Source: Pseudomonas sp. DNDY-54 | GTDB lineage: Bacteria; Pseudomonadota; Gammaproteobacteria; Pseudomonadales; Pseudomonadaceae | DNA length: 40,000 nucleotides | Direction: 5' to 3' | Assembly (NCBI RefSeq): GCF_019880365.1 | Contig: NZ_CP082271.1 | Coordinates: forward strand, 3,446,083 to 3,486,082 | Shown here: piece after piece, positions 1 to 40,000 of the stretch | How the letters are laid out: the number at the start of each line of letters is the position of its first letter | Numbering within the stretch: the stretch's first letter is position 1 | Position numbers and translations under genes: made by a program | The notes under the pieces: generated by a model | Database searches by the model: none | Told to the model about the DNA's origin: nothing | What the model saw: only the letters and a program-made list of their open reading frames with translations

Positions 1-1420
1 GCTCGGTCTGCGCGAACTTGCGCCGGGCGATCAGCGTGGCGATGCCCATCCCGATTGGCGGCACCATCCCCGCCGCCATGGTGGCGGCCATCGGCGCGTA
101 ACTCTGGGACGCGAGCAGCCCGACGGAGAAGGCATAAGCGGCCTTGTTCACCGGTCCGCCGAGGTCGACGCACATCATGGTGCCGAGCAGCAGCCCTAGC
201 AGGATCGCGTTGGAAGTTCCCATGGTGTCGAGGAATTCCGTCAGCCCGGCGAGCATCTTCGCCACTGGCGTGCCGACCACGTAAATCATCACCAGACCGG
301 TTACCAGGCTCGCCAGCAACGGAATGATCAGGATTGGCTTGAGCGATTCGATACTCGCTGGCAAGGGAATCCAGCGGCTCACTGCCTTGGCCGCATAGCC
401 CGCAACGAAGCCTGCGATTATCCCGCCAATGAAGCCCGCCCCCAACGTGCCAGCCAGCAGCCCACCGATCATCCCCGGCGCCAGTCCTGGGCGATCAGCG
501 ATGGAATAGGCGATGTATCCCGCCAGCAGCGGCACCATCAACTGGAAGGCCGTTTCGCCACCGATCTTCATCAGCGCGGCGGCCAGCGTGCCCTCCTCCT
601 TGAACGCCTCGATGCCGAATACGAACGACAGCGCGATCAGCAAACCGCCCGCCACCACCATCGGCAGCATGTAGGACACGCCGGTCAGCAGGTGCTTGTA
701 GACACCGGTCTTTTCGCCCTTCTGTTCGCCGCCGCCGGTATTGGCTGTGGCGCCTCCGGCTAGCACAGCGCCTTCTTCCAGCGCGCGATCCAGCGTCGCG
801 TCGGGTTGTTTGAGGGCCACGCCGGTGCCGCAGCGAAACACGCGTTTGCCGGCAAAGCGGGCGACATCCACTTCGATATCGGCGGCCAGCAGCACCACGT
901 CGGCCGCGGCGATGGCGTCCGCTTCCAGCACGTTGCGCGCACCCACCGAACCGCGGGTTTCCACCTGCAGGTCGTAACCCTTGCGGATCGCGGCCTGCTG
1001 CAGGGCTTCAGCCGCCATGAAGGTGTGCGCCACGCCGGTCGGGCAAGCGGTGATGGCGACAAGTTTGGGCTTGCCGCTGGTATGCGCAGCATCCGCTTCG
1101 TCGTCCTGCTGCAGCTCGGTGGCGGTGTCCGCTGCACTGCGCAGGAAGGCTTCCGGATCGAGCAGCGCCTCGGATGGCGTTGATTGCGCGACGCGTTTGC
1201 CAACGAAGCGCTGCAATGACAACGGTCCGGTTTTCACCACGACCACCAGATCGGCATTGGTGATCTGTGCGGGCGTCAGCGGCGAGCCGATGGCCTTGGG
1301 ATCGTGGACTTCCACAGCGGTCGACCAGCCCAGACGATGGGCGGCCGCTTCGAGCAGGCGTGACGTGAGCACGCTGGTGACCATTCCGTTGGGGCAGGCC
1401 GTAACGATGAGAAGATTCAT
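1..1420 (-). CDS. fruA: PTS fructose-specific EIIB'BC permease. The N-terminus is in the window and the 3' end runs off the left edge.
   Basis: The reverse frame is open from ATG (cat at 1418-1420) to position 1. It is absent from the ORF track because no stop lies in the window. My translation starts MNLLIVTACPNGMVTS. It contains a second EIIB Cys motif (LVAITACPTGVAHTFMAAEAL) followed by glycine-rich EIIC membrane segments. An SD-like GAAGGA lies upstream, 20 nt after the fruK stop. Confidence 0.85.
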   Translation of the reverse strand, partial: MNLLIVTACPNGMVTSVLTSRLLEAAAHRLGWSTAVEVHDPKAIGSPLTPAQITNADLVVVVKTGPLSLQRFVGKRVAQSTPSEALLDPEAFLRSAADTATELQQDDEADAAHTSGKPKLVAITACPTGVAHTFMAAEALQQAAIRKGYDLQVETRGSVGARNVLEADAIAAADVVLLAADIEVDVARFAGKRVFRCGTGVALKQPDATLDRALEEGAVLAGGATANTGGGEQKGEKTGVYKHLLTGVSYMLPMVVAGGLLIALSFVFGIEAFKEEGTLAAALMKIGGETAFQLMVPLLAGYIAYSIADRPGLAPGMIGGLLAGTLGAGFIGGIIAGFVAGYAAKAVSRWIPLPASIESLKPILIIPLLASLVTGLVMIYVVGTPVAKMLAGLTEFLDTMGTSNAILLGLLLGTMMCVDLGGPVNKAAYAFSVGLLASQSYAPMAATMAAGMVPPIGMGIATLIARRKFAQTE

Positions 1421-1440
1421 TCCTTCACCTCTTGTTCGAT

Positions 1441-2379
1441 TTATTGGCTCAGCGGCTGGAGCCGGACCCTGGCCTCCAGGTCCGCAAGTCCATCCGTATC
1501 GGTGATGCCAAAGCCGACCTGCCCAACCGCCTGCGCGGCAATGGCGGTGGCGTGTGTAAGGGTGCGTTCGGCCGGCCAGCCTTCCAGCAGACCGTGAAGC
1601 ATGCCGGCCAGCAGTGAGTCGCCCGCACCAACGGTGCTGACGACCCGAACCCTGGGCGGATTGGCATGCAGTGCCGCGCCTGGCGAGAACCAGCTGACGC
1701 CATTGGCGCCCTGCGAAATAACCACGTGCTCGATGCCTTCGGCTTGCAGTCGTCGCGCTTCGGCTGTCAGCGCTGCCGACTCGGTGAGTTCGACGCCACG
1801 GGCCTCGGCCAGCTCTTCGTCGTTGGGTTTGATCAACCAGGGCGTGGCGGCCAGCCCGTCACGCAACGCGGCGCCGCTGGTGTCCAGCGCCACCCGCACG
1901 CCGAGACTCTTGAGCGTCTGCAAGAGCTGGACGAACCACTGGCTGTCGATGCCACGCGGCAAGCTGCCGGCGACGACCACAAGGTCATGAGCGGGCGCCA
2001 GCCGCTGGAGCCGCGTCAGCAGCTCCGTGCAGTTCGCCTCGCTCACCCTCAGCCCCGGGCCGTTTATGTCGGTGACCTGCCCGTCCGCTTCGGCCAGTTT
2101 GATGTTGCTGCGGGTATCGCCCGGCACGCGGACGAATTCGTCGGCAAATCCACGCGCGGCGAACAGCAGCTCGAAGGATTGCGGATTGCCCTCGCCGAGA
2201 AAGCCGGTGACGGTCAGCCGATGGCCGAGGTCGGCCAGCACCTGCGCGACGTTGAGCCCCTTACCGGCGGCATGCACCTGCAGGCTTTCGCTTCGATTGA
2301 CCTCGCCCAGGCGCAGCGACGGCAGCTGCACGGTCAGGTCCAGGGCCGGGTTGAGGGTGACCGTCAGCACGCGAGCCAT
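1441..2379 (-). CDS. fruK: 1-phosphofructokinase (PfkB/ribokinase family)
   Basis: 312-aa ORF. It starts MARVLTVTLNPALDLTV and has the C-terminal PfkB motif STVGAGDSLLAGM. It sits between fruB and fruA, and its start shares nt 2379 with the fruB stop. Confidence 0.9.
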   Translation of the reverse strand: MARVLTVTLNPALDLTVQLPSLRLGEVNRSESLQVHAAGKGLNVAQVLADLGHRLTVTGFLGEGNPQSFELLFAARGFADEFVRVPGDTRSNIKLAEADGQVTDINGPGLRVSEANCTELLTRLQRLAPAHDLVVVAGSLPRGIDSQWFVQLLQTLKSLGVRVALDTSGAALRDGLAATPWLIKPNDEELAEARGVELTESAALTAEARRLQAEGIEHVVISQGANGVSWFSPGAALHANPPRVRVVSTVGAGDSLLAGMLHGLLEGWPAERTLTHATAIAAQAVGQVGFGITDTDGLADLEARVRLQPLSQ

Positions 2380-5258
2380 CAGCAGTGCTCCCCGACGAAG
2401 GCGCGGACTTCATGGGCGCCGGGCAGCATCAGGGCTTGCTGGGCCAGCCTCTGGCAGGCCGCGAAATCCAGCTCGCGAACGCGCGCCTTCACCAAGGCGA
2501 TGCTGCGCGCCGAAACGCTCAGTTCGTCCACGCCCAGGCCCACCAGCATCGGCACCGCCAATGCATCAGCGGCCAGCTCGCCACAAACGCCGACCCACTT
2601 GCCGTGGGCATGGGCCGCCTCGACCGTCATACCGATCAGCCGCAGCACCGCTGGGTGCAGCCCATCGGCCTGCCCTGAAAGCGTCGGATGCCCGCGGTCG
2701 ATGGCGAGGGTGTACTGGGTGAGGTCATTGGTGCCGATGCTGAAGAAGTCGACTTCCTGCGCCAGCACCGGCGCGATCAGCGCGGCGGACGGGATCTCGA
2801 TCATGATGCCGACCTGCAGATCGGCCACCGGCAGCTCAACGCGCAGGCGGTCGACCATGGCCTTGGCGGTGCGCCATTCATCAATGTTGCCGACCATGGG
2901 GAACATGATCCGCAGCGGGCGGCCATCGGCCGACGAGAGCAAGGCACGCAGCTGGGTTTCGAGGATGTCCGGGCGTTGCAGGCTCAGGCGAATGCCGCGC
3001 ACACCGAGAAAGGGGTTTTCCTCGGCGGGCATCGGCCAGTACGGCAGCGGTTTGTCTCCGCCGACATCCAGCGTACGTACCACCAAAGGGCGCCCCTCAA
3101 GGGCTTCAAGCACGCGGCGGTACTCGGCTTCCTGAGTCGCCTGATCCGGCGCCTGGGAATGGTTCATGAACACCAGTTCGGTACGCAGCAGGCCAATGCC
3201 TTCGGCGCCCATCGCCACCGCTTCCGGGGTTTCGCCGGCAGCGCCGATGTTGGCAGCGATCTCTACCGGATGGCCGTCGCGGGTGATGGCCGGCTCCAGG
3301 CGACGCTCATTTGCCAGGCGCTTGCGATCCTCGCGGGTGGCGCGCTCGTTGCGGGCCTGCTCCAGCTGCGCATCGGTCGGCGAAACCAGCAGTTCACCGC
3401 GCTCGCCGTCGAGCAGTAACAGTGTGTTTGGGGCCAGCCCAAGCACACCCGGCCCAGCACCGACGATGGCCGGAATGCCCAGCGCGCGGGCGATGATGGC
3501 GCTGTGCGAAGTGGCGCCGCCGCCAGCGGTAAGAATCCCCGCGACGCGCTGGGCGTTGAGAGTGGCGACGTCCGAAGGCGCCACTTCGTCCATCACCAGG
3601 ATGTAGGGCTCGTCTGGAGCCTGATCGGCTTCCACACCAGTCAGGCAGGCCAGCACGCGACGCCCAACGTCACGCAAATCGGCTGCACGTTCGGCCAGCA
3701 GCTTGTCGTGCAAGGCCTCCTGCTGCTGCGCCGCAGTTTCGATTTCCTCCATCCAGGCTGCTTCGGCGCTCAGCCCTTTTTGCAGACGCGCCTGGACTTC
3801 CTCTCGCAGCGCCGGGTCGCGCAGCATGGCCTGATGGGTGGTGAAGATGTCGCGGATGCTGGCGACCTGACTCGCTTCGATCAGCGTGCCGATCTCGTCG
3901 TGCACGCCTTTCAGCGCGGCATCCAGGCGTTGCAACTCGATTGTCGGCGATTCGCCATGCTTGGGGTACTCGATCACTTGCGGCTTGCGCACCAGCACCG
4001 GACCGATGGCAATTCCGGGAGACGCCGCAATGCCATTCACCTGATCACCGGCGCACAGGGCGGCCTGCTCGATGGCCGATTCATCAGGTCGCATGGCGAT
4101 GACCGGTTGCTCCATCTCACCTGCGGCCGGCAAGGGCTCGACGTCCTCGCCCAGCCCGTCTTCCACGGCGCGCACCAGCGCCGGCAACGCATCGTCGGCA
4201 ATGGCAGGTTCGGCCATGAATTCAAGCACCTGACCGCGATGCGCACCCATTGCCAACAATTTGCTCAGGCTCTTAGCCGACACGCCAACACCTTCATTGC
4301 CCGCCAGTCGCACGCGAATTTCGCCATCGAACGCCTGTGCGACCTCGGTCAGCGTCTTGGCCGGACGCGCATGCAGACCGTGCGCATTGGCCAGTGAGAC
4401 CCTAGCGCTGGGCCAGTCGGCCGGCACTTCGCCGCCCAGGGCTTCGAGCACCACGCGGCTGGAAGTCGCTTGGCTCAACTCCTGCCCACGTCCTTCGATC
4501 AGCAGGTTGCACAGTCGCTCGAGCATCGCCCGATGCGCTTCGCCCAGGCTGGCCAGCACGAAAAGACCGTTGAGGGGCTGGCCTTGGTGTTCAAGATTCG
4601 ACGCGGGCGTAACGAACGCTAATCCAGGGCGCTGCACCGATTGCTCGCTGCTCAGCCACCAGAGACCATCGCCCAGCGGCAGCGCCTGGCTCAGCGGCAA
4701 GCTGGCGTTGAAGCCCGGTTCTACGCACTGGGCGCGCTTGAGCAACTTCACACCCTGCCAGGCCAATTCGTCGAAATCATCGGCGGCGACACCCAGGCCG
4801 ACCAGTTCGCCGTCCAGCGCCAGGGCCTGCGGCGCGCCCTGCAGCAGGTCGATGATGACCTCAGGGCTTTCGGCCTTCTGCAGCGCCTCGCTGAGGTCGC
4901 CCTCGCCCAGGGCTCGGGTCAGCAGTTGCAACAGGCGCAAATGTTCATCGGAGCGGGCCGCGATACCGATGGCGAGATACACCAACTGGCCGTTGCCCCA
5001 GTCGACCCCGGCCGGAAAGTGCAGTAACCGCACGCCAGTGGTGAACACCTGATCGCGGGTTTCCGGCGTGCCATGAGGGATCGCGATGCCCTGCCCGAGA
5101 AAGGTCGAACCCTGCGCTTCGCGCGCGCGCAGGCCGTCGAGATAACCGGGCGCCACCAGCCCATCGGCGACCAGTACCTCGCCAAGCAGGGCGAGGGCCG
5201 CGGGCTTGTCCGCCGCGTGCTGACGCATGTGGATGTGCTGGGCATTCAACTCAAGCAT
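2379..5258 (-). CDS. fruB: Multiphosphoryl transfer protein of the fructose PTS (EIIA-Fru / HPr-like FPr / Enzyme I fusion)
   Basis: 959-aa ORF with three recognisable modules. EIIA: GQGIAIPHGTPE. HPr-like: ANAHGLHARPAKTL. EI phosphohistidine region: GGGATSHSAIIARALGIPA, followed by the PEP-utilising C-terminal region. Confidence 0.9.
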   Translation of the reverse strand: MLELNAQHIHMRQHAADKPAALALLGEVLVADGLVAPGYLDGLRAREAQGSTFLGQGIAIPHGTPETRDQVFTTGVRLLHFPAGVDWGNGQLVYLAIGIAARSDEHLRLLQLLTRALGEGDLSEALQKAESPEVIIDLLQGAPQALALDGELVGLGVAADDFDELAWQGVKLLKRAQCVEPGFNASLPLSQALPLGDGLWWLSSEQSVQRPGLAFVTPASNLEHQGQPLNGLFVLASLGEAHRAMLERLCNLLIEGRGQELSQATSSRVVLEALGGEVPADWPSARVSLANAHGLHARPAKTLTEVAQAFDGEIRVRLAGNEGVGVSAKSLSKLLAMGAHRGQVLEFMAEPAIADDALPALVRAVEDGLGEDVEPLPAAGEMEQPVIAMRPDESAIEQAALCAGDQVNGIAASPGIAIGPVLVRKPQVIEYPKHGESPTIELQRLDAALKGVHDEIGTLIEASQVASIRDIFTTHQAMLRDPALREEVQARLQKGLSAEAAWMEEIETAAQQQEALHDKLLAERAADLRDVGRRVLACLTGVEADQAPDEPYILVMDEVAPSDVATLNAQRVAGILTAGGGATSHSAIIARALGIPAIVGAGPGVLGLAPNTLLLLDGERGELLVSPTDAQLEQARNERATREDRKRLANERRLEPAITRDGHPVEIAANIGAAGETPEAVAMGAEGIGLLRTELVFMNHSQAPDQATQEAEYRRVLEALEGRPLVVRTLDVGGDKPLPYWPMPAEENPFLGVRGIRLSLQRPDILETQLRALLSSADGRPLRIMFPMVGNIDEWRTAKAMVDRLRVELPVADLQVGIMIEIPSAALIAPVLAQEVDFFSIGTNDLTQYTLAIDRGHPTLSGQADGLHPAVLRLIGMTVEAAHAHGKWVGVCGELAADALAVPMLVGLGVDELSVSARSIALVKARVRELDFAACQRLAQQALMLPGAHEVRAFVGEHC

Positions 5259-5365
5259 GGAGAACTCCTTGCGGGCTCGCGATTGTTTTTATACCGGCGG
5301 CGTGCGAACGACAGCGCGCCGGCATGACCCGAATCCTGGGCCGGCGCTTATGACCGGACAGCTGC

Positions 5366-5377
5366 TGAAACGTTTCA
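5366..5377. promoter_or_regulatory. Cra/FruR operator (perfect palindrome TGAAACGTTTCA) in the fruB-cra divergent intergenic region
   Basis: The 12-bp perfect palindrome is read directly at 5366-5377. It matches the known Cra half-site pattern (TGAAAC/GTTTCA) and lies between the divergent fruB and cra genes. Confidence 0.75.
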
Positions 5378-5514
5378 CCAACCCTTGGCACATTACGCAA
5401 ATTTGGGTGACTCTAGAAGCCCGAGTTCAAACCACCCGTCTCGGGGATCCACTTGCCTCTCCGTAGAACGTGTTCCGCCGGCACTGCAAACCGAAACAGA
5501 CCAAGGATTTCTCG

Positions 5515-6504
5515 TTGAAACTGACCGACCTCGCCCGCCTCGCCAACGTTTCGGTAACCACCGCCAGCTATGTGCTCAACGGCAAGGCTGCGCAACGGCG
5601 AATCAGCCCAGCCACGGTCGAGCGCGTCATGGCCGTCGCCGAACAGCAGGGTTTTCAGCTTGATCAGCAAGCGGCCGGGCTACGCCGCGGGCAGTCGCGA
5701 ACCCTTGGCTTCATCGTTCCGGACCTGGAAAACCCCAGCTACGCCCGCCTGGCCAAATTGCTGGAACAGCGCGCCCGCTTGCGCGGCTATCAGTTGCTGA
5801 TCGCAGGTTCCGACGACGAGCCGGACACCGAGCGGCAGGTCCTTCAGGTGCTGCGCTCGCGCCGTTGCGATGCGCTGATCGTTGCGAGCTGCCTGCCGGC
5901 TGATGATCAGAGCTATCGCAAGCTTCAAGCGAGCGGCACCCCGGTGATTGCCCTCGACCGGGCGATGGATGCCGAGCACTTCTGTTCAGTGGTCAGCGAT
6001 GACCGCGAGGCAGCGGCGCAGCTGACCCGCTCGCTGGACATTCCAGCCGACGCGCATATCGCGCTGATCAGCGCGCGGCCGGCCCTTCGCATCAGCCAGC
6101 AGCGTGAGGAAGGTTTTAACCGGACTTTAACCGGGCACAGGGGCCAGGTCAGCGTGCTCCAGGCCGAGCAGTTCAGCCGCGCCTGTGGCCGCGAACAGAT
6201 GCTCACCCTGCTCGACCGCGGACCGTTGCCCGACGCCTTGATCACCACCGCCTATGTGTTGCTCGAAGGCGTCTTCGATGCACTGCGCGAACGGGACCTG
6301 CTCTGGCCAGAGCATTTGCGCCTGGCCACCTTTGGTGACGCGCAGCTGCTGGATTTCCTGCCGATCCGGGTCAACGCAATTTCCCAGCAGCACGAGCAGA
6401 TTGCCAAGTGCGCGCTGGAGCAGGCGATTGGTGCAATAGAGCAAGGCGACTATCGCCCCGGCGTGACTGCCATCGGGCGTGAACTGAAGGTTCGTCAGCG
6501 TTGA
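5515..6504 (+). CDS. cra: LacI-family catabolite repressor/activator (fructose operon repressor)
   Basis: The ORF track frame is 5470-6504. The N-terminal HTH is KLTDLARLANVSVTTASYVLNGK. I prefer the TTG at 5515, preceded by AAGGA at 5503-5507; the GTG at 5470 is the maximal alternative. The gene is divergent from fruBKA. Confidence 0.8.
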   Translation: MKLTDLARLANVSVTTASYVLNGKAAQRRISPATVERVMAVAEQQGFQLDQQAAGLRRGQSRTLGFIVPDLENPSYARLAKLLEQRARLRGYQLLIAGSDDEPDTERQVLQVLRSRRCDALIVASCLPADDQSYRKLQASGTPVIALDRAMDAEHFCSVVSDDREAAAQLTRSLDIPADAHIALISARPALRISQQREEGFNRTLTGHRGQVSVLQAEQFSRACGREQMLTLLDRGPLPDALITTAYVLLEGVFDALRERDLLWPEHLRLATFGDAQLLDFLPIRVNAISQQHEQIAKCALEQAIGAIEQGDYRPGVTAIGRELKVRQR

Positions 6505-6557
6505 TCGCTTGCCGGCGCTACCGCCCTGACGGGGCTGTTGCGCTCGACTGATGGCAT

Positions 6558-6653
6558 GATTCGCGAGCAAGCTCGCTCCTACAAATAAGCGCGTGTTTAC
6601 GCTGACAACCAGACGCTCCCGCTGCCCTTGTAGGAGCCAGCTTGCTGGCGAAC
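6558..6653. repeat. Inverted pair of REP-type extragenic palindromes
   Basis: gattcgcgagcaagctcgctcctacaaa (6558-6584) and ttgtaggagccagcttgctggcgaacc (6628-6653) are each internally palindromic and are inverted relative to one another. This is the typical Pseudomonas REP architecture, placed after the cra stop. Confidence 0.7.
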
Positions 6654-6725
6654 CGAGGTCGCACTGGATACGGTGCCAGCCACTGGCTACAGTGCCGGAC
6701 ATTCCAACGAGCCCGCCCTTCCCAG

Positions 6726-7031
6726 ATGAACATCGAACAGATCACCCAACGCCTGCATGCGATCCGCGACCAGAATGACTGGCAGCGCTTTCACAGCCCC
6801 AAGAATCTCGCCATGGCCGCCAGCGTGGAAATGGCCGAGCTGGTGGAAATCTTCCAGTGGCAGACCGAAGACGAGTCGCGTCAGCTTGCGGCCGACAAGC
6901 TGGAGCATGTCGGCCAGGAAGTCGGCGACATCCTCATGTACCTGCTGCTGATGTGCAGCGAGCTGGGCATCGATATGGAACAGGCGCTGCTGGCCAAGCT
7001 GGCCGACAACGAACGGCGGTTCGCCCAATGA
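6726..7031 (+). CDS. MazG-like nucleotide pyrophosphohydrolase (small, single domain)
   Basis: ATG at 6726 within the 6642-7031 frame. The sequence MNIEQITQRLHAIRDQNDWQRFHSPKNLAMAASVEMAELVEIFQW...EVGDILMYLL carries the EXXE..D metal-binding pattern of the MazG/all-alpha NTP-PPase fold. Confidence 0.7.
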   Translation: MNIEQITQRLHAIRDQNDWQRFHSPKNLAMAASVEMAELVEIFQWQTEDESRQLAADKLEHVGQEVGDILMYLLLMCSELGIDMEQALLAKLADNERRFAQ

Positions 7032-7777
7032 CCGACCGCCATTTCGATGAGCTCGCGACGCGCTTCGCCGAGAAGATCTACGGCGGCGCCAAGGGTGCGA
7101 TCCGCCTCGCGGTGCTGCAGGCCGATCTCGCCGAAATCCTGCCGCAACGCCCGCTGCGGGTGATGGATATCGGCGCCGGCCTCGGTCATATGAGCCTGTG
7201 GCTGGCTCAGCAGGGCCATGAGGTCACGCTCGCCGAACCCGCCGAGCCGATGCTGGAAGGCGCACGCAAACAGTTTGCCGAAGCCGGCCAGAGCGCCACA
7301 TTTATACAAGCGCCCTGGCAGGAGATCGAAAGTCAGATCGAAGGCCGTTTCGATCTGGTCATCTGCCACGCCGTACTGGAGTGGCTCGCCGAGCCCCAGG
7401 CGATCCTGCCGGTACTGCATCGCCTGGTCGCCGACGATGGCTGGCTGTCACTGGCCTTCTACAACCGCGACGCACTGATCTACCGCAACTTGCTCAAAGG
7501 CCATTTCAAGAAGCTGCGCACCCAGACCTATGCGGGCGAGCGCCAGAGCCTGACGCCACAACAACCACTCGACCCGCGTGAGCTGGCCGCGCAACTCGCA
7601 CCGCACTGGCAGGTCGAATCAACTAGTGGCGTGCGCGTATTCCATGACTACATGCCCGCCGATTTCCAGGCCCGTACCGAGCCTGCCGATTTGATCGAGA
7701 TGGAACTGGCCTACCGCCGCCATCCCAGCTTCGTCGGCCTCGGGCGTTACCTGCACTGGTTGTGTCGGCCCCGCTGA
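7028..7777 (+). CDS. cmoM: SAM-dependent methyltransferase, SmtA/CmoM type (tRNA mcmo5U34 methyltransferase)
   Basis: ATG at 7028 overlaps the upstream stop (ATGA). The sequence is colinear with my recollection of E. coli SmtA: MxDRxFD...F..KIYG..KG, the SAM motif VMDIGAGLG, HAVLEWLAEP, GVRVFHDY and LGRYLHW. Confidence 0.75.
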   Translation: MTDRHFDELATRFAEKIYGGAKGAIRLAVLQADLAEILPQRPLRVMDIGAGLGHMSLWLAQQGHEVTLAEPAEPMLEGARKQFAEAGQSATFIQAPWQEIESQIEGRFDLVICHAVLEWLAEPQAILPVLHRLVADDGWLSLAFYNRDALIYRNLLKGHFKKLRTQTYAGERQSLTPQQPLDPRELAAQLAPHWQVESTSGVRVFHDYMPADFQARTEPADLIEMELAYRRHPSFVGLGRYLHWLCRPR

Positions 7778-7797
7778 GCGCCGGCCGGGAGGTACCG

Positions 7798-8409
7798 ATG
7801 TCGCCCCGTGTCCTATTGCCCCTGTTGTATCTGAGCGTTGTGGGCTGCCAGAGCAGCAACCCCTACACCAGCGAATCCGCACCGATTCCTCCGGCACCCC
7901 CGGTCGAGCAGATCCAGTCGCCCACTTACCCCGCCGCGCCTCGCGACTTTTCCGCCTATCAAAGCTGGAGCTGGCGCAGCCCACCGGCCGCAACGGCTTC
8001 GCTCGCTTCCGAAGAGCTGCAGGAAATGGTTTCCAGCGCCCTCGATCAACGCGGCCTACGCCCCGCTCCAGCAGGTGCCAAGGGCGATGTTCAGATCAGC
8101 GCCAGCGCCCAAATGGAGACCCGCGTGCGCCAGGTCTACGATGACTACGGCAGCCGCGTCGGTGCTGGACGTTACGGCGGTTACGGCCCCGGGTACGGGT
8201 CGGGGATCGGCATCGGCGCCAGCGCGCCAATCGTGCGTAGCTACGAGGAGGAAGTGGTGACCGTCAGAATCGAAATGCTCGACAGCGCCTCGGGGCAGTC
8301 GGTATGGAGCAATCGGGCCGAAGCTCGCAGCGGCGGTAACCAGGCCGAACGTAAAGACGCCGCCCGCGATGCTGTGAACCGTGCGCTCGCCGACTATCCC
8401 CCGCGCTGA
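7798..8409 (+). CDS. DUF4136-family lipoprotein
   Basis: The ATG at 7798 gives MSPRVLLPLLYLSVVGCQSS, a lipobox with Cys. The C-terminal ...VWSNRAEA...A..AV...L..YPPR pattern is shared with the next gene. Confidence 0.6.
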   Translation: MSPRVLLPLLYLSVVGCQSSNPYTSESAPIPPAPPVEQIQSPTYPAAPRDFSAYQSWSWRSPPAATASLASEELQEMVSSALDQRGLRPAPAGAKGDVQISASAQMETRVRQVYDDYGSRVGAGRYGGYGPGYGSGIGIGASAPIVRSYEEEVVTVRIEMLDSASGQSVWSNRAEARSGGNQAERKDAARDAVNRALADYPPR

Positions 8410-8436
8410 CTCGCTCCTCTCACGCAGGAAAACGCC

Positions 8437-8997
8437 ATGTTCCGTTCATTGATGATGCTGCCCTTGCTGCTGGTGCTCGCCGCTTGCCAGAGCACCCAAG
8501 TGCAACGCGACTTCGACCCGCAGCGGGAATTCTCCGCGTACCGTACCTGGGACTGGAAGGAACCCGCACTGCAATACCGCCCCGATGATCCACGTATCAA
8601 GAGCGACCTCACCGAGCAACGCATACGCAGCGCCGTCAGCGAGCAGCTGGATCAGCGCGGCCTGCGCCAGGCTCAGTCCGGCCAGGCACCCGACGTGTTG
8701 ATTCAAGCCTGGTTCATCGTCGACGAGCGCAGCCAGCAATACACCACCACCTCGATGAGTGCCTGGGGCAGCCCGTGGCATGGTTTCTGGGGCGGACCGA
8801 CATTCGCCGACACGCGGACCATTCACTATCAGGTCGGCACTCTACAGGTCGATTTCTATGACGCCGATGACGGCAAACTTGTCTGGCGCGGCAGTGCCGA
8901 ACAGGTATTGCGCGACAATCCCGGCAGCCCGCAGGAGCGTGCAGGCATGTTCCGCGAGACCGTGTCCAAGGTGCTGTCACAATACCCGCCGCACTAA
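8437..8997 (+). CDS. DUF4136-family lipoprotein (tandem paralogue)
   Basis: MFRSLMMLPLLLVLAACQST is a lipobox. The protein shares FSAY.TW.W, LDQRGLR, VW.G.AE and L..YPP blocks with the 7798-8409 product. Confidence 0.6.
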   Translation: MFRSLMMLPLLLVLAACQSTQVQRDFDPQREFSAYRTWDWKEPALQYRPDDPRIKSDLTEQRIRSAVSEQLDQRGLRQAQSGQAPDVLIQAWFIVDERSQQYTTTSMSAWGSPWHGFWGGPTFADTRTIHYQVGTLQVDFYDADDGKLVWRGSAEQVLRDNPGSPQERAGMFRETVSKVLSQYPPH

Positions 8998-9020
8998 ACC
9001 GAATGCCTGATTTTGACCGC

Positions 9021-9047
9021 GCCCGCCGATCAGGCGGGCTTTCTTTT
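9021..9047 (+). terminator. Rho-independent terminator
   Basis: Stem gcccgcc (9021-9027), loop gatca, stem ggcgggc (9033-9039), followed by tttctttt. Confidence 0.7.
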
Positions 9048-9067
9048 GTCCTGTCTGGAGTAATCAC

Positions 9068-9517
9068 ATGCCCGTTGTCGCTTGGTGGCTTCTCGTACTG
9101 CCCTTTATCGCCGGCGCCTTTTTGCCGTTACAGGCCGGCATCAATGGGCAGGTGGCCAAGCATTTCGGCAGCGTGATGAGCGCCGCGATGCTGTCGTTCG
9201 CGGTGGGTACCTTTGCGCTGTTGTGCATCGTGCTGTTTCAACGAGAACTGCCCGGGCTGCAGGCATTGCGCGGTTTGAACTGGTGGCACTGGTGTGCGGG
9301 CCTGCTGGGGATGTTCTTTATCGCCACCGCCGCCTTCGCGGGCCCGCGCATCGGGGCGCTGCTGTTCATGGCCCTGGTACTGGCCGGGCAGCTGGGCATG
9401 GCGCTGCTGCTCGATCACTTCGGCTGGGCGGGTTTCAGGCAGTCGTCGATCAGCCTTGGCAAGCTTGGCGGGCTGCTGCTGATTTTCGGAGGGGTGTGGA
9501 TGATTCGCCGCGGTTGA
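9068..9517 (+). CDS. Small DMT-superfamily membrane protein (YdcZ/DUF606-like)
   Basis: 149 aa with about 5 hydrophobic segments. The N-terminal PLQAGINGQVAKHFGS pattern is typical of the family. Assignment is from memory only. Confidence 0.55.
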   Translation: MPVVAWWLLVLPFIAGAFLPLQAGINGQVAKHFGSVMSAAMLSFAVGTFALLCIVLFQRELPGLQALRGLNWWHWCAGLLGMFFIATAAFAGPRIGALLFMALVLAGQLGMALLLDHFGWAGFRQSSISLGKLGGLLLIFGGVWMIRRG

Positions 9518-9538
9518 TCACAGCGAATCGAAGAACGG

Positions 9539-10474
9539 CTATTTGCGTTCGAAGGCGTAAAACAGGTTGGGCTCACTGACCAGATAGAGATCACCCCGAG
9601 TATCGAAGGTCATGCCCTCGGCCTGCGGTACGCTTTTCTTCAACCCGGCAAACCCGCTCCACAGCGAGCGGAAGCTGACGAGCCCGCCGTCCCCGTCCAG
9701 CTCCAGCATCATTTTTGCCTCGTCACTCAGCAGCACCAGGTGACCGGTGCGCTCGTCGTAATGCACCGATGCCAGATCGCTGGCCATGTCCTTATCTTCG
9801 ATCCAGGCCTCGCGGTCGATCACGTTCAGGTTGAGCTGCCCGTTGAGGCTGGCCTTGATGCCCTGAATCTCGTAGAGCTTGCGCGGCGAGTGCTCCTTGA
9901 CCACGAACAGCCGATCACCGGCGCGGTCGTAGCCAACCCCTTCGAAACCGGCATTATCCGCATCACCCAGCCCCAGCGTGACCGACGCATAATCCTCGCG
10001 CTGAAGTGCACCGGGTTTATCAGGTACAGGGAAGATCACCAGCGACTGGCTGCGCTCTTCGGTCACCGCCAGCAGGTTGTCACCCAGGTAGGTAATGCCC
10101 TCGACATCGCTGAAGCCCTTCAGGGGATAGCGTGCGAGGAAGTTGCCGTCCCGATCCAGCGCAACCAGCTGCTCGGGGTTGTTCACCACGGCCCAAAGAT
10201 GGTTACGCTGCTCATCGAATGTCAGCCCGGAAAGATTGTTGGACACCGTTGCCACCGGCATCGCATCGACCCGCACCTTGTACTCCGGCAGCCACAGGCT
10301 ACGCGCCTCCCAACGGTTTTCATGCCACGCCGATTGCAAGGAGTAGAACACCCGCTCATCCAGATGAAGGGTGGCGGCGGTATAGAACAAACCGGCGGCC
10401 AGCATGCCCAGCGCCCAGATTCGGGGGCGCGCCCCCGACAGCCACTGCGGCCGTGGATCGGTAACAATCGGCAT
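9539..10474 (-). CDS. SdiA-regulated/YjiK-family beta-propeller protein, N-terminally membrane anchored
   Basis: 311 aa. It has a TM anchor (IWALGMLAAGLFYTAATL), then LSGLTFDEQRNHLWAVVN..., VEGITYLG and FEGVGYD repeats resembling the SdiA-regulated family. Confidence 0.55.
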   Translation of the reverse strand: MPIVTDPRPQWLSGARPRIWALGMLAAGLFYTAATLHLDERVFYSLQSAWHENRWEARSLWLPEYKVRVDAMPVATVSNNLSGLTFDEQRNHLWAVVNNPEQLVALDRDGNFLARYPLKGFSDVEGITYLGDNLLAVTEERSQSLVIFPVPDKPGALQREDYASVTLGLGDADNAGFEGVGYDRAGDRLFVVKEHSPRKLYEIQGIKASLNGQLNLNVIDREAWIEDKDMASDLASVHYDERTGHLVLLSDEAKMMLELDGDGGLVSFRSLWSGFAGLKKSVPQAEGMTFDTRGDLYLVSEPNLFYAFERK

Positions 10475-10682
10475 CGTCTTTTCTCTTTAATTCGCTGACT
10501 GACAGACTGCTCGGGAAGGATTGCAATTGCATGACGACGCGCGACGGCATCATTTAGCCCAGTACAGACCCACCGCCGGAACGCGGGTTCAATCCGGCAT
10601 GGGAACTGCCGGACGGATTGATAGCCCAATGCCCCAGAAACGGCTGCGCTTGTAGCCTAGGACAGCCCGACAGGAGCGCAAC

Positions 10683-10976
10683 ATGCAGGTGGAAAGCTTT
10701 TTCGAATGGTTGGGCCAAGCGCTCGGTACGGTGATTCGCTACATCGTCGATGCGCTCAGCGGCTTCTTTGGTCTGTTTGCCGATGCCGGCGCCAACTTCC
10801 TCGAGGGGTTGTCACGGACCCTCGGCATGGACCGCTCATTGATCAGCCTGATCGCACTGGCGATCGGGCTGATGCTGCTAGTCGGCGCGTTCCGAGCGTT
10901 CTTTCGGCGCTCGTTCATCGCAGGCGTGATCTATCTCTTCCTCGGACTCTGGCTGTTGAGCTGGCTGATCCACTGA
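10683..10976 (+). CDS. Hypothetical small membrane protein
   Basis: 97-aa ORF with an ATG start preceded by caggag. Two C-terminal hydrophobic helices. No recognised domain. Confidence 0.45.
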   Translation: MQVESFFEWLGQALGTVIRYIVDALSGFFGLFADAGANFLEGLSRTLGMDRSLISLIALAIGLMLLVGAFRAFFRRSFIAGVIYLFLGLWLLSWLIH

Positions 10977-11073
10977 CCCACGCCTTCCACCCCACGCCCC
11001 CAGCCATCGCCCATCGCCTGGCTGCGCTCAGAACCTCGACGACGTATCATGCCGGGCTGCTCTGGAGCCCCTC

Positions 11074-12456
11074 ATGTCTCGGCTATTGACCGCCTGGCAG
11101 CACGTCCCGACCCATAAACGGGTATGGGCGCTGGCTGCACCGATGATCCTGTCCAACCTGTCCGTGCCGCTGGTGGCGCTGGTTGATAGCGCGGTGATCG
11201 GCCATCTACCCCATGCGCATCAGCTGGCGTCGGTGGCCGTGGGCGGCAGCCTGTATACCTTGCTGGTCTGGGTCATGGGTTTTCTGCGCATGGGCACCAC
11301 CGGTTTCGCCGCTCAGGCTGCCGGGCGCGAAGACGGTGGTGCGCTACGCCAGGTATTGTTGCAGGGGCTGCTGCTGGCGCTGGGATTCGCTCTGCTGTTG
11401 AGCGTCACGGCGCAACCACTCAAGGGCTTTGCGTTGCAATTGATGCAACCTTCAGCCGAACTGGACAGCCTCACGCAAGCGTACTTCCACACGCGTCTGT
11501 TCGGCCTCCCCGCCGCATTGGCCAGCCTGGCGCTGATCGGCTGGTTCCTCGGCACCCAGAACGCCCGGGCCCCGCTGGCCATTCTGCTGACCACCAATCT
11601 GATCAACGTCGCCCTGGACCTGTGGTTCGTCATCGGCCTGGAATGGGGCGTGGCCGGAGCCGCACGCGCCTCGGTGATTGCCGAATGGAGCGGCGTGCTG
11701 GTCGGCTTGGCACTGACTCGCGGTGCCTTGCTGCGTTATCCCGGCCGGTTGAACGGCCAGGCCATGCGCCGTTGGGCCAGCTGGAAACCACTGATGTCGG
11801 TCAATCGCGATATCTTCCTGCGCTCGCTGGCGCTGCAACTGGTGTTCTTTTTAGTGACCGTACAAGGCACACGCCTCGGCGATGCGACGGTCGCCGCCAA
11901 TGCGCTGCTGCTCAACGGCCTGATGCTCACCGCCCATGCACTGGACGGCCTGGCCCATGCAGTGGAAGCGCTGAGCGGCCATGCCATTGGCGCGCAGAAC
12001 CGCACCGAGTTGCGCCGGATCCTCACCGTCGCCGGCGGCTGGTCCTTACTGGCGAGCCTGGCGTTCGGGCTGTTTTTCCTGCTCGGTGGCGAGCTGTTCA
12101 TCAGCCTGCAGACCGATATCCCGTCGGTTCGCGACACCGCCCTCACCTATTTGCCCTACCTCGCGGCGCTGCCGCTTGTTGCAGTCTGGAGTTATTTGCT
12201 CGATGGCCTGTTCATCGGCGCTACCCGCGCGCGGGAAATGCGAAACGCCATGCTGCTTGCCGTGTTGATTTCGCTACCATTGGGCTGGCTGTTGCGCGGG
12301 ATGGGCAATCATGGATTGTGGTTGGCCTTTCTCGCCTTCATGCTCCTGCGGGGCGTCTGCCTGGGCAGCATCGCCCGGAGACTGCAACGCGAGAAGCGAT
12401 GGTTCGCATCGAGCCATACGGCACCCAGCCATGAGCAAGATGCTGCTGCAACCTAA
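11074..12456 (+). CDS. dinF: MATE-family efflux transporter, DinF subfamily
   Basis: 460 aa with about 12 TM segments. The N-terminus ...ALAAPMILSNLSVPLVALVDSAVIGHL resembles E. coli DinF. I see no CTGT-N8-ACAG LexA box upstream. Confidence 0.7.
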   Translation: MSRLLTAWQHVPTHKRVWALAAPMILSNLSVPLVALVDSAVIGHLPHAHQLASVAVGGSLYTLLVWVMGFLRMGTTGFAAQAAGREDGGALRQVLLQGLLLALGFALLLSVTAQPLKGFALQLMQPSAELDSLTQAYFHTRLFGLPAALASLALIGWFLGTQNARAPLAILLTTNLINVALDLWFVIGLEWGVAGAARASVIAEWSGVLVGLALTRGALLRYPGRLNGQAMRRWASWKPLMSVNRDIFLRSLALQLVFFLVTVQGTRLGDATVAANALLLNGLMLTAHALDGLAHAVEALSGHAIGAQNRTELRRILTVAGGWSLLASLAFGLFFLLGGELFISLQTDIPSVRDTALTYLPYLAALPLVAVWSYLLDGLFIGATRAREMRNAMLLAVLISLPLGWLLRGMGNHGLWLAFLAFMLLRGVCLGSIARRLQREKRWFASSHTAPSHEQDAAAT

Positions 12457-12473
12457 CCTAAGGATCATGAAAA

Positions 12474-12932
12474 ATGGCCTATGCCGTCGCCGCCTACCTG
12501 CACTTCGTGGCGATCTTTTTGCTGTTTTCCCTGCTGGTGCTCGAACATCAACTGTTTCGTCTGCCGCTGAACTTCAAGCGGGCACGTAGCCTGTTCCGGG
12601 TCGATCTGGCCTTCGGCATCGCTGCCGGCTTGGTGCTCATCACCGGCGCGGCGCGCGCCATGCGCTACGGCAAAGGCCTGGATTACTACCTGAACAACAG
12701 CTTTTTCCACGCCAAGGTCGGGTTGTTCGTAGTTGTCGCGCTGATGTCGATCTACCCCACCGTCACCTTTCTCAAATGGCGCCCGGCGCTAAAGGCGGGC
12801 GAGGTCCCCACTATCAGTCCGGCCCATGCACGCGGCGTCAAGCTGGTCATTCGGATAGAGCTGCTCGCACTGCTGATGCTTCCCCTGCTGGCCGCACTGA
12901 TGGCGCGAGGACTCGGCGTGATTCCGCAGTGA
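12474..12932 (+). CDS. DUF2214-family membrane protein
   Basis: 152 aa with 4 hydrophobic segments. It begins MAYAVAAYLHFVAIFLLF. Family assignment is from memory. Confidence 0.5.
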   Translation: MAYAVAAYLHFVAIFLLFSLLVLEHQLFRLPLNFKRARSLFRVDLAFGIAAGLVLITGAARAMRYGKGLDYYLNNSFFHAKVGLFVVVALMSIYPTVTFLKWRPALKAGEVPTISPAHARGVKLVIRIELLALLMLPLLAALMARGLGVIPQ

Positions 12933-13092
12933 CGCGAGATCGCATTTGACTGCAACGCCGGTCGGCCCGGCAGCGCAGGCGACTCGGCCGTGCACCCTGT
13001 ATGTAGAAGGGAAACGATCACAACCAACGGCAGTCGACTAACAGGACCGCGGCGTACCCGCAAACCGTCCGCCTAGCACCGGAGCCGAGCCT

Positions 13093-14199
13093 ATGACCGA
13101 TCGCCTGAGCATTACGCCCCTTCCCTTCGACCCCACCTACGAACAGGTTCCTGATGACGAAGCCGAGACCATCTCCGGCCTCATTCAGGCCATGCGCGAC
13201 ATCACCGAGACGACCTTCGCCCACAGCGGCCATGCGATCCGCAGCGTGCACGCCAAGAGTCATGGCTTGCTGCAGGGCGAGATCGAAGTAAGGGACGATT
13301 TGCCGCCGGAGTTGGCGCAGGGCGCGTTTGCCAAGGCGGGGCGGATGCCGGTGGTGATGCGGTTTTCGACCAACCCCGGCGACATCCTCGATGACAAGGT
13401 GTCGACCCCGCGCGGGCTGGCGATCAAGCTGATTGGCGTCGAAGGTGAGCGGCTGCCCAACAGCGGTGGCCAGGTGACCCAGGACTTCGTCATGGTCAAC
13501 GCGCCGGCTTTCCTTGCGCCGACACCCAAGGACTTTCTCAAGTCTGTGAAGCTGATTGCCAAGACCACCGACCGTGCGCCCCGGGCCAAACAGGTGCTTT
13601 CCGCCGCCCTGCGGGGTGCAGAAGGCCTGCTCGAGAAAGCGGGAGGCGAGAGCCCGACGCTCAAAGGCATGGGCGGCCATCCCATGACCAATCTGCTGGG
13701 CGAAACCTATTACAGCGTGGTCCCGATCCTCTACGGGCGCTATTTCGCCAAGCTGGCGCTGGTGCCGGTCTCTCCCGAGCTGAAAGCGCTGACAGACAAG
13801 GCCGTCGACCTGAGCGACAAGCCGAACGGACTGCGCGACGCGGTCACCGAGCACTTCTCGAAGCACGGCGGGACGTGGGAGCTGCGCGTTCAGCTGGCAA
13901 CCGATATCGACAAGATGCCCATCGAAGACGCGAGCGTGGCCTGGCCAGAAGACCTCAGCCCTTACGTCACGGTGGCGCGGATCGACGTCCAACCGCAAAC
14001 GGCCTGGAGCGAGGCGCGGGCCAAGCGGGTCGACGACGAGATGTCCTTCAGCCCGTGGCATGGGCTCGCAGCGCACCGCCCACTCGGCGGCATCATGCGC
14101 TCGCGAAAGCCGGCCTATGAAATGTCGTCGGAATTCCGCGCGCGTCATAACGGCTGCCCGATGCATGAACCGAGCAGCCTCGACCGACTACCTGACTGA
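13093..14199 (+). CDS. Catalase-related (mini-catalase / haem-binding catalase-core family) protein
   Basis: 368 aa. The blocks RSVHAKSHGLL...VVMRFSTNPG...STPRGLAIKL resemble the catalase core distal-His region. It is shorter than canonical catalases. Confidence 0.6.
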   Translation: MTDRLSITPLPFDPTYEQVPDDEAETISGLIQAMRDITETTFAHSGHAIRSVHAKSHGLLQGEIEVRDDLPPELAQGAFAKAGRMPVVMRFSTNPGDILDDKVSTPRGLAIKLIGVEGERLPNSGGQVTQDFVMVNAPAFLAPTPKDFLKSVKLIAKTTDRAPRAKQVLSAALRGAEGLLEKAGGESPTLKGMGGHPMTNLLGETYYSVVPILYGRYFAKLALVPVSPELKALTDKAVDLSDKPNGLRDAVTEHFSKHGGTWELRVQLATDIDKMPIEDASVAWPEDLSPYVTVARIDVQPQTAWSEARAKRVDDEMSFSPWHGLAAHRPLGGIMRSRKPAYEMSSEFRARHNGCPMHEPSSLDRLPD

Positions 14200-14222
14200 C
14201 TGCCACCAAGCTGTCACCGCAA

Positions 14223-14246
14223 GCGCCCCGGGTTATGCCGGGGCGC
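14223..14246. terminator. GC-rich hairpin between convergent genes (possible bidirectional terminator)
   Basis: gcgccccgg (14223-14231), loop gttatg, ccggggcgc (14238-14246). There is no clear U-tract on either strand. Confidence 0.35.
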
Positions 14247-14251
14247 ATTCC

Positions 14252-15664
14252 TCAACGCCAGATGTTGTTGTTGATCTTGGCCTTCAGCTCAGGGTAATCC
14301 GCCGCCTTGAACGTCGGCACTTCGCCTGCCTTGATCTGCGCCATGTAGTCCTTAGTGAGCTTCACCACCGTGCCCGAAAGCAGCGTAATGGCGATCAGGT
14401 TGATCGTTGCCATCAGCCCCATCGACGCATCCGCTGCGTTGAATACCGTCGTCACCGCCTCGTAAGCGCCCCAGATAACCATTCCGAGCGCGGCCAGGCG
14501 CAGCAAGGTAAGCCCGAGCTTGTTGCCCGCGCCGAGGAAAATCAGCGCGTTCTCGGCGTAGGAATAGTTGGCGACGATGGAGGTGAAGGCGAAGAACAGG
14601 ATCGCGATAGCAATGAAGTACGTCCCGGCCACGCCAATGTGGCTTTCCATCGCCTGCTGTGTGAGCTGCGTGCCGGTTACGCCCGAGCCCGGCTCAAGCA
14701 CGCCCGAGAGCAGAATCATCACCGCCGTAGCGGTGCAGATCACGATGGTATCGATGAACACGCCCATCGCCTGCACCAGCCCCTGCGACGACGGGTGATG
14801 CGGCGCGGGGGTCGCGGTTGCCGCCACGTTGGGCGCCGAGCCCATCCCCGCCTCGTTCGAGAACAACCCACGCTTGATGCCGTTGAGCATCGCCGCGGTC
14901 ACCGAGCCAGCAACGCCCCCGGCCGCCTCTTCCAGCCCGAAGGCGCTACGGAGGATGGTCATCAGTACGCCTGGCACTTCGGTGATATTGATCGCTAGCA
15001 CGATCAGCGCCATGAGCACGTAAAGACCGGCCATCAACGGCACCACCAACTCAGCGAACCGAGCAATCGAACGCAGTCCGCCAAAAATCACCATCCCCGC
15101 GAGAATAGCGATGGCGATACCCACCCACAGTTTGGGTATACCGAACGCGCCTTCCATCGCATCAGCAATCGAGTTGGCTTGCACGGCGTTGAACACCAGC
15201 CCGAACGAAATGATCAGCGCGACGGAGAACACGCCGCCGGCCCACGGTGCCTTCAGGCCCTTCGCGATGTAGAACGCCGGACCGCCCCGGTACTGCCCCT
15301 CGCCATCGCGCACCTTGTACAACTGCGCGAGCGAACTCTCCGCGTAGGCCGTCGCCATGCCGACCAATGCCACCACCCACATCCAGAAAATCGCGCCGGC
15401 GCCGCCCAGATACAGCGCAACCGCAACACCGGCCAGGTTGCCGGTACCGACCCTCGACGCGAGGCTGGTACACAGCGCCTGAAACGGCGAGATGCCGGAC
15501 GCGTCGCTCTGCCGCGCCCCTCTGATCGCCCGAACCATTTCGCCAAAATGCAGAAACTGCAGAAAGCCCAGGCGAATAGTGAAGAACACGCCCACCGCCA
15601 GCAGGCCGTAGATAAGGACGTAGCCCCAGAAGATGGTGTTGAGGAAGTCGATGATTGCGGTCAT
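14252..15664 (-). CDS. Alanine/glycine:cation symporter (AGCS family)
   Basis: 470 aa, polytopic. The motifs GNLAGVAVALYLGGAGAIFWMW and GLFSNEAGMGSAP are characteristic of sodium:alanine symporters. Confidence 0.85.
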   Translation of the reverse strand: MTAIIDFLNTIFWGYVLIYGLLAVGVFFTIRLGFLQFLHFGEMVRAIRGARQSDASGISPFQALCTSLASRVGTGNLAGVAVALYLGGAGAIFWMWVVALVGMATAYAESSLAQLYKVRDGEGQYRGGPAFYIAKGLKAPWAGGVFSVALIISFGLVFNAVQANSIADAMEGAFGIPKLWVGIAIAILAGMVIFGGLRSIARFAELVVPLMAGLYVLMALIVLAINITEVPGVLMTILRSAFGLEEAAGGVAGSVTAAMLNGIKRGLFSNEAGMGSAPNVAATATPAPHHPSSQGLVQAMGVFIDTIVICTATAVMILLSGVLEPGSGVTGTQLTQQAMESHIGVAGTYFIAIAILFFAFTSIVANYSYAENALIFLGAGNKLGLTLLRLAALGMVIWGAYEAVTTVFNAADASMGLMATINLIAITLLSGTVVKLTKDYMAQIKAGEVPTFKAADYPELKAKINNNIWR

Positions 15665-15867
15665 GTAGGCGCCTTTTCGTGAGGGACGTAAGGGTACTGC
15701 TTACTCTAGCCGCTAAGCTGGCCTGCACCAGCCGTAGCGCGTCTAGCAGACTGTGAACGCAATCTCCGAACCGACTCGGTCACGAGGGTTCAATCGAAAC
15801 GGCCGCCCTATGGCACCGTGACGGCGACTGGCGTTATGGTCAGCACATCACCCTCCAAGGACGAACC

Positions 15868-16698
15868 ATGGCCGCGAAGCCCAGCAACACCCGTCAGCAG
15901 ATCCATCTCGCCGTCCTCATCGACGCCGACAATGCCCCCGCCGCCATCGTCGAAGGCTTGTTCGAGGAAATTGCCAAATACGGCGTCGCCAGCGTCAAGC
16001 GCATCTACGGCGATTGGACCAAGCCCAACCTGGGCAGCTGGAAGAAAGTGCTGCTCGACTATTCCATCCAGCCGATTCAGCAATTCGCTTACACCTCCGG
16101 CAAGAACGCGACCGACAGCTCATTGATCATCGACGCCATGGACTTGCTCTACACCCGGCGTTTCGACGGCTTTTGCCTGGTCTCGAGCGATAGCGATTTC
16201 ACCCGTCTGGCCGCACGTATTCGCGAAGAAGGCCTCACTGTTTACGGCTTCGGCGAGCAAAAAACGCCGTCGCCCTTCGTCTCCGCCTGCGACAAGTTCA
16301 TCTACACCGAAATCCTCCGCGCGGACGCACCCAAGACCTCGCAGGAACCGCCCAGCAACGGCGACAAGACGCCCGCCTCCGCGCCGGTAGAGAAAGCCGA
16401 GGACGAGACGAAGGCCACCGACAAGCCCGCCGAAGTCAAAGCCCAGAAAGTCCCGGTGGATTTCATCGCCAAGGTACTGAGCGACATAGCGGACGACGAA
16501 GACGACTGGGTCCACCTCGGAGAGCTAGGCTCCAACGTCAGCAAACTCCGGCCCGCCTTCGACCCGCGGCTGTACGGTTTCAAGAAACTCAGCGACCTGA
16601 TCAAATCCCAACCCAAACGCTTCGAGCTTGAAGCCCGCGGCACCACATCGAGCGGCGGCAAGGCGCTTTATGCGCGCAATATCAAAGCGGCCAGATAG
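15868..16698 (+). CDS. NYN-domain (LabA/DUF88-like) predicted RNase with a C-terminal OST-HTH/LOTUS-like domain
   Basis: 276 aa. NYN blocks are present: LAVLIDADN, ...GKNATDSSLIIDAMDLLY..., and FCLVSSDSDFTRLAARIRE.G..VYGFG. An acidic linker follows, then a C-terminal W..LGELGS...P.FDPRLYGFKKLSDL segment. Confidence 0.7.
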   Translation: MAAKPSNTRQQIHLAVLIDADNAPAAIVEGLFEEIAKYGVASVKRIYGDWTKPNLGSWKKVLLDYSIQPIQQFAYTSGKNATDSSLIIDAMDLLYTRRFDGFCLVSSDSDFTRLAARIREEGLTVYGFGEQKTPSPFVSACDKFIYTEILRADAPKTSQEPPSNGDKTPASAPVEKAEDETKATDKPAEVKAQKVPVDFIAKVLSDIADDEDDWVHLGELGSNVSKLRPAFDPRLYGFKKLSDLIKSQPKRFELEARGTTSSGGKALYARNIKAAR

Positions 16699-16814
16699 CG
16701 AGACGGCGCGACGCGAAATGCTGTGCCCATCATTTTGCAATCAATCCATACGACGAGAATCGAACCCACACCCCTCGAACCCTTCTAAGCAGGCATCGAC
16801 TCTAGGAGGTTCAC

Positions 16815-17321
16815 ATGACCAAGCCACTGCTCACCGCCCTCGGCTTCGCACTTTGCGCGCCCGTTGCCTTTGCTCAGACGCCCAAGCCAGAGGTGATCAC
16901 CCACCTGAACGGCCTGGATATCGAAATCAGCGCCATGGGCGTCCCGACCTCCACCACCGCAGCGGGGGGCGAGTTGGTCGGGATTAGGGCTGTGAAGGTC
17001 ATGAACAAGACCGGAGAGACCGTGACGTGCGAATTTCACGTACCCGATGAGGCCCGGGCTGATACTTCCGCACCGCCGGTGTTTACCGTGACGCCGAATA
17101 CACAACGAGTCGAACGCGTACCGGGCGACTATTCGCCTGATGAGCCGTTCGCCGAGCTGACCTGCCGTGGCGCGTCGCAAAGCGTGGGTAGTTCCACTGC
17201 CGCGCCCTCAAGCGAACCCGCCGCTGAGCCGGCCGCCGCGCCGACACCAAATACCGCCCCCGCGACAACGCCCGCCGACGAGCCGACACGTACACGCAAC
17301 GCATCCGATCGCGATCGTTAA
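16815..17321 (+). CDS. Hypothetical secreted protein with a Pro/Ala/Thr-rich tail
   Basis: 168 aa. The signal peptide is MTKPLLTALGFALCAPVAFAQ, preceded by an aggagg RBS. The C-terminus is low complexity. Confidence 0.5.
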   Translation: MTKPLLTALGFALCAPVAFAQTPKPEVITHLNGLDIEISAMGVPTSTTAAGGELVGIRAVKVMNKTGETVTCEFHVPDEARADTSAPPVFTVTPNTQRVERVPGDYSPDEPFAELTCRGASQSVGSSTAAPSSEPAAEPAAAPTPNTAPATTPADEPTRTRNASDRDR

Positions 17322-17574
17322 GCCGGTTATCCTGCGGGCGCCTGGACTTACCCAGCCGCCCGCGTGCGCTGCGGGCGAAATGCGCTGAGGCGGCCCGAGC
17401 AGCTCCCGGCGGTCACCCCGGGAAGCGCATCAACCAATTTTCCCGATGCCGCTGAATCGCTTCACCCCGCGCCCTGCACCTCGGGGCCCGCTTTAGGGCC
17501 GCGGTATGGTTGAACGCAATTACTTCGATTAACGGTGATCCGCGGGCACGACAGACCTGACCGCAACGACAGCC

Positions 17575-18540
17575 CTACATCCGATCCAGCGGGCTTAGCA
17601 CCGCAAGACCGCCCCGATTGAGCACATGGGTGTAGATCATCGTTGTCTTCACATCCGCATGCCCAAGCAGTTCCTGGACAGTGCGAATGTCCTGCCCGCT
17701 TTCCAACAAATGAGTGGCGAAACTGTGCCGCAGGGTATGAGGCGTCGCCAACTTTGCGAGCCCTGACGCCTTAACCGCTCGCTTGAACGCGCGTTGCACG
17801 CGTTTCTCGTCCAGATGATGCCGACGCACCGACCCGCTGCGCGGGTCGACTGACAAGCCCGCCGCCGGAAAGACATATTGCCAAGCCCACTCAAACGGTG
17901 CGCCGGGATACTTCCGCGCCAAGGCATCCGGCAGATAGACGTCGCCCCTTCCCTCGGCCAGCTCGAACTGATGAATGGCTCGCACCCGCGCGATATGTTG
18001 CCTGAGCGGTAATGCCAAGCTTGTCGGCATTACCGTGACGCGATCCTTCTGACCCTTGCCGTCGCGGATGATGATTTCCTTTCGCGAGAAATCCACATCC
18101 TTGACCCTAAGCCGTACGCCCTCCATCAAACGAAGACCCCCGCCATACAAAAGTCGCGCGATGAGCCCGACGTCTCCATCAAGCTGTCCGAGGATCTGCT
18201 GTACCTCGCTAATGGAGAGCACAACCGGCAACCGAGCCGGTTTCTTGGCACGGACTACCTCGCCCAACCAGGGTAAATCCTGCTTGAGCACCTGTTTATA
18301 AAGAAACAATAACGCGGCCAGTGCCTGATTCTGCGTGGAGGCCGACACATCACGGCGAACCGCCAGATCAGAAAGAAACGCTTCGACGTCCGGAGCGCCC
18401 ATTTCCATTGGGTGGCGATAATTGTGAAACCGTACGTAGCGCTTGATCCATTCGCAATAGACGCGCTCAGTTCTGATCGAGTAGTGTTTCAGCCTGATCT
18501 GGTCGCGGACTTGATCGAGTAAACGCGGCTTTCCATCCAT
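17575..18540 (-). CDS. intI: Integron integrase (tyrosine recombinase, IntI family), apparently intact
   Basis: ATG at 18540 (cat at 18538-18540) with a GGGAG SD 8 nt upstream. The longer 18630 start in the ORF track would run through attI-side motifs. The catalytic set is visible: GLRLME (Arg), [12 protein letters not shown] (His-x-x-Arg) and TTMIYTHV (Tyr). The IntI-specific insertion [21 protein letters not shown]...RRHHL is present. Confidence 0.9.
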
Positions 18541-18584
18541 GGTGTATAACTCCCTTATACATTCATCCTTCCTCGGAACCGCCC

Positions 18585-18613
18585 AGACTAGACAAGGAGG
18601 TCGAAGATGACAA
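18585..18613 (-). promoter_or_regulatory. Candidate intI promoter (TTGTCA-17 bp-TAGTCT on the minus strand)
   Basis: Read on the reverse strand, the -35 TTGTCA is the complement of 18608-18613 and the -10 TAGTCT is the complement of 18585-18590. The -10 is weak. This is sequence inspection only. Confidence 0.2.
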
Positions 18614-18616
18614 GGA

Positions 18617-18678
18617 ATGTTATACACCACGCCCGTTCGGCGTCTTATACACCACTTGGTGTCTAATTATAGTTAGGC
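18617..18678 (+). other. attI recombination site with its crossover core
   Basis: Direct repeats TTATACACCAC occur at 18620-18630 and 18645-18655. An inverted copy, GGTGTCTAA, lies at 18658-18666, followed by the core GTTAGGC at 18672-18678. The first cassette's attC inverse core GCCTAAC (18912-18918) is complementary to this core. Confidence 0.8.
18646..18673 (+). promoter_or_regulatory. Candidate cassette promoter (TATACA-16 bp-TATAGT) overlapping attI
   Basis: -35-like TATACA at 18646-18651 and -10-like TATAGT at 18668-18673, oriented into the array. By-eye match only. Confidence 0.2.
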
Positions 18679-18911
18679 GTCATTTTCGTTTAAGGCTCGT
18701 GCATACATGGAAGTTTGTTTCGCCGCCGCCCGTTACTCTTTCAATACGCATCCGTCGCATTGCCCGCTAGCGCGTCGTTTGCGCGCTTTGGCTCCGAGTC
18801 CGGCAACAAGGAGCATGCAGCGGTGTGAATCAGTCAGCACGTATTGGTTTGAACGTTCGAATCCACTCAGCCATTCGCGGTATCAGCCAGCGAGGCCCGC
18901 TATGCTCCGCT

Positions 18912-18987
18912 GCCTAACAAGCGGTTCAAGCCGCTCACTTCGTTCGCTGGGACTGGCTAAAGCCAGCCCCTTAACCAAACGTTAGGT
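18912..18987 (+). repeat. attC 1 (76 bp, diverged member of the array's main attC family)
   Basis: GCCTAAC ... GTTAGGT. The central stem gactggctaaagccagcc differs from the family's gacgggctaaagcccgcc by a compensatory pair (G>T with C>A). Confidence 0.85.
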
Positions 18988-18992
18988 ATCAA

Positions 18993-19226
18993 ATGCTAAA
19001 CCGCTACCCTGACCAAGCCCGCACCCGTAGAGGTTACGCATTAACGGGAGCGTTGTTTTTGATATTTGGCCTATTTATGCTTTTTATCGGTTCAGCAGCA
19101 GGAACTCTTGTCGGTGTGGTCATGGCCTGTACATTACTTATTCCAGCATGCCTATTTAGCCACTCTCGCTTCAAAAAATATAATAGTGCCATTTCATGGG
19201 TAGCCAACTTTGGTAACCTGTCGTGA
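18993..19226 (+). CDS. Cassette 2 (18982-19297): hypothetical small membrane protein, 2 TM
   Basis: 77 aa. The ATG is 11 nt after the crossover. Hydrophobic segments are ALTGALFLIFGLFMLFIGSAAG and LVGVVMACTLLIPACLF. The stop lies just before attC 2. Confidence 0.6.
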   Translation: MLNRYPDQARTRRGYALTGALFLIFGLFMLFIGSAAGTLVGVVMACTLLIPACLFSHSRFKKYNSAISWVANFGNLS

Positions 19227-19227
19227 A

Positions 19228-19303
19228 ACCTAACTAGTGGTTCAAGTCGTTCGCTTCGCTCACTGGGACGGGCTAAAGCCCGCCCCTTAACCAAACGTTA
19301 GGC
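19228..19303 (+). repeat. attC 2 (76 bp, main family)
   Basis: ACCTAAC...ggttcaagtcgttcgcttcgctcactgggacgggctaaagcccgccccttaaccaaacGTTAGGC. The inverse core complements the cassette start TTAGGT. Confidence 0.9.
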
Positions 19304-19305
19304 GA

Positions 19306-19725
19306 GTGAGTCTTTTTATCGGAGTATGGAGTAGTACCGATATGGCGTATTTTTTTGACATGCTTTTCGGATTAATTTTTGTCTTCGTCGCTTCTCTAGG
19401 CTTGATTATCACACCACTGAAGAAATATGTTTCGTTAAAAATTGTCGTAGTAGCAATATTCATGTCACCACTCGTTTTGCTAGTTACGTCTTTATGCGTC
19501 TCTCAGGTTGACGCGGTGGGCGTTGAGGGATTCTTGGCAGGTGACTTTCTTTGCTCTAGTCTGCATGGCGCCAGTTCACACGGATGCGGTATAGGCGGTG
19601 CTCTTTTTGATGCGTTTCTAGTAGCAGGCCTGTTCAGCCTAGTTAGCTTCGGGTTGTTTCCTATTGCTGCCTTTGTGGTATCCCTTTTACTTCTTTCAAT
19701 ATTGAAGAAACTACTTTGTCACTAG
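19306..19725 (+). CDS. Cassette 3 (19298-19888): hypothetical polytopic membrane protein
   Basis: 139 aa from the GTG at 19306; the ATG at 19342 is an alternative start. About 4 hydrophobic segments with a Cys/Gly/His-containing loop (CSSLHGASSHGCGIGG). Confidence 0.6.
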   Translation: MSLFIGVWSSTDMAYFFDMLFGLIFVFVASLGLIITPLKKYVSLKIVVVAIFMSPLVLLVTSLCVSQVDAVGVEGFLAGDFLCSSLHGASSHGCGIGGALFDAFLVAGLFSLVSFGLFPIAAFVVSLLLLSILKKLLCH

Positions 19726-19782
19726 GTACGGTCGCCCGCTCGCTGTTTCCGGCCGCCGCTAGCGCGCCATGAAGTCCGCATG

Positions 19783-19894
19783 GCCTAACCGTTCGTTCAA
19801 GCCGAACCTGCTTCGTTGCAGCACCATCGTGGCAGAAAAAACTTGCCACGCCGTTGCTTCCACTACGCAGTTCGGCTTAACTCAGGCGTTAGGG
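19783..19894 (+). repeat. attC 3 (112 bp, heterologous type)
   Basis: GCCTAAC cgttcgttcaagccgaac ... gttcggcttaactcaggc GTTAGGG, with a long imperfect central palindrome. Its sequence is unrelated to the main family. Confidence 0.85.
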
Positions 19895-19901
19895 TAAGAA
19901 C

Positions 19902-20363
19902 ATGCTCCTTCAGCTAAACGCTAATAAAGACAACCACAGGAAGGTTTTAGCTGAGTTGATAAAACGCTCTGAAATATCAGTACTGTGCTCTGGATGGCTG
20001 AAACAGGCGGGGCTTAAACACTTACTCCCCGCCATTGATCTCGCCTTAAAAAATAAAAGCCAAATCACTATTTACTCAAATAAAAAACATACTGATAGCG
20101 AAGCAATAGAATCTCTAAAATCAAGAGAGTCAATTCTCCACATAGTAGTAGACGACAGCGCTAAATATCTTCATTCAAAAATATACTACTTCGAGAACGC
20201 TGGTGAATATAAAGCAATCATAGGTTCTGCGAACATCACGAACGGCGGATTAACCTCTAACGAAGAGCTTTCAGTAAGCCTGGCAGGAACTATTGGTGAC
20301 AGTCAGAACAATCAAATAAAAAAATATCTAGCTCGGCTTAAAACCGTGGGCCACCCAAACTAG
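19902..20363 (+). CDS. Cassette 4 (19889-20423): PLD-superfamily (single HKD motif) nuclease-like protein
   Basis: 153 aa. The relaxed HKD motif is LHSKIYYFENAGEYKAIIGSANITNGG...NEE (H91, K93, E98, G108-S109-x-N111; nt about 20172-20234). The TAG stop lies inside attC 4. Confidence 0.65.
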   Translation: MLLQLNANKDNHRKVLAELIKRSEISVLCSGWLKQAGLKHLLPAIDLALKNKSQITIYSNKKHTDSEAIESLKSRESILHIVVDDSAKYLHSKIYYFENAGEYKAIIGSANITNGGLTSNEELSVSLAGTIGDSQNNQIKKYLARLKTVGHPN

Positions 20364-20429
20364 TGGTTCAAACCGTTCGCTGCGCTCACTGGGACGGGCT
20401 AAAGCCCGCCCCTTAACCAAACGTTATGT
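20354..20429 (+). repeat. attC 4 (76 bp, main family)
   Basis: CCCAAAC...ggttcaaaccgttcgctgcgctcactgggacgggctaaagcccgccccttaaccaaacGTTATGT. There is one mismatch to the complement of the cassette start TTAGGG. Confidence 0.9.
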
Positions 20430-20451
20430 GGCAGCTCATCTGAGAATGTGA

Positions 20452-20787
20452 ATGACTGATAAATTCGATGAAACTAGAGCAAAGTTTCTGAGCACAGATT
20501 ATCTGCTATGGCGTAATGTGCTTTCTTGCGTTGTTCTGGTTGTGCTATCTACAGGCGCTGTATCGTCTTGGTGGTACGCCTATTACACGACTCCTGGGGC
20601 CGAGTGCCACAGAGGTTTCTTTTACTTTTCGGTTCTGTGGCTTGTTGTTCAATGGGTAGTCATTGGTTATCTATATCGGTATCGGAATGTCCCTGCATTT
20701 GCTCGGGGTGCGATAGAAATGCTAATTCTGGTCGCTAATATTTGGTTTGTGCTTTTCATTTTTTCGCTTGAGCCGTGTGTCTCGTGA
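20452..20787 (+). CDS. Cassette 5 (20424-20872): hypothetical membrane protein, about 3 TM, Trp/Tyr-rich
   Basis: 111 aa. Hydrophobic segments are VLSCVVLVVLSTGAV, FFYFSVLWLVVQWVVIGYLY and IEMLILVANIWFVLFIF. Confidence 0.6.
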   Translation: MTDKFDETRAKFLSTDYLLWRNVLSCVVLVVLSTGAVSSWWYAYYTTPGAECHRGFFYFSVLWLVVQWVVIGYLYRYRNVPAFARGAIEMLILVANIWFVLFIFSLEPCVS

Positions 20788-20794
20788 CGCAAGC

Positions 20795-20878
20795 ACATAA
20801 CCAGTGCAGGCACGGCGACGCCCTTTTCATTGCGCCTTCGGCTCCATTCCAAGGGCGCGCATGCTGCAAGCGTTATGT
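20795..20878 (+). repeat. attC 5 (84 bp, heterologous type)
   Basis: ACATAAC cagtgcagg ... gctgcaagc GTTATGT. The inverse core exactly complements the cassette start TTATGT. Its sequence is unrelated to the main family. Confidence 0.8.
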
Positions 20879-20887
20879 ACCAAAGCC

Positions 20888-21325
20888 ATGAATATCATTG
20901 AAGCAATAAAAATGTCTTGGGGCTGGGTCGGTATTGAGCCAGAGGAAATCATTGGTGAAAACGATTTCGGAAATCTGATCATCAAGGACAATCGCGGCAG
21001 GTATTGGCGCCTATGCCCTGAAGATGTTTATTGTCAAGTAATCGCCGAAAATAGAAACGAGCTTGATGCGCTCTCGACAAACCAAGATTTCTTAGCTGAT
21101 TGGTACATGGCTGCGTTGACTGAACAAGCTAAAGAGAGACTTGGCTCATTGCTGCCCGGTCACAAATATCACTTGGTCATACCGAGCGGGCTTGGTGGCG
21201 AGTATACATTATCAAATATTCGTACAGTTCCACAGATCGAGCAAATACACTTCTCTGGAGACATCGGAAAGCAAATATCCGATCTCCCTGATGGCGCTAA
21301 AGTAAAACTCAAGGTTATCGAGTAA
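20888..21325 (+). CDS. Cassette 6 (20873-21399): DUF1851 / T6SS-immunity Tdi1 C-terminal-like protein (tentative)
   Basis: The ATG at 20888 is the first start inside the cassette; the ORF-track start at 20804 lies in the previous cassette/attC. 145 aa. The blocks FGNLIIKDNRGRYWRLCPEDV and LPGHKYHLVIPSGLGGEYTLSNIRTV...IHF resemble my recollection of the DUF1851 signature (..cy.f.P.l.LGG....n...v). This has not been checked against a profile. Confidence 0.45.
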   Translation: MNIIEAIKMSWGWVGIEPEEIIGENDFGNLIIKDNRGRYWRLCPEDVYCQVIAENRNELDALSTNQDFLADWYMAALTEQAKERLGSLLPGHKYHLVIPSGLGGEYTLSNIRTVPQIEQIHFSGDIGKQISDLPDGAKVKLKVIE

Positions 21326-21329
21326 AGGC

Positions 21330-21405
21330 ACATAACAAGTGGTTCAAATCGTTCGCTTCGCTCACTGGGACGGGCTAAAGCCCGCCCCTTAACCATACGT
21401 TAGAA
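21330..21405 (+). repeat. attC 6 (76 bp, main family)
   Basis: ACATAAC aagtggttcaaatcgttcgcttcgctcactgggacgggctaaagcccgccccttaaccatacGTTAGAA. Confidence 0.9.
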
Positions 21406-21410
21406 GTCAC

Positions 21411-21869
21411 ATGGATATCGTAGCCCCAATCATCGCAATTCTTTTTACATGGCGCTTTTTACTCAGCCTAGCCATCTCAGTAGTGCTTGCATTTTTGTTA
21501 GCTCAACACTTTGGGCTAGTAGCTAGTTTTTTTACAATCTGTATTGGCGTGGGTTTTGGCGCTATTTGGCAGGGTCGTTGGTTATCTGGCCTAGCTTTGT
21601 TCGAGCCTGCCCAAGCTCAGTTAGTATCTAAGCCCATTGCATTTATTGGTTTCGCTTTTATTGGGGCCATATGGGGTGGTCTTGTAGGCCAGCTATTCGG
21701 CTCTACGCTAATTGGGGCATTAGTTTTGCTGGCTGGCGTTACACTAACAGGCGCTTGGTTTACCCTAGTTCTTAAACTACACGCACAGCTTTTTAAACTC
21801 ATATTAGTCGCTATATCTTTGCTCATCGGATTTTTTAGCATTTACGTATACGGCTTACGTCAGGTATAA
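21411..21869 (+). CDS. Cassette 7 (21400-21945): hypothetical polytopic membrane protein, Gly-rich helices
   Basis: 152 aa. The ATG is 11 nt after the crossover. About 4-5 TM segments with GxxxG-like runs (IGVGFGAIWQG, FIGFAFIGAIWGGLVGQLFG). Confidence 0.6.
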   Translation: MDIVAPIIAILFTWRFLLSLAISVVLAFLLAQHFGLVASFFTICIGVGFGAIWQGRWLSGLALFEPAQAQLVSKPIAFIGFAFIGAIWGGLVGQLFGSTLIGALVLLAGVTLTGAWFTLVLKLHAQLFKLILVAISLLIGFFSIYVYGLRQV

Positions 21870-21875
21870 GGCGCC

Positions 21876-21951
21876 TTCTAACAAGTCGCTCAAATCGTTC
21901 GCTTCGCTCACTGGGACGGGCTAAAGCCCGCCCCTTAACCAAACGTTATGC
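21876..21951 (+). repeat. attC 7 (76 bp, main family)
   Basis: TTCTAAC aagtcgctcaaatcgttcgcttcgctcactgggacgggctaaagcccgccccttaaccaaacGTTATGC. The inverse core complements the cassette start TTAGAA. Confidence 0.9.
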
Positions 21952-21972
21952 GTAAACAAGGAAGGAGTCAGC

Positions 21973-22287
21973 ATGGCAAATAGTTGGAACATTCCAAGCT
22001 GGCTCGAAAAAGAAGTCCGCGCGAGGGACAAAAAAAGCGTTTATTGCGGCATAGCATTCACAACAGCCAAGATCTCAAAGAAAACTTGCGCGATCTGGGA
22101 GCACATTTTAAATGACGCGAAAATCATTACTCTCGAAAACATTACTCTATGCTGCTGCTCATGCAACGCTAGTAAAGGACAAAAACAGCTTTCTGCATGG
22201 CTTCTTTCAAAATACTGTGTTGACCGCCAAATCACGCGAGAGTCAGTGGCCCCAATAATCAAGCAGGCATTAGCCAACGGGCTTTAG
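21973..22287 (+). CDS. Cassette 8 (21946-22362): small HNH-motif endonuclease-like protein
   Basis: 104 aa with a GGAAGGAG SD upstream. HNH-like layout: VYCG (C25) ... WEHILND (H44) ... ENITLCCCSCNASKG (N56, C61-x-x-C64, N65). The first zinc-knuckle CxxC appears incomplete (SVYC). Confidence 0.6.
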   Translation: MANSWNIPSWLEKEVRARDKKSVYCGIAFTTAKISKKTCAIWEHILNDAKIITLENITLCCCSCNASKGQKQLSAWLLSKYCVDRQITRESVAPIIKQALANGL

Positions 22288-22292
22288 CAACC

Positions 22293-22368
22293 GCATAACA
22301 ATTGGTTCAAACCGTTCGCTTCGCTCACTGGGACGGGCTAAAGCCCGCCCCTTAACCAACCGTTAGAT
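22293..22368 (+). repeat. attC 8 (76 bp, main family)
   Basis: GCATAAC aattggttcaaaccgttcgcttcgctcactgggacgggctaaagcccgccccttaaccaaccGTTAGAT. The inverse core complements the cassette start TTATGC. Confidence 0.9.
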
Positions 22369-22771
22369 GCTTATACCTATGAATACTTACTCTGCCCATT
22401 GGCTAGCTCGAATGATTGAACGCCTGCCTTCCGACGAGCCGGTTTCACTCGGCACTCAAGGCTATGCCCATTACACCACGCAGCGTGATCATTGGTTGGG
22501 CTGGCTAGATCCAAACAGAAAAGCAGTGAAGTATGCGAGGAGCAGCGGCCCTGGACGGGATGCGAGATATGCTTACAACCACATAATGGAGCCCAAAATG
22601 CTGCTGTGGCTAATCTCTGCTGCTGGTTTCCCTAATAGCGAACTTGAAAGGGCTAGAGAAGAAGCACAAGGAAAGAAAGCGTTCGCGAGCAAGTGTGCTG
22701 CTATTAGGCGGGTTGTATCGTGGGAAAAAATGGCAGCTGCGCTAACTGCAGGCCCAAACCACGATAGCTAA
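22367..22771 (+). CDS. Cassette 9 (22363-22837): hypothetical soluble protein, no recognised domain
   Basis: 134 aa. The ATG at 22367 overlaps the attC 8 core (GTTAGATG); the ATG at 22379 is an alternative. The composition is non-membrane and Trp/Arg-containing (HWLARMIERL, HWLGWLDPN). Confidence 0.55.
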   Translation: MLIPMNTYSAHWLARMIERLPSDEPVSLGTQGYAHYTTQRDHWLGWLDPNRKAVKYARSSGPGRDARYAYNHIMEPKMLLWLISAAGFPNSELERAREEAQGKKAFASKCAAIRRVVSWEKMAAALTAGPNHDS

Positions 22772-22843
22772 CAAATGGTTCTTAAATCGTTCGCCTAGCT
22801 CACTGGGACGGGCTAACCCCCGCCCCCAAACCAAACGTTAGGC
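22766..22843 (+). repeat. attC 9 (78 bp, main family, slightly diverged)
   Basis: AGCTAAC aaatggttcttaaatcgttcgcctagctcactgggacgggctaacccccgcccccaaaccaaacGTTAGGC. Confidence 0.85.
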
Positions 22844-22886
22844 AAAAATCAAATCCAACGCGTAGCTGCTCACCTGTGGTTTAGGA

Positions 22887-23138
22887 GTGCCGTTTTCTAT
22901 CTTCTTTGGCGCGCAAGTAGGTGCTTATGTCGTGGGCTTTATCTGGTCAGCAAAAGGCGTTTCTTTATTAGCTTTTCATATCGTTCCCTGCAGTGGTTTT
23001 TTCCCAACAAATGGTTCAAAGCGTTCGCTCCGCTTAATCGATACCGGTTCATGCCCGCCCACTAACCAAACGTTTAGACGGTTCTGCAGCTCGCTCCGCC
23101 GGGTGTCGATATGGATCGTGTTCGTTCGACTAACTTGA
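22887..23138 (+). pseudogene. Cassette 10 (22838-23072): short decayed cassette; the ORF runs through the attC and past the array end
   Basis: The GTG-started 83-aa frame has no spacing to its putative SD. It crosses attC 10 and the last crossover, so it is most likely a remnant or not a gene. Confidence 0.25.
23002..23078 (+). repeat. attC 10 (77 bp, degenerate terminal copy of the main family)
   Basis: TCCCAAC aaatggttcaaagcgttcgctccgcttaatcgataccggttcatgcccgcccactaaccaaacGTTTAGA. The flanks are conserved, but the central stem is disrupted and the core is GTTTAGA instead of GTTAGR. Confidence 0.65.
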
Positions 23139-23185
23139 TCAAGCGGCAGACAGCCCCTCGCTGAGTCAGCAAGAAGGAGAACACG

Positions 23186-23623
23186 ATGCCAGCGTTAATC
23201 GTCCGTAAATCTATCTGTATAAGCGCGCCACCGTCGAAGGTCTGGAACACCCTTACGTCGCCGAGCGCGATAAGGCGCTGGATGCTGGTGACGCCGGTCT
23301 TAGAGAGTGATGGCCCGCTACAGTTGGGAAATAGGGTCCGATGGAATGACGAACATGGCCGAACCTATCTCACCGGTACGGTCGTCACGCTTGATCCACT
23401 GCAGAAACTCGTGCTCGCGCTGGAAGATATCAGTTGGCCACGAAAGGCAAGGCCGGGCGAGGTGACATACGGGCTGACGCTTTCGGAATCGGACGGCGGG
23501 TCTCGTCTGGAGTTTGTGCTCGGTGACCTGGCGATCGATCCGGATGGCCAGCAGTGGTTCGAGGCGTATAGCGCCAGCGAAGAGTTGGCAATCATCAAAG
23601 CCATGGCGGAGGACCGACCGTGA
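23186..23623 (+). CDS. SRPBCC-superfamily (AHSA1/START-like) protein
   Basis: 145 aa with an AAGGAG SD. The N-terminal I.A....VW..LT.P..I..W pattern is typical of the Aha1/SRPBCC family. Confidence 0.6.
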   Translation: MPALIVRKSICISAPPSKVWNTLTSPSAIRRWMLVTPVLESDGPLQLGNRVRWNDEHGRTYLTGTVVTLDPLQKLVLALEDISWPRKARPGEVTYGLTLSESDGGSRLEFVLGDLAIDPDGQQWFEAYSASEELAIIKAMAEDRP

Positions 23624-24021
23624 GTCGTATCGACACTCGCTGTTTATGCGGAGCCGTTCACCTACGGATCCATCATCAGCCGGTGGCTCAGTTTTACTGC
23701 CACTGTGACGATTGCCAGGCCGTGCATGGTGCGTCGTATGTGGGCGTGGCTGTCTTTCCCTCGGACGCCGTCGAGGTCATTCGAGGCGCGCCGATCTCGT
23801 GGACGTACAAGACACTGCCCCGACAACGCTGCCGGACATGTGGGACGCTTCTGATCGCGCGCGTGCCAGATTCAGCGCTAACAGGCATCAAGGCAAACCT
23901 GTTGCCGCCAGGCACGTTCACGCCGGCGTTTCACATCCATTGTCAGTTCGCGGTGCTTCCGGTTGTGGATGATCTACCGCACTACGCGTCCCTGCCGGGC
24001 GTCTTCGGGGGTACTTTATGA
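23620..24021 (+). CDS. GFA/CENP-V family (glutathione-dependent formaldehyde-activating-like) zinc protein
   Basis: 133 aa. The GTG start overlaps the upstream stop (GTGA). Cys pattern: CLCG...CHCDDC...C..CG. Confidence 0.65.
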   Translation: MSRIDTRCLCGAVHLRIHHQPVAQFYCHCDDCQAVHGASYVGVAVFPSDAVEVIRGAPISWTYKTLPRQRCRTCGTLLIARVPDSALTGIKANLLPPGTFTPAFHIHCQFAVLPVVDDLPHYASLPGVFGGTL

Positions 24022-24136
24022 CGTGGTCGCCTGGTGATGGGAAACGTCGTAAAGCATCCAGTAGGCAATGCGTGAACGTCCGCATGTGAGGCCGAGCGCA
24101 ACCGGTTAAAACTTCAGGAAAACCTTCTGGGCAGCC

Positions 24137-24514
24137 ATGACAAAAACAACGCCACGGGTATTCCCGATCCTCTGCTTTGTCGTGATCACAATGGCGGTAG
24201 CGATCCCCCTGATTGATGTTGGGTATTGCCGCTACGTCTTGGCCGGCGCGGTTGAGTCCGATGACGCGCTACGGTACCGGGACGGCATTGCATTCAGTCG
24301 AAGCGACGATACGCCGTTCACCGGTACAGCCTATCGTTCTGTGTGCGGCGGCGACTGCGGATTTGCGGGTTGTTCAGCACTTCACTGGTATGCGGTATTC
24401 GAAAATGGAAAGCGGACGACGGGCTTCCTACCGAAGTCGGGAGGGGCGAATGATTATTTCAACCTATCGCTCTTTGGCGAGTACACACCTGTTAGATATG
24501 ACGACACGTTTTAA
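24137..24514 (+). CDS. Hypothetical N-terminally anchored protein
   Basis: 125 aa. It has a TM anchor (VFPILCFVVITMAVAIPLI) and a Cys-rich middle (CGGDCGFAGC). No domain recognised. Confidence 0.4.
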   Translation: MTKTTPRVFPILCFVVITMAVAIPLIDVGYCRYVLAGAVESDDALRYRDGIAFSRSDDTPFTGTAYRSVCGGDCGFAGCSALHWYAVFENGKRTTGFLPKSGGANDYFNLSLFGEYTPVRYDDTF

Positions 24515-24586
24515 TTCTTAGCCGTTTCCTCCTCGCGCTTTCGATCTGTGCGCTAGACGGGCGCGGCTAGACAAGGATGTCACCCC

Positions 24587-25042
24587 ATGCTGCTGGCACT
24601 ACGCACCGATGCAATCATCACAGCCATAGCCATTGCTGCGGCTCTCACCGTCACCTTCATGAAAGGCGATGTGCTTTTTATCGGACAGTGGTATTACGCG
24701 TCCGTCTTTCTTGCGATTTTTGTTCTTTCTGCAGCGATAAAAACGAAGCCGTTATTTATTTCGGGTGCCGTGTTTGCTGCAGCCGTCACCTTCGTCGTTT
24801 ACTTAAGGGCTAATTGGGCGCCGTCAACGGCAGAGGGCCTGCTTGCCCTAGGCCACCTGTTTTCATTGCCTGGCGCAGCTATTGGCTTATTCATAACGGG
24901 GATTATCAGCCGACATACAAAAAGCCGTAGGCCGGCTCTCGCGTTCACAACTGGTGTATTAGGTTTCGCCACAGGCTTTTTAGTGAATCAGGTAGCGATA
25001 TGCGGCTCTGTTATGGCCTGTGGTGTGCTCTTGGGTAGCTAA
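24587..25042 (+). CDS. Hypothetical polytopic membrane protein
   Basis: 151 aa with about 4-5 hydrophobic segments. GC content is lower than the core genome. Confidence 0.5.
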   Translation: MLLALRTDAIITAIAIAAALTVTFMKGDVLFIGQWYYASVFLAIFVLSAAIKTKPLFISGAVFAAAVTFVVYLRANWAPSTAEGLLALGHLFSLPGAAIGLFITGIISRHTKSRRPALAFTTGVLGFATGFLVNQVAICGSVMACGVLLGS

Positions 25043-25340
25043 TGAATACCGCGCACTTGGGCGTGCTAAGAACCGCTCCCTTTGCTTAGTTCGTAAAGAA
25101 GCCATACCGCTCGCAACTTTCGCTTCCCTAATGCACTTCAGTCCCCCCAACCCAAAGTCGCCAGCCCGCGCCAGCGTTATGGGCAACCATGGCGTCGCCT
25201 CGGGTCGTTCGACTCGTCGATCAGAGTGAACTAACCCCTCAGCGGCACGATCCCCTTTTAAGCACAGTCAGTGCGATCCCGGTAGCCAGTGCATTCGCGC
25301 CGCGCATCAAGCCAGGGTCGCCAGCGATGAGGACGCCTTC

Positions 25341-25790
25341 GTGACCGTTATCACCCATAGCACTCAGCAGACGACACACAGCATTTCCCGCCACGTTCCG
25401 AACCCGCTGCATGCGACGTTGCTAGCCGGGACAGTCCCGCTGTTTCTCGGCGCGCTGTTGACGGACATTACTTACTTCCGCAGCTACCACATTCAGTGGA
25501 GTGACTTTTCGTCCTGGCTGATTGCCGGAGGGTTGGTCTTCTGCGGGCTGGCGATCGTCTTTGCGCTCGTCAACCTGATCCGCGCGCGGCGCAAAACGGG
25601 ACGGCCGCTGGTGTATTTCCTGGTGCTGGTCGCGACCTGGGTGCTCGGCTTCATCAATGCCCTGCAGCACGCCAAGGATGCCTGGGCGGTGATGCCAACT
25701 GGCTTGGTGCTCTCGGTGATCGTAACGGTCTTGGCCTGTGCGGCCACGTGGATTGGCTTGAGCAACCTGCGTAACGGAGGTGAGGCATGA
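25341..25790 (+). CDS. DUF2231-family membrane protein
   Basis: 149 aa from a GTG start. HATLLAGTVPLFLGALLTD plus 3 more TM segments. Its stop overlaps the start of the downstream dehydrogenase (ATGA at 25787-25790). Confidence 0.55.
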   Translation: MTVITHSTQQTTHSISRHVPNPLHATLLAGTVPLFLGALLTDITYFRSYHIQWSDFSSWLIAGGLVFCGLAIVFALVNLIRARRKTGRPLVYFLVLVATWVLGFINALQHAKDAWAVMPTGLVLSVIVTVLACAATWIGLSNLRNGGEA

Positions 25791-27082
25791 AGCATTCAAG
25801 CGCGCTCTCCGTCCTGGCAATGTCCGTATTTCTGGCGGCTTGCGGGGCTGACGATCAGGATTCCGCGCAGCTGTATGGCGCCACCCCAAAGCTGCCCGAA
25901 CCGGAACGTGGGTTGCTGCCCAGCATGAAAATCGCCGAGCCGTCGCCCTGGGGTGATGCGATACCGACGGTACCGGACAATTTCAGCGTCACGGCCATTG
26001 CCACGGACCTGAAGGTTCCGCGTCAGACGCTGGTGTTGCCCAACGGTGACATCCTCGTGGCTGAGGGCAAGGGTGGCAACGCACCCAAACTCAAGCCCAA
26101 GGACGTGATCGCCGGGTACATCAAGGCGCAGGGCAATACGTCGGTGAAAGGAGGCGATCGCCTGACCTTGCTGAGGGATGCCGATGGTGACGGCACCTAC
26201 GAGCTGCAGACGGTGTTCGCCGACGATCTCAACGCCCCTTACGGCTTGGCTTTCCATGACGGCAACCTCTACGTCGCTAATCAGGACTCAGTGGTGCGCT
26301 TCGCGTATGAAGAGGGCCAGACTGAGGCCAGCGGGGAGCCGACCAAGGTCACCGACCTGCCATCAGAGATCAATCATCACTGGACCAAGGCGATGACCAT
26401 CAGCCCGGATGGCCAGTATTTGTATGTGGGCATCGGCTCCAACAGCAACATCACCGAGCGGGGGATGGATGCGGAAGTCGACCGCGCAATGGTTTGGCAA
26501 ATCGATGCTGAAACGGGTGCCCACAAACCTTACGCAACCGGTTTACGCAACCCGACCGCCCTGGCGATACAGCCGGGTTCAGGCGAGTTGTGGGCGGTGG
26601 TGAACGAGCGGGACGAGCTGGGTGAAAACCTGGTTCCGGACTATCTGACGTCCGTGAAGGAAGGCGGCTTCTATGGCTGGCCGTACAGCTACTGGGGCCA
26701 GAACGTCGATGACCGGGTGCGGCCACAGGATCCGGACAAGGTCGCCGCAGCGATCACACCGGACTATGCGCTGGGCTCGCACGTTGCCGCCCTTGGGGTG
26801 GACTTCTCCATCCCCGAGCTGGGCGAGCAGTTTGCCAACGGCGCATTCGTTGGTGAGCACGGCAGCTGGAACCGTGAGGATCCGTCGGGCTACAAGGTGG
26901 TCTTCGTGCCGTTCAGCAATGGCCGCCCTTCAGGCGAACCGGTTGATTTCGTGACGGGCTTTCGTACCGATGAGGGCAAGACTCGCGGCCGACCTGTTGG
27001 CGTGACCGTCGACCCGAAAGGTGCGGTGATCGTGGCGGATGACCTTGCCAACGTGGTGTGGCGAGTAACGCGCAACCAGTGA
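25787..27082 (+). CDS. PQQ-dependent sugar (sorbosone/glucose) dehydrogenase-family beta-propeller lipoprotein
   Basis: 431 aa with the lipobox LAACG. Family blocks are present: P.G.ILVAE, APYGLAF, GLRNPTALA, ERDELG..LVPDYLTSV..GGFYGWPY. Confidence 0.8.
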   Translation: MKHSSALSVLAMSVFLAACGADDQDSAQLYGATPKLPEPERGLLPSMKIAEPSPWGDAIPTVPDNFSVTAIATDLKVPRQTLVLPNGDILVAEGKGGNAPKLKPKDVIAGYIKAQGNTSVKGGDRLTLLRDADGDGTYELQTVFADDLNAPYGLAFHDGNLYVANQDSVVRFAYEEGQTEASGEPTKVTDLPSEINHHWTKAMTISPDGQYLYVGIGSNSNITERGMDAEVDRAMVWQIDAETGAHKPYATGLRNPTALAIQPGSGELWAVVNERDELGENLVPDYLTSVKEGGFYGWPYSYWGQNVDDRVRPQDPDKVAAAITPDYALGSHVAALGVDFSIPELGEQFANGAFVGEHGSWNREDPSGYKVVFVPFSNGRPSGEPVDFVTGFRTDEGKTRGRPVGVTVDPKGAVIVADDLANVVWRVTRNQ

Positions 27083-27206
27083 CAAGCAGCCGGTAATTGC
27101 ACTTCTGAGAGGTGCGAGCCGGCGCTCCGCGCGCTACCGATAACGCCCGATCAGCCCCCTGAGGTGCGGTGGGCGGCCGCTAACACTAAGGGCATAGGAA
27201 TTACGA

Positions 27207-28126
27207 ATGACGCAGCACTCGCCGCCGAACGGGATAGACCTGGCAGGCAGGACGGCGGGTCTGGGTACGCTGTTCGTAGTGCTCGCGGCCTTATGCTGGG
27301 GGCTGTCAGTCGGGATCGGTGGCGTTCTCACTGCAGAGGGTTGGAGCCCGGTTGTGGTCTCGCTCTACCGGGGCGTGATCGGGCTGGTTTTCGTCCTTGT
27401 GTGGCTCGCGTTGCGCCCGGGCGGAAGCGGGTTGGCGAACAGCTCGATGTGGTTCTGGTCGGTCGTGGCCGGGGTGGGCGTAGCTGGCAACTTCTCTTTC
27501 TATTTCCTGAGCATTGCAGAGGGCAGCGTTGCGGTTGCGGCAACCCTGATGTACTCCGCGCCGGTGTTCGTCTATCTCGTTTCCTTCGCGTTCAGGCTTG
27601 AAAACCCACCCTGTTCAAGTGGGCAGCGATCGCCATGGTGATGCTTGGCGTCCTGCTGCTTACCGGCATCTATGACATAGAAGCGGGTGACATCACCCCC
27701 GTAGCCGCCGGCGCAGGTCTGCTCTCCGGCGTGTCCTACGCAGTGTTTATTTTTGGCTTTAAGTATGCAGCGCCCCACGGCAGCCCTCAGGCAATCCTCG
27801 TGATCGCGTTCGCCGTACTCGTTGGCATACTTGGCTGGTTCGCCGATGCGGACCAGGCAGTGGAAGTGTTGACCGCCCCGAGTTGGCCGCTGTTCGTGGT
27901 ATTGGGGGTATTGGGCGCCGGGCTATCGTTCATTCTGTATATCGTCGGGCTCAACCATACCGCGCCGGCGGTCGCGTCTATTGTGGCCATGATCGAGCCG
28001 GTAACCGCTTCGCTCTTCGGCGTTATGGTGCTGAACGAACGCCTGGCTGCGCTACAGATTCTGGGCATGGGCCTGATTTTGGTCACGGTTACTGCTTTGG
28101 GTGTCCGTTCAAGAAAACAAAACTAG
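27207..28126 (+). pseudogene. EamA/DMT-family transporter interrupted by a -1 frameshift in an A-run
   Basis: Two adjacent ORFs (27207-27641 and 27635-28126) are the two EamA halves. Reading ttc agg ctt gaa aa(a) ccc acc ctg ttc aag tgg gca gcg atc gcc atg gtg would give a continuous ...FRLEKPTLFKWAAIAMVMLGV.... The observed run is aaaa at 27601-27604. Confidence 0.6.
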
Positions 28127-28204
28127 ACGTATTGCGACCGCGCTCATGGGAACACCCTGCCGCCCTATCAGTCATTGACAGAACGCCACCGTGAGCCACA
28201 AAGC

Positions 28205-28606
28205 ATGCTTCGATCCATTCATCACGCCGCCATCATTTGTTCGGACTATGCCGTCTCGAAACGCTTCTACACCGAGACGCTCGGTCTGGCTGTGATCACC
28301 GAGCATTACCGTGAAGCGCGCCGCTCCTACAAGCTTGACCTTGCATTGCCTGACGGCGGCCAGATCGAGCTTTTTTCGTTTCCTGAGGCACCCACAAGAC
28401 CGTCCCGGCCGGAGGCGCAAGGCTTGCGGCATCTGGCATTCGCGGTGGATGACGTCGAGGCAAGCAAGGCGTGGCTGGAAACCCAGGGCGTCAAGGTCGA
28501 ACCCATCCGGGTGGACGAATACACGGGGCGTCGATTCACCTTTTTCCCAGACCCGGACAACCTGCCGCTGGAGTTATACGAAGCGGCACCGGGAGCGCTG
28601 CCCTGA
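28205..28606 (+). CDS. VOC-family (glyoxalase I-like, YaeR-type) metalloprotein
   Basis: ATG at 28205 in the 28175-28606 frame. The sequence MLRSIHHAAIICSDYAVSKRFYTETLGL...ELFSF...GLRHLAF.VDD...RFTFF.DPD..PLELYE follows the VOC layout. Confidence 0.7.
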   Translation: MLRSIHHAAIICSDYAVSKRFYTETLGLAVITEHYREARRSYKLDLALPDGGQIELFSFPEAPTRPSRPEAQGLRHLAFAVDDVEASKAWLETQGVKVEPIRVDEYTGRRFTFFPDPDNLPLELYEAAPGALP

Positions 28607-28682
28607 CGCGTCGCGTAACAAATCCAGGCTCAACTGAGCGCGCCATGCGCAGTAACGTTGAGCTCAAACTTTCGACGAGAGG

Positions 28683-29813
28683 ATGGTCATGAAGCGTGTT
28701 CCCCTGCAGGTCGCCGGTACGATTGCCCTTGGTTTCGCCTCGCTCGCTGCCACCGCAGCCGAGGCGATCAAGCAGGACCAATGGCCATTCAGCGCCACGC
28801 CGCGCGCCACCTTCGCCGAACCCTGGGCCATGACCTTTCTCCCGGACGGCACCGCCCTCGTCACCGAAAAACGCGGCGCGCTCAAGCATGTCGATGTCAA
28901 AACCGGCGAGACGCATGACATCAAGGGCGTCCCTGATGTCGCCTACGGCGGCCAGGGTGGGTTCGGCGACGTGATCATTCATCCCGACTTCGCACAGAAC
29001 AAACGTATCTACCTCAGCTACGCCGAGAAGGGAGACGGCGGCGACCGAGGCGCAGCCGTGGCTCGCGCAACCCTGGCGCTAGGCCCTGACGGCGGCTCGT
29101 TGTCGGATGTGCAGGTGATCTGGCGACAAACGCCCAAGGTTTCGGGTGGCGGGCACTATGGCCACCGCCTGGCATTCGGCCCGGACGGCAAGCTCTGGAT
29201 TTCTTCCGGAGACCGCCAGAAGTTCACGCCTGCGCAGGACATGAAAAGCACCATGGGCAAGATCCTGCGGCTGAACGACGACGGCAGCGTGCCGGATGAC
29301 AACCCCTTTGCCGACAAGGGCGGCGTGACGGCGCAGATCTGGTCGCTGGGCCATCGCAACCCGCTTGGCATCGCGTTCGACGCGCAGGGCCGTCTGTGGG
29401 AACAGGAAATGGGCCCGGAAGGTGGCGACGAACTCAACCTGATCGAAAAGGGTGGCAACTATGGCTACCCGGAGGTCTCGAACGGCGACCATTACGGCGG
29501 TCGACCGATTCCCGATCACGACACACGCCCGGAATTCATCGCACCCAAAATCACCTGGACGCCGGTGATCTCCCCTGCCGGCCTGATGATCTACAGCGGT
29601 GATCAGTTTGCCGACTGGAAAGGCAACGCCTTCGTCGGCGGCCTTTCCGCCAGAGGGCTGGTGCGCATTACGCTCAATGGCGAAGAAGCCAGCGAAGCCG
29701 CCCGCTACGACATGGGTGCGCGCATCCGCGAAGTCGAACAGGGTCCGGACGGCAGCATCTGGGTGCTTGAGGATGGCGATGACGGCCGCTTGTTGCAATT
29801 GCAGCCGAAGTAA
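28683..29813 (+). CDS. Soluble PQQ-dependent aldose sugar dehydrogenase (YliI-like)
   Basis: 376 aa with a signal peptide. Family blocks are present: [58 protein letters not shown] and GP.GGDELN.I..G.NYGYP. Confidence 0.8.
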
Positions 29814-29975
29814 TTTCAATCGGGACAACTGACTGCGAGCCGTGGTTTTCCGTGGCCCGCAGGTGAGCCAATGCGTTCAGCAATTGCGCTCTTCCGACAA
29901 TCACGATTGGTCGGCTGCATCCACAACGCACGGTGATATTTACTACGCCCTCTGCCTTGGCCGACCCGTATCAGA

Positions 29976-30257
29976 ATGGAACTCGATGCCTATCTCGCCA
30001 CCTTAACGGCGCTATTCCTCTATCCATTGCTGGCCCCATGGAAGGCACCGTTCATAACGGCATGGCTCGTACTGTGGTTCGCGTTATGGGCCGTCTTTTT
30101 TGCGCGCATGGAATATGACGTAGGCGTGCTATCGAGCGGGATAGTCTCTGGGTCAGCGCTCATCGGGATAGGCATTCTTGTATTTGCTACAGGCAGTCTT
30201 TTAAGGCTCACAGGCCGCGGACTTCGCCACCTGTGGAACTCAAAAAAACTGGCGTGA
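29976..30257 (+). CDS. Hypothetical small membrane protein
   Basis: 93 aa with 3 hydrophobic segments, in a locally lower-GC stretch. No recognised domain. Confidence 0.4.
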   Translation: MELDAYLATLTALFLYPLLAPWKAPFITAWLVLWFALWAVFFARMEYDVGVLSSGIVSGSALIGIGILVFATGSLLRLTGRGLRHLWNSKKLA

Positions 30258-30349
30258 TGCAAGAGACAGGGCCATCCAGCGCAGTCAGTCCGAAGGGCGA
30301 GCCAGCCTCCCAAAAGTTTGCTCGTCCCGGCACCACCGACCAGCCAGCC

Positions 30350-30748
30350 TCAGTCGTACTCGGCATGCTGCGGCAAATCATCCGTAATCTGAAACCACGG
30401 CGCTTTGCTATCGACATACACATGCCGCTGGGCTTCGACGCCTGGATCGGTGTCGAGTGTTCCGAGTGGGAAACCGTACACCTCGGGGTTGGCGTCGAAC
30501 TTGGTGTACAGGCTGGAACCGCAATTCGAGCAGAACCCTTTGTACTCACCGGGCGACGACTCATAGAACTTGATCAACTCTTCGCCTACGAGGGTTTTCC
30601 AGTCCGCAGAGCGCACCTTGGCGCGCGTCCTGAAAGCAGACGCATGCAGCTTGCGGCACATCGAGCAATGACAGTTCAAAACATCCGTAAGGGGGCCATC
30701 TATCTCGTATCGAATTTCACCACAGAGACAGCTGCCTGATTGCTTCAT
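30350..30748 (-). CDS. GFA/CENP-V family zinc protein
   Basis: ATG at 30748 (cat at 30746-30748) gives MKQSGSCLCGEIRYEI...CHCSMCRK...FCSNCGS. Confidence 0.7.
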   Translation of the reverse strand: MKQSGSCLCGEIRYEIDGPLTDVLNCHCSMCRKLHASAFRTRAKVRSADWKTLVGEELIKFYESSPGEYKGFCSNCGSSLYTKFDANPEVYGFPLGTLDTDPGVEAQRHVYVDSKAPWFQITDDLPQHAEYD

Positions 30749-30947
30749 ATCCGCTTCCTTAAAATAGACGAATCTGCCGAAGGTGATGGCAACAGGTGCT
30801 CCACACACTGTCGCTCACCCTTCCAGCACTGGTGAAAACCGCAGCGCGCGTCATGTCCAGTGCCCTCTGACTGCCTCGTAACACCCTCGTAACAAAGCCA
30901 GCCTAGCGTGTTTTGGCTAAATCCAAATCACAAAAGCCGAGGCTCGC

Positions 30948-33173
30948 ATGAGAACACCGACCCGCCTGACCCGCACTGCGCTATCGACCGCGTTGACCTT
31001 GGCCCTGCTGCCACTGGCCGCCCAGGCCGGGCCGTCGCGTGTGGAATATTTCGAGCGGGTTGCGACCTTTCCGGTGTACCGCAACCTGGGCGCGGACGAA
31101 GACGTTTCCCGCCAGACCGTCGCTGAGATCACCGCCGTCAGCCGCGACGGCCGCACGCTGATCTACACCGACAGCCCGGGCGAGCGCATCGGCTTGGTCG
31201 ACATTCAGGACCCGAAAAACCCGCAACCAGCCGGATTCGTACAGCTCGAAGGCGAGCCGACCTCGGTTGCCGTACACCATCACTTTGCGCTGGTCGCGGT
31301 GAATACTTCGCTTAGTTTTGCCCAGCCCGACGGCGTGCTGGCAGTGTTCGATATTCGCAACCCCGCGCAACCCAAACGCGTCGCCACGCTGCCTATGGGC
31401 GGTCAACCGGATTCCATCGCCATCAGCCCCAGGGGCCGCTATGCCGCGGTCGCCATCGAGAACGAGCGGGACGAAGACCTCAACGACGGGTTGATTCCGC
31501 AGCTGCCGGCCGGATTTCTGCGTATCGTCGACCTCAAAGGTCAGCCGTCGCGCTGGAGCACGCGCGACGTCGACCTGACCGGCCTGGCCGAGGTCGCTCC
31601 AGGCGATCCGGAGCCGGAATACGTCAGCATCAACGACCAGGACGTAGCCGCCGTCACGCTGCAGGAAAACAACCACATCGTGCTGGTCGACCTGCGTCGC
31701 GGCCGTGTGTTGCGCCATTTCAGTGCCGGCCAGGTCGATCTGGAAGGTGTGGACGTAGACGAGAACGACCGCATCCAGCCGATCGGTGTGCTTACTGGCA
31801 AGCGCCGCGAGCCGGATTCGATCGCGTGGGTCGGCCCGCTGCTGGCGACTGCCAACGAGGGCGACTACGAGGATGCCGAAGGCGCGGAAGGCGGCAGCCG
31901 CGGTTTCACGTTGTTCGACTACAACGGCAAGGTTTGGCATGACGCTGACGTGTCGATGGAGCACGCCTTTATCCGTGCCGGCCATTACCCGGAGAACCGT
32001 TCGGAGAACAAGGGCATTGAGCCGGAAGGCATCGCGTCGGCCAGCTTTCGTAAGCAGGACTTCCTGTTCGTGGGCAGTGAGCGCGGCAATGCCGTGGCGG
32101 TGTATGACGTCGCCCACCCATGGGCGCCAGTGATACATCAGTTGCTACCAACGGGCATGGGGCCGGAGGGCATTCTGCCGATTCCGGCGCGTAAACTGCT
32201 GGTGGTCAGTAGCGAGGAAGATTCGGCCGAGGACGGCTATCGCTCGACCCTTTCGATCTATCAATACGGGGCCAAGCGCGCGTCATACCCGGAGATTCGT
32301 TCGACCGACAGCGACCTGATCTCCTGGGGCGCGCTGAGCGGTCTGGTCGCGGACCGCAGCCAGTCCGACCGCCTCTATGCGGTGCCGGACAGTTACTACA
32401 AGGCGTCGCGGATCTTCAGCGTCGATACCAGCCAGACACCGGCACTGATCGACCGCCAGATCGAGCTGAGCAAGGCTGGCAAGACCGTCGACTACGATCT
32501 GGAAGGCATTGCTCAGGCCAGCAATGGCGACTTTTGGTTGGCCTCCGAAGGCAACGGCAAAGCCAAGCCGAATCTACTGATCCGCACCAACGCCTTGGGC
32601 GAAGTGCTGGCCGAGTTTGGGTTGCCGGAAAACGTGGCGGCGCAGCGCACCAGCAATGGATTCGAAGGCGTTTCGGTAGTTGGCGAAGGCGCCAGCACGC
32701 GCGTCTACGTAGCCTTCCAGCGCGAATGGAAGAACGACCCGGCCGGCAAGGTACGCATCGGCGTGTTCAACCCGAGCAACGGTGAATGGGGCTTCGTGCA
32801 CTACCCGCTCGACGCGGCAGCCGAGGACGCCTGGGTCGGCTTGTCCGAACTCACCGCCATCGGTAACGGCCAGTTCCTGGTGATCGAACGCGACAACCAG
32901 CAGGGGCCGGCAGCGCAAATCAAACGCCTGTATCGCATCGACCTGAGCGGCCTACAACCCGCTGCCGAGGGCCAAAGCTTCCCAGTGGTGAGCAAGACGC
33001 TGGAGCGCAATCTGCTGCCTGGTCTGAAGAGCACCGGTGGCTGGGTGCTGGACAAGGTAGAAGGCGCGGCGGTCGACAAACTGGGCCGTCTGTTCGTCGT
33101 TACCGATAACGACGGAGTGGACGATGCCAGCGGCGAAACACGCTTCATGCGGCTCGGGACGGTAAAGCGCTGA
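30948..33173 (+). CDS. Secreted phytase-like esterase / beta-propeller family protein (putative phosphatase)
   Basis: 741 aa with the signal peptide ALTLALLPLAAQA. The N-terminal half has propeller-like repeats. The C-terminal half (DLEGIA...FWLASEGN...NGFEGVS...ERDNQ...KVEGAAV) resembles the 'esterase-like activity of phytase' family. Confidence 0.55.
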   Translation: MRTPTRLTRTALSTALTLALLPLAAQAGPSRVEYFERVATFPVYRNLGADEDVSRQTVAEITAVSRDGRTLIYTDSPGERIGLVDIQDPKNPQPAGFVQLEGEPTSVAVHHHFALVAVNTSLSFAQPDGVLAVFDIRNPAQPKRVATLPMGGQPDSIAISPRGRYAAVAIENERDEDLNDGLIPQLPAGFLRIVDLKGQPSRWSTRDVDLTGLAEVAPGDPEPEYVSINDQDVAAVTLQENNHIVLVDLRRGRVLRHFSAGQVDLEGVDVDENDRIQPIGVLTGKRREPDSIAWVGPLLATANEGDYEDAEGAEGGSRGFTLFDYNGKVWHDADVSMEHAFIRAGHYPENRSENKGIEPEGIASASFRKQDFLFVGSERGNAVAVYDVAHPWAPVIHQLLPTGMGPEGILPIPARKLLVVSSEEDSAEDGYRSTLSIYQYGAKRASYPEIRSTDSDLISWGALSGLVADRSQSDRLYAVPDSYYKASRIFSVDTSQTPALIDRQIELSKAGKTVDYDLEGIAQASNGDFWLASEGNGKAKPNLLIRTNALGEVLAEFGLPENVAAQRTSNGFEGVSVVGEGASTRVYVAFQREWKNDPAGKVRIGVFNPSNGEWGFVHYPLDAAAEDAWVGLSELTAIGNGQFLVIERDNQQGPAAQIKRLYRIDLSGLQPAAEGQSFPVVSKTLERNLLPGLKSTGGWVLDKVEGAAVDKLGRLFVVTDNDGVDDASGETRFMRLGTVKR

Positions 33174-33201
33174 GGTTGCGGGCGACCGGGGTTTTACCTT
33201 C

Positions 33202-33257
33202 GTAGGGGCGAACTTGTTCGCCCACCGCGGCAGTGGCCGAATCTATTCGCCACTGCC
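33202..33257. repeat. REP-like palindromes between convergent genes
   Basis: gtaggggcgaacttgttcgcccac (33202-33225), then the hairpin ggcagtggc-cgaatctattc-gccactgcc (33229-33257). Confidence 0.55.
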
Positions 33258-33280
33258 ACCACCATTGCCCGTCGGCCCGT

Positions 33281-34306
33281 TCAGCTCTCGCGAACTCGCT
33301 TAATGCGGTGATCCCAACGGCGCTTGGCGAAGCGGCGCATGTTCGGGATGTCGTCCGTTTCGTCCATGATTGGCTGGCCGATGATGGTTTCCATGATGTC
33401 TTCCAGCGTCACCAGGCCGCGCCAGCTACCGAACTCGTCATAGACCAGGCACATGTGCTGGCGCTCGCGCAGCAGCTGGGTCATGAGGTTTTCGACGCTG
33501 GTCATTTCCGGCGCGACTTTCATCGGTTTCATGATCGTCGAGACCGGCGCTTCGTCGTCGGTGGCGGAGAGCGCGTCATAGCGGAACACGACGCCCAATG
33601 GGCTCTCGTTGTCGCCAATCACCGGGTAGCGCGAGAACTGGCTGTCGGCGACCTGGACCTTGAACGCACCGATGCTGGTTTCCGGCGATGTGTAGTCGCA
33701 CACCGTGCGCGGCGTCATCACGTCACGGACCTTGATCTCGTGCAGGTCGAGAATGTTCCTGATGACGCGCTGCTCGTCCTCGTCGAGGCTCTTGTTCTCG
33801 CGGCCAATCACCGTCAGCGCCTTGATCTCCTGACGGATGTCGTGCTCTGGCTCCTTGCCGCCGACCAGCCGCATGATCATGTCGGACAGGTAGATGAAGG
33901 GTTTCAGCACCAGGATCATGCCGTTCAATAGAGGCGGCAGGTACGGCGCGAGCGTGCGCCAGTAACGCGCACCGATGGTCTTGGGCAGGATTTCCGAAAG
34001 CACCAGGATCAGTACCGTCATCACCGCCGAGGCGATACCGACATAGCCGTTGCCGAACACCACGGTGACCTGCGCACCGACACCGGTCGCGCCAACGGTG
34101 TGGGCGACGGTATTCAACGTCAGGATGGCCGCGAGGGGTTGGTCGACCTTGTCTTTCAGTTCTTTCAACCGCTCGTACAGCTTCGGGCGGGAGTCCTTCT
34201 GGTGTGCAATGAAGCTCGGCGTTAGCGAGAGCAGTGCGGCTTCGAGGATCGAACAGATGAATGAAACGAGAATAGATAAGACAGCGAACGCTATCAGGAG
34301 GGTCAT
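33281..34306 (-). CDS. CNNM/DUF21 transmembrane domain plus CBS-pair protein (TlyC/CorB-like)
   Basis: 341 aa. The N-terminal DUF21 pattern is FICSILEAALLSLTP...AAILTLNTVAHTVGA, followed by a CBS region (V.DVMTPR...). Confidence 0.8.
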   Translation of the reverse strand: MTLLIAFAVLSILVSFICSILEAALLSLTPSFIAHQKDSRPKLYERLKELKDKVDQPLAAILTLNTVAHTVGATGVGAQVTVVFGNGYVGIASAVMTVLILVLSEILPKTIGARYWRTLAPYLPPLLNGMILVLKPFIYLSDMIMRLVGGKEPEHDIRQEIKALTVIGRENKSLDEDEQRVIRNILDLHEIKVRDVMTPRTVCDYTSPETSIGAFKVQVADSQFSRYPVIGDNESPLGVVFRYDALSATDDEAPVSTIMKPMKVAPEMTSVENLMTQLLRERQHMCLVYDEFGSWRGLVTLEDIMETIIGQPIMDETDDIPNMRRFAKRRWDHRIKRVRES

Positions 34307-34577
34307 GTAAGGGAGGTTTCGTTGCTAATGGCAGGCCAATTTACAGCAAAGCCGCCAAACGTTAGCCGAATGTCGCGATGGGCTTGCAACATTTCATTTC
34401 CCCTCGAACGCTCATGCTGGGCACACCGATTTCGACAGCAGCCGGCAAAGGAGTTCATGTCCCACGATCATGGTCAGCTGAGCTGGCCCGCCTGTTTAGG
34501 GGCTTTCGCACTTGTTTCGTGGTACCTGCCTCGGCTAGGGTGCGGCCCTTGATTTTGTCTTTCAGGAGCATTGCGGA

Positions 34578-35051
34578 TTGTTCAGAACAGGGATGTTGAC
34601 GCTGGCTTTGCTGCTGGCGTTACCAGTGCAGGCGGACGCCCAGCGGGTGTACCTGGTGGCCACGATGCAGCTGGACGGCTCCAGCCTGGCGCAAAGTTTG
34701 TTCTTGCACGAACCGGAGATCACCGAGCTGGAAGGCTGCCGGGAAGCGGTGCGCGAGGGCCAGCGCGCACGGGACTGGCAGAAATACCATCACATCTTCC
34801 GCAGCGACCGCTTCAAGGGTTTTTCTGGCCATATGCAGTACCGCTGCGCCTTGACCGACCTGTCGTTCAGCCGGTGGGGAGACGGCCCGCGCTACAACCG
34901 GTCGTACCTGATCGGCGTGGATGAGCATGCGATGCTCAGCGCACAGCGAACGCCGAGCCAGGCCCAATGCATGGCTCAGCTCCGCGCCCTCCCTTCTGCC
35001 AAGCGAACGAACAGCTTTTGCGCCATGAGCAATCAGGACCTCGCACCCTGA
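34578..35051 (+). CDS. Hypothetical secreted protein
   Basis: 157 aa. The TTG start at 34578 lies 9 nt after AGGAG; the ATG at 34593 is an alternative. The signal peptide is LTLALLLALPVQADA. Confidence 0.45.
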   Translation: MFRTGMLTLALLLALPVQADAQRVYLVATMQLDGSSLAQSLFLHEPEITELEGCREAVREGQRARDWQKYHHIFRSDRFKGFSGHMQYRCALTDLSFSRWGDGPRYNRSYLIGVDEHAMLSAQRTPSQAQCMAQLRALPSAKRTNSFCAMSNQDLAP

Positions 35052-35132
35052 GCTGATCAGCTCCGACCGTTGCAGCCCGGCCTTCGGTATTCCAGACCGG
35101 GCTGGGGCGGCTAAAACGATATCGAGCTGGGC

Positions 35133-35591
35133 TCAGGTCGGCTGATAGCTGCCCGGCACGGGCGCGAACGAGACACTGAAGCGATTCCACGCATTGATTG
35201 TCGCGATAGCCAGGGTGAGGTTGGCCAGTTGCGGCTCGGAAAAGTACTCACGCGTCTTCTCAAACAACGCCTGCGAAATGCCGTGCGGTAGCAGCGTATT
35301 GGCCTCGGCCCAGGCCAGTGCGGCGCGTTCTCGCTCACTGAAGAACGGGGTTTCGCGCCAGGCGCTGAGCGCATAGATGCGCTGCTCTGTTTCACCCAGC
35401 GCGCGAGCGTCCTTGGTGTGCATATCGATACAGAACGCGCACTGGTTGATCTGCGAGACGCGGATCTTCACCAACTCCATCAGCGGTTTGTCGACGCCGT
35501 CCTCGCGACGGCTCTGCCGCGCCAGGTAGGTTTCCAGCCCGATCATGGCGGTCATCACGTCGGGGGCGGCGGTCTGGTAGTTCATGCGCAT
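35133..35591 (-). CDS. Carboxymuconolactone decarboxylase-family (AhpD-like) protein
   Basis: ATG at 35591 with a GAGGAG SD. The motif SQINQCAFCIDMH (CxxC..H) is the family signature. Confidence 0.75.
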   Translation of the reverse strand: MRMNYQTAAPDVMTAMIGLETYLARQSRREDGVDKPLMELVKIRVSQINQCAFCIDMHTKDARALGETEQRIYALSAWRETPFFSERERAALAWAEANTLLPHGISQALFEKTREYFSEPQLANLTLAIATINAWNRFSVSFAPVPGSYQPT

Positions 35592-35684
35592 GGTGGTCAC
35601 TCCTCGGTTTGAATGTGCAACCAAGGCTACGCAGCCGCCATGCTGCGCTATTGTAGATTTTCGACATCATCCAAGCGGCCCGTC

Positions 35685-36491
35685 ATGACCGAGATCCTTC
35701 ATGCCCGCCTGCCCTGTCTGCAGGGTTTTATCGCCCGTCCGCCAAGCCCGGCGCTGGCGGCGTATGTGCAGCGTTTCTGGTGGATGGAAGGCGACGGCTC
35801 GCAAGCCTACGACGAACAGCTGCTGCACCCGGACGGCGGCAGCGGCGTCATCTTCAACTTCGCCGACCCGCTGAATTTCGATGGCACTCAGCGCTGGCCG
35901 CGGGCCCTGATCGCCGGGCCGCAGTTGGCCAGCACCCGCCTGCAGCTGGCCGGTCGAGTCAGGCTGATGGGGGTGCGATTTCGCCCCGGCATGGGCGCCG
36001 CGATGTTCGGCATCGCCCTCGACGAACTGGCTGGGCTTCACGACGCGGACTGGCCCAGGCTCGGACTCGCGCACCTGGCCGATCAGCTGGCCGAGCTGGA
36101 CCGAAGCGCGCAGCAGGCCGTGGTCGAGCGCGAGCTGCTCCGTCGTCTCAAAGAAACCCAGGCGAGTCGCGCCCCGGTGCAGCAGCTGCTGGCGCAGATC
36201 GCCGCCGATGGTGGCCGTGCCCGCTTGGCCGATATGCTGCAGACCGTACCGCTCGGCCAGCGCCAGCTGGAGCGCCTGTTCCGCCATCAGGTGGGAATGA
36301 CGCCCAAGCAGTTCAGCCGCATCCAGCGCGTGGCGTTGGTGCGCAACCAACTGCGCACCGGCCAGCCGCTGCTGGACACCGCCCTGGCCTGCGGCTACAG
36401 CGACCAGGCGCACTTCATCCACGACTTCAAGACCGTGGTCGGCATGACGCCGGGGCAATATCGCTTGCGGGTCATGAACAGCAGCGCCTGA
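35685..36491 (+). CDS. AraC-family transcriptional regulator
   Basis: ATG at 35685. The C-terminal HTH region is QRQLERLFRHQVGMTPKQFSRIQR...GYSDQAHFIHDFK...GMTPGQY. It is divergent from the AhpD-like gene. Confidence 0.75.
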   Translation: MTEILHARLPCLQGFIARPPSPALAAYVQRFWWMEGDGSQAYDEQLLHPDGGSGVIFNFADPLNFDGTQRWPRALIAGPQLASTRLQLAGRVRLMGVRFRPGMGAAMFGIALDELAGLHDADWPRLGLAHLADQLAELDRSAQQAVVERELLRRLKETQASRAPVQQLLAQIAADGGRARLADMLQTVPLGQRQLERLFRHQVGMTPKQFSRIQRVALVRNQLRTGQPLLDTALACGYSDQAHFIHDFKTVVGMTPGQYRLRVMNSSA

Positions 36492-36657
36492 AGCGCAGGC
36501 AGCCGCTCGTTGGAATAGCACACTTGCTCTGGAATCGACTGGCCGCGCGTGATCACGTGCCTGGACAGCGCAATCTGGCAAGATCCGAGGGAACCTTGTC
36601 ATTGCGACAGCGGCGCCTCGGCAGCAGACTGCAGCCATCCACCCCGAGAGCTGCACC

Positions 36658-37647
36658 ATGGACACCACCCGCACCGTCGCCTGCCTGATCTACCCGGATG
36701 TGATGAGCCTGGACGTCACCGGTCCGATGCAGGTGTTCGCCTCGGCCAACGTCGAGCGGCAGCGCCAGGGCCTGCCAATGCATTACGAGTTGGTGCTGTT
36801 GGGTGCCGCCGCCGGGCCGGTCGCCACCTCGGCGGGGCTGAAGCTGGTGGCGGATGCCAGCTGGGCCGGGCGCGATCCCGCCACGCTGGACACCCTGCTG
36901 ATCCCCGGTGTTGTCGGCGTGGATAAGCCGAAGCACGACCAACCGCTGCTCGACTGGCTGCGGGCCGCCGAACCCAGAGTGCGCCGCCTGGGCTCGGTCT
37001 GTTCCGGCGCCCTGATCCTGGCCGAGGCCGGGCTGTTCGACGGGCGCAAAGCGACCACGCACTGGGCGGACCTCGCTGCGTTGAGCGAGTACCCGGCCAT
37101 CGAGGTGCAGGGTGATCGCCTGCACACCTACGACCCAACCGATCCACAGGCGGCGCATCTGTTCAGCTCGGCGGGCGTCACTGCCGGTATCGACCTGGCG
37201 CTGGCCCTGGTCGAAGCCGATCTCGGCCGCGCGCTGGCGCTGGCAGTCGCCCAGCGGCTGGTGATGTTTCTGCGCAGGCCCGGCGGGCAGACCCAGTTCA
37301 GCCCAATGCTGGCCGCGCCGAGCGGCAGCGTGGCACGCCTCGCCGCCCTGCTGGAATGGATTCCCGGGCACCTGGGCGACGACCTGTCCATCGAGGCGCT
37401 GGCCGCCCAGGCGCATATGACGCCGCGCACCCTGTGCCGTCTGTTCAGCCAGGAAACCGGAATGGGGCCAGGCCAGTACATCGAGCGAGTGCGCCTGGAA
37501 GCCGCGCGCAATCTGCTGCTCGACGCCCAGGCCTCGATCGCGACGGTGGCGCGGCTGACCGGCTTCGGCCATCCGGAAAACCTCAGGCGCAGCTTTCAGA
37601 AACACCTTTCGGTCAGCCCGCGGGACTTCTTCCAGCGCTTCGGCTGA
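36658..37647 (+). CDS. GlxA-family regulator (DJ-1/PfpI domain plus AraC HTH)
   Basis: 329 aa. The DJ-1-like nucleophile elbow region is VCSGALILAEAGL and the C-terminal AraC HTH is GFGHPENLRRSFQKH..VSPRDF. Confidence 0.8.
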   Translation: MDTTRTVACLIYPDVMSLDVTGPMQVFASANVERQRQGLPMHYELVLLGAAAGPVATSAGLKLVADASWAGRDPATLDTLLIPGVVGVDKPKHDQPLLDWLRAAEPRVRRLGSVCSGALILAEAGLFDGRKATTHWADLAALSEYPAIEVQGDRLHTYDPTDPQAAHLFSSAGVTAGIDLALALVEADLGRALALAVAQRLVMFLRRPGGQTQFSPMLAAPSGSVARLAALLEWIPGHLGDDLSIEALAAQAHMTPRTLCRLFSQETGMGPGQYIERVRLEAARNLLLDAQASIATVARLTGFGHPENLRRSFQKHLSVSPRDFFQRFG

Positions 37648-37736
37648 CGCGCCCGACCTCACTCACCGTTCGCAGCTCGCTCGGCATCTGGCCAGGCAGC
37701 GCTGTGTCCGCTCGTCCCCCTCAAGGAGCCGCCCTT

Positions 37737-38918
37737 ATGCACCTTTTGCTCAGCAATCCCCAGGTCCTACGCCTGTTCATCGCCCAAGCGCTGTTCTGGT
37801 CCTGCTCGATGACCGGGATCATCTTCACTGCCATCGTCGGGCTGCAGTTGGCACCGGCGGCGGGCCTCGCCACCCTGCCGCTCGCTCTGCTGATGCTCGG
37901 CGGCCTCCTCGCCCTGCAACCACTGGCGGGGCTGATGCAGCGCCGCGGCCGTCGCGTCGGCTTTCTCATCGGTGCGTTGGCCGGCGTGTTGGGCGGGCTG
38001 ATCAGCGCGTTGTCGCTCTGGCTCGACAGCTTCACCCTGCTCTGCCTCGGCGCGCTGCCCATCGGCGCCTATCAGGCCTCGGCGATGTATTACCGCTTCG
38101 CCGCGCTGGAAGCGGTCAGCGATGCCTTCAAGGGTCGCGCCACGGCCTGCGTGATCGGCGGCGGTGTACTGGCCGCGCTGATCGCACCCACGCTCGGCCA
38201 CATGGCGCGTGATCTCGCCGGCGTGCCGTTCGCCGGCACCTATTTGTTGATCGCCAGCCTCGCAGCGCTGGGCGCTTTGGTGCTCGCTGGATTGCCGGCG
38301 AGCAGCGGAACGAATGGCGTTCAGGCCGCCCCGCCAGCAGTCAGCTGGCAGGCACTGCTGGCGCGGCCGACCATTCGCGCCGCGGTACTGACCACCGCTG
38401 CCGGCAACGGCCTGATGATCCTGGTGATGAACGCCACGCCCCTGGCGATGCATGGCGAAGGGCTGGATCTGCACGCCAGCGGTCAGGTCATCCAGTGGCA
38501 CATGCTCGGCATGTTCCTCCCGGCGTTCATTGCCGGGTCGTTGGTGGATCGCTTTGGCAGCCGGCTTATCGCCTGCGGCGGCGGAGGACTGCTGATCGCC
38601 AGTGCGGTGGTCGCGCTGCTCGGTGTCAGCCACTGGCACTTCCTGCTCAGCAGCTGCCTGCTCGGTGTCGGCTGGAACCTGATGCTGGTCGCCGGCACCA
38701 CCCAGCTGGGCCAGGGCCACGCCGCGAGCGAACGCGCCCGGGCACAGGGCCTGATGGAGCTGAGCAACGGCAGTGTGGCTGCCGCCATGTCGTTCGCCTC
38801 CGGCGCATTGATCGCGCAGGCCGGCTGGTCGGCGGTGAACCTCGGGCTGCTGCCGATCGTGACGCTGGTGGTGCTGGTGCAGATGGGGCAGGTCTGGCGG
38901 CAGAAGCAAACGGTATAA
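37737..38918 (+). CDS. MFS transporter
   Basis: ATG at 37737 within the long 37356-38918 frame, giving about 393 aa and 12 predicted TM segments. The loop motif is QRRGRRVG. Confidence 0.7.
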   Translation: MHLLLSNPQVLRLFIAQALFWSCSMTGIIFTAIVGLQLAPAAGLATLPLALLMLGGLLALQPLAGLMQRRGRRVGFLIGALAGVLGGLISALSLWLDSFTLLCLGALPIGAYQASAMYYRFAALEAVSDAFKGRATACVIGGGVLAALIAPTLGHMARDLAGVPFAGTYLLIASLAALGALVLAGLPASSGTNGVQAAPPAVSWQALLARPTIRAAVLTTAAGNGLMILVMNATPLAMHGEGLDLHASGQVIQWHMLGMFLPAFIAGSLVDRFGSRLIACGGGGLLIASAVVALLGVSHWHFLLSSCLLGVGWNLMLVAGTTQLGQGHAASERARAQGLMELSNGSVAAAMSFASGALIAQAGWSAVNLGLLPIVTLVVLVQMGQVWRQKQTV

Positions 38919-38953
38919 AAAACGTCTTGGTAACTAGCGGCTGCCGCTGCGGA

Positions 38954-39415
38954 TCAGCCTGCTGGCGACAGCCTGTTCACACGACCGTGGAACGGGAAAG
39001 TCCCGCCCGCTTCCAGCACACGCTCCAATGCGCGAGCCTCCTCGCGGCTTGCCGTCACGCGGAAGCGGATGCAGCAGTGCTCCTCAAGGAACCGCTGCCG
39101 CCCCGCTTCCGTGGTGAGTTCGTGGCCGTCGATGCTGCCGGCGAAATAAAGATGCTTCGCCAATATCGACTGTGTGCTCCTGACATCGGCGGGATTGCTC
39201 CAGTCGCCGCCCGCCCTGAGGATCAAGCGGCTCTGGCGCGATCGCCGATGCTGAATCAGTCGCTTGCGCAGGTTGACGCCGATTCCCACCTTCAGTGCCT
39301 CGCCATCGTCTGTGTAGATTTCGTAGAGTCCCGGCAGCGCAGGAACGTACCGCTCGATTTCCGAAAAGCGGATGGTTGTCATGTCGCTTATCGGGTCGGG
39401 ATTTGACCGCGTCAC
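38954..39415 (-). CDS. GIY-YIG-domain nuclease-like protein
   Basis: 153 aa. The GTG at 39415 overlaps the upstream VOC stop (GTGA); the ATG at 39382 is an alternative. Motifs are PGLYEIY...ALKVGIG.NLRKRL.QH and a later E (LEEH). Assignment is by motif only. Confidence 0.45.
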   Translation of the reverse strand: MTRSNPDPISDMTTIRFSEIERYVPALPGLYEIYTDDGEALKVGIGVNLRKRLIQHRRSRQSRLILRAGGDWSNPADVRSTQSILAKHLYFAGSIDGHELTTEAGRQRFLEEHCCIRFRVTASREEARALERVLEAGGTFPFHGRVNRLSPAG

Positions 39416-39816
39416 AGCGCTGCAGGCCCATCTGGGCGGGCGGCCTCAGAAATCAGATGAATGATATTGGCGGGGCTGGCGATCCAGAACGCCCTGAACC
39501 CCTCCGGCAGGGGCTCGATTTCATCCCGCCGAGCGCATTGCTGTTGCTGTAGATAGGTCGAGGCAGCGTCCAGATCGTCGGTGACGACCTCCAGCCAGAT
39601 TTCTGCCTGGCTGAGGCCTGCCACGCAATCGAGCCAGAGCACCTTGTCGCCAAATGCGAAGCGCGGCGTTTGCTCGTCGTCCGCGTCGCGCGGCGTGAGC
39701 TCCTCCAGCGCGAGGGTGTCGCGGTAGAACGCAACAGTGCGCCCATACTCGTGGGCAGGCACCTTCATCGCGATGTTTCGGCCAGGGTGAAATGTCGGAT
39801 TCATGCTTCGCTCCAC
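39412..39816 (-). CDS. VOC/glyoxalase-bleomycin-resistance-family protein
   Basis: The probable ATG at 39804 gives MNPTFHPGRNIAMKVPAHEYGRTVAFYRDTLALEEL, a typical VOC N-terminal beta-alpha-beta module. Confidence 0.5.
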   Translation of the reverse strand: MERSMNPTFHPGRNIAMKVPAHEYGRTVAFYRDTLALEELTPRDADDEQTPRFAFGDKVLWLDCVAGLSQAEIWLEVVTDDLDAASTYLQQQQCARRDEIEPLPEGFRAFWIASPANIIHLISEAARPDGPAAL

Positions 39817-40000
39817 TCGTCTGTAAGCGGCTTGGGCTCGGCCCGTGTCTCTTGCCCGAGCCCAAAAAGCCTAGACCGACACCTACCTTTTTGCTGATCC
39901 GCTGATACCGAGCGTGCTGCGTAGTGGAGAGTTCATCTTCCCCTGCCTGCCACGCGCCGCTTGAGCAAGCAAAATATACGGCAAATAATTGTTATGTTAT

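Follow-up and report, generated by a model that had tools for sequence, protein, structure and literature searches.

The window analysed here, 40,000 nucleotides of the chromosome of Pseudomonas sp. DNDY-54, a deep-sea strain and a Stutzerimonas, contains an integron integrase gene (intI, 17575-18540, minus strand), an intI-attI intergenic region (18541-18678, plus strand), ten plus-strand cassettes, each with its attC, and beyond them a plus-strand foreign tail without attCs (23073-25209).

Integrase gene and attI region

The 321-aa product of intI (WP_222909388.1) scores 496.7 bits against the TIGR02249 'integron integrase' model (cutoff 265), and its residues 8-321 align with residues 6-320 of VchIntIA (PDB 2A3V) at E = 1e-88. 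The IntI-specific segment is present, with one single-residue gap across this alignment; Xer proteins align to IntI in two separate stretches that skip the segment. The catalytic R-K-H-R-H-Y residues are the same as those they align with in VchIntIA (R135, K160, HxxR, the later H and the tyrosine of YTH) and lie in the motifs GLRLME (R), GKGQKDR (K), HxxR (H, R), LGH (H) and IYTHV (Y). Residues that bind extrahelical bases are retained, with equivalents of W219, P232, H240 and H241 present; W157 is replaced by R. These results identify the protein as an integron integrase and bear out an earlier note on this DNA, which had described an intact enzyme with all catalytic residues and the IntI-specific insertion. 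RefSeq holds an exact match in Pseudomonas sp. DNDY-54, already named as an integrase and likewise called at 321 aa; the GTG at 18630 in the ORF listing is an upstream extension of intI. The nearest relatives found are from Stutzerimonas and Pseudomonas, at 84-88% identity. By analogy with the established integron mechanism, this IntI may well be active at the present day. No LexA box was found around the intI promoter or in the intI-attI region.

The attI core, GTTAGGC, occupies 18672-18678, with the crossover placed after G18672. Next to it the sequence TTATACACCA recurs: the window has five copies where 0.4 would be expected, and four of the five lie in the intI-attI region, at 18620 and 18645 on the plus strand and at 18540 and 18657 on the minus strand. 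The layout of these four repeats resembles the direct repeats and simple site of an attI, and they are putative integrase sites. The core is the one previously proposed, and alignment with eight other Pseudomonas-group integrons (nine species) shows conservation through GTTAG and unrelated sequence after it; blastn homology to L001, L002 and L005-L007 stops at 18676.

A consensus scan places a candidate cassette promoter, Pc, at 18646-18673 on the plus strand (TATACA-16-TATAGT, 9/12 matches), where it abuts the attI core. The candidate sequence is kept across species, yet the same sequence also belongs to attI; on the established integron mechanism the cassette promoter would be expected at this end of the array. 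The integron of P. stutzeri strain Q is reported to capture and express cassettes, with a Pc of TTGAGC-16-TCTGAT inside intI (summary in PMC8876359). Compared with that promoter as given there, the window has TTGATC at 18511-18516 (-35, 5/6 match) and no matching -10.

attC sites and cassettes

The covariance model R1 was built from the window's own attC sites and generalises to other genomes. Over the 40-kb window it detects eight plus-strand sites at 69-105 bits, which answers the earlier suggestion that failure of such a model would count against an integron: attC1 (18912-18987, 94.1 bits), attC2 (19228-19303, 104.6), attC4 (20354-20429), attC6 (21330-21405, 100.5), attC7 (21876-21951, 94.1), attC8 (22293-22368, 98.9), attC9 (22766-22843) and the degenerate attC10 (23002-23079, 69 bits by sequence). 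Beyond these eight, R1 gives no further credible attC in the 40-kb window, the other matches lying at 8-14 bits with E >= 0.25. Two plus-strand sites are of different types. attC3 (19783-19894, 112 nt, aadA-like; bottom-strand fold -29.6 kcal/mol, z = -4.7) is missed by R1, and attC5 (20795-20878, 84 nt; -21.1 kcal/mol, z = -2.6) scores only 13.9 bits; both are taken as attCs from the way they fold, where they lie, their core sequences and the homologous sites known from other arrays. attC3 is 75% identical to a site within the array of a Nevskiaceae integron (L034), and its L boxes (GTTCAAGCCGA...CGGCTTAAC) we take to resemble those of the aadA attC. Ten sites are thus located downstream of attI, in keeping with the ten attC-bounded, plus-strand units first described. 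An Rfam gathering search of the window gave no match; Rfam does not include the IntegronFinder attC model.

Eight of the ten attCs form one 76-nt family with 86% mean column identity, and the set is homogeneous and lineage-specific at these eight sites. In 12 other Pseudomonas-group loci R1 finds 63 sites in arrays adjoining intI, every one of them oriented as expected; the family is represented in Stutzerimonas, Ectopseudomonas, Phytopseudomonas and further Pseudomonas arrays. Across the 71 sites of the family 93.5% of cells are paired, double (compensatory) changes occur at 7 pairs, and covariation is 0.120 as against 0.062 in shuffled alignments (0/500 reach the observed value) and <= 0.042 in slid ones; the structure of these attCs is conserved. 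When the bottom strands of the window's attCs are folded, the R boxes pair and so do the L boxes; the sequence shows a single unpaired G within the L box. In attC10 the central hairpin is broken (R' = GTTTAGAC) and the fold is no better than shuffles (z = -0.75).

The cassettes carry a circular-permutation signature. When the start of each of cassettes 1-9 is compared with its own attC there are 2 mismatches in total, as against 17 when each attC is instead set against the core that follows it (permutation p = 1e-5 for the own-cassette rule). An internal check of this kind, made in the earlier note, is reproduced: seven pairs are exact, cassettes 4 and 9 have one mismatch each, and cassette 10 stands at 2/7.

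Cassettes 1 (18673-18981, 309 bp, GC 0.56) and 10 (22838-23072, 235 bp) have no credible ORF. The sole ORF of cassette 1 encodes 92 low-complexity residues (GC3 0.54) and runs through attC1; its own-cassette rule is exact. Cassette 2 (18982-19297) encodes a 77-aa hydrophobic protein (ORF 18993-19226) with a TM-like segment at residues 13-58 and no match in Pfam, NCBIfam, PADLOC or PHROG. Membrane proteins of 139 and 111 aa are encoded by cassettes 3 (19298-19888; ORF 19306-19725) and 5 (20424-20872; ORF 20452-20787), and a polytopic one of 152 aa by cassette 7 (21400-21945; ORF 21411-21869), which has several TM-like segments, a GRAVY of 1.49 and no match in family searches. The product of cassette 4 (19889-20423; ORF 19902-20363) is a 153-aa single-domain PLD/HKD nuclease by its matches to Pfam RE_NgoFVII (4e-8) and PLDc_2 (4e-7) and to PADLOC DrmC (6e-10), and at 90% identity it clusters with proteins from P. 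borbori and a further two Pseudomonas strains. Cassette 6 (20873-21399; ORF 20888-21325) encodes a 145-aa Tdi1-like protein (Pfam T6SS_Tdi1_C, 1.8e-14, 53.8 bits, cutoff 27.4), with which the RefSeq name agrees, and cassette 8 (21946-22362; ORF 21973-22287) a 104-aa HNH-type nuclease-like protein that matches PHROG HNH endonuclease families (best 3e-5) and, weakly, PtuB in PADLOC (0.0034). The protein of about 130 aa encoded by cassette 9 (22363-22837; ORF 22379-22771) belongs to a widespread uncharacterised family in which 0 of 202 homologues carry a Pfam domain; its AF2 model is all-alpha (pLDDT 84.8), and a fold search with that predicted structure gave no match.

The array had been described as ten cassettes of almost entirely unknown function. 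That description needs amending: a credible ORF is lacking in cassettes 1 and 10, and three of the eight remaining ORFs receive a family-level assignment, as a PLD nuclease (cassette 4), a Tdi1-like immunity protein (cassette 6) and an HNH nuclease (cassette 8). The accompanying statement that none is a classical resistance gene holds, an NCBIfam AMR search of the cassettes having given no match. Roles of the cassettes for the host may be proposed by analogy with the established integron mechanism. DrmC is only one component of DISARM, and that 6e-10 hit is the best PADLOC match; no convincing match to a validated defence system was found among the proteins of cassettes 4, 6 and 8. Phage-defence genes have been described in integron cassettes (Kieffer et al., bioRxiv 10.1101/2024.07.02.601719), and sedentary integrons have been discussed as defence biobanks (PMC12614218). 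The array resembles these in its compact single-gene nucleases (cassettes 4 and 8) and its orphan Tdi1-like immunity gene (cassette 6); a defence role of these three would be putative. Candidates for conflict genes are the PLD nuclease of cassette 4, which stands alone at 153 aa, the HNH protein of cassette 8 (104 aa) and the 130-aa all-alpha family of cassette 9. There is a slim but real prospect that at least one small cassette in the array carries a conflict gene that is both minimal and new, anti-phage or anti-competitor, with an undescribed mechanism.

Composition and the distal tail

The array has a GC content of 0.473 as against 0.63 in the flanks, so that it is indeed AT-richer, as had been noted, although the segment 20041-20100 cited for it holds 17 G+C and not 16. 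The extent given earlier, 17575-23078, also needs correction: the parts lie where they had been placed, but the foreign region continues for 2.1 kb to about 25210. This tail (23073-25209) contains four plus-strand ORFs: an SRPBCC ORF (23186-23623), a GFA ORF (23620-24021), an ORF of 125 aa (24137-24514) and a membrane ORF of 151 aa (24587-25042). Its GC is 0.563 and its GC3 0.52-0.68, as against a GC3 of 0.75-0.85 in core genes. No homologues of the tail were found in L001-L003, and from 23881 onward it is 96.9% conserved in the related strain L094.

The tail is best read, from its sequence, as decayed cassettes. It might instead be an unrelated small genomic islet beside the array, a possibility that deserves to be taken seriously even though we doubt it. 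In favour of an islet, a search by covariance model, inverted-repeat scan and folding found no attC in the tail, its GC is nearer the host's than cassette GC is, and the two distal units have a 6/7 core match and an imperfect palindrome only. All four ORFs, however, are cassette-sized and co-oriented with the cassettes. The SRPBCC+GFA unit is 81.6% identical at the nucleotide level to L092, the similarity begins at the G|TT of attC10, and in L092 a structured attC-like site (z = -3.15) follows the unit where the window retains sequence remnants. In L001 and L003, too, the array ends distally in DNA of intermediate GC that lacks attCs. A cassette origin is well supported only for the SRPBCC+GFA unit. 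If the tail does consist of decayed cassettes, their attCs have eroded and these older cassettes would therefore now be immobile; the tail would record cassettes turning into fixed chromosomal genes after attC decay.

Cassette exchange, chromosomal setting and related integrons

Taken as a whole, the locus is almost certainly a resident chromosomal integron of Pseudomonas sp. DNDY-54, with an intact integrase, attI and cassette array. It is a well-known kind of element, a textbook example rather than a discovery. On the established mechanism IntI, a tyrosine recombinase with an integron-specific extra segment, would join the folded bottom strand of a cassette attC to the double-stranded attI, with strand exchange between the G and TT of GTTRRRY; new cassettes would therefore enter beside attI and be transcribed from a promoter on the intI/attI side. 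Recombination between two attCs would excise cassettes as circles. In nine of the cassettes here the attC is structurally intact, and in the tenth it is broken; the 2.1-kb tail, best read as older cassettes, follows.

Copies of cassettes 3, 4, 5 and 9 that are 88-100% identical in DNA are present in different arrays or contexts, and the homology breaks off at G|TT. Cassettes 3 and 4 are found together in L086 at 99.9% identity with unrelated DNA upstream, and cassette 4 alone lies behind another cassette in L087 (99.4%). Four metagenome contigs carry cassette 5 at 99.8-100% identity; in L088, L089 and L091 the homology is limited to 20419/20422 through 20875/20878, the cassette borders, and its neighbours in L088 and L089 differ from those here. 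In Pseudomonas sp. B392_1p (L085) a homologue of cassette 9, with 81% protein identity, likewise forms a cassette flanked by attCs. In the cross-genome comparison that the earlier note had proposed, relatives share intI and attI and none of the cassettes, and L094 has the distal tail and right flank in common with the window and different cassettes. The cassettes are thus independently mobile units, and since copies in other contexts are 99.4-100% identical, exchange was probably very recent.

An array frozen as a relic would make a different case, in which the integrase or its expression is defective, this lineage has no turnover, and the shared cassettes reflect other hosts or the past. The absent LexA box, the decay of attC10 and the tail, the W157 to R change and the lack of conservation of the strain Q Pc, as described in PMC8876359, are consistent with it. 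We consider it improbable: intI is an unbroken ORF whose product has the full set of catalytic residues, a relative with 95% DNA identity has an IntI that is 98.8% identical, nine attCs retain their structure, near-identical cassette copies lie in other contexts, and L094, 97% identical in its distal DNA, carries different cassettes.

The resident integron sits among syntenic core genes with host-like GC3, and no transposase, resolvase or conjugation gene was found within about 10 kb on either side. In the conspecific L081, 95.1% identical over 11.8 kb, intI lies at the same junction; in S. stutzeri and S. chloritidismutans the integron flanks a two-gene block on its opposite side. The location therefore appears fixed and free of mobile-element association in the two relatives compared (L081 and L094). 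That this is a mobile integron brought in on a transposon, plasmid or ICE is highly improbable, for although the array is short (10-13 cassettes), has two heterologous attCs and differs in its side of the two-gene block between species, mobility genes are absent nearby, the flanks are core, 8/10 attCs are near-identical and lineage-typical, the integron's locus is unchanged in the conspecific strain, and IntI is about as similar to its relatives (84-88%) as most of the core proteins in the flanks are to theirs (mostly 80-88%; u_168, 70-88%).

Integrons of this type were reportedly first described in Pseudomonas stutzeri in 2003; the chromosomal integrons of its strains Q and BAM17 are reported by Holmes et al. 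(2003, J Bacteriol 185:918) and by Coleman and Holmes (2005, Microbiology 151:1853). The present one shares with these the host group, a divergent intI, attI, short arrays of function-unknown cassettes and highly uniform, lineage-specific attCs, whereas its cassette content is wholly different. Class 1 mobile integrons share the recombination chemistry and GTTRRRY cores, but here there is no Tn402 or transposon context, no resistance cassette, and the flanks are chromosomal core. With the V. cholerae superintegron (VchIntIA, VCR) the likeness extends to a full-length IntI alignment with catalytic and extrahelical-base-binding residues kept, and to sedentary character, homogeneous lineage-specific attCs and mostly uncharacterised small genes; the differences are in array size (about 10-13 cassettes here, roughly 180 there), in the W157 to R change, and in that no toxin-antitoxin cassettes were recognised and no LexA box was seen here. 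A common operational cutoff for large sedentary arrays is >19 attC sites, and this array, with ten attCs and at most three decayed units, falls below it. Judged by size alone it belongs with the small chromosomal integrons, as do the other arrays seen in Stutzerimonas and Pseudomonas.

Integrase, attI and chromosomal setting

The evidence supports reading this element as a small chromosomal integron typical of the P. stutzeri group. The novelty is small, since this integron type has been known in the group since 2003, when such elements were reportedly described and shown to be active, and since RefSeq already names the integrase. The locus therefore has little consequence for integron biology as such; its value lies in the natural evidence of cassette exchange, an apparently decaying distal end, and a few compact candidate genes.

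The intI reading frame lies on the minus strand, ends at 17575, and encodes 321 amino acids from the ATG at 18540. An upstream start, the GTG at 18630, was proposed by the ORF lister; the RefSeq protein WP_222909388.1, annotated as ‘integron integrase’ of Pseudomonas sp. DNDY-54, is exactly the 321-residue version. IntI scores 496.7 bits against the NCBIfam ‘integron integrase’ model TIGR02249 (cutoff 265) and contains two Pfam integrase domains. Residues 8-321 align with Vibrio cholerae IntI4/VchIntIA (2A3V) at E = 1e-88 with one single-residue gap, and Xer recombinases yield just two disjoint aligned blocks, leaving out the IntI-specific segment. Read off the VchIntIA alignment, the catalytic set of R, K, H-x-x-R, H and Y is complete. 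These comparisons bear out the earlier note, which had described an integrase possessing all catalytic residues together with the IntI-specific segment. The same alignment indicates that the window IntI retains equivalents of VchIntIA W219, P232, H240 and H241, residues that reportedly contact extrahelical bases in the VchIntIA structure. In contrast, VchIntIA W157 (IRIWQGKG) aligns with an arginine (IIIRDGKG).

The attI core, GTTAGGC, occupies 18672-18678. When 18530-18700 is aligned with eight other Pseudomonas-group integrons, the sequences are conserved through GTTAG and unrelated directly beyond, and blastn homology to five loci (L001 of Pseudomonas sp. NPDC047963, L002 of S. stutzeri SD25545, and L005-L007) ends at 18676; the attI proposed earlier from its core is thus confirmed. 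Four copies of TTATACACCA lie in the intI-attI intergenic region, direct at 18620 and 18645 and inverted at 18540 and 18657, and the motif occurs five times over the whole window versus 0.4 expected. The attI1 site combines direct repeats with a simple site, and by analogy the repeat arrangement found here appears similar. The copy overlapping the intI start codon (18540-18566, minus strand) makes up, with TGTATAA, a 7-bp inverted repeat around the Shine-Dalgarno sequence GGGAG. This inverted repeat is kept in most relatives, displays no covariation, and has a consensus fold of only -2.7 kcal/mol; it could serve as an IntI-binding or autoregulatory site, or form a weak mRNA hairpin.

Because the LexA box CTGT-N8-ACAG is absent from the intI-attI region, SOS control of intI is unsupported. 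In strain Q, Pc is TTGAGC-16-TCTGAT and resides within intI (review PMC8876359), whereas the window carries TTGATC at the matching place (18511-18516) and no similar -10 element. A candidate promoter that is closer to consensus than the TTGATC site, TATACA-16-TATAGT, can be read within attI at 18646-18673.

The host, identified as Pseudomonas sp. DNDY-54 through exact matches of IntI, c4, c6 and the SRPBCC protein, is a denitrifying isolate from deep-sea sediment (cited in PMC11869652) with a chromosome of 4.41 Mb, assigned to Stutzerimonas by signature indels (PMC11855360); the publications located on this strain contain no discussion of an integron. Among species representatives, the nearest IntI sequences are those of Pseudomonas sp. 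NPDC047963 and S. stutzeri SD25545 (88%) and S. chloritidismutans (84%). Flanking core proteins compared against the same genomes give mostly 80-88% (70-88% for the flanking core gene u_168), a divergence similar to that of IntI and consistent with vertical inheritance of the gene. GC3 in the flanks is host-like (0.75-0.85), in contrast to 0.38-0.49 for the cassette ORFs. No mobility genes occur within ~10 kb on either side of the integron, and the window contains no tRNA genes and therefore no tRNA-linked island.

Gene order around the element (window 17322-17574 and 25210-28683) differs among relatives. A two-gene core block encodes a DUF2231 protein (25341-25790) and a GSDH-like protein (25787-27082). 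The order is u_168, intI-array, block in the window, in Pseudomonas sp. NPDC047963, and in the close relatives L081 and L094; it is u_168, block, intI-array, GSDH gene in S. stutzeri SD25545 and S. chloritidismutans. Inspection of the alternative integron site revealed no second or remnant intI and no remnant attC. Outside the flanking genes, the junctions on the two sides of the integron bear no similarity to the S. stutzeri SD25545 locus; they resemble those of Pseudomonas sp. NPDC047963 and S. chloritidismutans only weakly. In Pseudomonas sp. NPDC047963, ~9 kb (10964-20027 of the locus) separates the u_168 homologue from the 3' end of intI, two features that are adjacent in the window. Window positions 27083-28683 have no blastn match in that locus, where ~134 bp separates the flank-matching sequences. 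This part of the window includes an EamA/DMT transporter divided between two overlapping ORFs, 27207-27641 and 27635-28126, with one EamA domain each, which may be a frameshifted pseudogene.

Recombination sites and cassette borders

Eight of the ten attC sites (attC1, 2, 4, 6, 7, 8, 9 and 10) constitute a single family of 76-78 nt with a mean column identity of 86%. Folded as bottom-strand DNA, their R boxes pair, as do their L boxes (GGTT-AA/TT(G)AACC, with one G unpaired), and a strong internal hairpin is formed by GGGGCGGGC-TTTA-GCCCGTCCC. A G-to-T change in the attC1 hairpin is offset by a compensating C-to-A change. A covariance model, R1, trained on these eight sites scores them at 69-105 bits in the window; all remaining window matches, namely attC5, partial family-hairpin matches and a few scattered sites, score 8-14 bits with E >= 0.25. 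Applied to other genomes, R1 recovers 63 sites (E < 1e-8) in arrays adjoining intI at 12 loci, throughout in the expected orientation relative to intI, with hosts comprising Stutzerimonas, Ectopseudomonas, Phytopseudomonas and other Pseudomonas. Across 71 attC sites, standard pairs fill 93.5% of cells and seven pairs are changed on both sides (51 cells). Covariation over these sites is 0.120, versus 0.062 for shuffled alignments (0 of 500 as high) and at most 0.042 for slid ones. The two outermost R-box pairs form in only ~60% of the 71 sites, as expected given that the outer bases of R' are part of the adjacent cassette.

Two sites belong to different types, attC3 (112 nt) and attC5 (84 nt); the former goes undetected by R1 and the latter scores only 13.9 bits. 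Both fold better than shuffled sequence (z = -4.7 and -2.6, respectively), both obey the own-cassette rule described below exactly, and each directly follows an ORF. A site in a Nevskiaceae integron array shares 75% identity with attC3 over 111 nt, and attC5 resembles an array site in P. mangrovi. The terminal attC10 is degenerate, with a broken hairpin, an R' of GTTTAGAC, and a fold not better than its shuffles. An Rfam gathering search of the window returned no match. A scan combining a regular expression (RYYYAAC...GTTRRRY) with folding and an energy filter recovered some real sites among ~100 matches per strand and was rejected as too unspecific.

Cassette borders were set from the G|TT positions in the sequence. 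Seven cassettes carry an inverse core that is exactly the reverse complement of G followed by their own first six bases; the match is one base off in c4 and c9 and two of seven bases off in c10. Over c1-c9, own-cassette pairing gives 2 mismatches versus 17 when each inverse core is compared with its own downstream core, and random reassignment of the pairings gives a mean of 14.3 (p = 1e-5). Such own-cassette complementarity is the signature of circular cassettes opened at G|TT. The ten attC sites and the complementarity reported in the earlier note, including the single mismatches in c4 and c9 and the degenerate c10, were thus reproduced by these analyses.

Cassette products and exchange between arrays

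Eight cassettes contain an ORF; c1 (18673-18981) and c10 (22838-23072) contain no credible one. Four cassettes, c2 (18982-19297), c3 (19298-19888), c5 (20424-20872) and c7 (21400-21945), encode small hydrophobic proteins of no family. The c4 cassette (19889-20423) encodes a 153-residue single-domain PLD/HKD nuclease (RE_NgoFVII 4e-8, PLDc_2 4e-7, PADLOC DrmC 6e-10), whose 90% cluster has members in P. borbori and two other Pseudomonas strains. The c6 product (20873-21399) carries the C-terminal Tdi1 domain known from T6SS immunity proteins (1.8e-14), and that of c8 (21946-22362) is an HNH-type nuclease-like protein (PHROG 3e-5). Searches of PHROGs, PADLOC and NCBIfam returned no match for c2, c3, c5, c7, c9 or the tail ORFs d3 and d4. 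The previous description of the cassettes as almost entirely of unknown function is fair for biological role, but three of the eight ORFs (c4, c6 and c8) have a predicted biochemistry; its companion claim, that no classical resistance gene is present, stands, with no cassette matching any NCBIfam resistance model.

The c9 cassette (22363-22837) encodes a member of a widespread ~125-residue family of at least 202 proteins without a Pfam domain. Its ORF spans 22379-22771; the first ATG, at 22367, falls inside the R' of attC8 and is probably not the start. In the family alignment, 23 positions are invariant, among them a run within YNHIMEPKMLLWL where Y, N, I, E, P, K and two L never vary. A confident AlphaFold model predicts an all-alpha fold (pLDDT 84.8), for which Foldseek found no counterpart in either the PDB or the viral structure set. 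Compact candidates for functional screens are the PLD nuclease, the HNH protein, the Tdi1-like orphan immunity gene, the four small membrane proteins and the c9 family.

Comparison with related arrays demonstrates turnover. Between species, none of the cassette ORFs matched any of 80 intI loci by tblastn. In the close relative L081, which is 95.1% identical to the window over 11.8 kb, intI occupies the same junction and IntI is 98.8% identical; the contig ends 5 nt short of the attI core. L094 shares the distal tail and right flank (96.9% identity to 23881-26042), and its array carries two cassettes not present in the window. The cassettes themselves recur elsewhere. Copies of c5 at 99.8-100% identity occur in four metagenome contigs, and in three of these the homology is confined to 20419/20422 through 20875/20878; c5 follows different attCs and precedes different cassettes in contigs L088 and L089, and the fourth contig carries c5 and c6 together. 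In contig L087, a 99.4% identical c4 follows another cassette, whose attC is of the family type (96 bits); c3+c4 lie behind unrelated DNA in contig L086 (99.9% identity), and a c9 homologue (protein 81% identical) is the attC-flanked terminal cassette in Pseudomonas sp. B392_1p. The comparison among relatives that had been proposed for detecting cassette turnover does detect it: intI is shared with L081, the tail is shared with L094, whose cassettes differ, and the cassettes that recur (c3+c4, c4, c5 and c9) do so with their borders as breakpoints. With exact borders and natural copies of its cassettes in other arrays, the locus is an unusually clean worked example.

In L086 (Logan ERR14790980), G|TTAGGC forms the junction between c3+c4 and an attI-like simple site, GTCTAATCACTGTTAGGC, which follows further GTTAG repeats. 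The upstream 1.6 kb of this contig (positions 1-1600) encodes, on the same strand, the C-terminal portion of a type I restriction R subunit (T1RH-like_C, 9e-42), and no intI is found there.

The distal tail

The end of the integron had been placed at 23078. The tenth cassette ends at 23072, but foreign DNA extends to ~25210, where homology to related genomes returns; the ORF at 25341 is the first to show host-like GC3 again. This tail of ~2.1 kb (GC 0.563, GC3 0.52-0.68) contains four plus-strand, cassette-sized ORFs, encoding an SRPBCC/AHSA1 protein (23186-23623), a GFA protein (23620-24021), a 125-residue protein and a 151-residue membrane protein. No attC was detected in the tail by R1, an inverted-repeat scan or folding.

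The SRPBCC+GFA unit is 81.6% identical over 940 bp to sequence in a betaproteobacterial MAG (L092), with weaker similarity extending back to the G|TT of attC10. In the MAG, a short structured attC-like site with a bulged L stem, GCCCAAC...GTTAAGC (z = -3.15), comes directly after the pair; the corresponding window position retains sequence remnants only and does not fold (z = +0.87). The unit accordingly looks, from its sequence, like a former cassette. The next tail unit starts with TTAAAA at 24106 and has TTTTAAT at the stop of the 125-residue ORF (expected inverse core, TTTTAAC), followed by an imperfect palindrome and GCTAGAC, one change from GTTAGAC; these motifs are only suggestive of a decayed cassette. 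Distal stretches of intermediate GC that likewise lack attC occur in Pseudomonas sp. NPDC047963 and S. chloritidismutans, and in L094 the tail is conserved between strains and the upstream cassettes are different. On balance, we favor the view that the tail consists of old cassettes that, having lost their attCs, can no longer move, and whose composition is drifting toward that of the host. The distal series, from broken attC to sequence remnants to no trace, would illustrate the loss of cassette mobility.

In L094 (733-815), homology to the window begins inside the GFA gene (window 23881), with SRPBCC and most of GFA missing. A short unrelated stretch links the last attC to the cut-off GFA and contains TTCTTAGCCGTT, also found at window 24516-24527. 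In L092 (8001-13000; Betaproteobacteria MAG BOKW01000005), the SRPBCC+GFA pair heads a series of co-oriented small ORFs with a GC of 0.58-0.64 versus ~0.70 in the flanks. No intI is called within 8 kb, and the stretch may be an attC cluster without an integrase.

Follow-up and report, generated by a model that had tools for sequence, protein, structure and literature searches.

In the current view, modular PLD restriction enzymes (SauUSI, BfiI, and END) each join a catalytic domain to a sensor. A cassette in an integron of Pseudomonas sp. DNDY-54 raises the question of what such a catalytic domain does when it is encoded by itself. The product of this cassette belongs to a stand-alone family that has the catalytic domain and nothing else and that is conserved, under selection, mobile, and, by prediction, cytoplasmic. 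Knowing the target of this PLD core, and how it is tolerated, would reveal whether a bare nuclease core is useful alone and whether position in an integron holds a dangerous enzyme in reserve; the same knowledge would bear on such cores as building blocks or antagonists of restriction enzymes.

The cassette and its mobility

The window analyzed here is a stretch of 40,000 nucleotides from the DNDY-54 genome, and it contains a chromosomal integron composed of intI, attI, and a plus-strand cassette array. The integron integrase gene intI (17575..18630, minus strand) matches Pfam Phage_integrase (3e-35) and Phage_int_SAM_4 (6e-31) and is divergent from the array; the attI crossover (GTTAGGC), read from the sequence, is at 18672/18673. 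A consensus scan and inspection of the sequence located a promoter-like site (TATACA-16-TATAGT; 18646..18673, plus strand) in attI that is oriented toward the cassettes and is a candidate for Pc. The other nearest plus-strand promoter candidate in the consensus scan is in cassette 2 (19157-19184), and the scan detected no promoter-like site between the start of the PLD cassette and its ATG.

Beyond intI, the array comprises at least seven cassettes whose attC sites are related. Core sites delimit cassettes 1 to 3 at 18673-18981, 18982-19297, and 19298-19888, and the PLD cassette is the fourth (19889-20423), with all four on the plus strand. The products of the neighboring cassettes are small membrane proteins and one Tdi1-like protein. 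The cassettes of the array are spaced by about 7-8 copies of a 74-76-nt attC repeat family (D1) that extend from 18912 to 23074. Because a generic attC finder was unreliable in this region, where its strict version missed most true sites and its relaxed version gave ~50 matches on each strand of the GC-rich flanks, the attC sites were assigned from repeat families and boundary alignments. The GC content is 42.2% in the PLD cassette, 47% in the whole array, and 63% in the flanks; the preliminary description of the cassette as very AT-rich therefore holds only in comparison with the flanks.

The left boundary of the PLD cassette is G/TTAGGG at 19888/19889, where T19889 follows the G of the GTTAGGG that closes the attC of the preceding cassette. 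This attC (19783..19894, plus strand; 112 nt) is of a different type, outside the 74-nt family, and forms a strong bottom-strand hairpin (-29.6 kcal/mol; z -5.1). The right boundary is G/TTATGT at 20423/20424, and the cassette ends at G20423 in the context AAACG/TTATGT. Its own attC (20354..20427, plus strand), with the crossover at G20423, belongs to the D1 family and likewise gives a bottom-strand hairpin. The same cassette is present in two other Pseudomonas genomes (L011 and L012; 98% and 93% protein identity, respectively) and on two metagenome contigs (L005 and L007; 90% protein identity). When these four loci were aligned with their flanks, homology started at GTTAGGG and stopped at AAACGTTA, and the flanking sequences were unrelated. 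Since the homology ends precisely at the core sites, next to different neighbors, the PLD cassette moves as a unit. Thus, we conclude that 19889-20423 is a real mobile integron cassette, whose extent (535 bp) the preliminary description had given exactly, as judged by the core sites and the homology breaks at the four other loci. To judge from its attC, the DNDY-54 copy may be poorly mobile at present, because its R'' is mutated (CCCAAAC compared to CCCTAAC in L011 and L012) and the R''/R' stem is weak in bottom-strand folding.

The encoded protein and its family

The sole ORF of the PLD cassette (19902..20363, plus strand) encodes a 153-aa protein that is identical to WP_222909390.1 (Pseudomonas sp. 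DNDY-54), which carries the RefSeq label 'restriction endonuclease PLD domain-containing protein', and that we identify below as a stand-alone PLD (HKD) nuclease catalytic domain. Its ATG, 13 nt inside the cassette, follows an AGGG element (19891..19894, plus strand; 7 nt 5' of the ATG). This Shine-Dalgarno-like sequence is partly made by the TTAGGG core, is kept in L011 and L012, and probably acts in translation start.

The preliminary description had attributed one relaxed HKD motif to this product, and the residues read as it described: L90-H91-S92-K93-IYYF-E98, then G108-S109-A110-N111, and then N120-E121-E122. On the plus strand, the HxK codons (H91-S-K93-I-Y-Y-F-E98; 20172..20195) align with the HxK of SauUSI, NgoAVII, and BfiI, and the GSxN codons (20223..20234) align with GSSN in SauUSI and SSGN in BfiI. 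Within the third set of codons (20259..20267), E122 aligns with the conserved Glu of the N-x-E of SauUSI and BfiI. Twelve residues are invariant in an alignment of 34 homologues (N60, H91, K93, Y95, F97, G108, S109, N111, T113, L117, E122, and S124). The canonical motif, HxK(x)4D(x)6GSxN, has a gap of six residues, and the gap from E98 to G108 in the 153-aa protein is nine. The longer spacer noted earlier is thus real, but the segment between FEN and IIGSAN that had been written as 'x8' contains six residues (AGEYKA). The Glu in place of Asp is also present, at E98, but it is shared with SauUSI (HAKGYIFE), and the equivalent position is E, Q, K, or T within the stand-alone family. Because of this variability, the Glu is not diagnostic.

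In Pfam searches, the protein scored above the cut-offs for RE_NgoFVII (PF09565, an N-terminal PLD domain; 33.2 bits versus 23.8) and for PLDc_2 (30.4 bits versus 27), the profile that had been proposed as a check. An AlphaFold2 model built from the homologue alignment (pLDDT 93.9; pTM 0.89) ends in a confidently predicted C-terminal helix that closes the fold. The best PDB match to this model in Foldseek was the SauUSI nuclease domain (7clg; E 2e-12; TM 0.90; rmsd 1.8), and the next matches were Zucchini, Nuc, NucT, BfiI, and NgoAVII; at E <= 1e-3 the search gave 114 PDB matches, of which those listed are PLD-superfamily proteins. The family profile matched SauUSI (2.8e-8), NgoAVII (2.9e-5), and BfiI (3e-4) with the HxK, GSxN, and N-x-E elements aligned. 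These profile matches and the model indicate that the 153-aa protein has the PLD nuclease fold with a single HKD and that its catalytic set is intact.

Members of the PLD superfamily differ widely in their chemistry, and a PLD enzyme that is not a nuclease but acts on phospholipid, polyphosphate, or another phosphodiester would accord with a weak Pfam PP_kinase_C match (E 0.011) and with PPK and PLD structures lower in the Foldseek list. We consider such an activity very improbable, given that the top sequence and structure matches are all nucleases, that the protein is basic (the median pI of the family is 9.0), and that it is a single domain without a membrane segment or a second HKD lobe. 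Neither hydropathy nor the AlphaFold2 model revealed a signal peptide or export signal in the 153-aa protein, whose N-terminus is hydrophilic (mean Kyte-Doolittle -0.46) and contributes residues 2-5 to a core beta-strand of the model.

Among 5.8 billion proteins searched, 44 homologues were recovered, and nearly all of them are 148-166 aa long. HMMER over 1.84 billion representatives gave 4541 matches at E <= 1e-3. At the stricter threshold of E <= 1e-30 there were 55, and these ~55 representative clusters share a length of ~150 aa and conserved termini. Every one of the top ~65 representatives is within 148-206 aa, and the lower ones are ~400 aa (some ~530), with the domain at the N-terminus. 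In a genome scan, nearly all homologues of at least 38% identity were ORFs of 150-195 aa that stand alone, with a few degenerate or cut copies as exceptions, and those at or below 35% identity were mostly N-terminal domains of 390-545-aa proteins. Aligned with hhalign, the stand-alone profile covered positions 2-159 of 411 in the ~400-aa group over the length of the whole protein (probability 99.9%; E 5e-36), at ~25-35% identity between the stand-alone proteins and the fused N-terminal domains. In the ~400-aa group, the C-terminal half matched no Pfam domain and had a marginal profile match to OGG, 8-oxoguanine glycosylase (E 0.054). The sequence of this group fits the END nucleases, an identification that leans on the marginal OGG match. 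As the ~400-aa architecture matches that of END, the cassette protein would be the catalytic module of an END-like modular lineage without the sensor. By sequence, it is closest to the N-terminal catalytic domains found in SauUSI, NgoAVII, BfiI, and the ~400-aa END-like nucleases, and not to Nuc.

Because the protein equals the N-terminal domain of its ~400-aa relatives, it might be a functionless, truncated remnant of a full-length restriction enzyme, and degenerate stand-alone copies do exist (L021, with an in-frame stop, and L030, which is partial). We find this explanation scarcely tenable. The dN/dS of the window gene compared to three close relatives is 0.10-0.20, which implies that selection preserves the gene and that it is not decaying; in addition, the catalytic residues are invariant, the ~55 clusters have a uniform length and conserved termini, and the C-terminal helix is confidently modeled as the end of the fold. 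The truncated-pseudogene reading was rejected on the dN/dS values and the size of the family.

Genomic neighborhoods and proposed function

Across 26 homologous loci, all-against-all BLAST of the neighbors and Pfam searches of 150 neighboring genes revealed no conserved partner. With one ORF in the cassette, this result bears out the earlier view of a stand-alone mobile cassette without a partner. The recurring neighbors in these comparisons were generic methyltransferases and one specific gene, cREC_REC. A cREC_REC of ~105 aa is immediately downstream of the homologue in L008, L022, and L027 and, according to record annotation, in L093, and the cREC-linked members fall mostly into one Burkholderiales clade. 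For proteins of the cREC type, the processing of cyclic phosphates or cADPR within conflict systems has been predicted (PMC7824862, PMC9503650).

Other settings are individual. One homologue is on an IncP-like plasmid with TrfA, KorA, and ParAB, where it adjoins an IS element, and a Tn7-like element that has TniB and TniQ carries another as cargo. On Burkholderiales megaplasmids, homologues directly follow either a PRTRC cluster or a gene for Lar restriction alleviation. The L030 homologue adjoins Gabija, that in L026 adjoins restriction-enzyme-like and WYL regulator genes, and that in L019 has an AAA_5 ATPase gene and a mad2-like gene directly upstream. The Halomonadaceae homologues L016 and L020 (43-44% identity) have attC-like elements of another type directly 5', and tblastn found an integrase near homologues at only a few loci, every one of which belongs to the distant fused group. 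One good match in IMG/VR is a lambdoid phage that carries the homologue between its NinB/NinG and terminase genes. The 50,697 deposited phage genomes contained no homologue, and on that count a phage origin of the family was rejected.

The plasmid clusters with Lar or PRTRC would fit counter-defense as well as the Gabija and restriction neighbors fit defense. The Lar and PRTRC neighbors and the four loci followed by cREC hint at counter-defense, or at an RNA or nucleotide substrate, and these observations run against the nuclease-based defense that we propose below.

Under counter-defense, the protein would be an establishment factor of mobile elements. In one version, the sensor-less domain would heterodimerize with the END, SauUSI, or BfiI-like enzymes of a recipient and so poison its PLD restriction enzymes; in the other, the PLD protein and cREC would together degrade nucleotide or RNA-end immune signals. 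Carriage by the IncP-like plasmid and the Tn7-like element, the megaplasmid positions directly after PRTRC or Lar, and the cREC_REC genes directly downstream at four loci are consistent with this role, and full-length and N-domain-only chains of BfiI heterodimerize in vitro (PMC2853115). However, a pure dimerization poison has no need of the full catalytic set, which is invariant, and cross-dimerization is doubtful because identity to the fused domains is low. The near-absence of the family from phages also argues against this role, as does the lack of a cREC gene in the window and in the Pseudomonas and Halomonadaceae cassettes. We therefore judge counter-defense to be possible but unlikely. 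Still more speculative, and quite improbable in our view, is the broader proposal that sensor-less PLD domains are a distinct class of mobile-element cargo that does not restrict DNA on its own but modulates immunity, by swapping into the dimer interface of modular PLD restriction enzymes or by destroying nucleotide or RNA-end immune signals when paired with cREC; integrons, plasmids, and Tn7-like elements would carry such domains for counter-defense.

Another possibility is that the protein is an accessory nuclease that acts in trans as the catalytic subunit of a sensor or motor encoded elsewhere, as DrmC does in DISARM and DpdK in Dpd. Its top PADLOC match is a 153-position DrmC model, aligned near full length (E 6.4e-10); NCBIfam gave weak matches to DrmC_I and DpdK; and the upstream ATPase and mad2-like genes of the L019 locus are in keeping with this role. 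Yet the NCBIfam scores were 20.2 bits versus a cut-off of 133 for DrmC_I and 20 versus 100 for DpdK. No helicase or methylase partner recurs among the 150 neighboring genes, the window contains no second PLD gene, and the cassette travels alone between arrays with differing neighbors. There are no drm or dpd genes near the PLD gene, and drmA, drmB, drmD, drmE, and drmM are absent from the window and the 26 loci. A trans-acting role is accordingly rather improbable. Membership in a known defense family was rejected, as the PADLOC and NCBIfam matches, to DrmC, DpdK, ZacB, and MkoB domains, were at the domain level only and far under the family cut-offs.

The reading that we favor, with a probability of about one-half, is that the cassette product is the catalytic core of restriction-type PLD nucleases and nothing more, and that it would act as a homodimeric, metal-independent, non-sequence-specific nuclease, expressed at a low, position-dependent level and plausibly serving in defense. 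The full catalytic set, the basic character of the protein, and the lack of an export signal together point to such a nuclease in the cytoplasm. Enzymes of the Nuc/BfiI type have one HxK per chain, and their dimers build one metal-independent active site that works through a phosphohistidine intermediate (PMC2853115, PMC4081073); BfiI is a dimer with a single active site (PMC2853115). With one HxK per chain, the 153-aa protein would likewise require a dimer, in which the HxK motifs of two chains form one composite active site. One His91 would then attack the phosphodiester and become a covalent phosphohistidine, the other His91 would protonate the leaving group, and no metal would take part in cleavage. 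Because a specificity domain is lacking, cutting would not be sequence specific and would resemble that of the BfiI N-domain, which, when freed by proteolysis, is dimeric and cuts DNA non-specifically (PMC3973309).

A sensor-less nuclease has no evident means to discriminate self from non-self, an observation that goes against the nuclease reading. Under the favored reading, the host would tolerate the enzyme through weak expression from the integron promoter and through a low intrinsic DNA affinity of a domain without a DNA-binding module. Expression is expected to be weak because the gene is promoterless and fourth in the array, behind three attC hairpins. The payoff would come when cassette shuffling brings the gene beside the integron promoter and the nuclease restricts incoming or replicating foreign nucleic acid. 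For integron defense cassettes, cost drops with distance from Pc (10.1101/2024.07.02.601719). Dimerization, substrate, expression level, and role are predictions here. A role in defense is plausible and fits the lineage, in which SauUSI, END, and BfiI are restriction enzymes, as well as some of the neighborhoods and the enrichment of integrons for compact defense genes.

Comparison with known systems

END nucleases are a single-gene defense of P. aeruginosa against hypermodified phages and combine an N-terminal PLD domain with an inactivated EndoIII/OGG-like sensor (PMC12191111). The cassette protein resembles END (END-PaCF1, PMC12191111) over the whole length of the PLD catalytic domain, by way of the ~400-aa group, and in consisting of one gene without a methyltransferase. 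It differs from END in the C-terminal sensor that sets specificity for hypermodified DNA, which it lacks, since its chain stops at residue 153, where the sensor would begin.

The type IV restriction enzyme SauUSI (7clg) is the best structure and sequence match and shares the HxK...E, GSxN, and N-x-E elements. By contrast, SauUSI is a 953-aa, ATP-dependent protein with helicase and target-recognition domains. The type IIS PLD enzymes BfiI and NgoAVII/NgoFVII are likewise similar in their catalytic residues, which align, and in the RE_NgoFVII Pfam threshold that the cassette protein passes. Each of these enzymes has its own C-terminal B3-like DNA-binding domain and a cognate methyltransferase, whereas the cassette has neither: the fold of the 153-aa protein ends at the C-terminal helix, without a B3-like domain, and no cognate methyltransferase is adjacent, as the cassette has a single ORF and the neighboring cassettes code for other products.

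Nuc (pKM101/Salmonella) and NucT (H. pylori) are also single-HKD proteins of ~150-180 aa that are borne on mobile elements, and their fold matches that of the cassette protein (TM 0.73). Both are homodimeric, metal-independent, non-specific nucleases. However, Nuc and NucT are exported, whereas the cassette protein lacks a signal peptide; identity is 12-14%, and the NCBIfam score for NucT fails (18.3 bits versus a cut-off of 211). The precedent of Nuc and BfiI that had been drawn for this protein is consequently sound as to the single-HKD nuclease class and the BfiI lineage, but Nuc is not among the closest relatives. DrmC (DISARM) and DpdK are comparable as small stand-alone PLD proteins of defense loci, but they sit inside multi-gene systems, and the cassette protein fails their family-level scores.

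The phage-resistance integron cassettes termed BRiCs are similar in being compact, promoterless, and located in integrons, and they include Brc142, which the authors describe as a putative dimeric restriction endonuclease that gives broad protection (10.1101/2024.07.02.601719). That study mentions no PLD cassette, and none was found in the integron-defense literature searched. As an enzyme, the 153-aa protein is of a familiar kind that is already annotated generically, and its chemistry is not new. The one unusual feature, set against these systems, is a sensor-less catalytic core of the restriction type that is both conserved and mobile.

attC sites and other cassettes of the array

The attC of the PLD cassette (window 20354-20430) carries R'' = CCCAAAC and R' = GTTATGT, whereas the same cassette has CCCTAAC as its R'' in two Pseudomonas genomes (L011 and L012) and in a metagenome contig (L005). 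Because of this combination of R'' and R', the outer stem of the focal attC is weak (z -1.55), and the window's copy of the cassette may therefore recombine poorly. The attC of the preceding cassette (window 19783-19894; 112 nt) is unrelated to the 74-76-nt attC family of the array and has a very strong fold (-29.6 kcal/mol, z -5.1). Such a site suggests that the preceding cassette was taken from a different pool.

Two positions downstream of the PLD cassette, a gene at window 20888-21325 (ORF listed from 20804) encodes a product that contains PF08906 (1.8e-14), the C-terminal domain of Tdi1, a T6SS immunity protein. The gene resembles an orphan immunity gene travelling as an integron cassette, and the attC immediately 5' of it (about 20795-20878) is of another type than the host attC family. 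Farther along, overlapping AHSA1/SRPBCC-like and GFA-family ORFs (window 23186-24021) appear to share one common cassette. Past about 23074, the conserved attC repeats are hard to follow.

Neighbours of PLD homologues elsewhere

In four loci, the stand-alone PLD gene is directly followed on its 3' side by a gene for a cREC_REC (cyclic-phosphate processing receiver) protein of ~105 aa (L008, 6514-6825; L022, 6470-6787; L027, 6413-6754; L093, 4525-4827), which overlaps the PLD gene in L022 and L027. Three of these four loci are from Burkholderiales, and one of the four lies within a Tn7-like element. The two genes may constitute a two-gene module. In another locus, L030, a complete Gabija pair (2831-5703; GajA, 2e-224; GajB, 5e-136) directly adjoins an incomplete PLD gene copy (about 6001-6303) that covers only residues 48-149.

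A family member of 157 aa (48% identity) is encoded on a lambdoid phage contig (L094, 4004-4477), between the NinB/NinG genes and the genes for the small and large terminase subunits, a typical place for accessory ('moron') genes. On Cupriavidus and Paraburkholderia megaplasmids (L091, 1-3843; L093, 2812-3483), the PLD gene comes after either a PRTRC cluster or a restriction-alleviation gene of the Lar family and lies inside same-strand runs of small DUF genes. This arrangement is reminiscent of leading or anti-restriction regions in conjugative elements.

Larger relatives

Relatives of ~400 aa with the same PLD domain at the N-terminus (P0116-P0202, alignment A4) occur widely across Bacteroidota, Acidobacteriota, and Proteobacteria. 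Their C-terminal half is conserved and contains no Pfam domain; its profile match to an 8-oxoguanine glycosylase (9o01, E 0.054) is no more than marginal. These larger proteins are probably nucleases of the END type, the published PLD nucleases with a C-terminal sensor.

Follow-up and report, generated by a model that had tools for sequence, protein, structure and literature searches.

The window, by which is meant the whole 40,000-nucleotide stretch of DNA analysed, holds a chromosomal integron array with nine attC sites, all on the + strand and extending from 18912 to 22843. Seven of these are copies of a 74-nt direct repeat family (18912 to 22841), each with an RYYYAAC core at its start and a complementary GTTRRRY at its end, and two more, at 19783-19894 and 20795-20878, are of other sequence types. 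Upstream of the array and on the opposite strand lies the integron integrase gene intI (17575..18630, - strand), the product of which is a tyrosine recombinase with an integron-type N-terminal SAM-like domain (Pfam Phage_integrase, 3e-35; Phage_int_SAM_4, 6e-31). An attI-like GTTAGGC is located after intI, at 18673-18679. The eighth cassette counted from attI, found about 3.3 kb away from it, is a canonical promoterless integron cassette of 417 bp (21946..22362, + strand) which carries an HNH gene.

The upstream attC (21876..21951, + strand) belongs to cassette 7 and is a member of the seven-copy repeat family. The HNH cassette is bordered on its left by the R' core of this site, GTTATGC (21945-21951), where the crossover falls between G21945 and T21946. 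The HNH cassette's own attC (22293..22368, + strand) shares 91% identity with the repeat family's reference copy and runs from the R'' core GCATAAC (22293-22299) to the R' core GTTAGAT (22362-22368). The two flanking cores are inverse complements, GTTATGC preceding the ATG by 28 nt and GCATAAC following the stop codon by 5 nt. A previous reading of this DNA, made from its letters alone (hereafter the sequence-only reading), had proposed a cassette here, and the bounds that it drew are exactly the two G|TT crossover points. The locus has one promoterless ORF, complementary attC cores, an adjacent intI and attI and a single cassette orientation, all as expected of an integron cassette, and no sigma-70-like site was found in front of the HNH cassette. 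The cassette calls given here rest on a simple test for complementary borders; a detector based on inverted-repeat arms missed every known site, and one based on folding energy recovered two of the seven repeat-family sites, with many false positives in GC-rich DNA.

The sole ORF of the cassette (21973..22287, + strand) starts with ATG and encodes a 104-aa stand-alone HNH (H-N-N) endonuclease, an assignment based on its homologues and on the HNH evidence given below. It can be regarded as a real gene, given homologues in 164 clusters at 90% identity and a family omega of about 0.1 with saturated synonymous sites. A Shine-Dalgarno box, GGAAGGAG (21960..21967, + strand), precedes it, and the AAGGAG ends 5 nt before the ATG. 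The sequence-only reading had claimed a strong translation signal belonging to this cassette, and GGAAGGAG is indeed without a clear rival in the array, no comparable purine-rich box being found at the other eight of the nine cassette ORFs. The position of the HNH cassette within the array is, as we read it, a poorly expressed one. With no second ORF in the cassette, the description of the gene as free-standing in a mobile cassette, without a partner, also stands.

The motif layout of the encoded protein is as previously noted, namely S22-V-Y-C25, W42-E43-H44, N56 and C60-C61-C62-S-C64-N65-A-S-K68-G. In the profile search offered earlier as a check, the window protein stays below the Pfam threshold for HNH (E 0.48; 11 bits, the cut-off being 21.4), whereas among 43 diverse relatives 17 match HNH and 18 match HNH_5 (E <=0.1; best values 3.9e-6 and 5.4e-5). 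The Pfam families concerned are PF01844 (HNH) and PF14279 (HNH_5). Against the PDB, a profile of 31 homologues (A1) matched the HNH domain of a Cas9-like protein (E 4.6e-4), and a profile of the 43 more diverse relatives (A2) matched the HNH domain of AceCas9 (E 1.5e-5), with the CxxC, acidic-His and CxxC-N-x-x-K-G motifs aligned residue by residue. HNH families of the PHROG collection were matched by the window protein (3e-5) and by 42 of the 43 relatives.

In an AF2 model built on the deeper alignment (pLDDT 91.4), strands 40-44 and 57-61 and helix 62-68 form a beta-beta-alpha core; a model on the shallow alignment A1, with a pLDDT of 65, was set aside. The top 20 Foldseek matches of the retained model were all HNH domains, and the top 15 found with VIA-align were all HNH nucleases, the matches spanning residues 1-104. 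The best of the latter was the HNH domain of AnaCas9 (Z 7.9, rmsd 2.8, 92 aligned residues). A homodimer prediction gave a score of 0.02, which weighs neither way on dimerisation. Family profiles, PHROG, PADLOC and the predicted fold all support the earlier proposal of an HNH beta-beta-alpha-metal nuclease, and the window protein is almost certainly a member of the HNH nuclease family.

E43, H44 and N65 are the sole invariant columns of the wide 43-sequence alignment, in agreement with the choice of H44 as the catalytic histidine, and the window copy keeps all of the catalytic residues (E43, H44, N56 and N65). The codons for E43-H44 (22099..22104, + strand), the putative acidic metal ligand and general-base histidine, align with the D-H of Cas9 HNH domains. 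Those for C60-C61-C62-S63-C64-N65 (22150..22167, + strand), comprising the second CxxC knuckle (C61, C64) and the putative metal-binding asparagine, align with the CxxCN of AceCas9. The metal ligands and general base of Cas9, D839, H840 and N863, are presumably the analogues of E43, H44 and N65. Judging from this alignment and from general knowledge of HNH enzymes, H44 would act as the general base, E43 and N65 would hold the catalytic Mg2+/Mn2+, and N56 would brace the beta-hairpin. In the family at large, C22, C25, C61 and C64 would hold a structural zinc, and the N-terminal helix together with the three C-terminal helices would complete a Cas9-HNH-like domain. Being a bare catalytic domain without recognition domain or partner, the enzyme would most likely nick or cut DNA with low sequence specificity and in a metal-dependent manner.

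No solved structures scored better by sequence profile (E 1.5e-5) or by fold (Z 7-8, along the full 104 residues) than the HNH domains of Cas9 (types II-C and II-D) and IscB (AceCas9 8D2K, AnaCas9 4OGE and NbaCas9 9K32), and these show the same order of elements: CxxC, an acidic residue with His, Asn, and CxxC-N-x-x-K-G. They are, however, located inside large RNA-guided enzymes, whereas the 104-aa protein is free-standing and lacks a RuvC, a guide RNA and any CRISPR context, and its relatives match HNH_5 and HNH in Pfam. The ranking of these matches is no evidence of special kinship, given the over-representation of Cas9 in the PDB. A special kinship to the Cas9/IscB HNH insert was considered and dropped, given this dominance of Cas9 and an NCBIfam IscB match of only E 0.065. 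The Type IV restriction enzymes EcoKMcrA and ScoMcrA also share an HNH core whose zinc site is of the CxxC...CxxC type (fold match Z 5.3), but McrA has a separate N-terminal reader domain for modified DNA, for which the 104-aa protein leaves no room.

The homologues in the 164 clusters are almost all exactly 104 aa long and 65-91% identical to the window protein, and a wider set comprises 571 clusters at 50% identity, mostly of 100-160 aa. Only 16 longer proteins were found; all are singletons, each with a different and unrelated fusion, with no recurrent fused form, and such heterogeneity is typical of read-through gene calls. The near-uniform length and the scarcity of longer forms indicate that the family is free-standing by rule, and on these grounds the idea that the cassette might hold an orphan fragment, taken from some larger system, is rejected. 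A functional link to the next cassette (ORF 22367-22771) was also considered, a relative of which is fused to an HNH protein of the same family in P0190, a single 1.9-kb metagenome contig; as the fusion was not repeated in the 80 loci and 16 longer proteins searched, the link was not retained.

With a median omega of 0.096 (pairwise NG86), the family is under strong purifying selection, and 2518 of the 2701 pairs compared (93%) show saturated dS. Such saturation together with low omega suggests that the high identity seen across phyla reflects constraint and not only recent transfer. The gene tree is poorly resolved (5 of 76 branches supported), and transfers are not countable from it. The family is widespread but sparse: it occurs in more than ten phyla, yet a scan for its sequence pattern, with each of 185,579 species represented by one genome, puts the number of loci at 192 or more, and two of 67 genomes of the window's own genus carry a gene of the family. 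The 104-aa family is uncharacterised, although NCBI names already label it "HNH endonuclease". Enzymes of this kind are known, and the window protein is a further member.

The cassette geometry of the window recurs widely. Defined as GTTRRRY 22-29 nt before the start codon with its exact complement 5-8 nt after the stop codon (16 in one locus), it was present in 26 of 77 testable loci compared with 1 of 649 control positions, and eleven more loci retain the upstream border only. The cassette form was found in Pseudomonadaceae, Methylophilaceae, Marinobacter, Methylococcaceae (methanotrophs), Thiodiazotropha, Desulfosudaceae, Lentisphaerota and Candidatus Kuenenia (Planctomycetota), and seven loci have an intI gene within about 2 kb. 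Non-cassette loci occupy variable or defence-island-like spots or, in Campylobacterota, lie between housekeeping genes. Clustering of the neighbours of the 77 loci revealed no partner common beyond single genera and no recurrent small partner. The search for homologues and their neighbours in other integron arrays, recommended by the sequence-only reading, thus returned 26 cassettes and no conserved partner, and the picture is one of an accessory gene of variable regions without an obligate partner.

Several of the neighbours nevertheless bear on function. A DNA repair or recombination role, in which the family would provide an accessory nickase and not an immunity gene, is brought to mind by Sulfuricurvum, where the HNH gene is located 0-28 nt after mutS2 and 4 nt before ligA, and by Arcobacter nitrofigilis, where it adjoins radA. 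A biochemical model for such a role exists in Gme HNHE (Gmet_0936), a small, dimeric H-N-N enzyme that binds zinc and nicks DNA weakly, non-specifically and in an Mn-dependent manner, with a preference for damaged DNA (PMC3765158). Its structure (4H9D) is a fold match to the 104-aa protein (Z 5.2), and the two are alike in being small and stand-alone, with a four-Cys zinc H-N-N core and no recognition domain, so that Gme HNHE is best read as the closest characterised stand-alone analogue in form. To our knowledge Gme HNHE is not cassette-borne. The lack of an immunity partner, which implies low toxicity, would also suit a repair enzyme. On the other hand, Gme HNHE belongs to a different sequence family, as the family profile does not match Gmet_0936 (4h9d) at E <=1, and the mutS2-ligA gap looks like an insertion hotspot, being filled by Sel1 and Phd-antitoxin genes in sister genomes of Sulfuricurvum. 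The 26 integron cassettes among the 77 loci also argue against it, and the sparse occurrence within the window's own genus fits an accessory gene better than a repair gene. A repair nickase is therefore considered unlikely.

Capture by the integron of a phage-type HNH protein, either a terminase-associated packaging nickase or a free-standing homing endonuclease, would account for the PHROG matches. Phage packaging HNH proteins are, moreover, similar in size to the 104-aa protein. However, the PHROG matches are limited to the HNH core of proteins 196-435 residues long, and no terminase, intron or intein context was seen in any of the 80 loci. A tblastn search found no match to the family in 50,697 phage records and a single one, at 47% identity, in 72,556 plasmids. 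A phage-type origin thus appears highly improbable. The homing-type nuclease put forward by the sequence-only reading likewise finds no support, since the phage records hold no match and attC and IntI explain the mobility.

Other neighbours point towards defence. An Mrr-type gene follows the HNH gene in Geobacteraceae and Nitrospina, and one distant relative also adjoins an Mrr gene; a second distant relative is found among ResIII helicase, DUF3800, Cas4-like and RHH-PIN genes. DUF2806, Abi_alpha and toxin-antitoxin genes are also among the neighbours of family loci. In the locus L082 an AAA_15/DUF4435 ATPase gene is located upstream of the HNH gene, the sole such case in 80 loci. The latter arrangement recalls Septu (PtuAB) and type I-A retrons, and PtuB was the commonest match in the defence libraries, its PADLOC models being matched by 33 of the 43 relatives (best 2.6e-7; window protein 0.0034). 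PtuB, however, has about double the length and acts together with the ATPase PtuA, whereas no ATPase gene was found among the array cassettes (18707-24021) of the window, and no PtuA-type AAA ATPase adjoins the HNH gene there.

Integrons also provide a comparable case in Sirona and Nemetona, HNH-like single-gene cassettes of the V. cholerae chromosomal integron which are reported to protect against phages in experiments, Sirona being present in 34 genera of Pseudomonadota (bioRxiv 10.1101/2024.07.02.601686). Both are described there as relatives of a type II restriction domain and of lambda NinG. By that description they resemble the window cassette in consisting of one integron-borne gene for a His-Me finger nuclease; of the 43 relatives of the 104-aa protein, only one touches the Pfam NinG family. 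Sirona and Nemetona may best be read as the closest functional precedent within an element of this type. Taken with the Mrr, AAA_15/DUF4435, DUF2806, Abi_alpha and toxin-antitoxin neighbours, they underlie the proposal of a single-gene accessory or defence function, which from the genomic context would be the most plausible role, although we advance it tentatively. Among the roles that the sequence-only reading listed, defence effector would likewise be the likeliest. Against a defence role stands the stable placement of the gene between housekeeping genes in Campylobacterota (mutS2 and ligA in Sulfuricurvum; guaA and selO in Aliarcobacter).

Very small phage-defence genes have now been recognised among the integron cassettes without a known function, and the 104-aa family would make a good test case in this respect, as it is one of the more cosmopolitan cassette genes, consists of a catalytic domain only and is highly conserved without a partner. 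Should it defend cells or process DNA unaided, it would show how a nuclease without a recognition domain spares its host. The family, rather than the window copy, merits experimental attention.

The incomplete first zinc knuckle noticed by the sequence-only reading goes back to a single codon. Codon 22 (22036..22038, + strand), which specifies the first zinc ligand of the CxxC knuckle, is AGC (Ser) in the window and TGC or TGT (Cys) in other homologues. C22 is present in all of the 161 other distinct 104-aa homologues and nearly always in relatives at 35-55% identity, and the codons of L007, L008, L009, L010, L011, L013 and L014 polarise the change (TGC to AGC, C22S) as derived in the window. 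The incomplete knuckle is accordingly real in this copy but is not a trait or design feature of the family. Whereas the family has the four ligands of a CxxC...CxxC site (C22, C25, C61 and C64), three are left in the window protein. The AGC could in principle be a base-calling error, as it stands at the edge of an A7 run; from the comparison of sequences, the odd knuckle is most likely a damaging point mutation and not a novel type of zinc knuckle.

Three further changes accompany it, likewise polarised as derived in the window. S41I is private to the window copy (Ser in 160 of 161 others), as is I46L (Ile in 154 of 161 others, Leu in none), and R54L is nearly so (Arg in 142 of 161 others, Leu in one). 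The window protein is one of seven among 162 sequences with at least three deviations at columns conserved in at least 95%. Compared with its nearest relative, L007, however, the window gene has an omega of 0.055 at a dS of 0.84 (NG86), and its terminal branch is of median length. Most of its history thus passed under purifying selection, with no sign of long-term decay, and the damaging changes are either recent or tolerated. Long-term relaxed selection on the window branch (8 nonsynonymous to 14 synonymous changes by parsimony) was considered and dropped in view of the L007 omega.

Overall, the best account of the locus is a canonical cassette with a widespread stand-alone 104-aa HNH nuclease, of which this copy is probably a hypomorphic or inactive allele, impaired by C22S. 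The competing view is that the allele is fully functional and the cassette encodes an active solitary nuclease, the zinc site tolerating Ser22 or a nearby cysteine (C39, C60 or C62) substituting for C22, with the private S41I, I46L and R54L being compensatory. Some HNH nucleases, such as the HNH domain of SpCas9 and colicin DNases, function without any zinc site, so a Cys-to-Ser change need not abolish activity. A functional allele would also agree with the intact E43, H44, N56 and N65, with the low omega against L007, with an uninterrupted ORF behind the best Shine-Dalgarno box of the array, and with the spare conserved cysteines C60, C62 and C82 that the family has near the zinc site. It is, however, rendered doubtful by the conservation of C22 in the 161 others and, nearly without exception, at 35-55% identity, which implies that C22 is needed, and by three further substitutions at positions conserved at 88-99%.

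The loss of a cysteine is not confined to the window copy. Of the nine sequences that share at least 80% identity with it, itself included, three have lost different near-invariant cysteines (C22S in the window, C61F in L007 and C60Y in P0005), while loss of any of the six near-invariant cysteines was seen in two of the 153 other sequences (Fisher p ~0.001, a lead only, as the groups were picked post hoc). A fourth close sequence, L010, also has a cysteine change (C62Y), and the L007-L010 pair has an omega of 0.40. This suggests that the zinc cluster in the Pseudomonas-type cassette lineage may be under relaxed selection or is perhaps being selected against.

Such repeated losses could also be taken as detoxification. 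In that case the family would be a toxin-antitoxin nuclease restrained by a ParD-like antitoxin, and the window gene an orphan toxin disarmed by C22S. In Marinomonas (three loci in at least two species) the HNH gene does start 22-24 nt downstream of a gene for a ParD antitoxin, and ParE is absent. This pairing is, however, confined to one genus, and at least 26 cassettes and dozens of other loci have an intact gene with no antitoxin-like neighbour. The absence of a recurrent small partner in the 77 loci argues in the same direction, and the window cassette, as a single ORF, holds no cognate antitoxin in the same operon. A toxin-antitoxin origin is accordingly very unlikely.

A further interpretation, which joins the defence role to the cysteine losses, is that the family comprises autonomous one-protein anti-phage or anti-plasmid nucleases, bare HNH domains lacking sensor and partner, which integrons would have spread over more than ten phyla under strong purifying selection, and that the window copy and its nearest relatives, having independently lost C22, C60 or C61, are naturally attenuated forms selected for the cost that the enzyme would impose on the host. 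In this full form the interpretation is unlikely.

The HNH cassette (the eighth from attI) is followed in the array by a cassette with a 134-aa ORF on the same strand (22367-22771, +), for which no match was found in Pfam. In P0190, a protein of 355 aa from a metagenome, residues 99-226 share 48% identity with this ORF (E 6e-39) and the C-terminus belongs to the HNH family. Such a fusion might connect the two neighbouring cassettes in the Rosetta-stone sense, but it occurs a single time, on a 1.9-kb contig.

Other neighbours of the HNH gene were found at homologous loci in other genomes. Marinomonas loci (L001:4704-5315, and likewise L002, L019 and L028) carry a ParD-type antitoxin gene, with the start of the HNH gene 22-24 nt further on, and no ParE accompanies the ParD-type gene. 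The arrangement could represent a ParD/HNH toxin-antitoxin pair, or else an HNH gene that has displaced parE. Among Sulfuricurvum and its kin, mutS2 lies immediately 5' of the HNH gene at six loci (L012, L022, L033, L043, L050 and L086, around 4001-4315) with a spacing of 0-28 nt, and at four of these ligA lies 4 nt downstream. Sel1-repeat and Phd-antitoxin genes occupy the equivalent mutS2-ligA gap of sister genomes. Two readings fit: a hotspot for insertions that happens to separate two repair genes, or an operon for repair.

The conserved cysteine cluster of the family is substituted at a different site in each of the nearest relatives of the window protein: C61F in Pseudomonas sp. MAC6 (L007:4001-4315), C62Y in Ectopseudomonas guguanensis (L010:4001-4315) and C60Y in the NCBI/Logan protein P0005. 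Omega for the L007/L010 gene pair is 0.40. Truncated copies of 75 codons (L061:4001-4228) and 13 codons (L065:4001-4042) indicate that the family has pseudogenes. The start of a second HNH cassette in tandem was also observed on a Thiodiazotropha contig (L025:1597-2196), the sequence being masked beyond it.

The attC 3' of the HNH gene in a betaproteobacterial Methylobacillus MAG (L014:4001-4400) is of the Pseudomonas type, as in the window, reflecting either a recent cassette transfer or a MAG binning error. Within the window array, two attC sites of 112 nt (19783-19894) and 84 nt (20795-20878) differ strongly in sequence and length from the remaining, near-identical sites of 74-76 nt, which suggests that cassettes were taken up from other integrons. 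Among the other array cassettes, one (19902-20363, +) encodes a 153-aa PLD/NgoFVII-like nuclease domain protein. The product of another (20804-21325, +) contains the domain found at the C-terminal end of Tdi1, a T6SS DNase-immunity protein, and its gene is apparently an orphan immunity gene.
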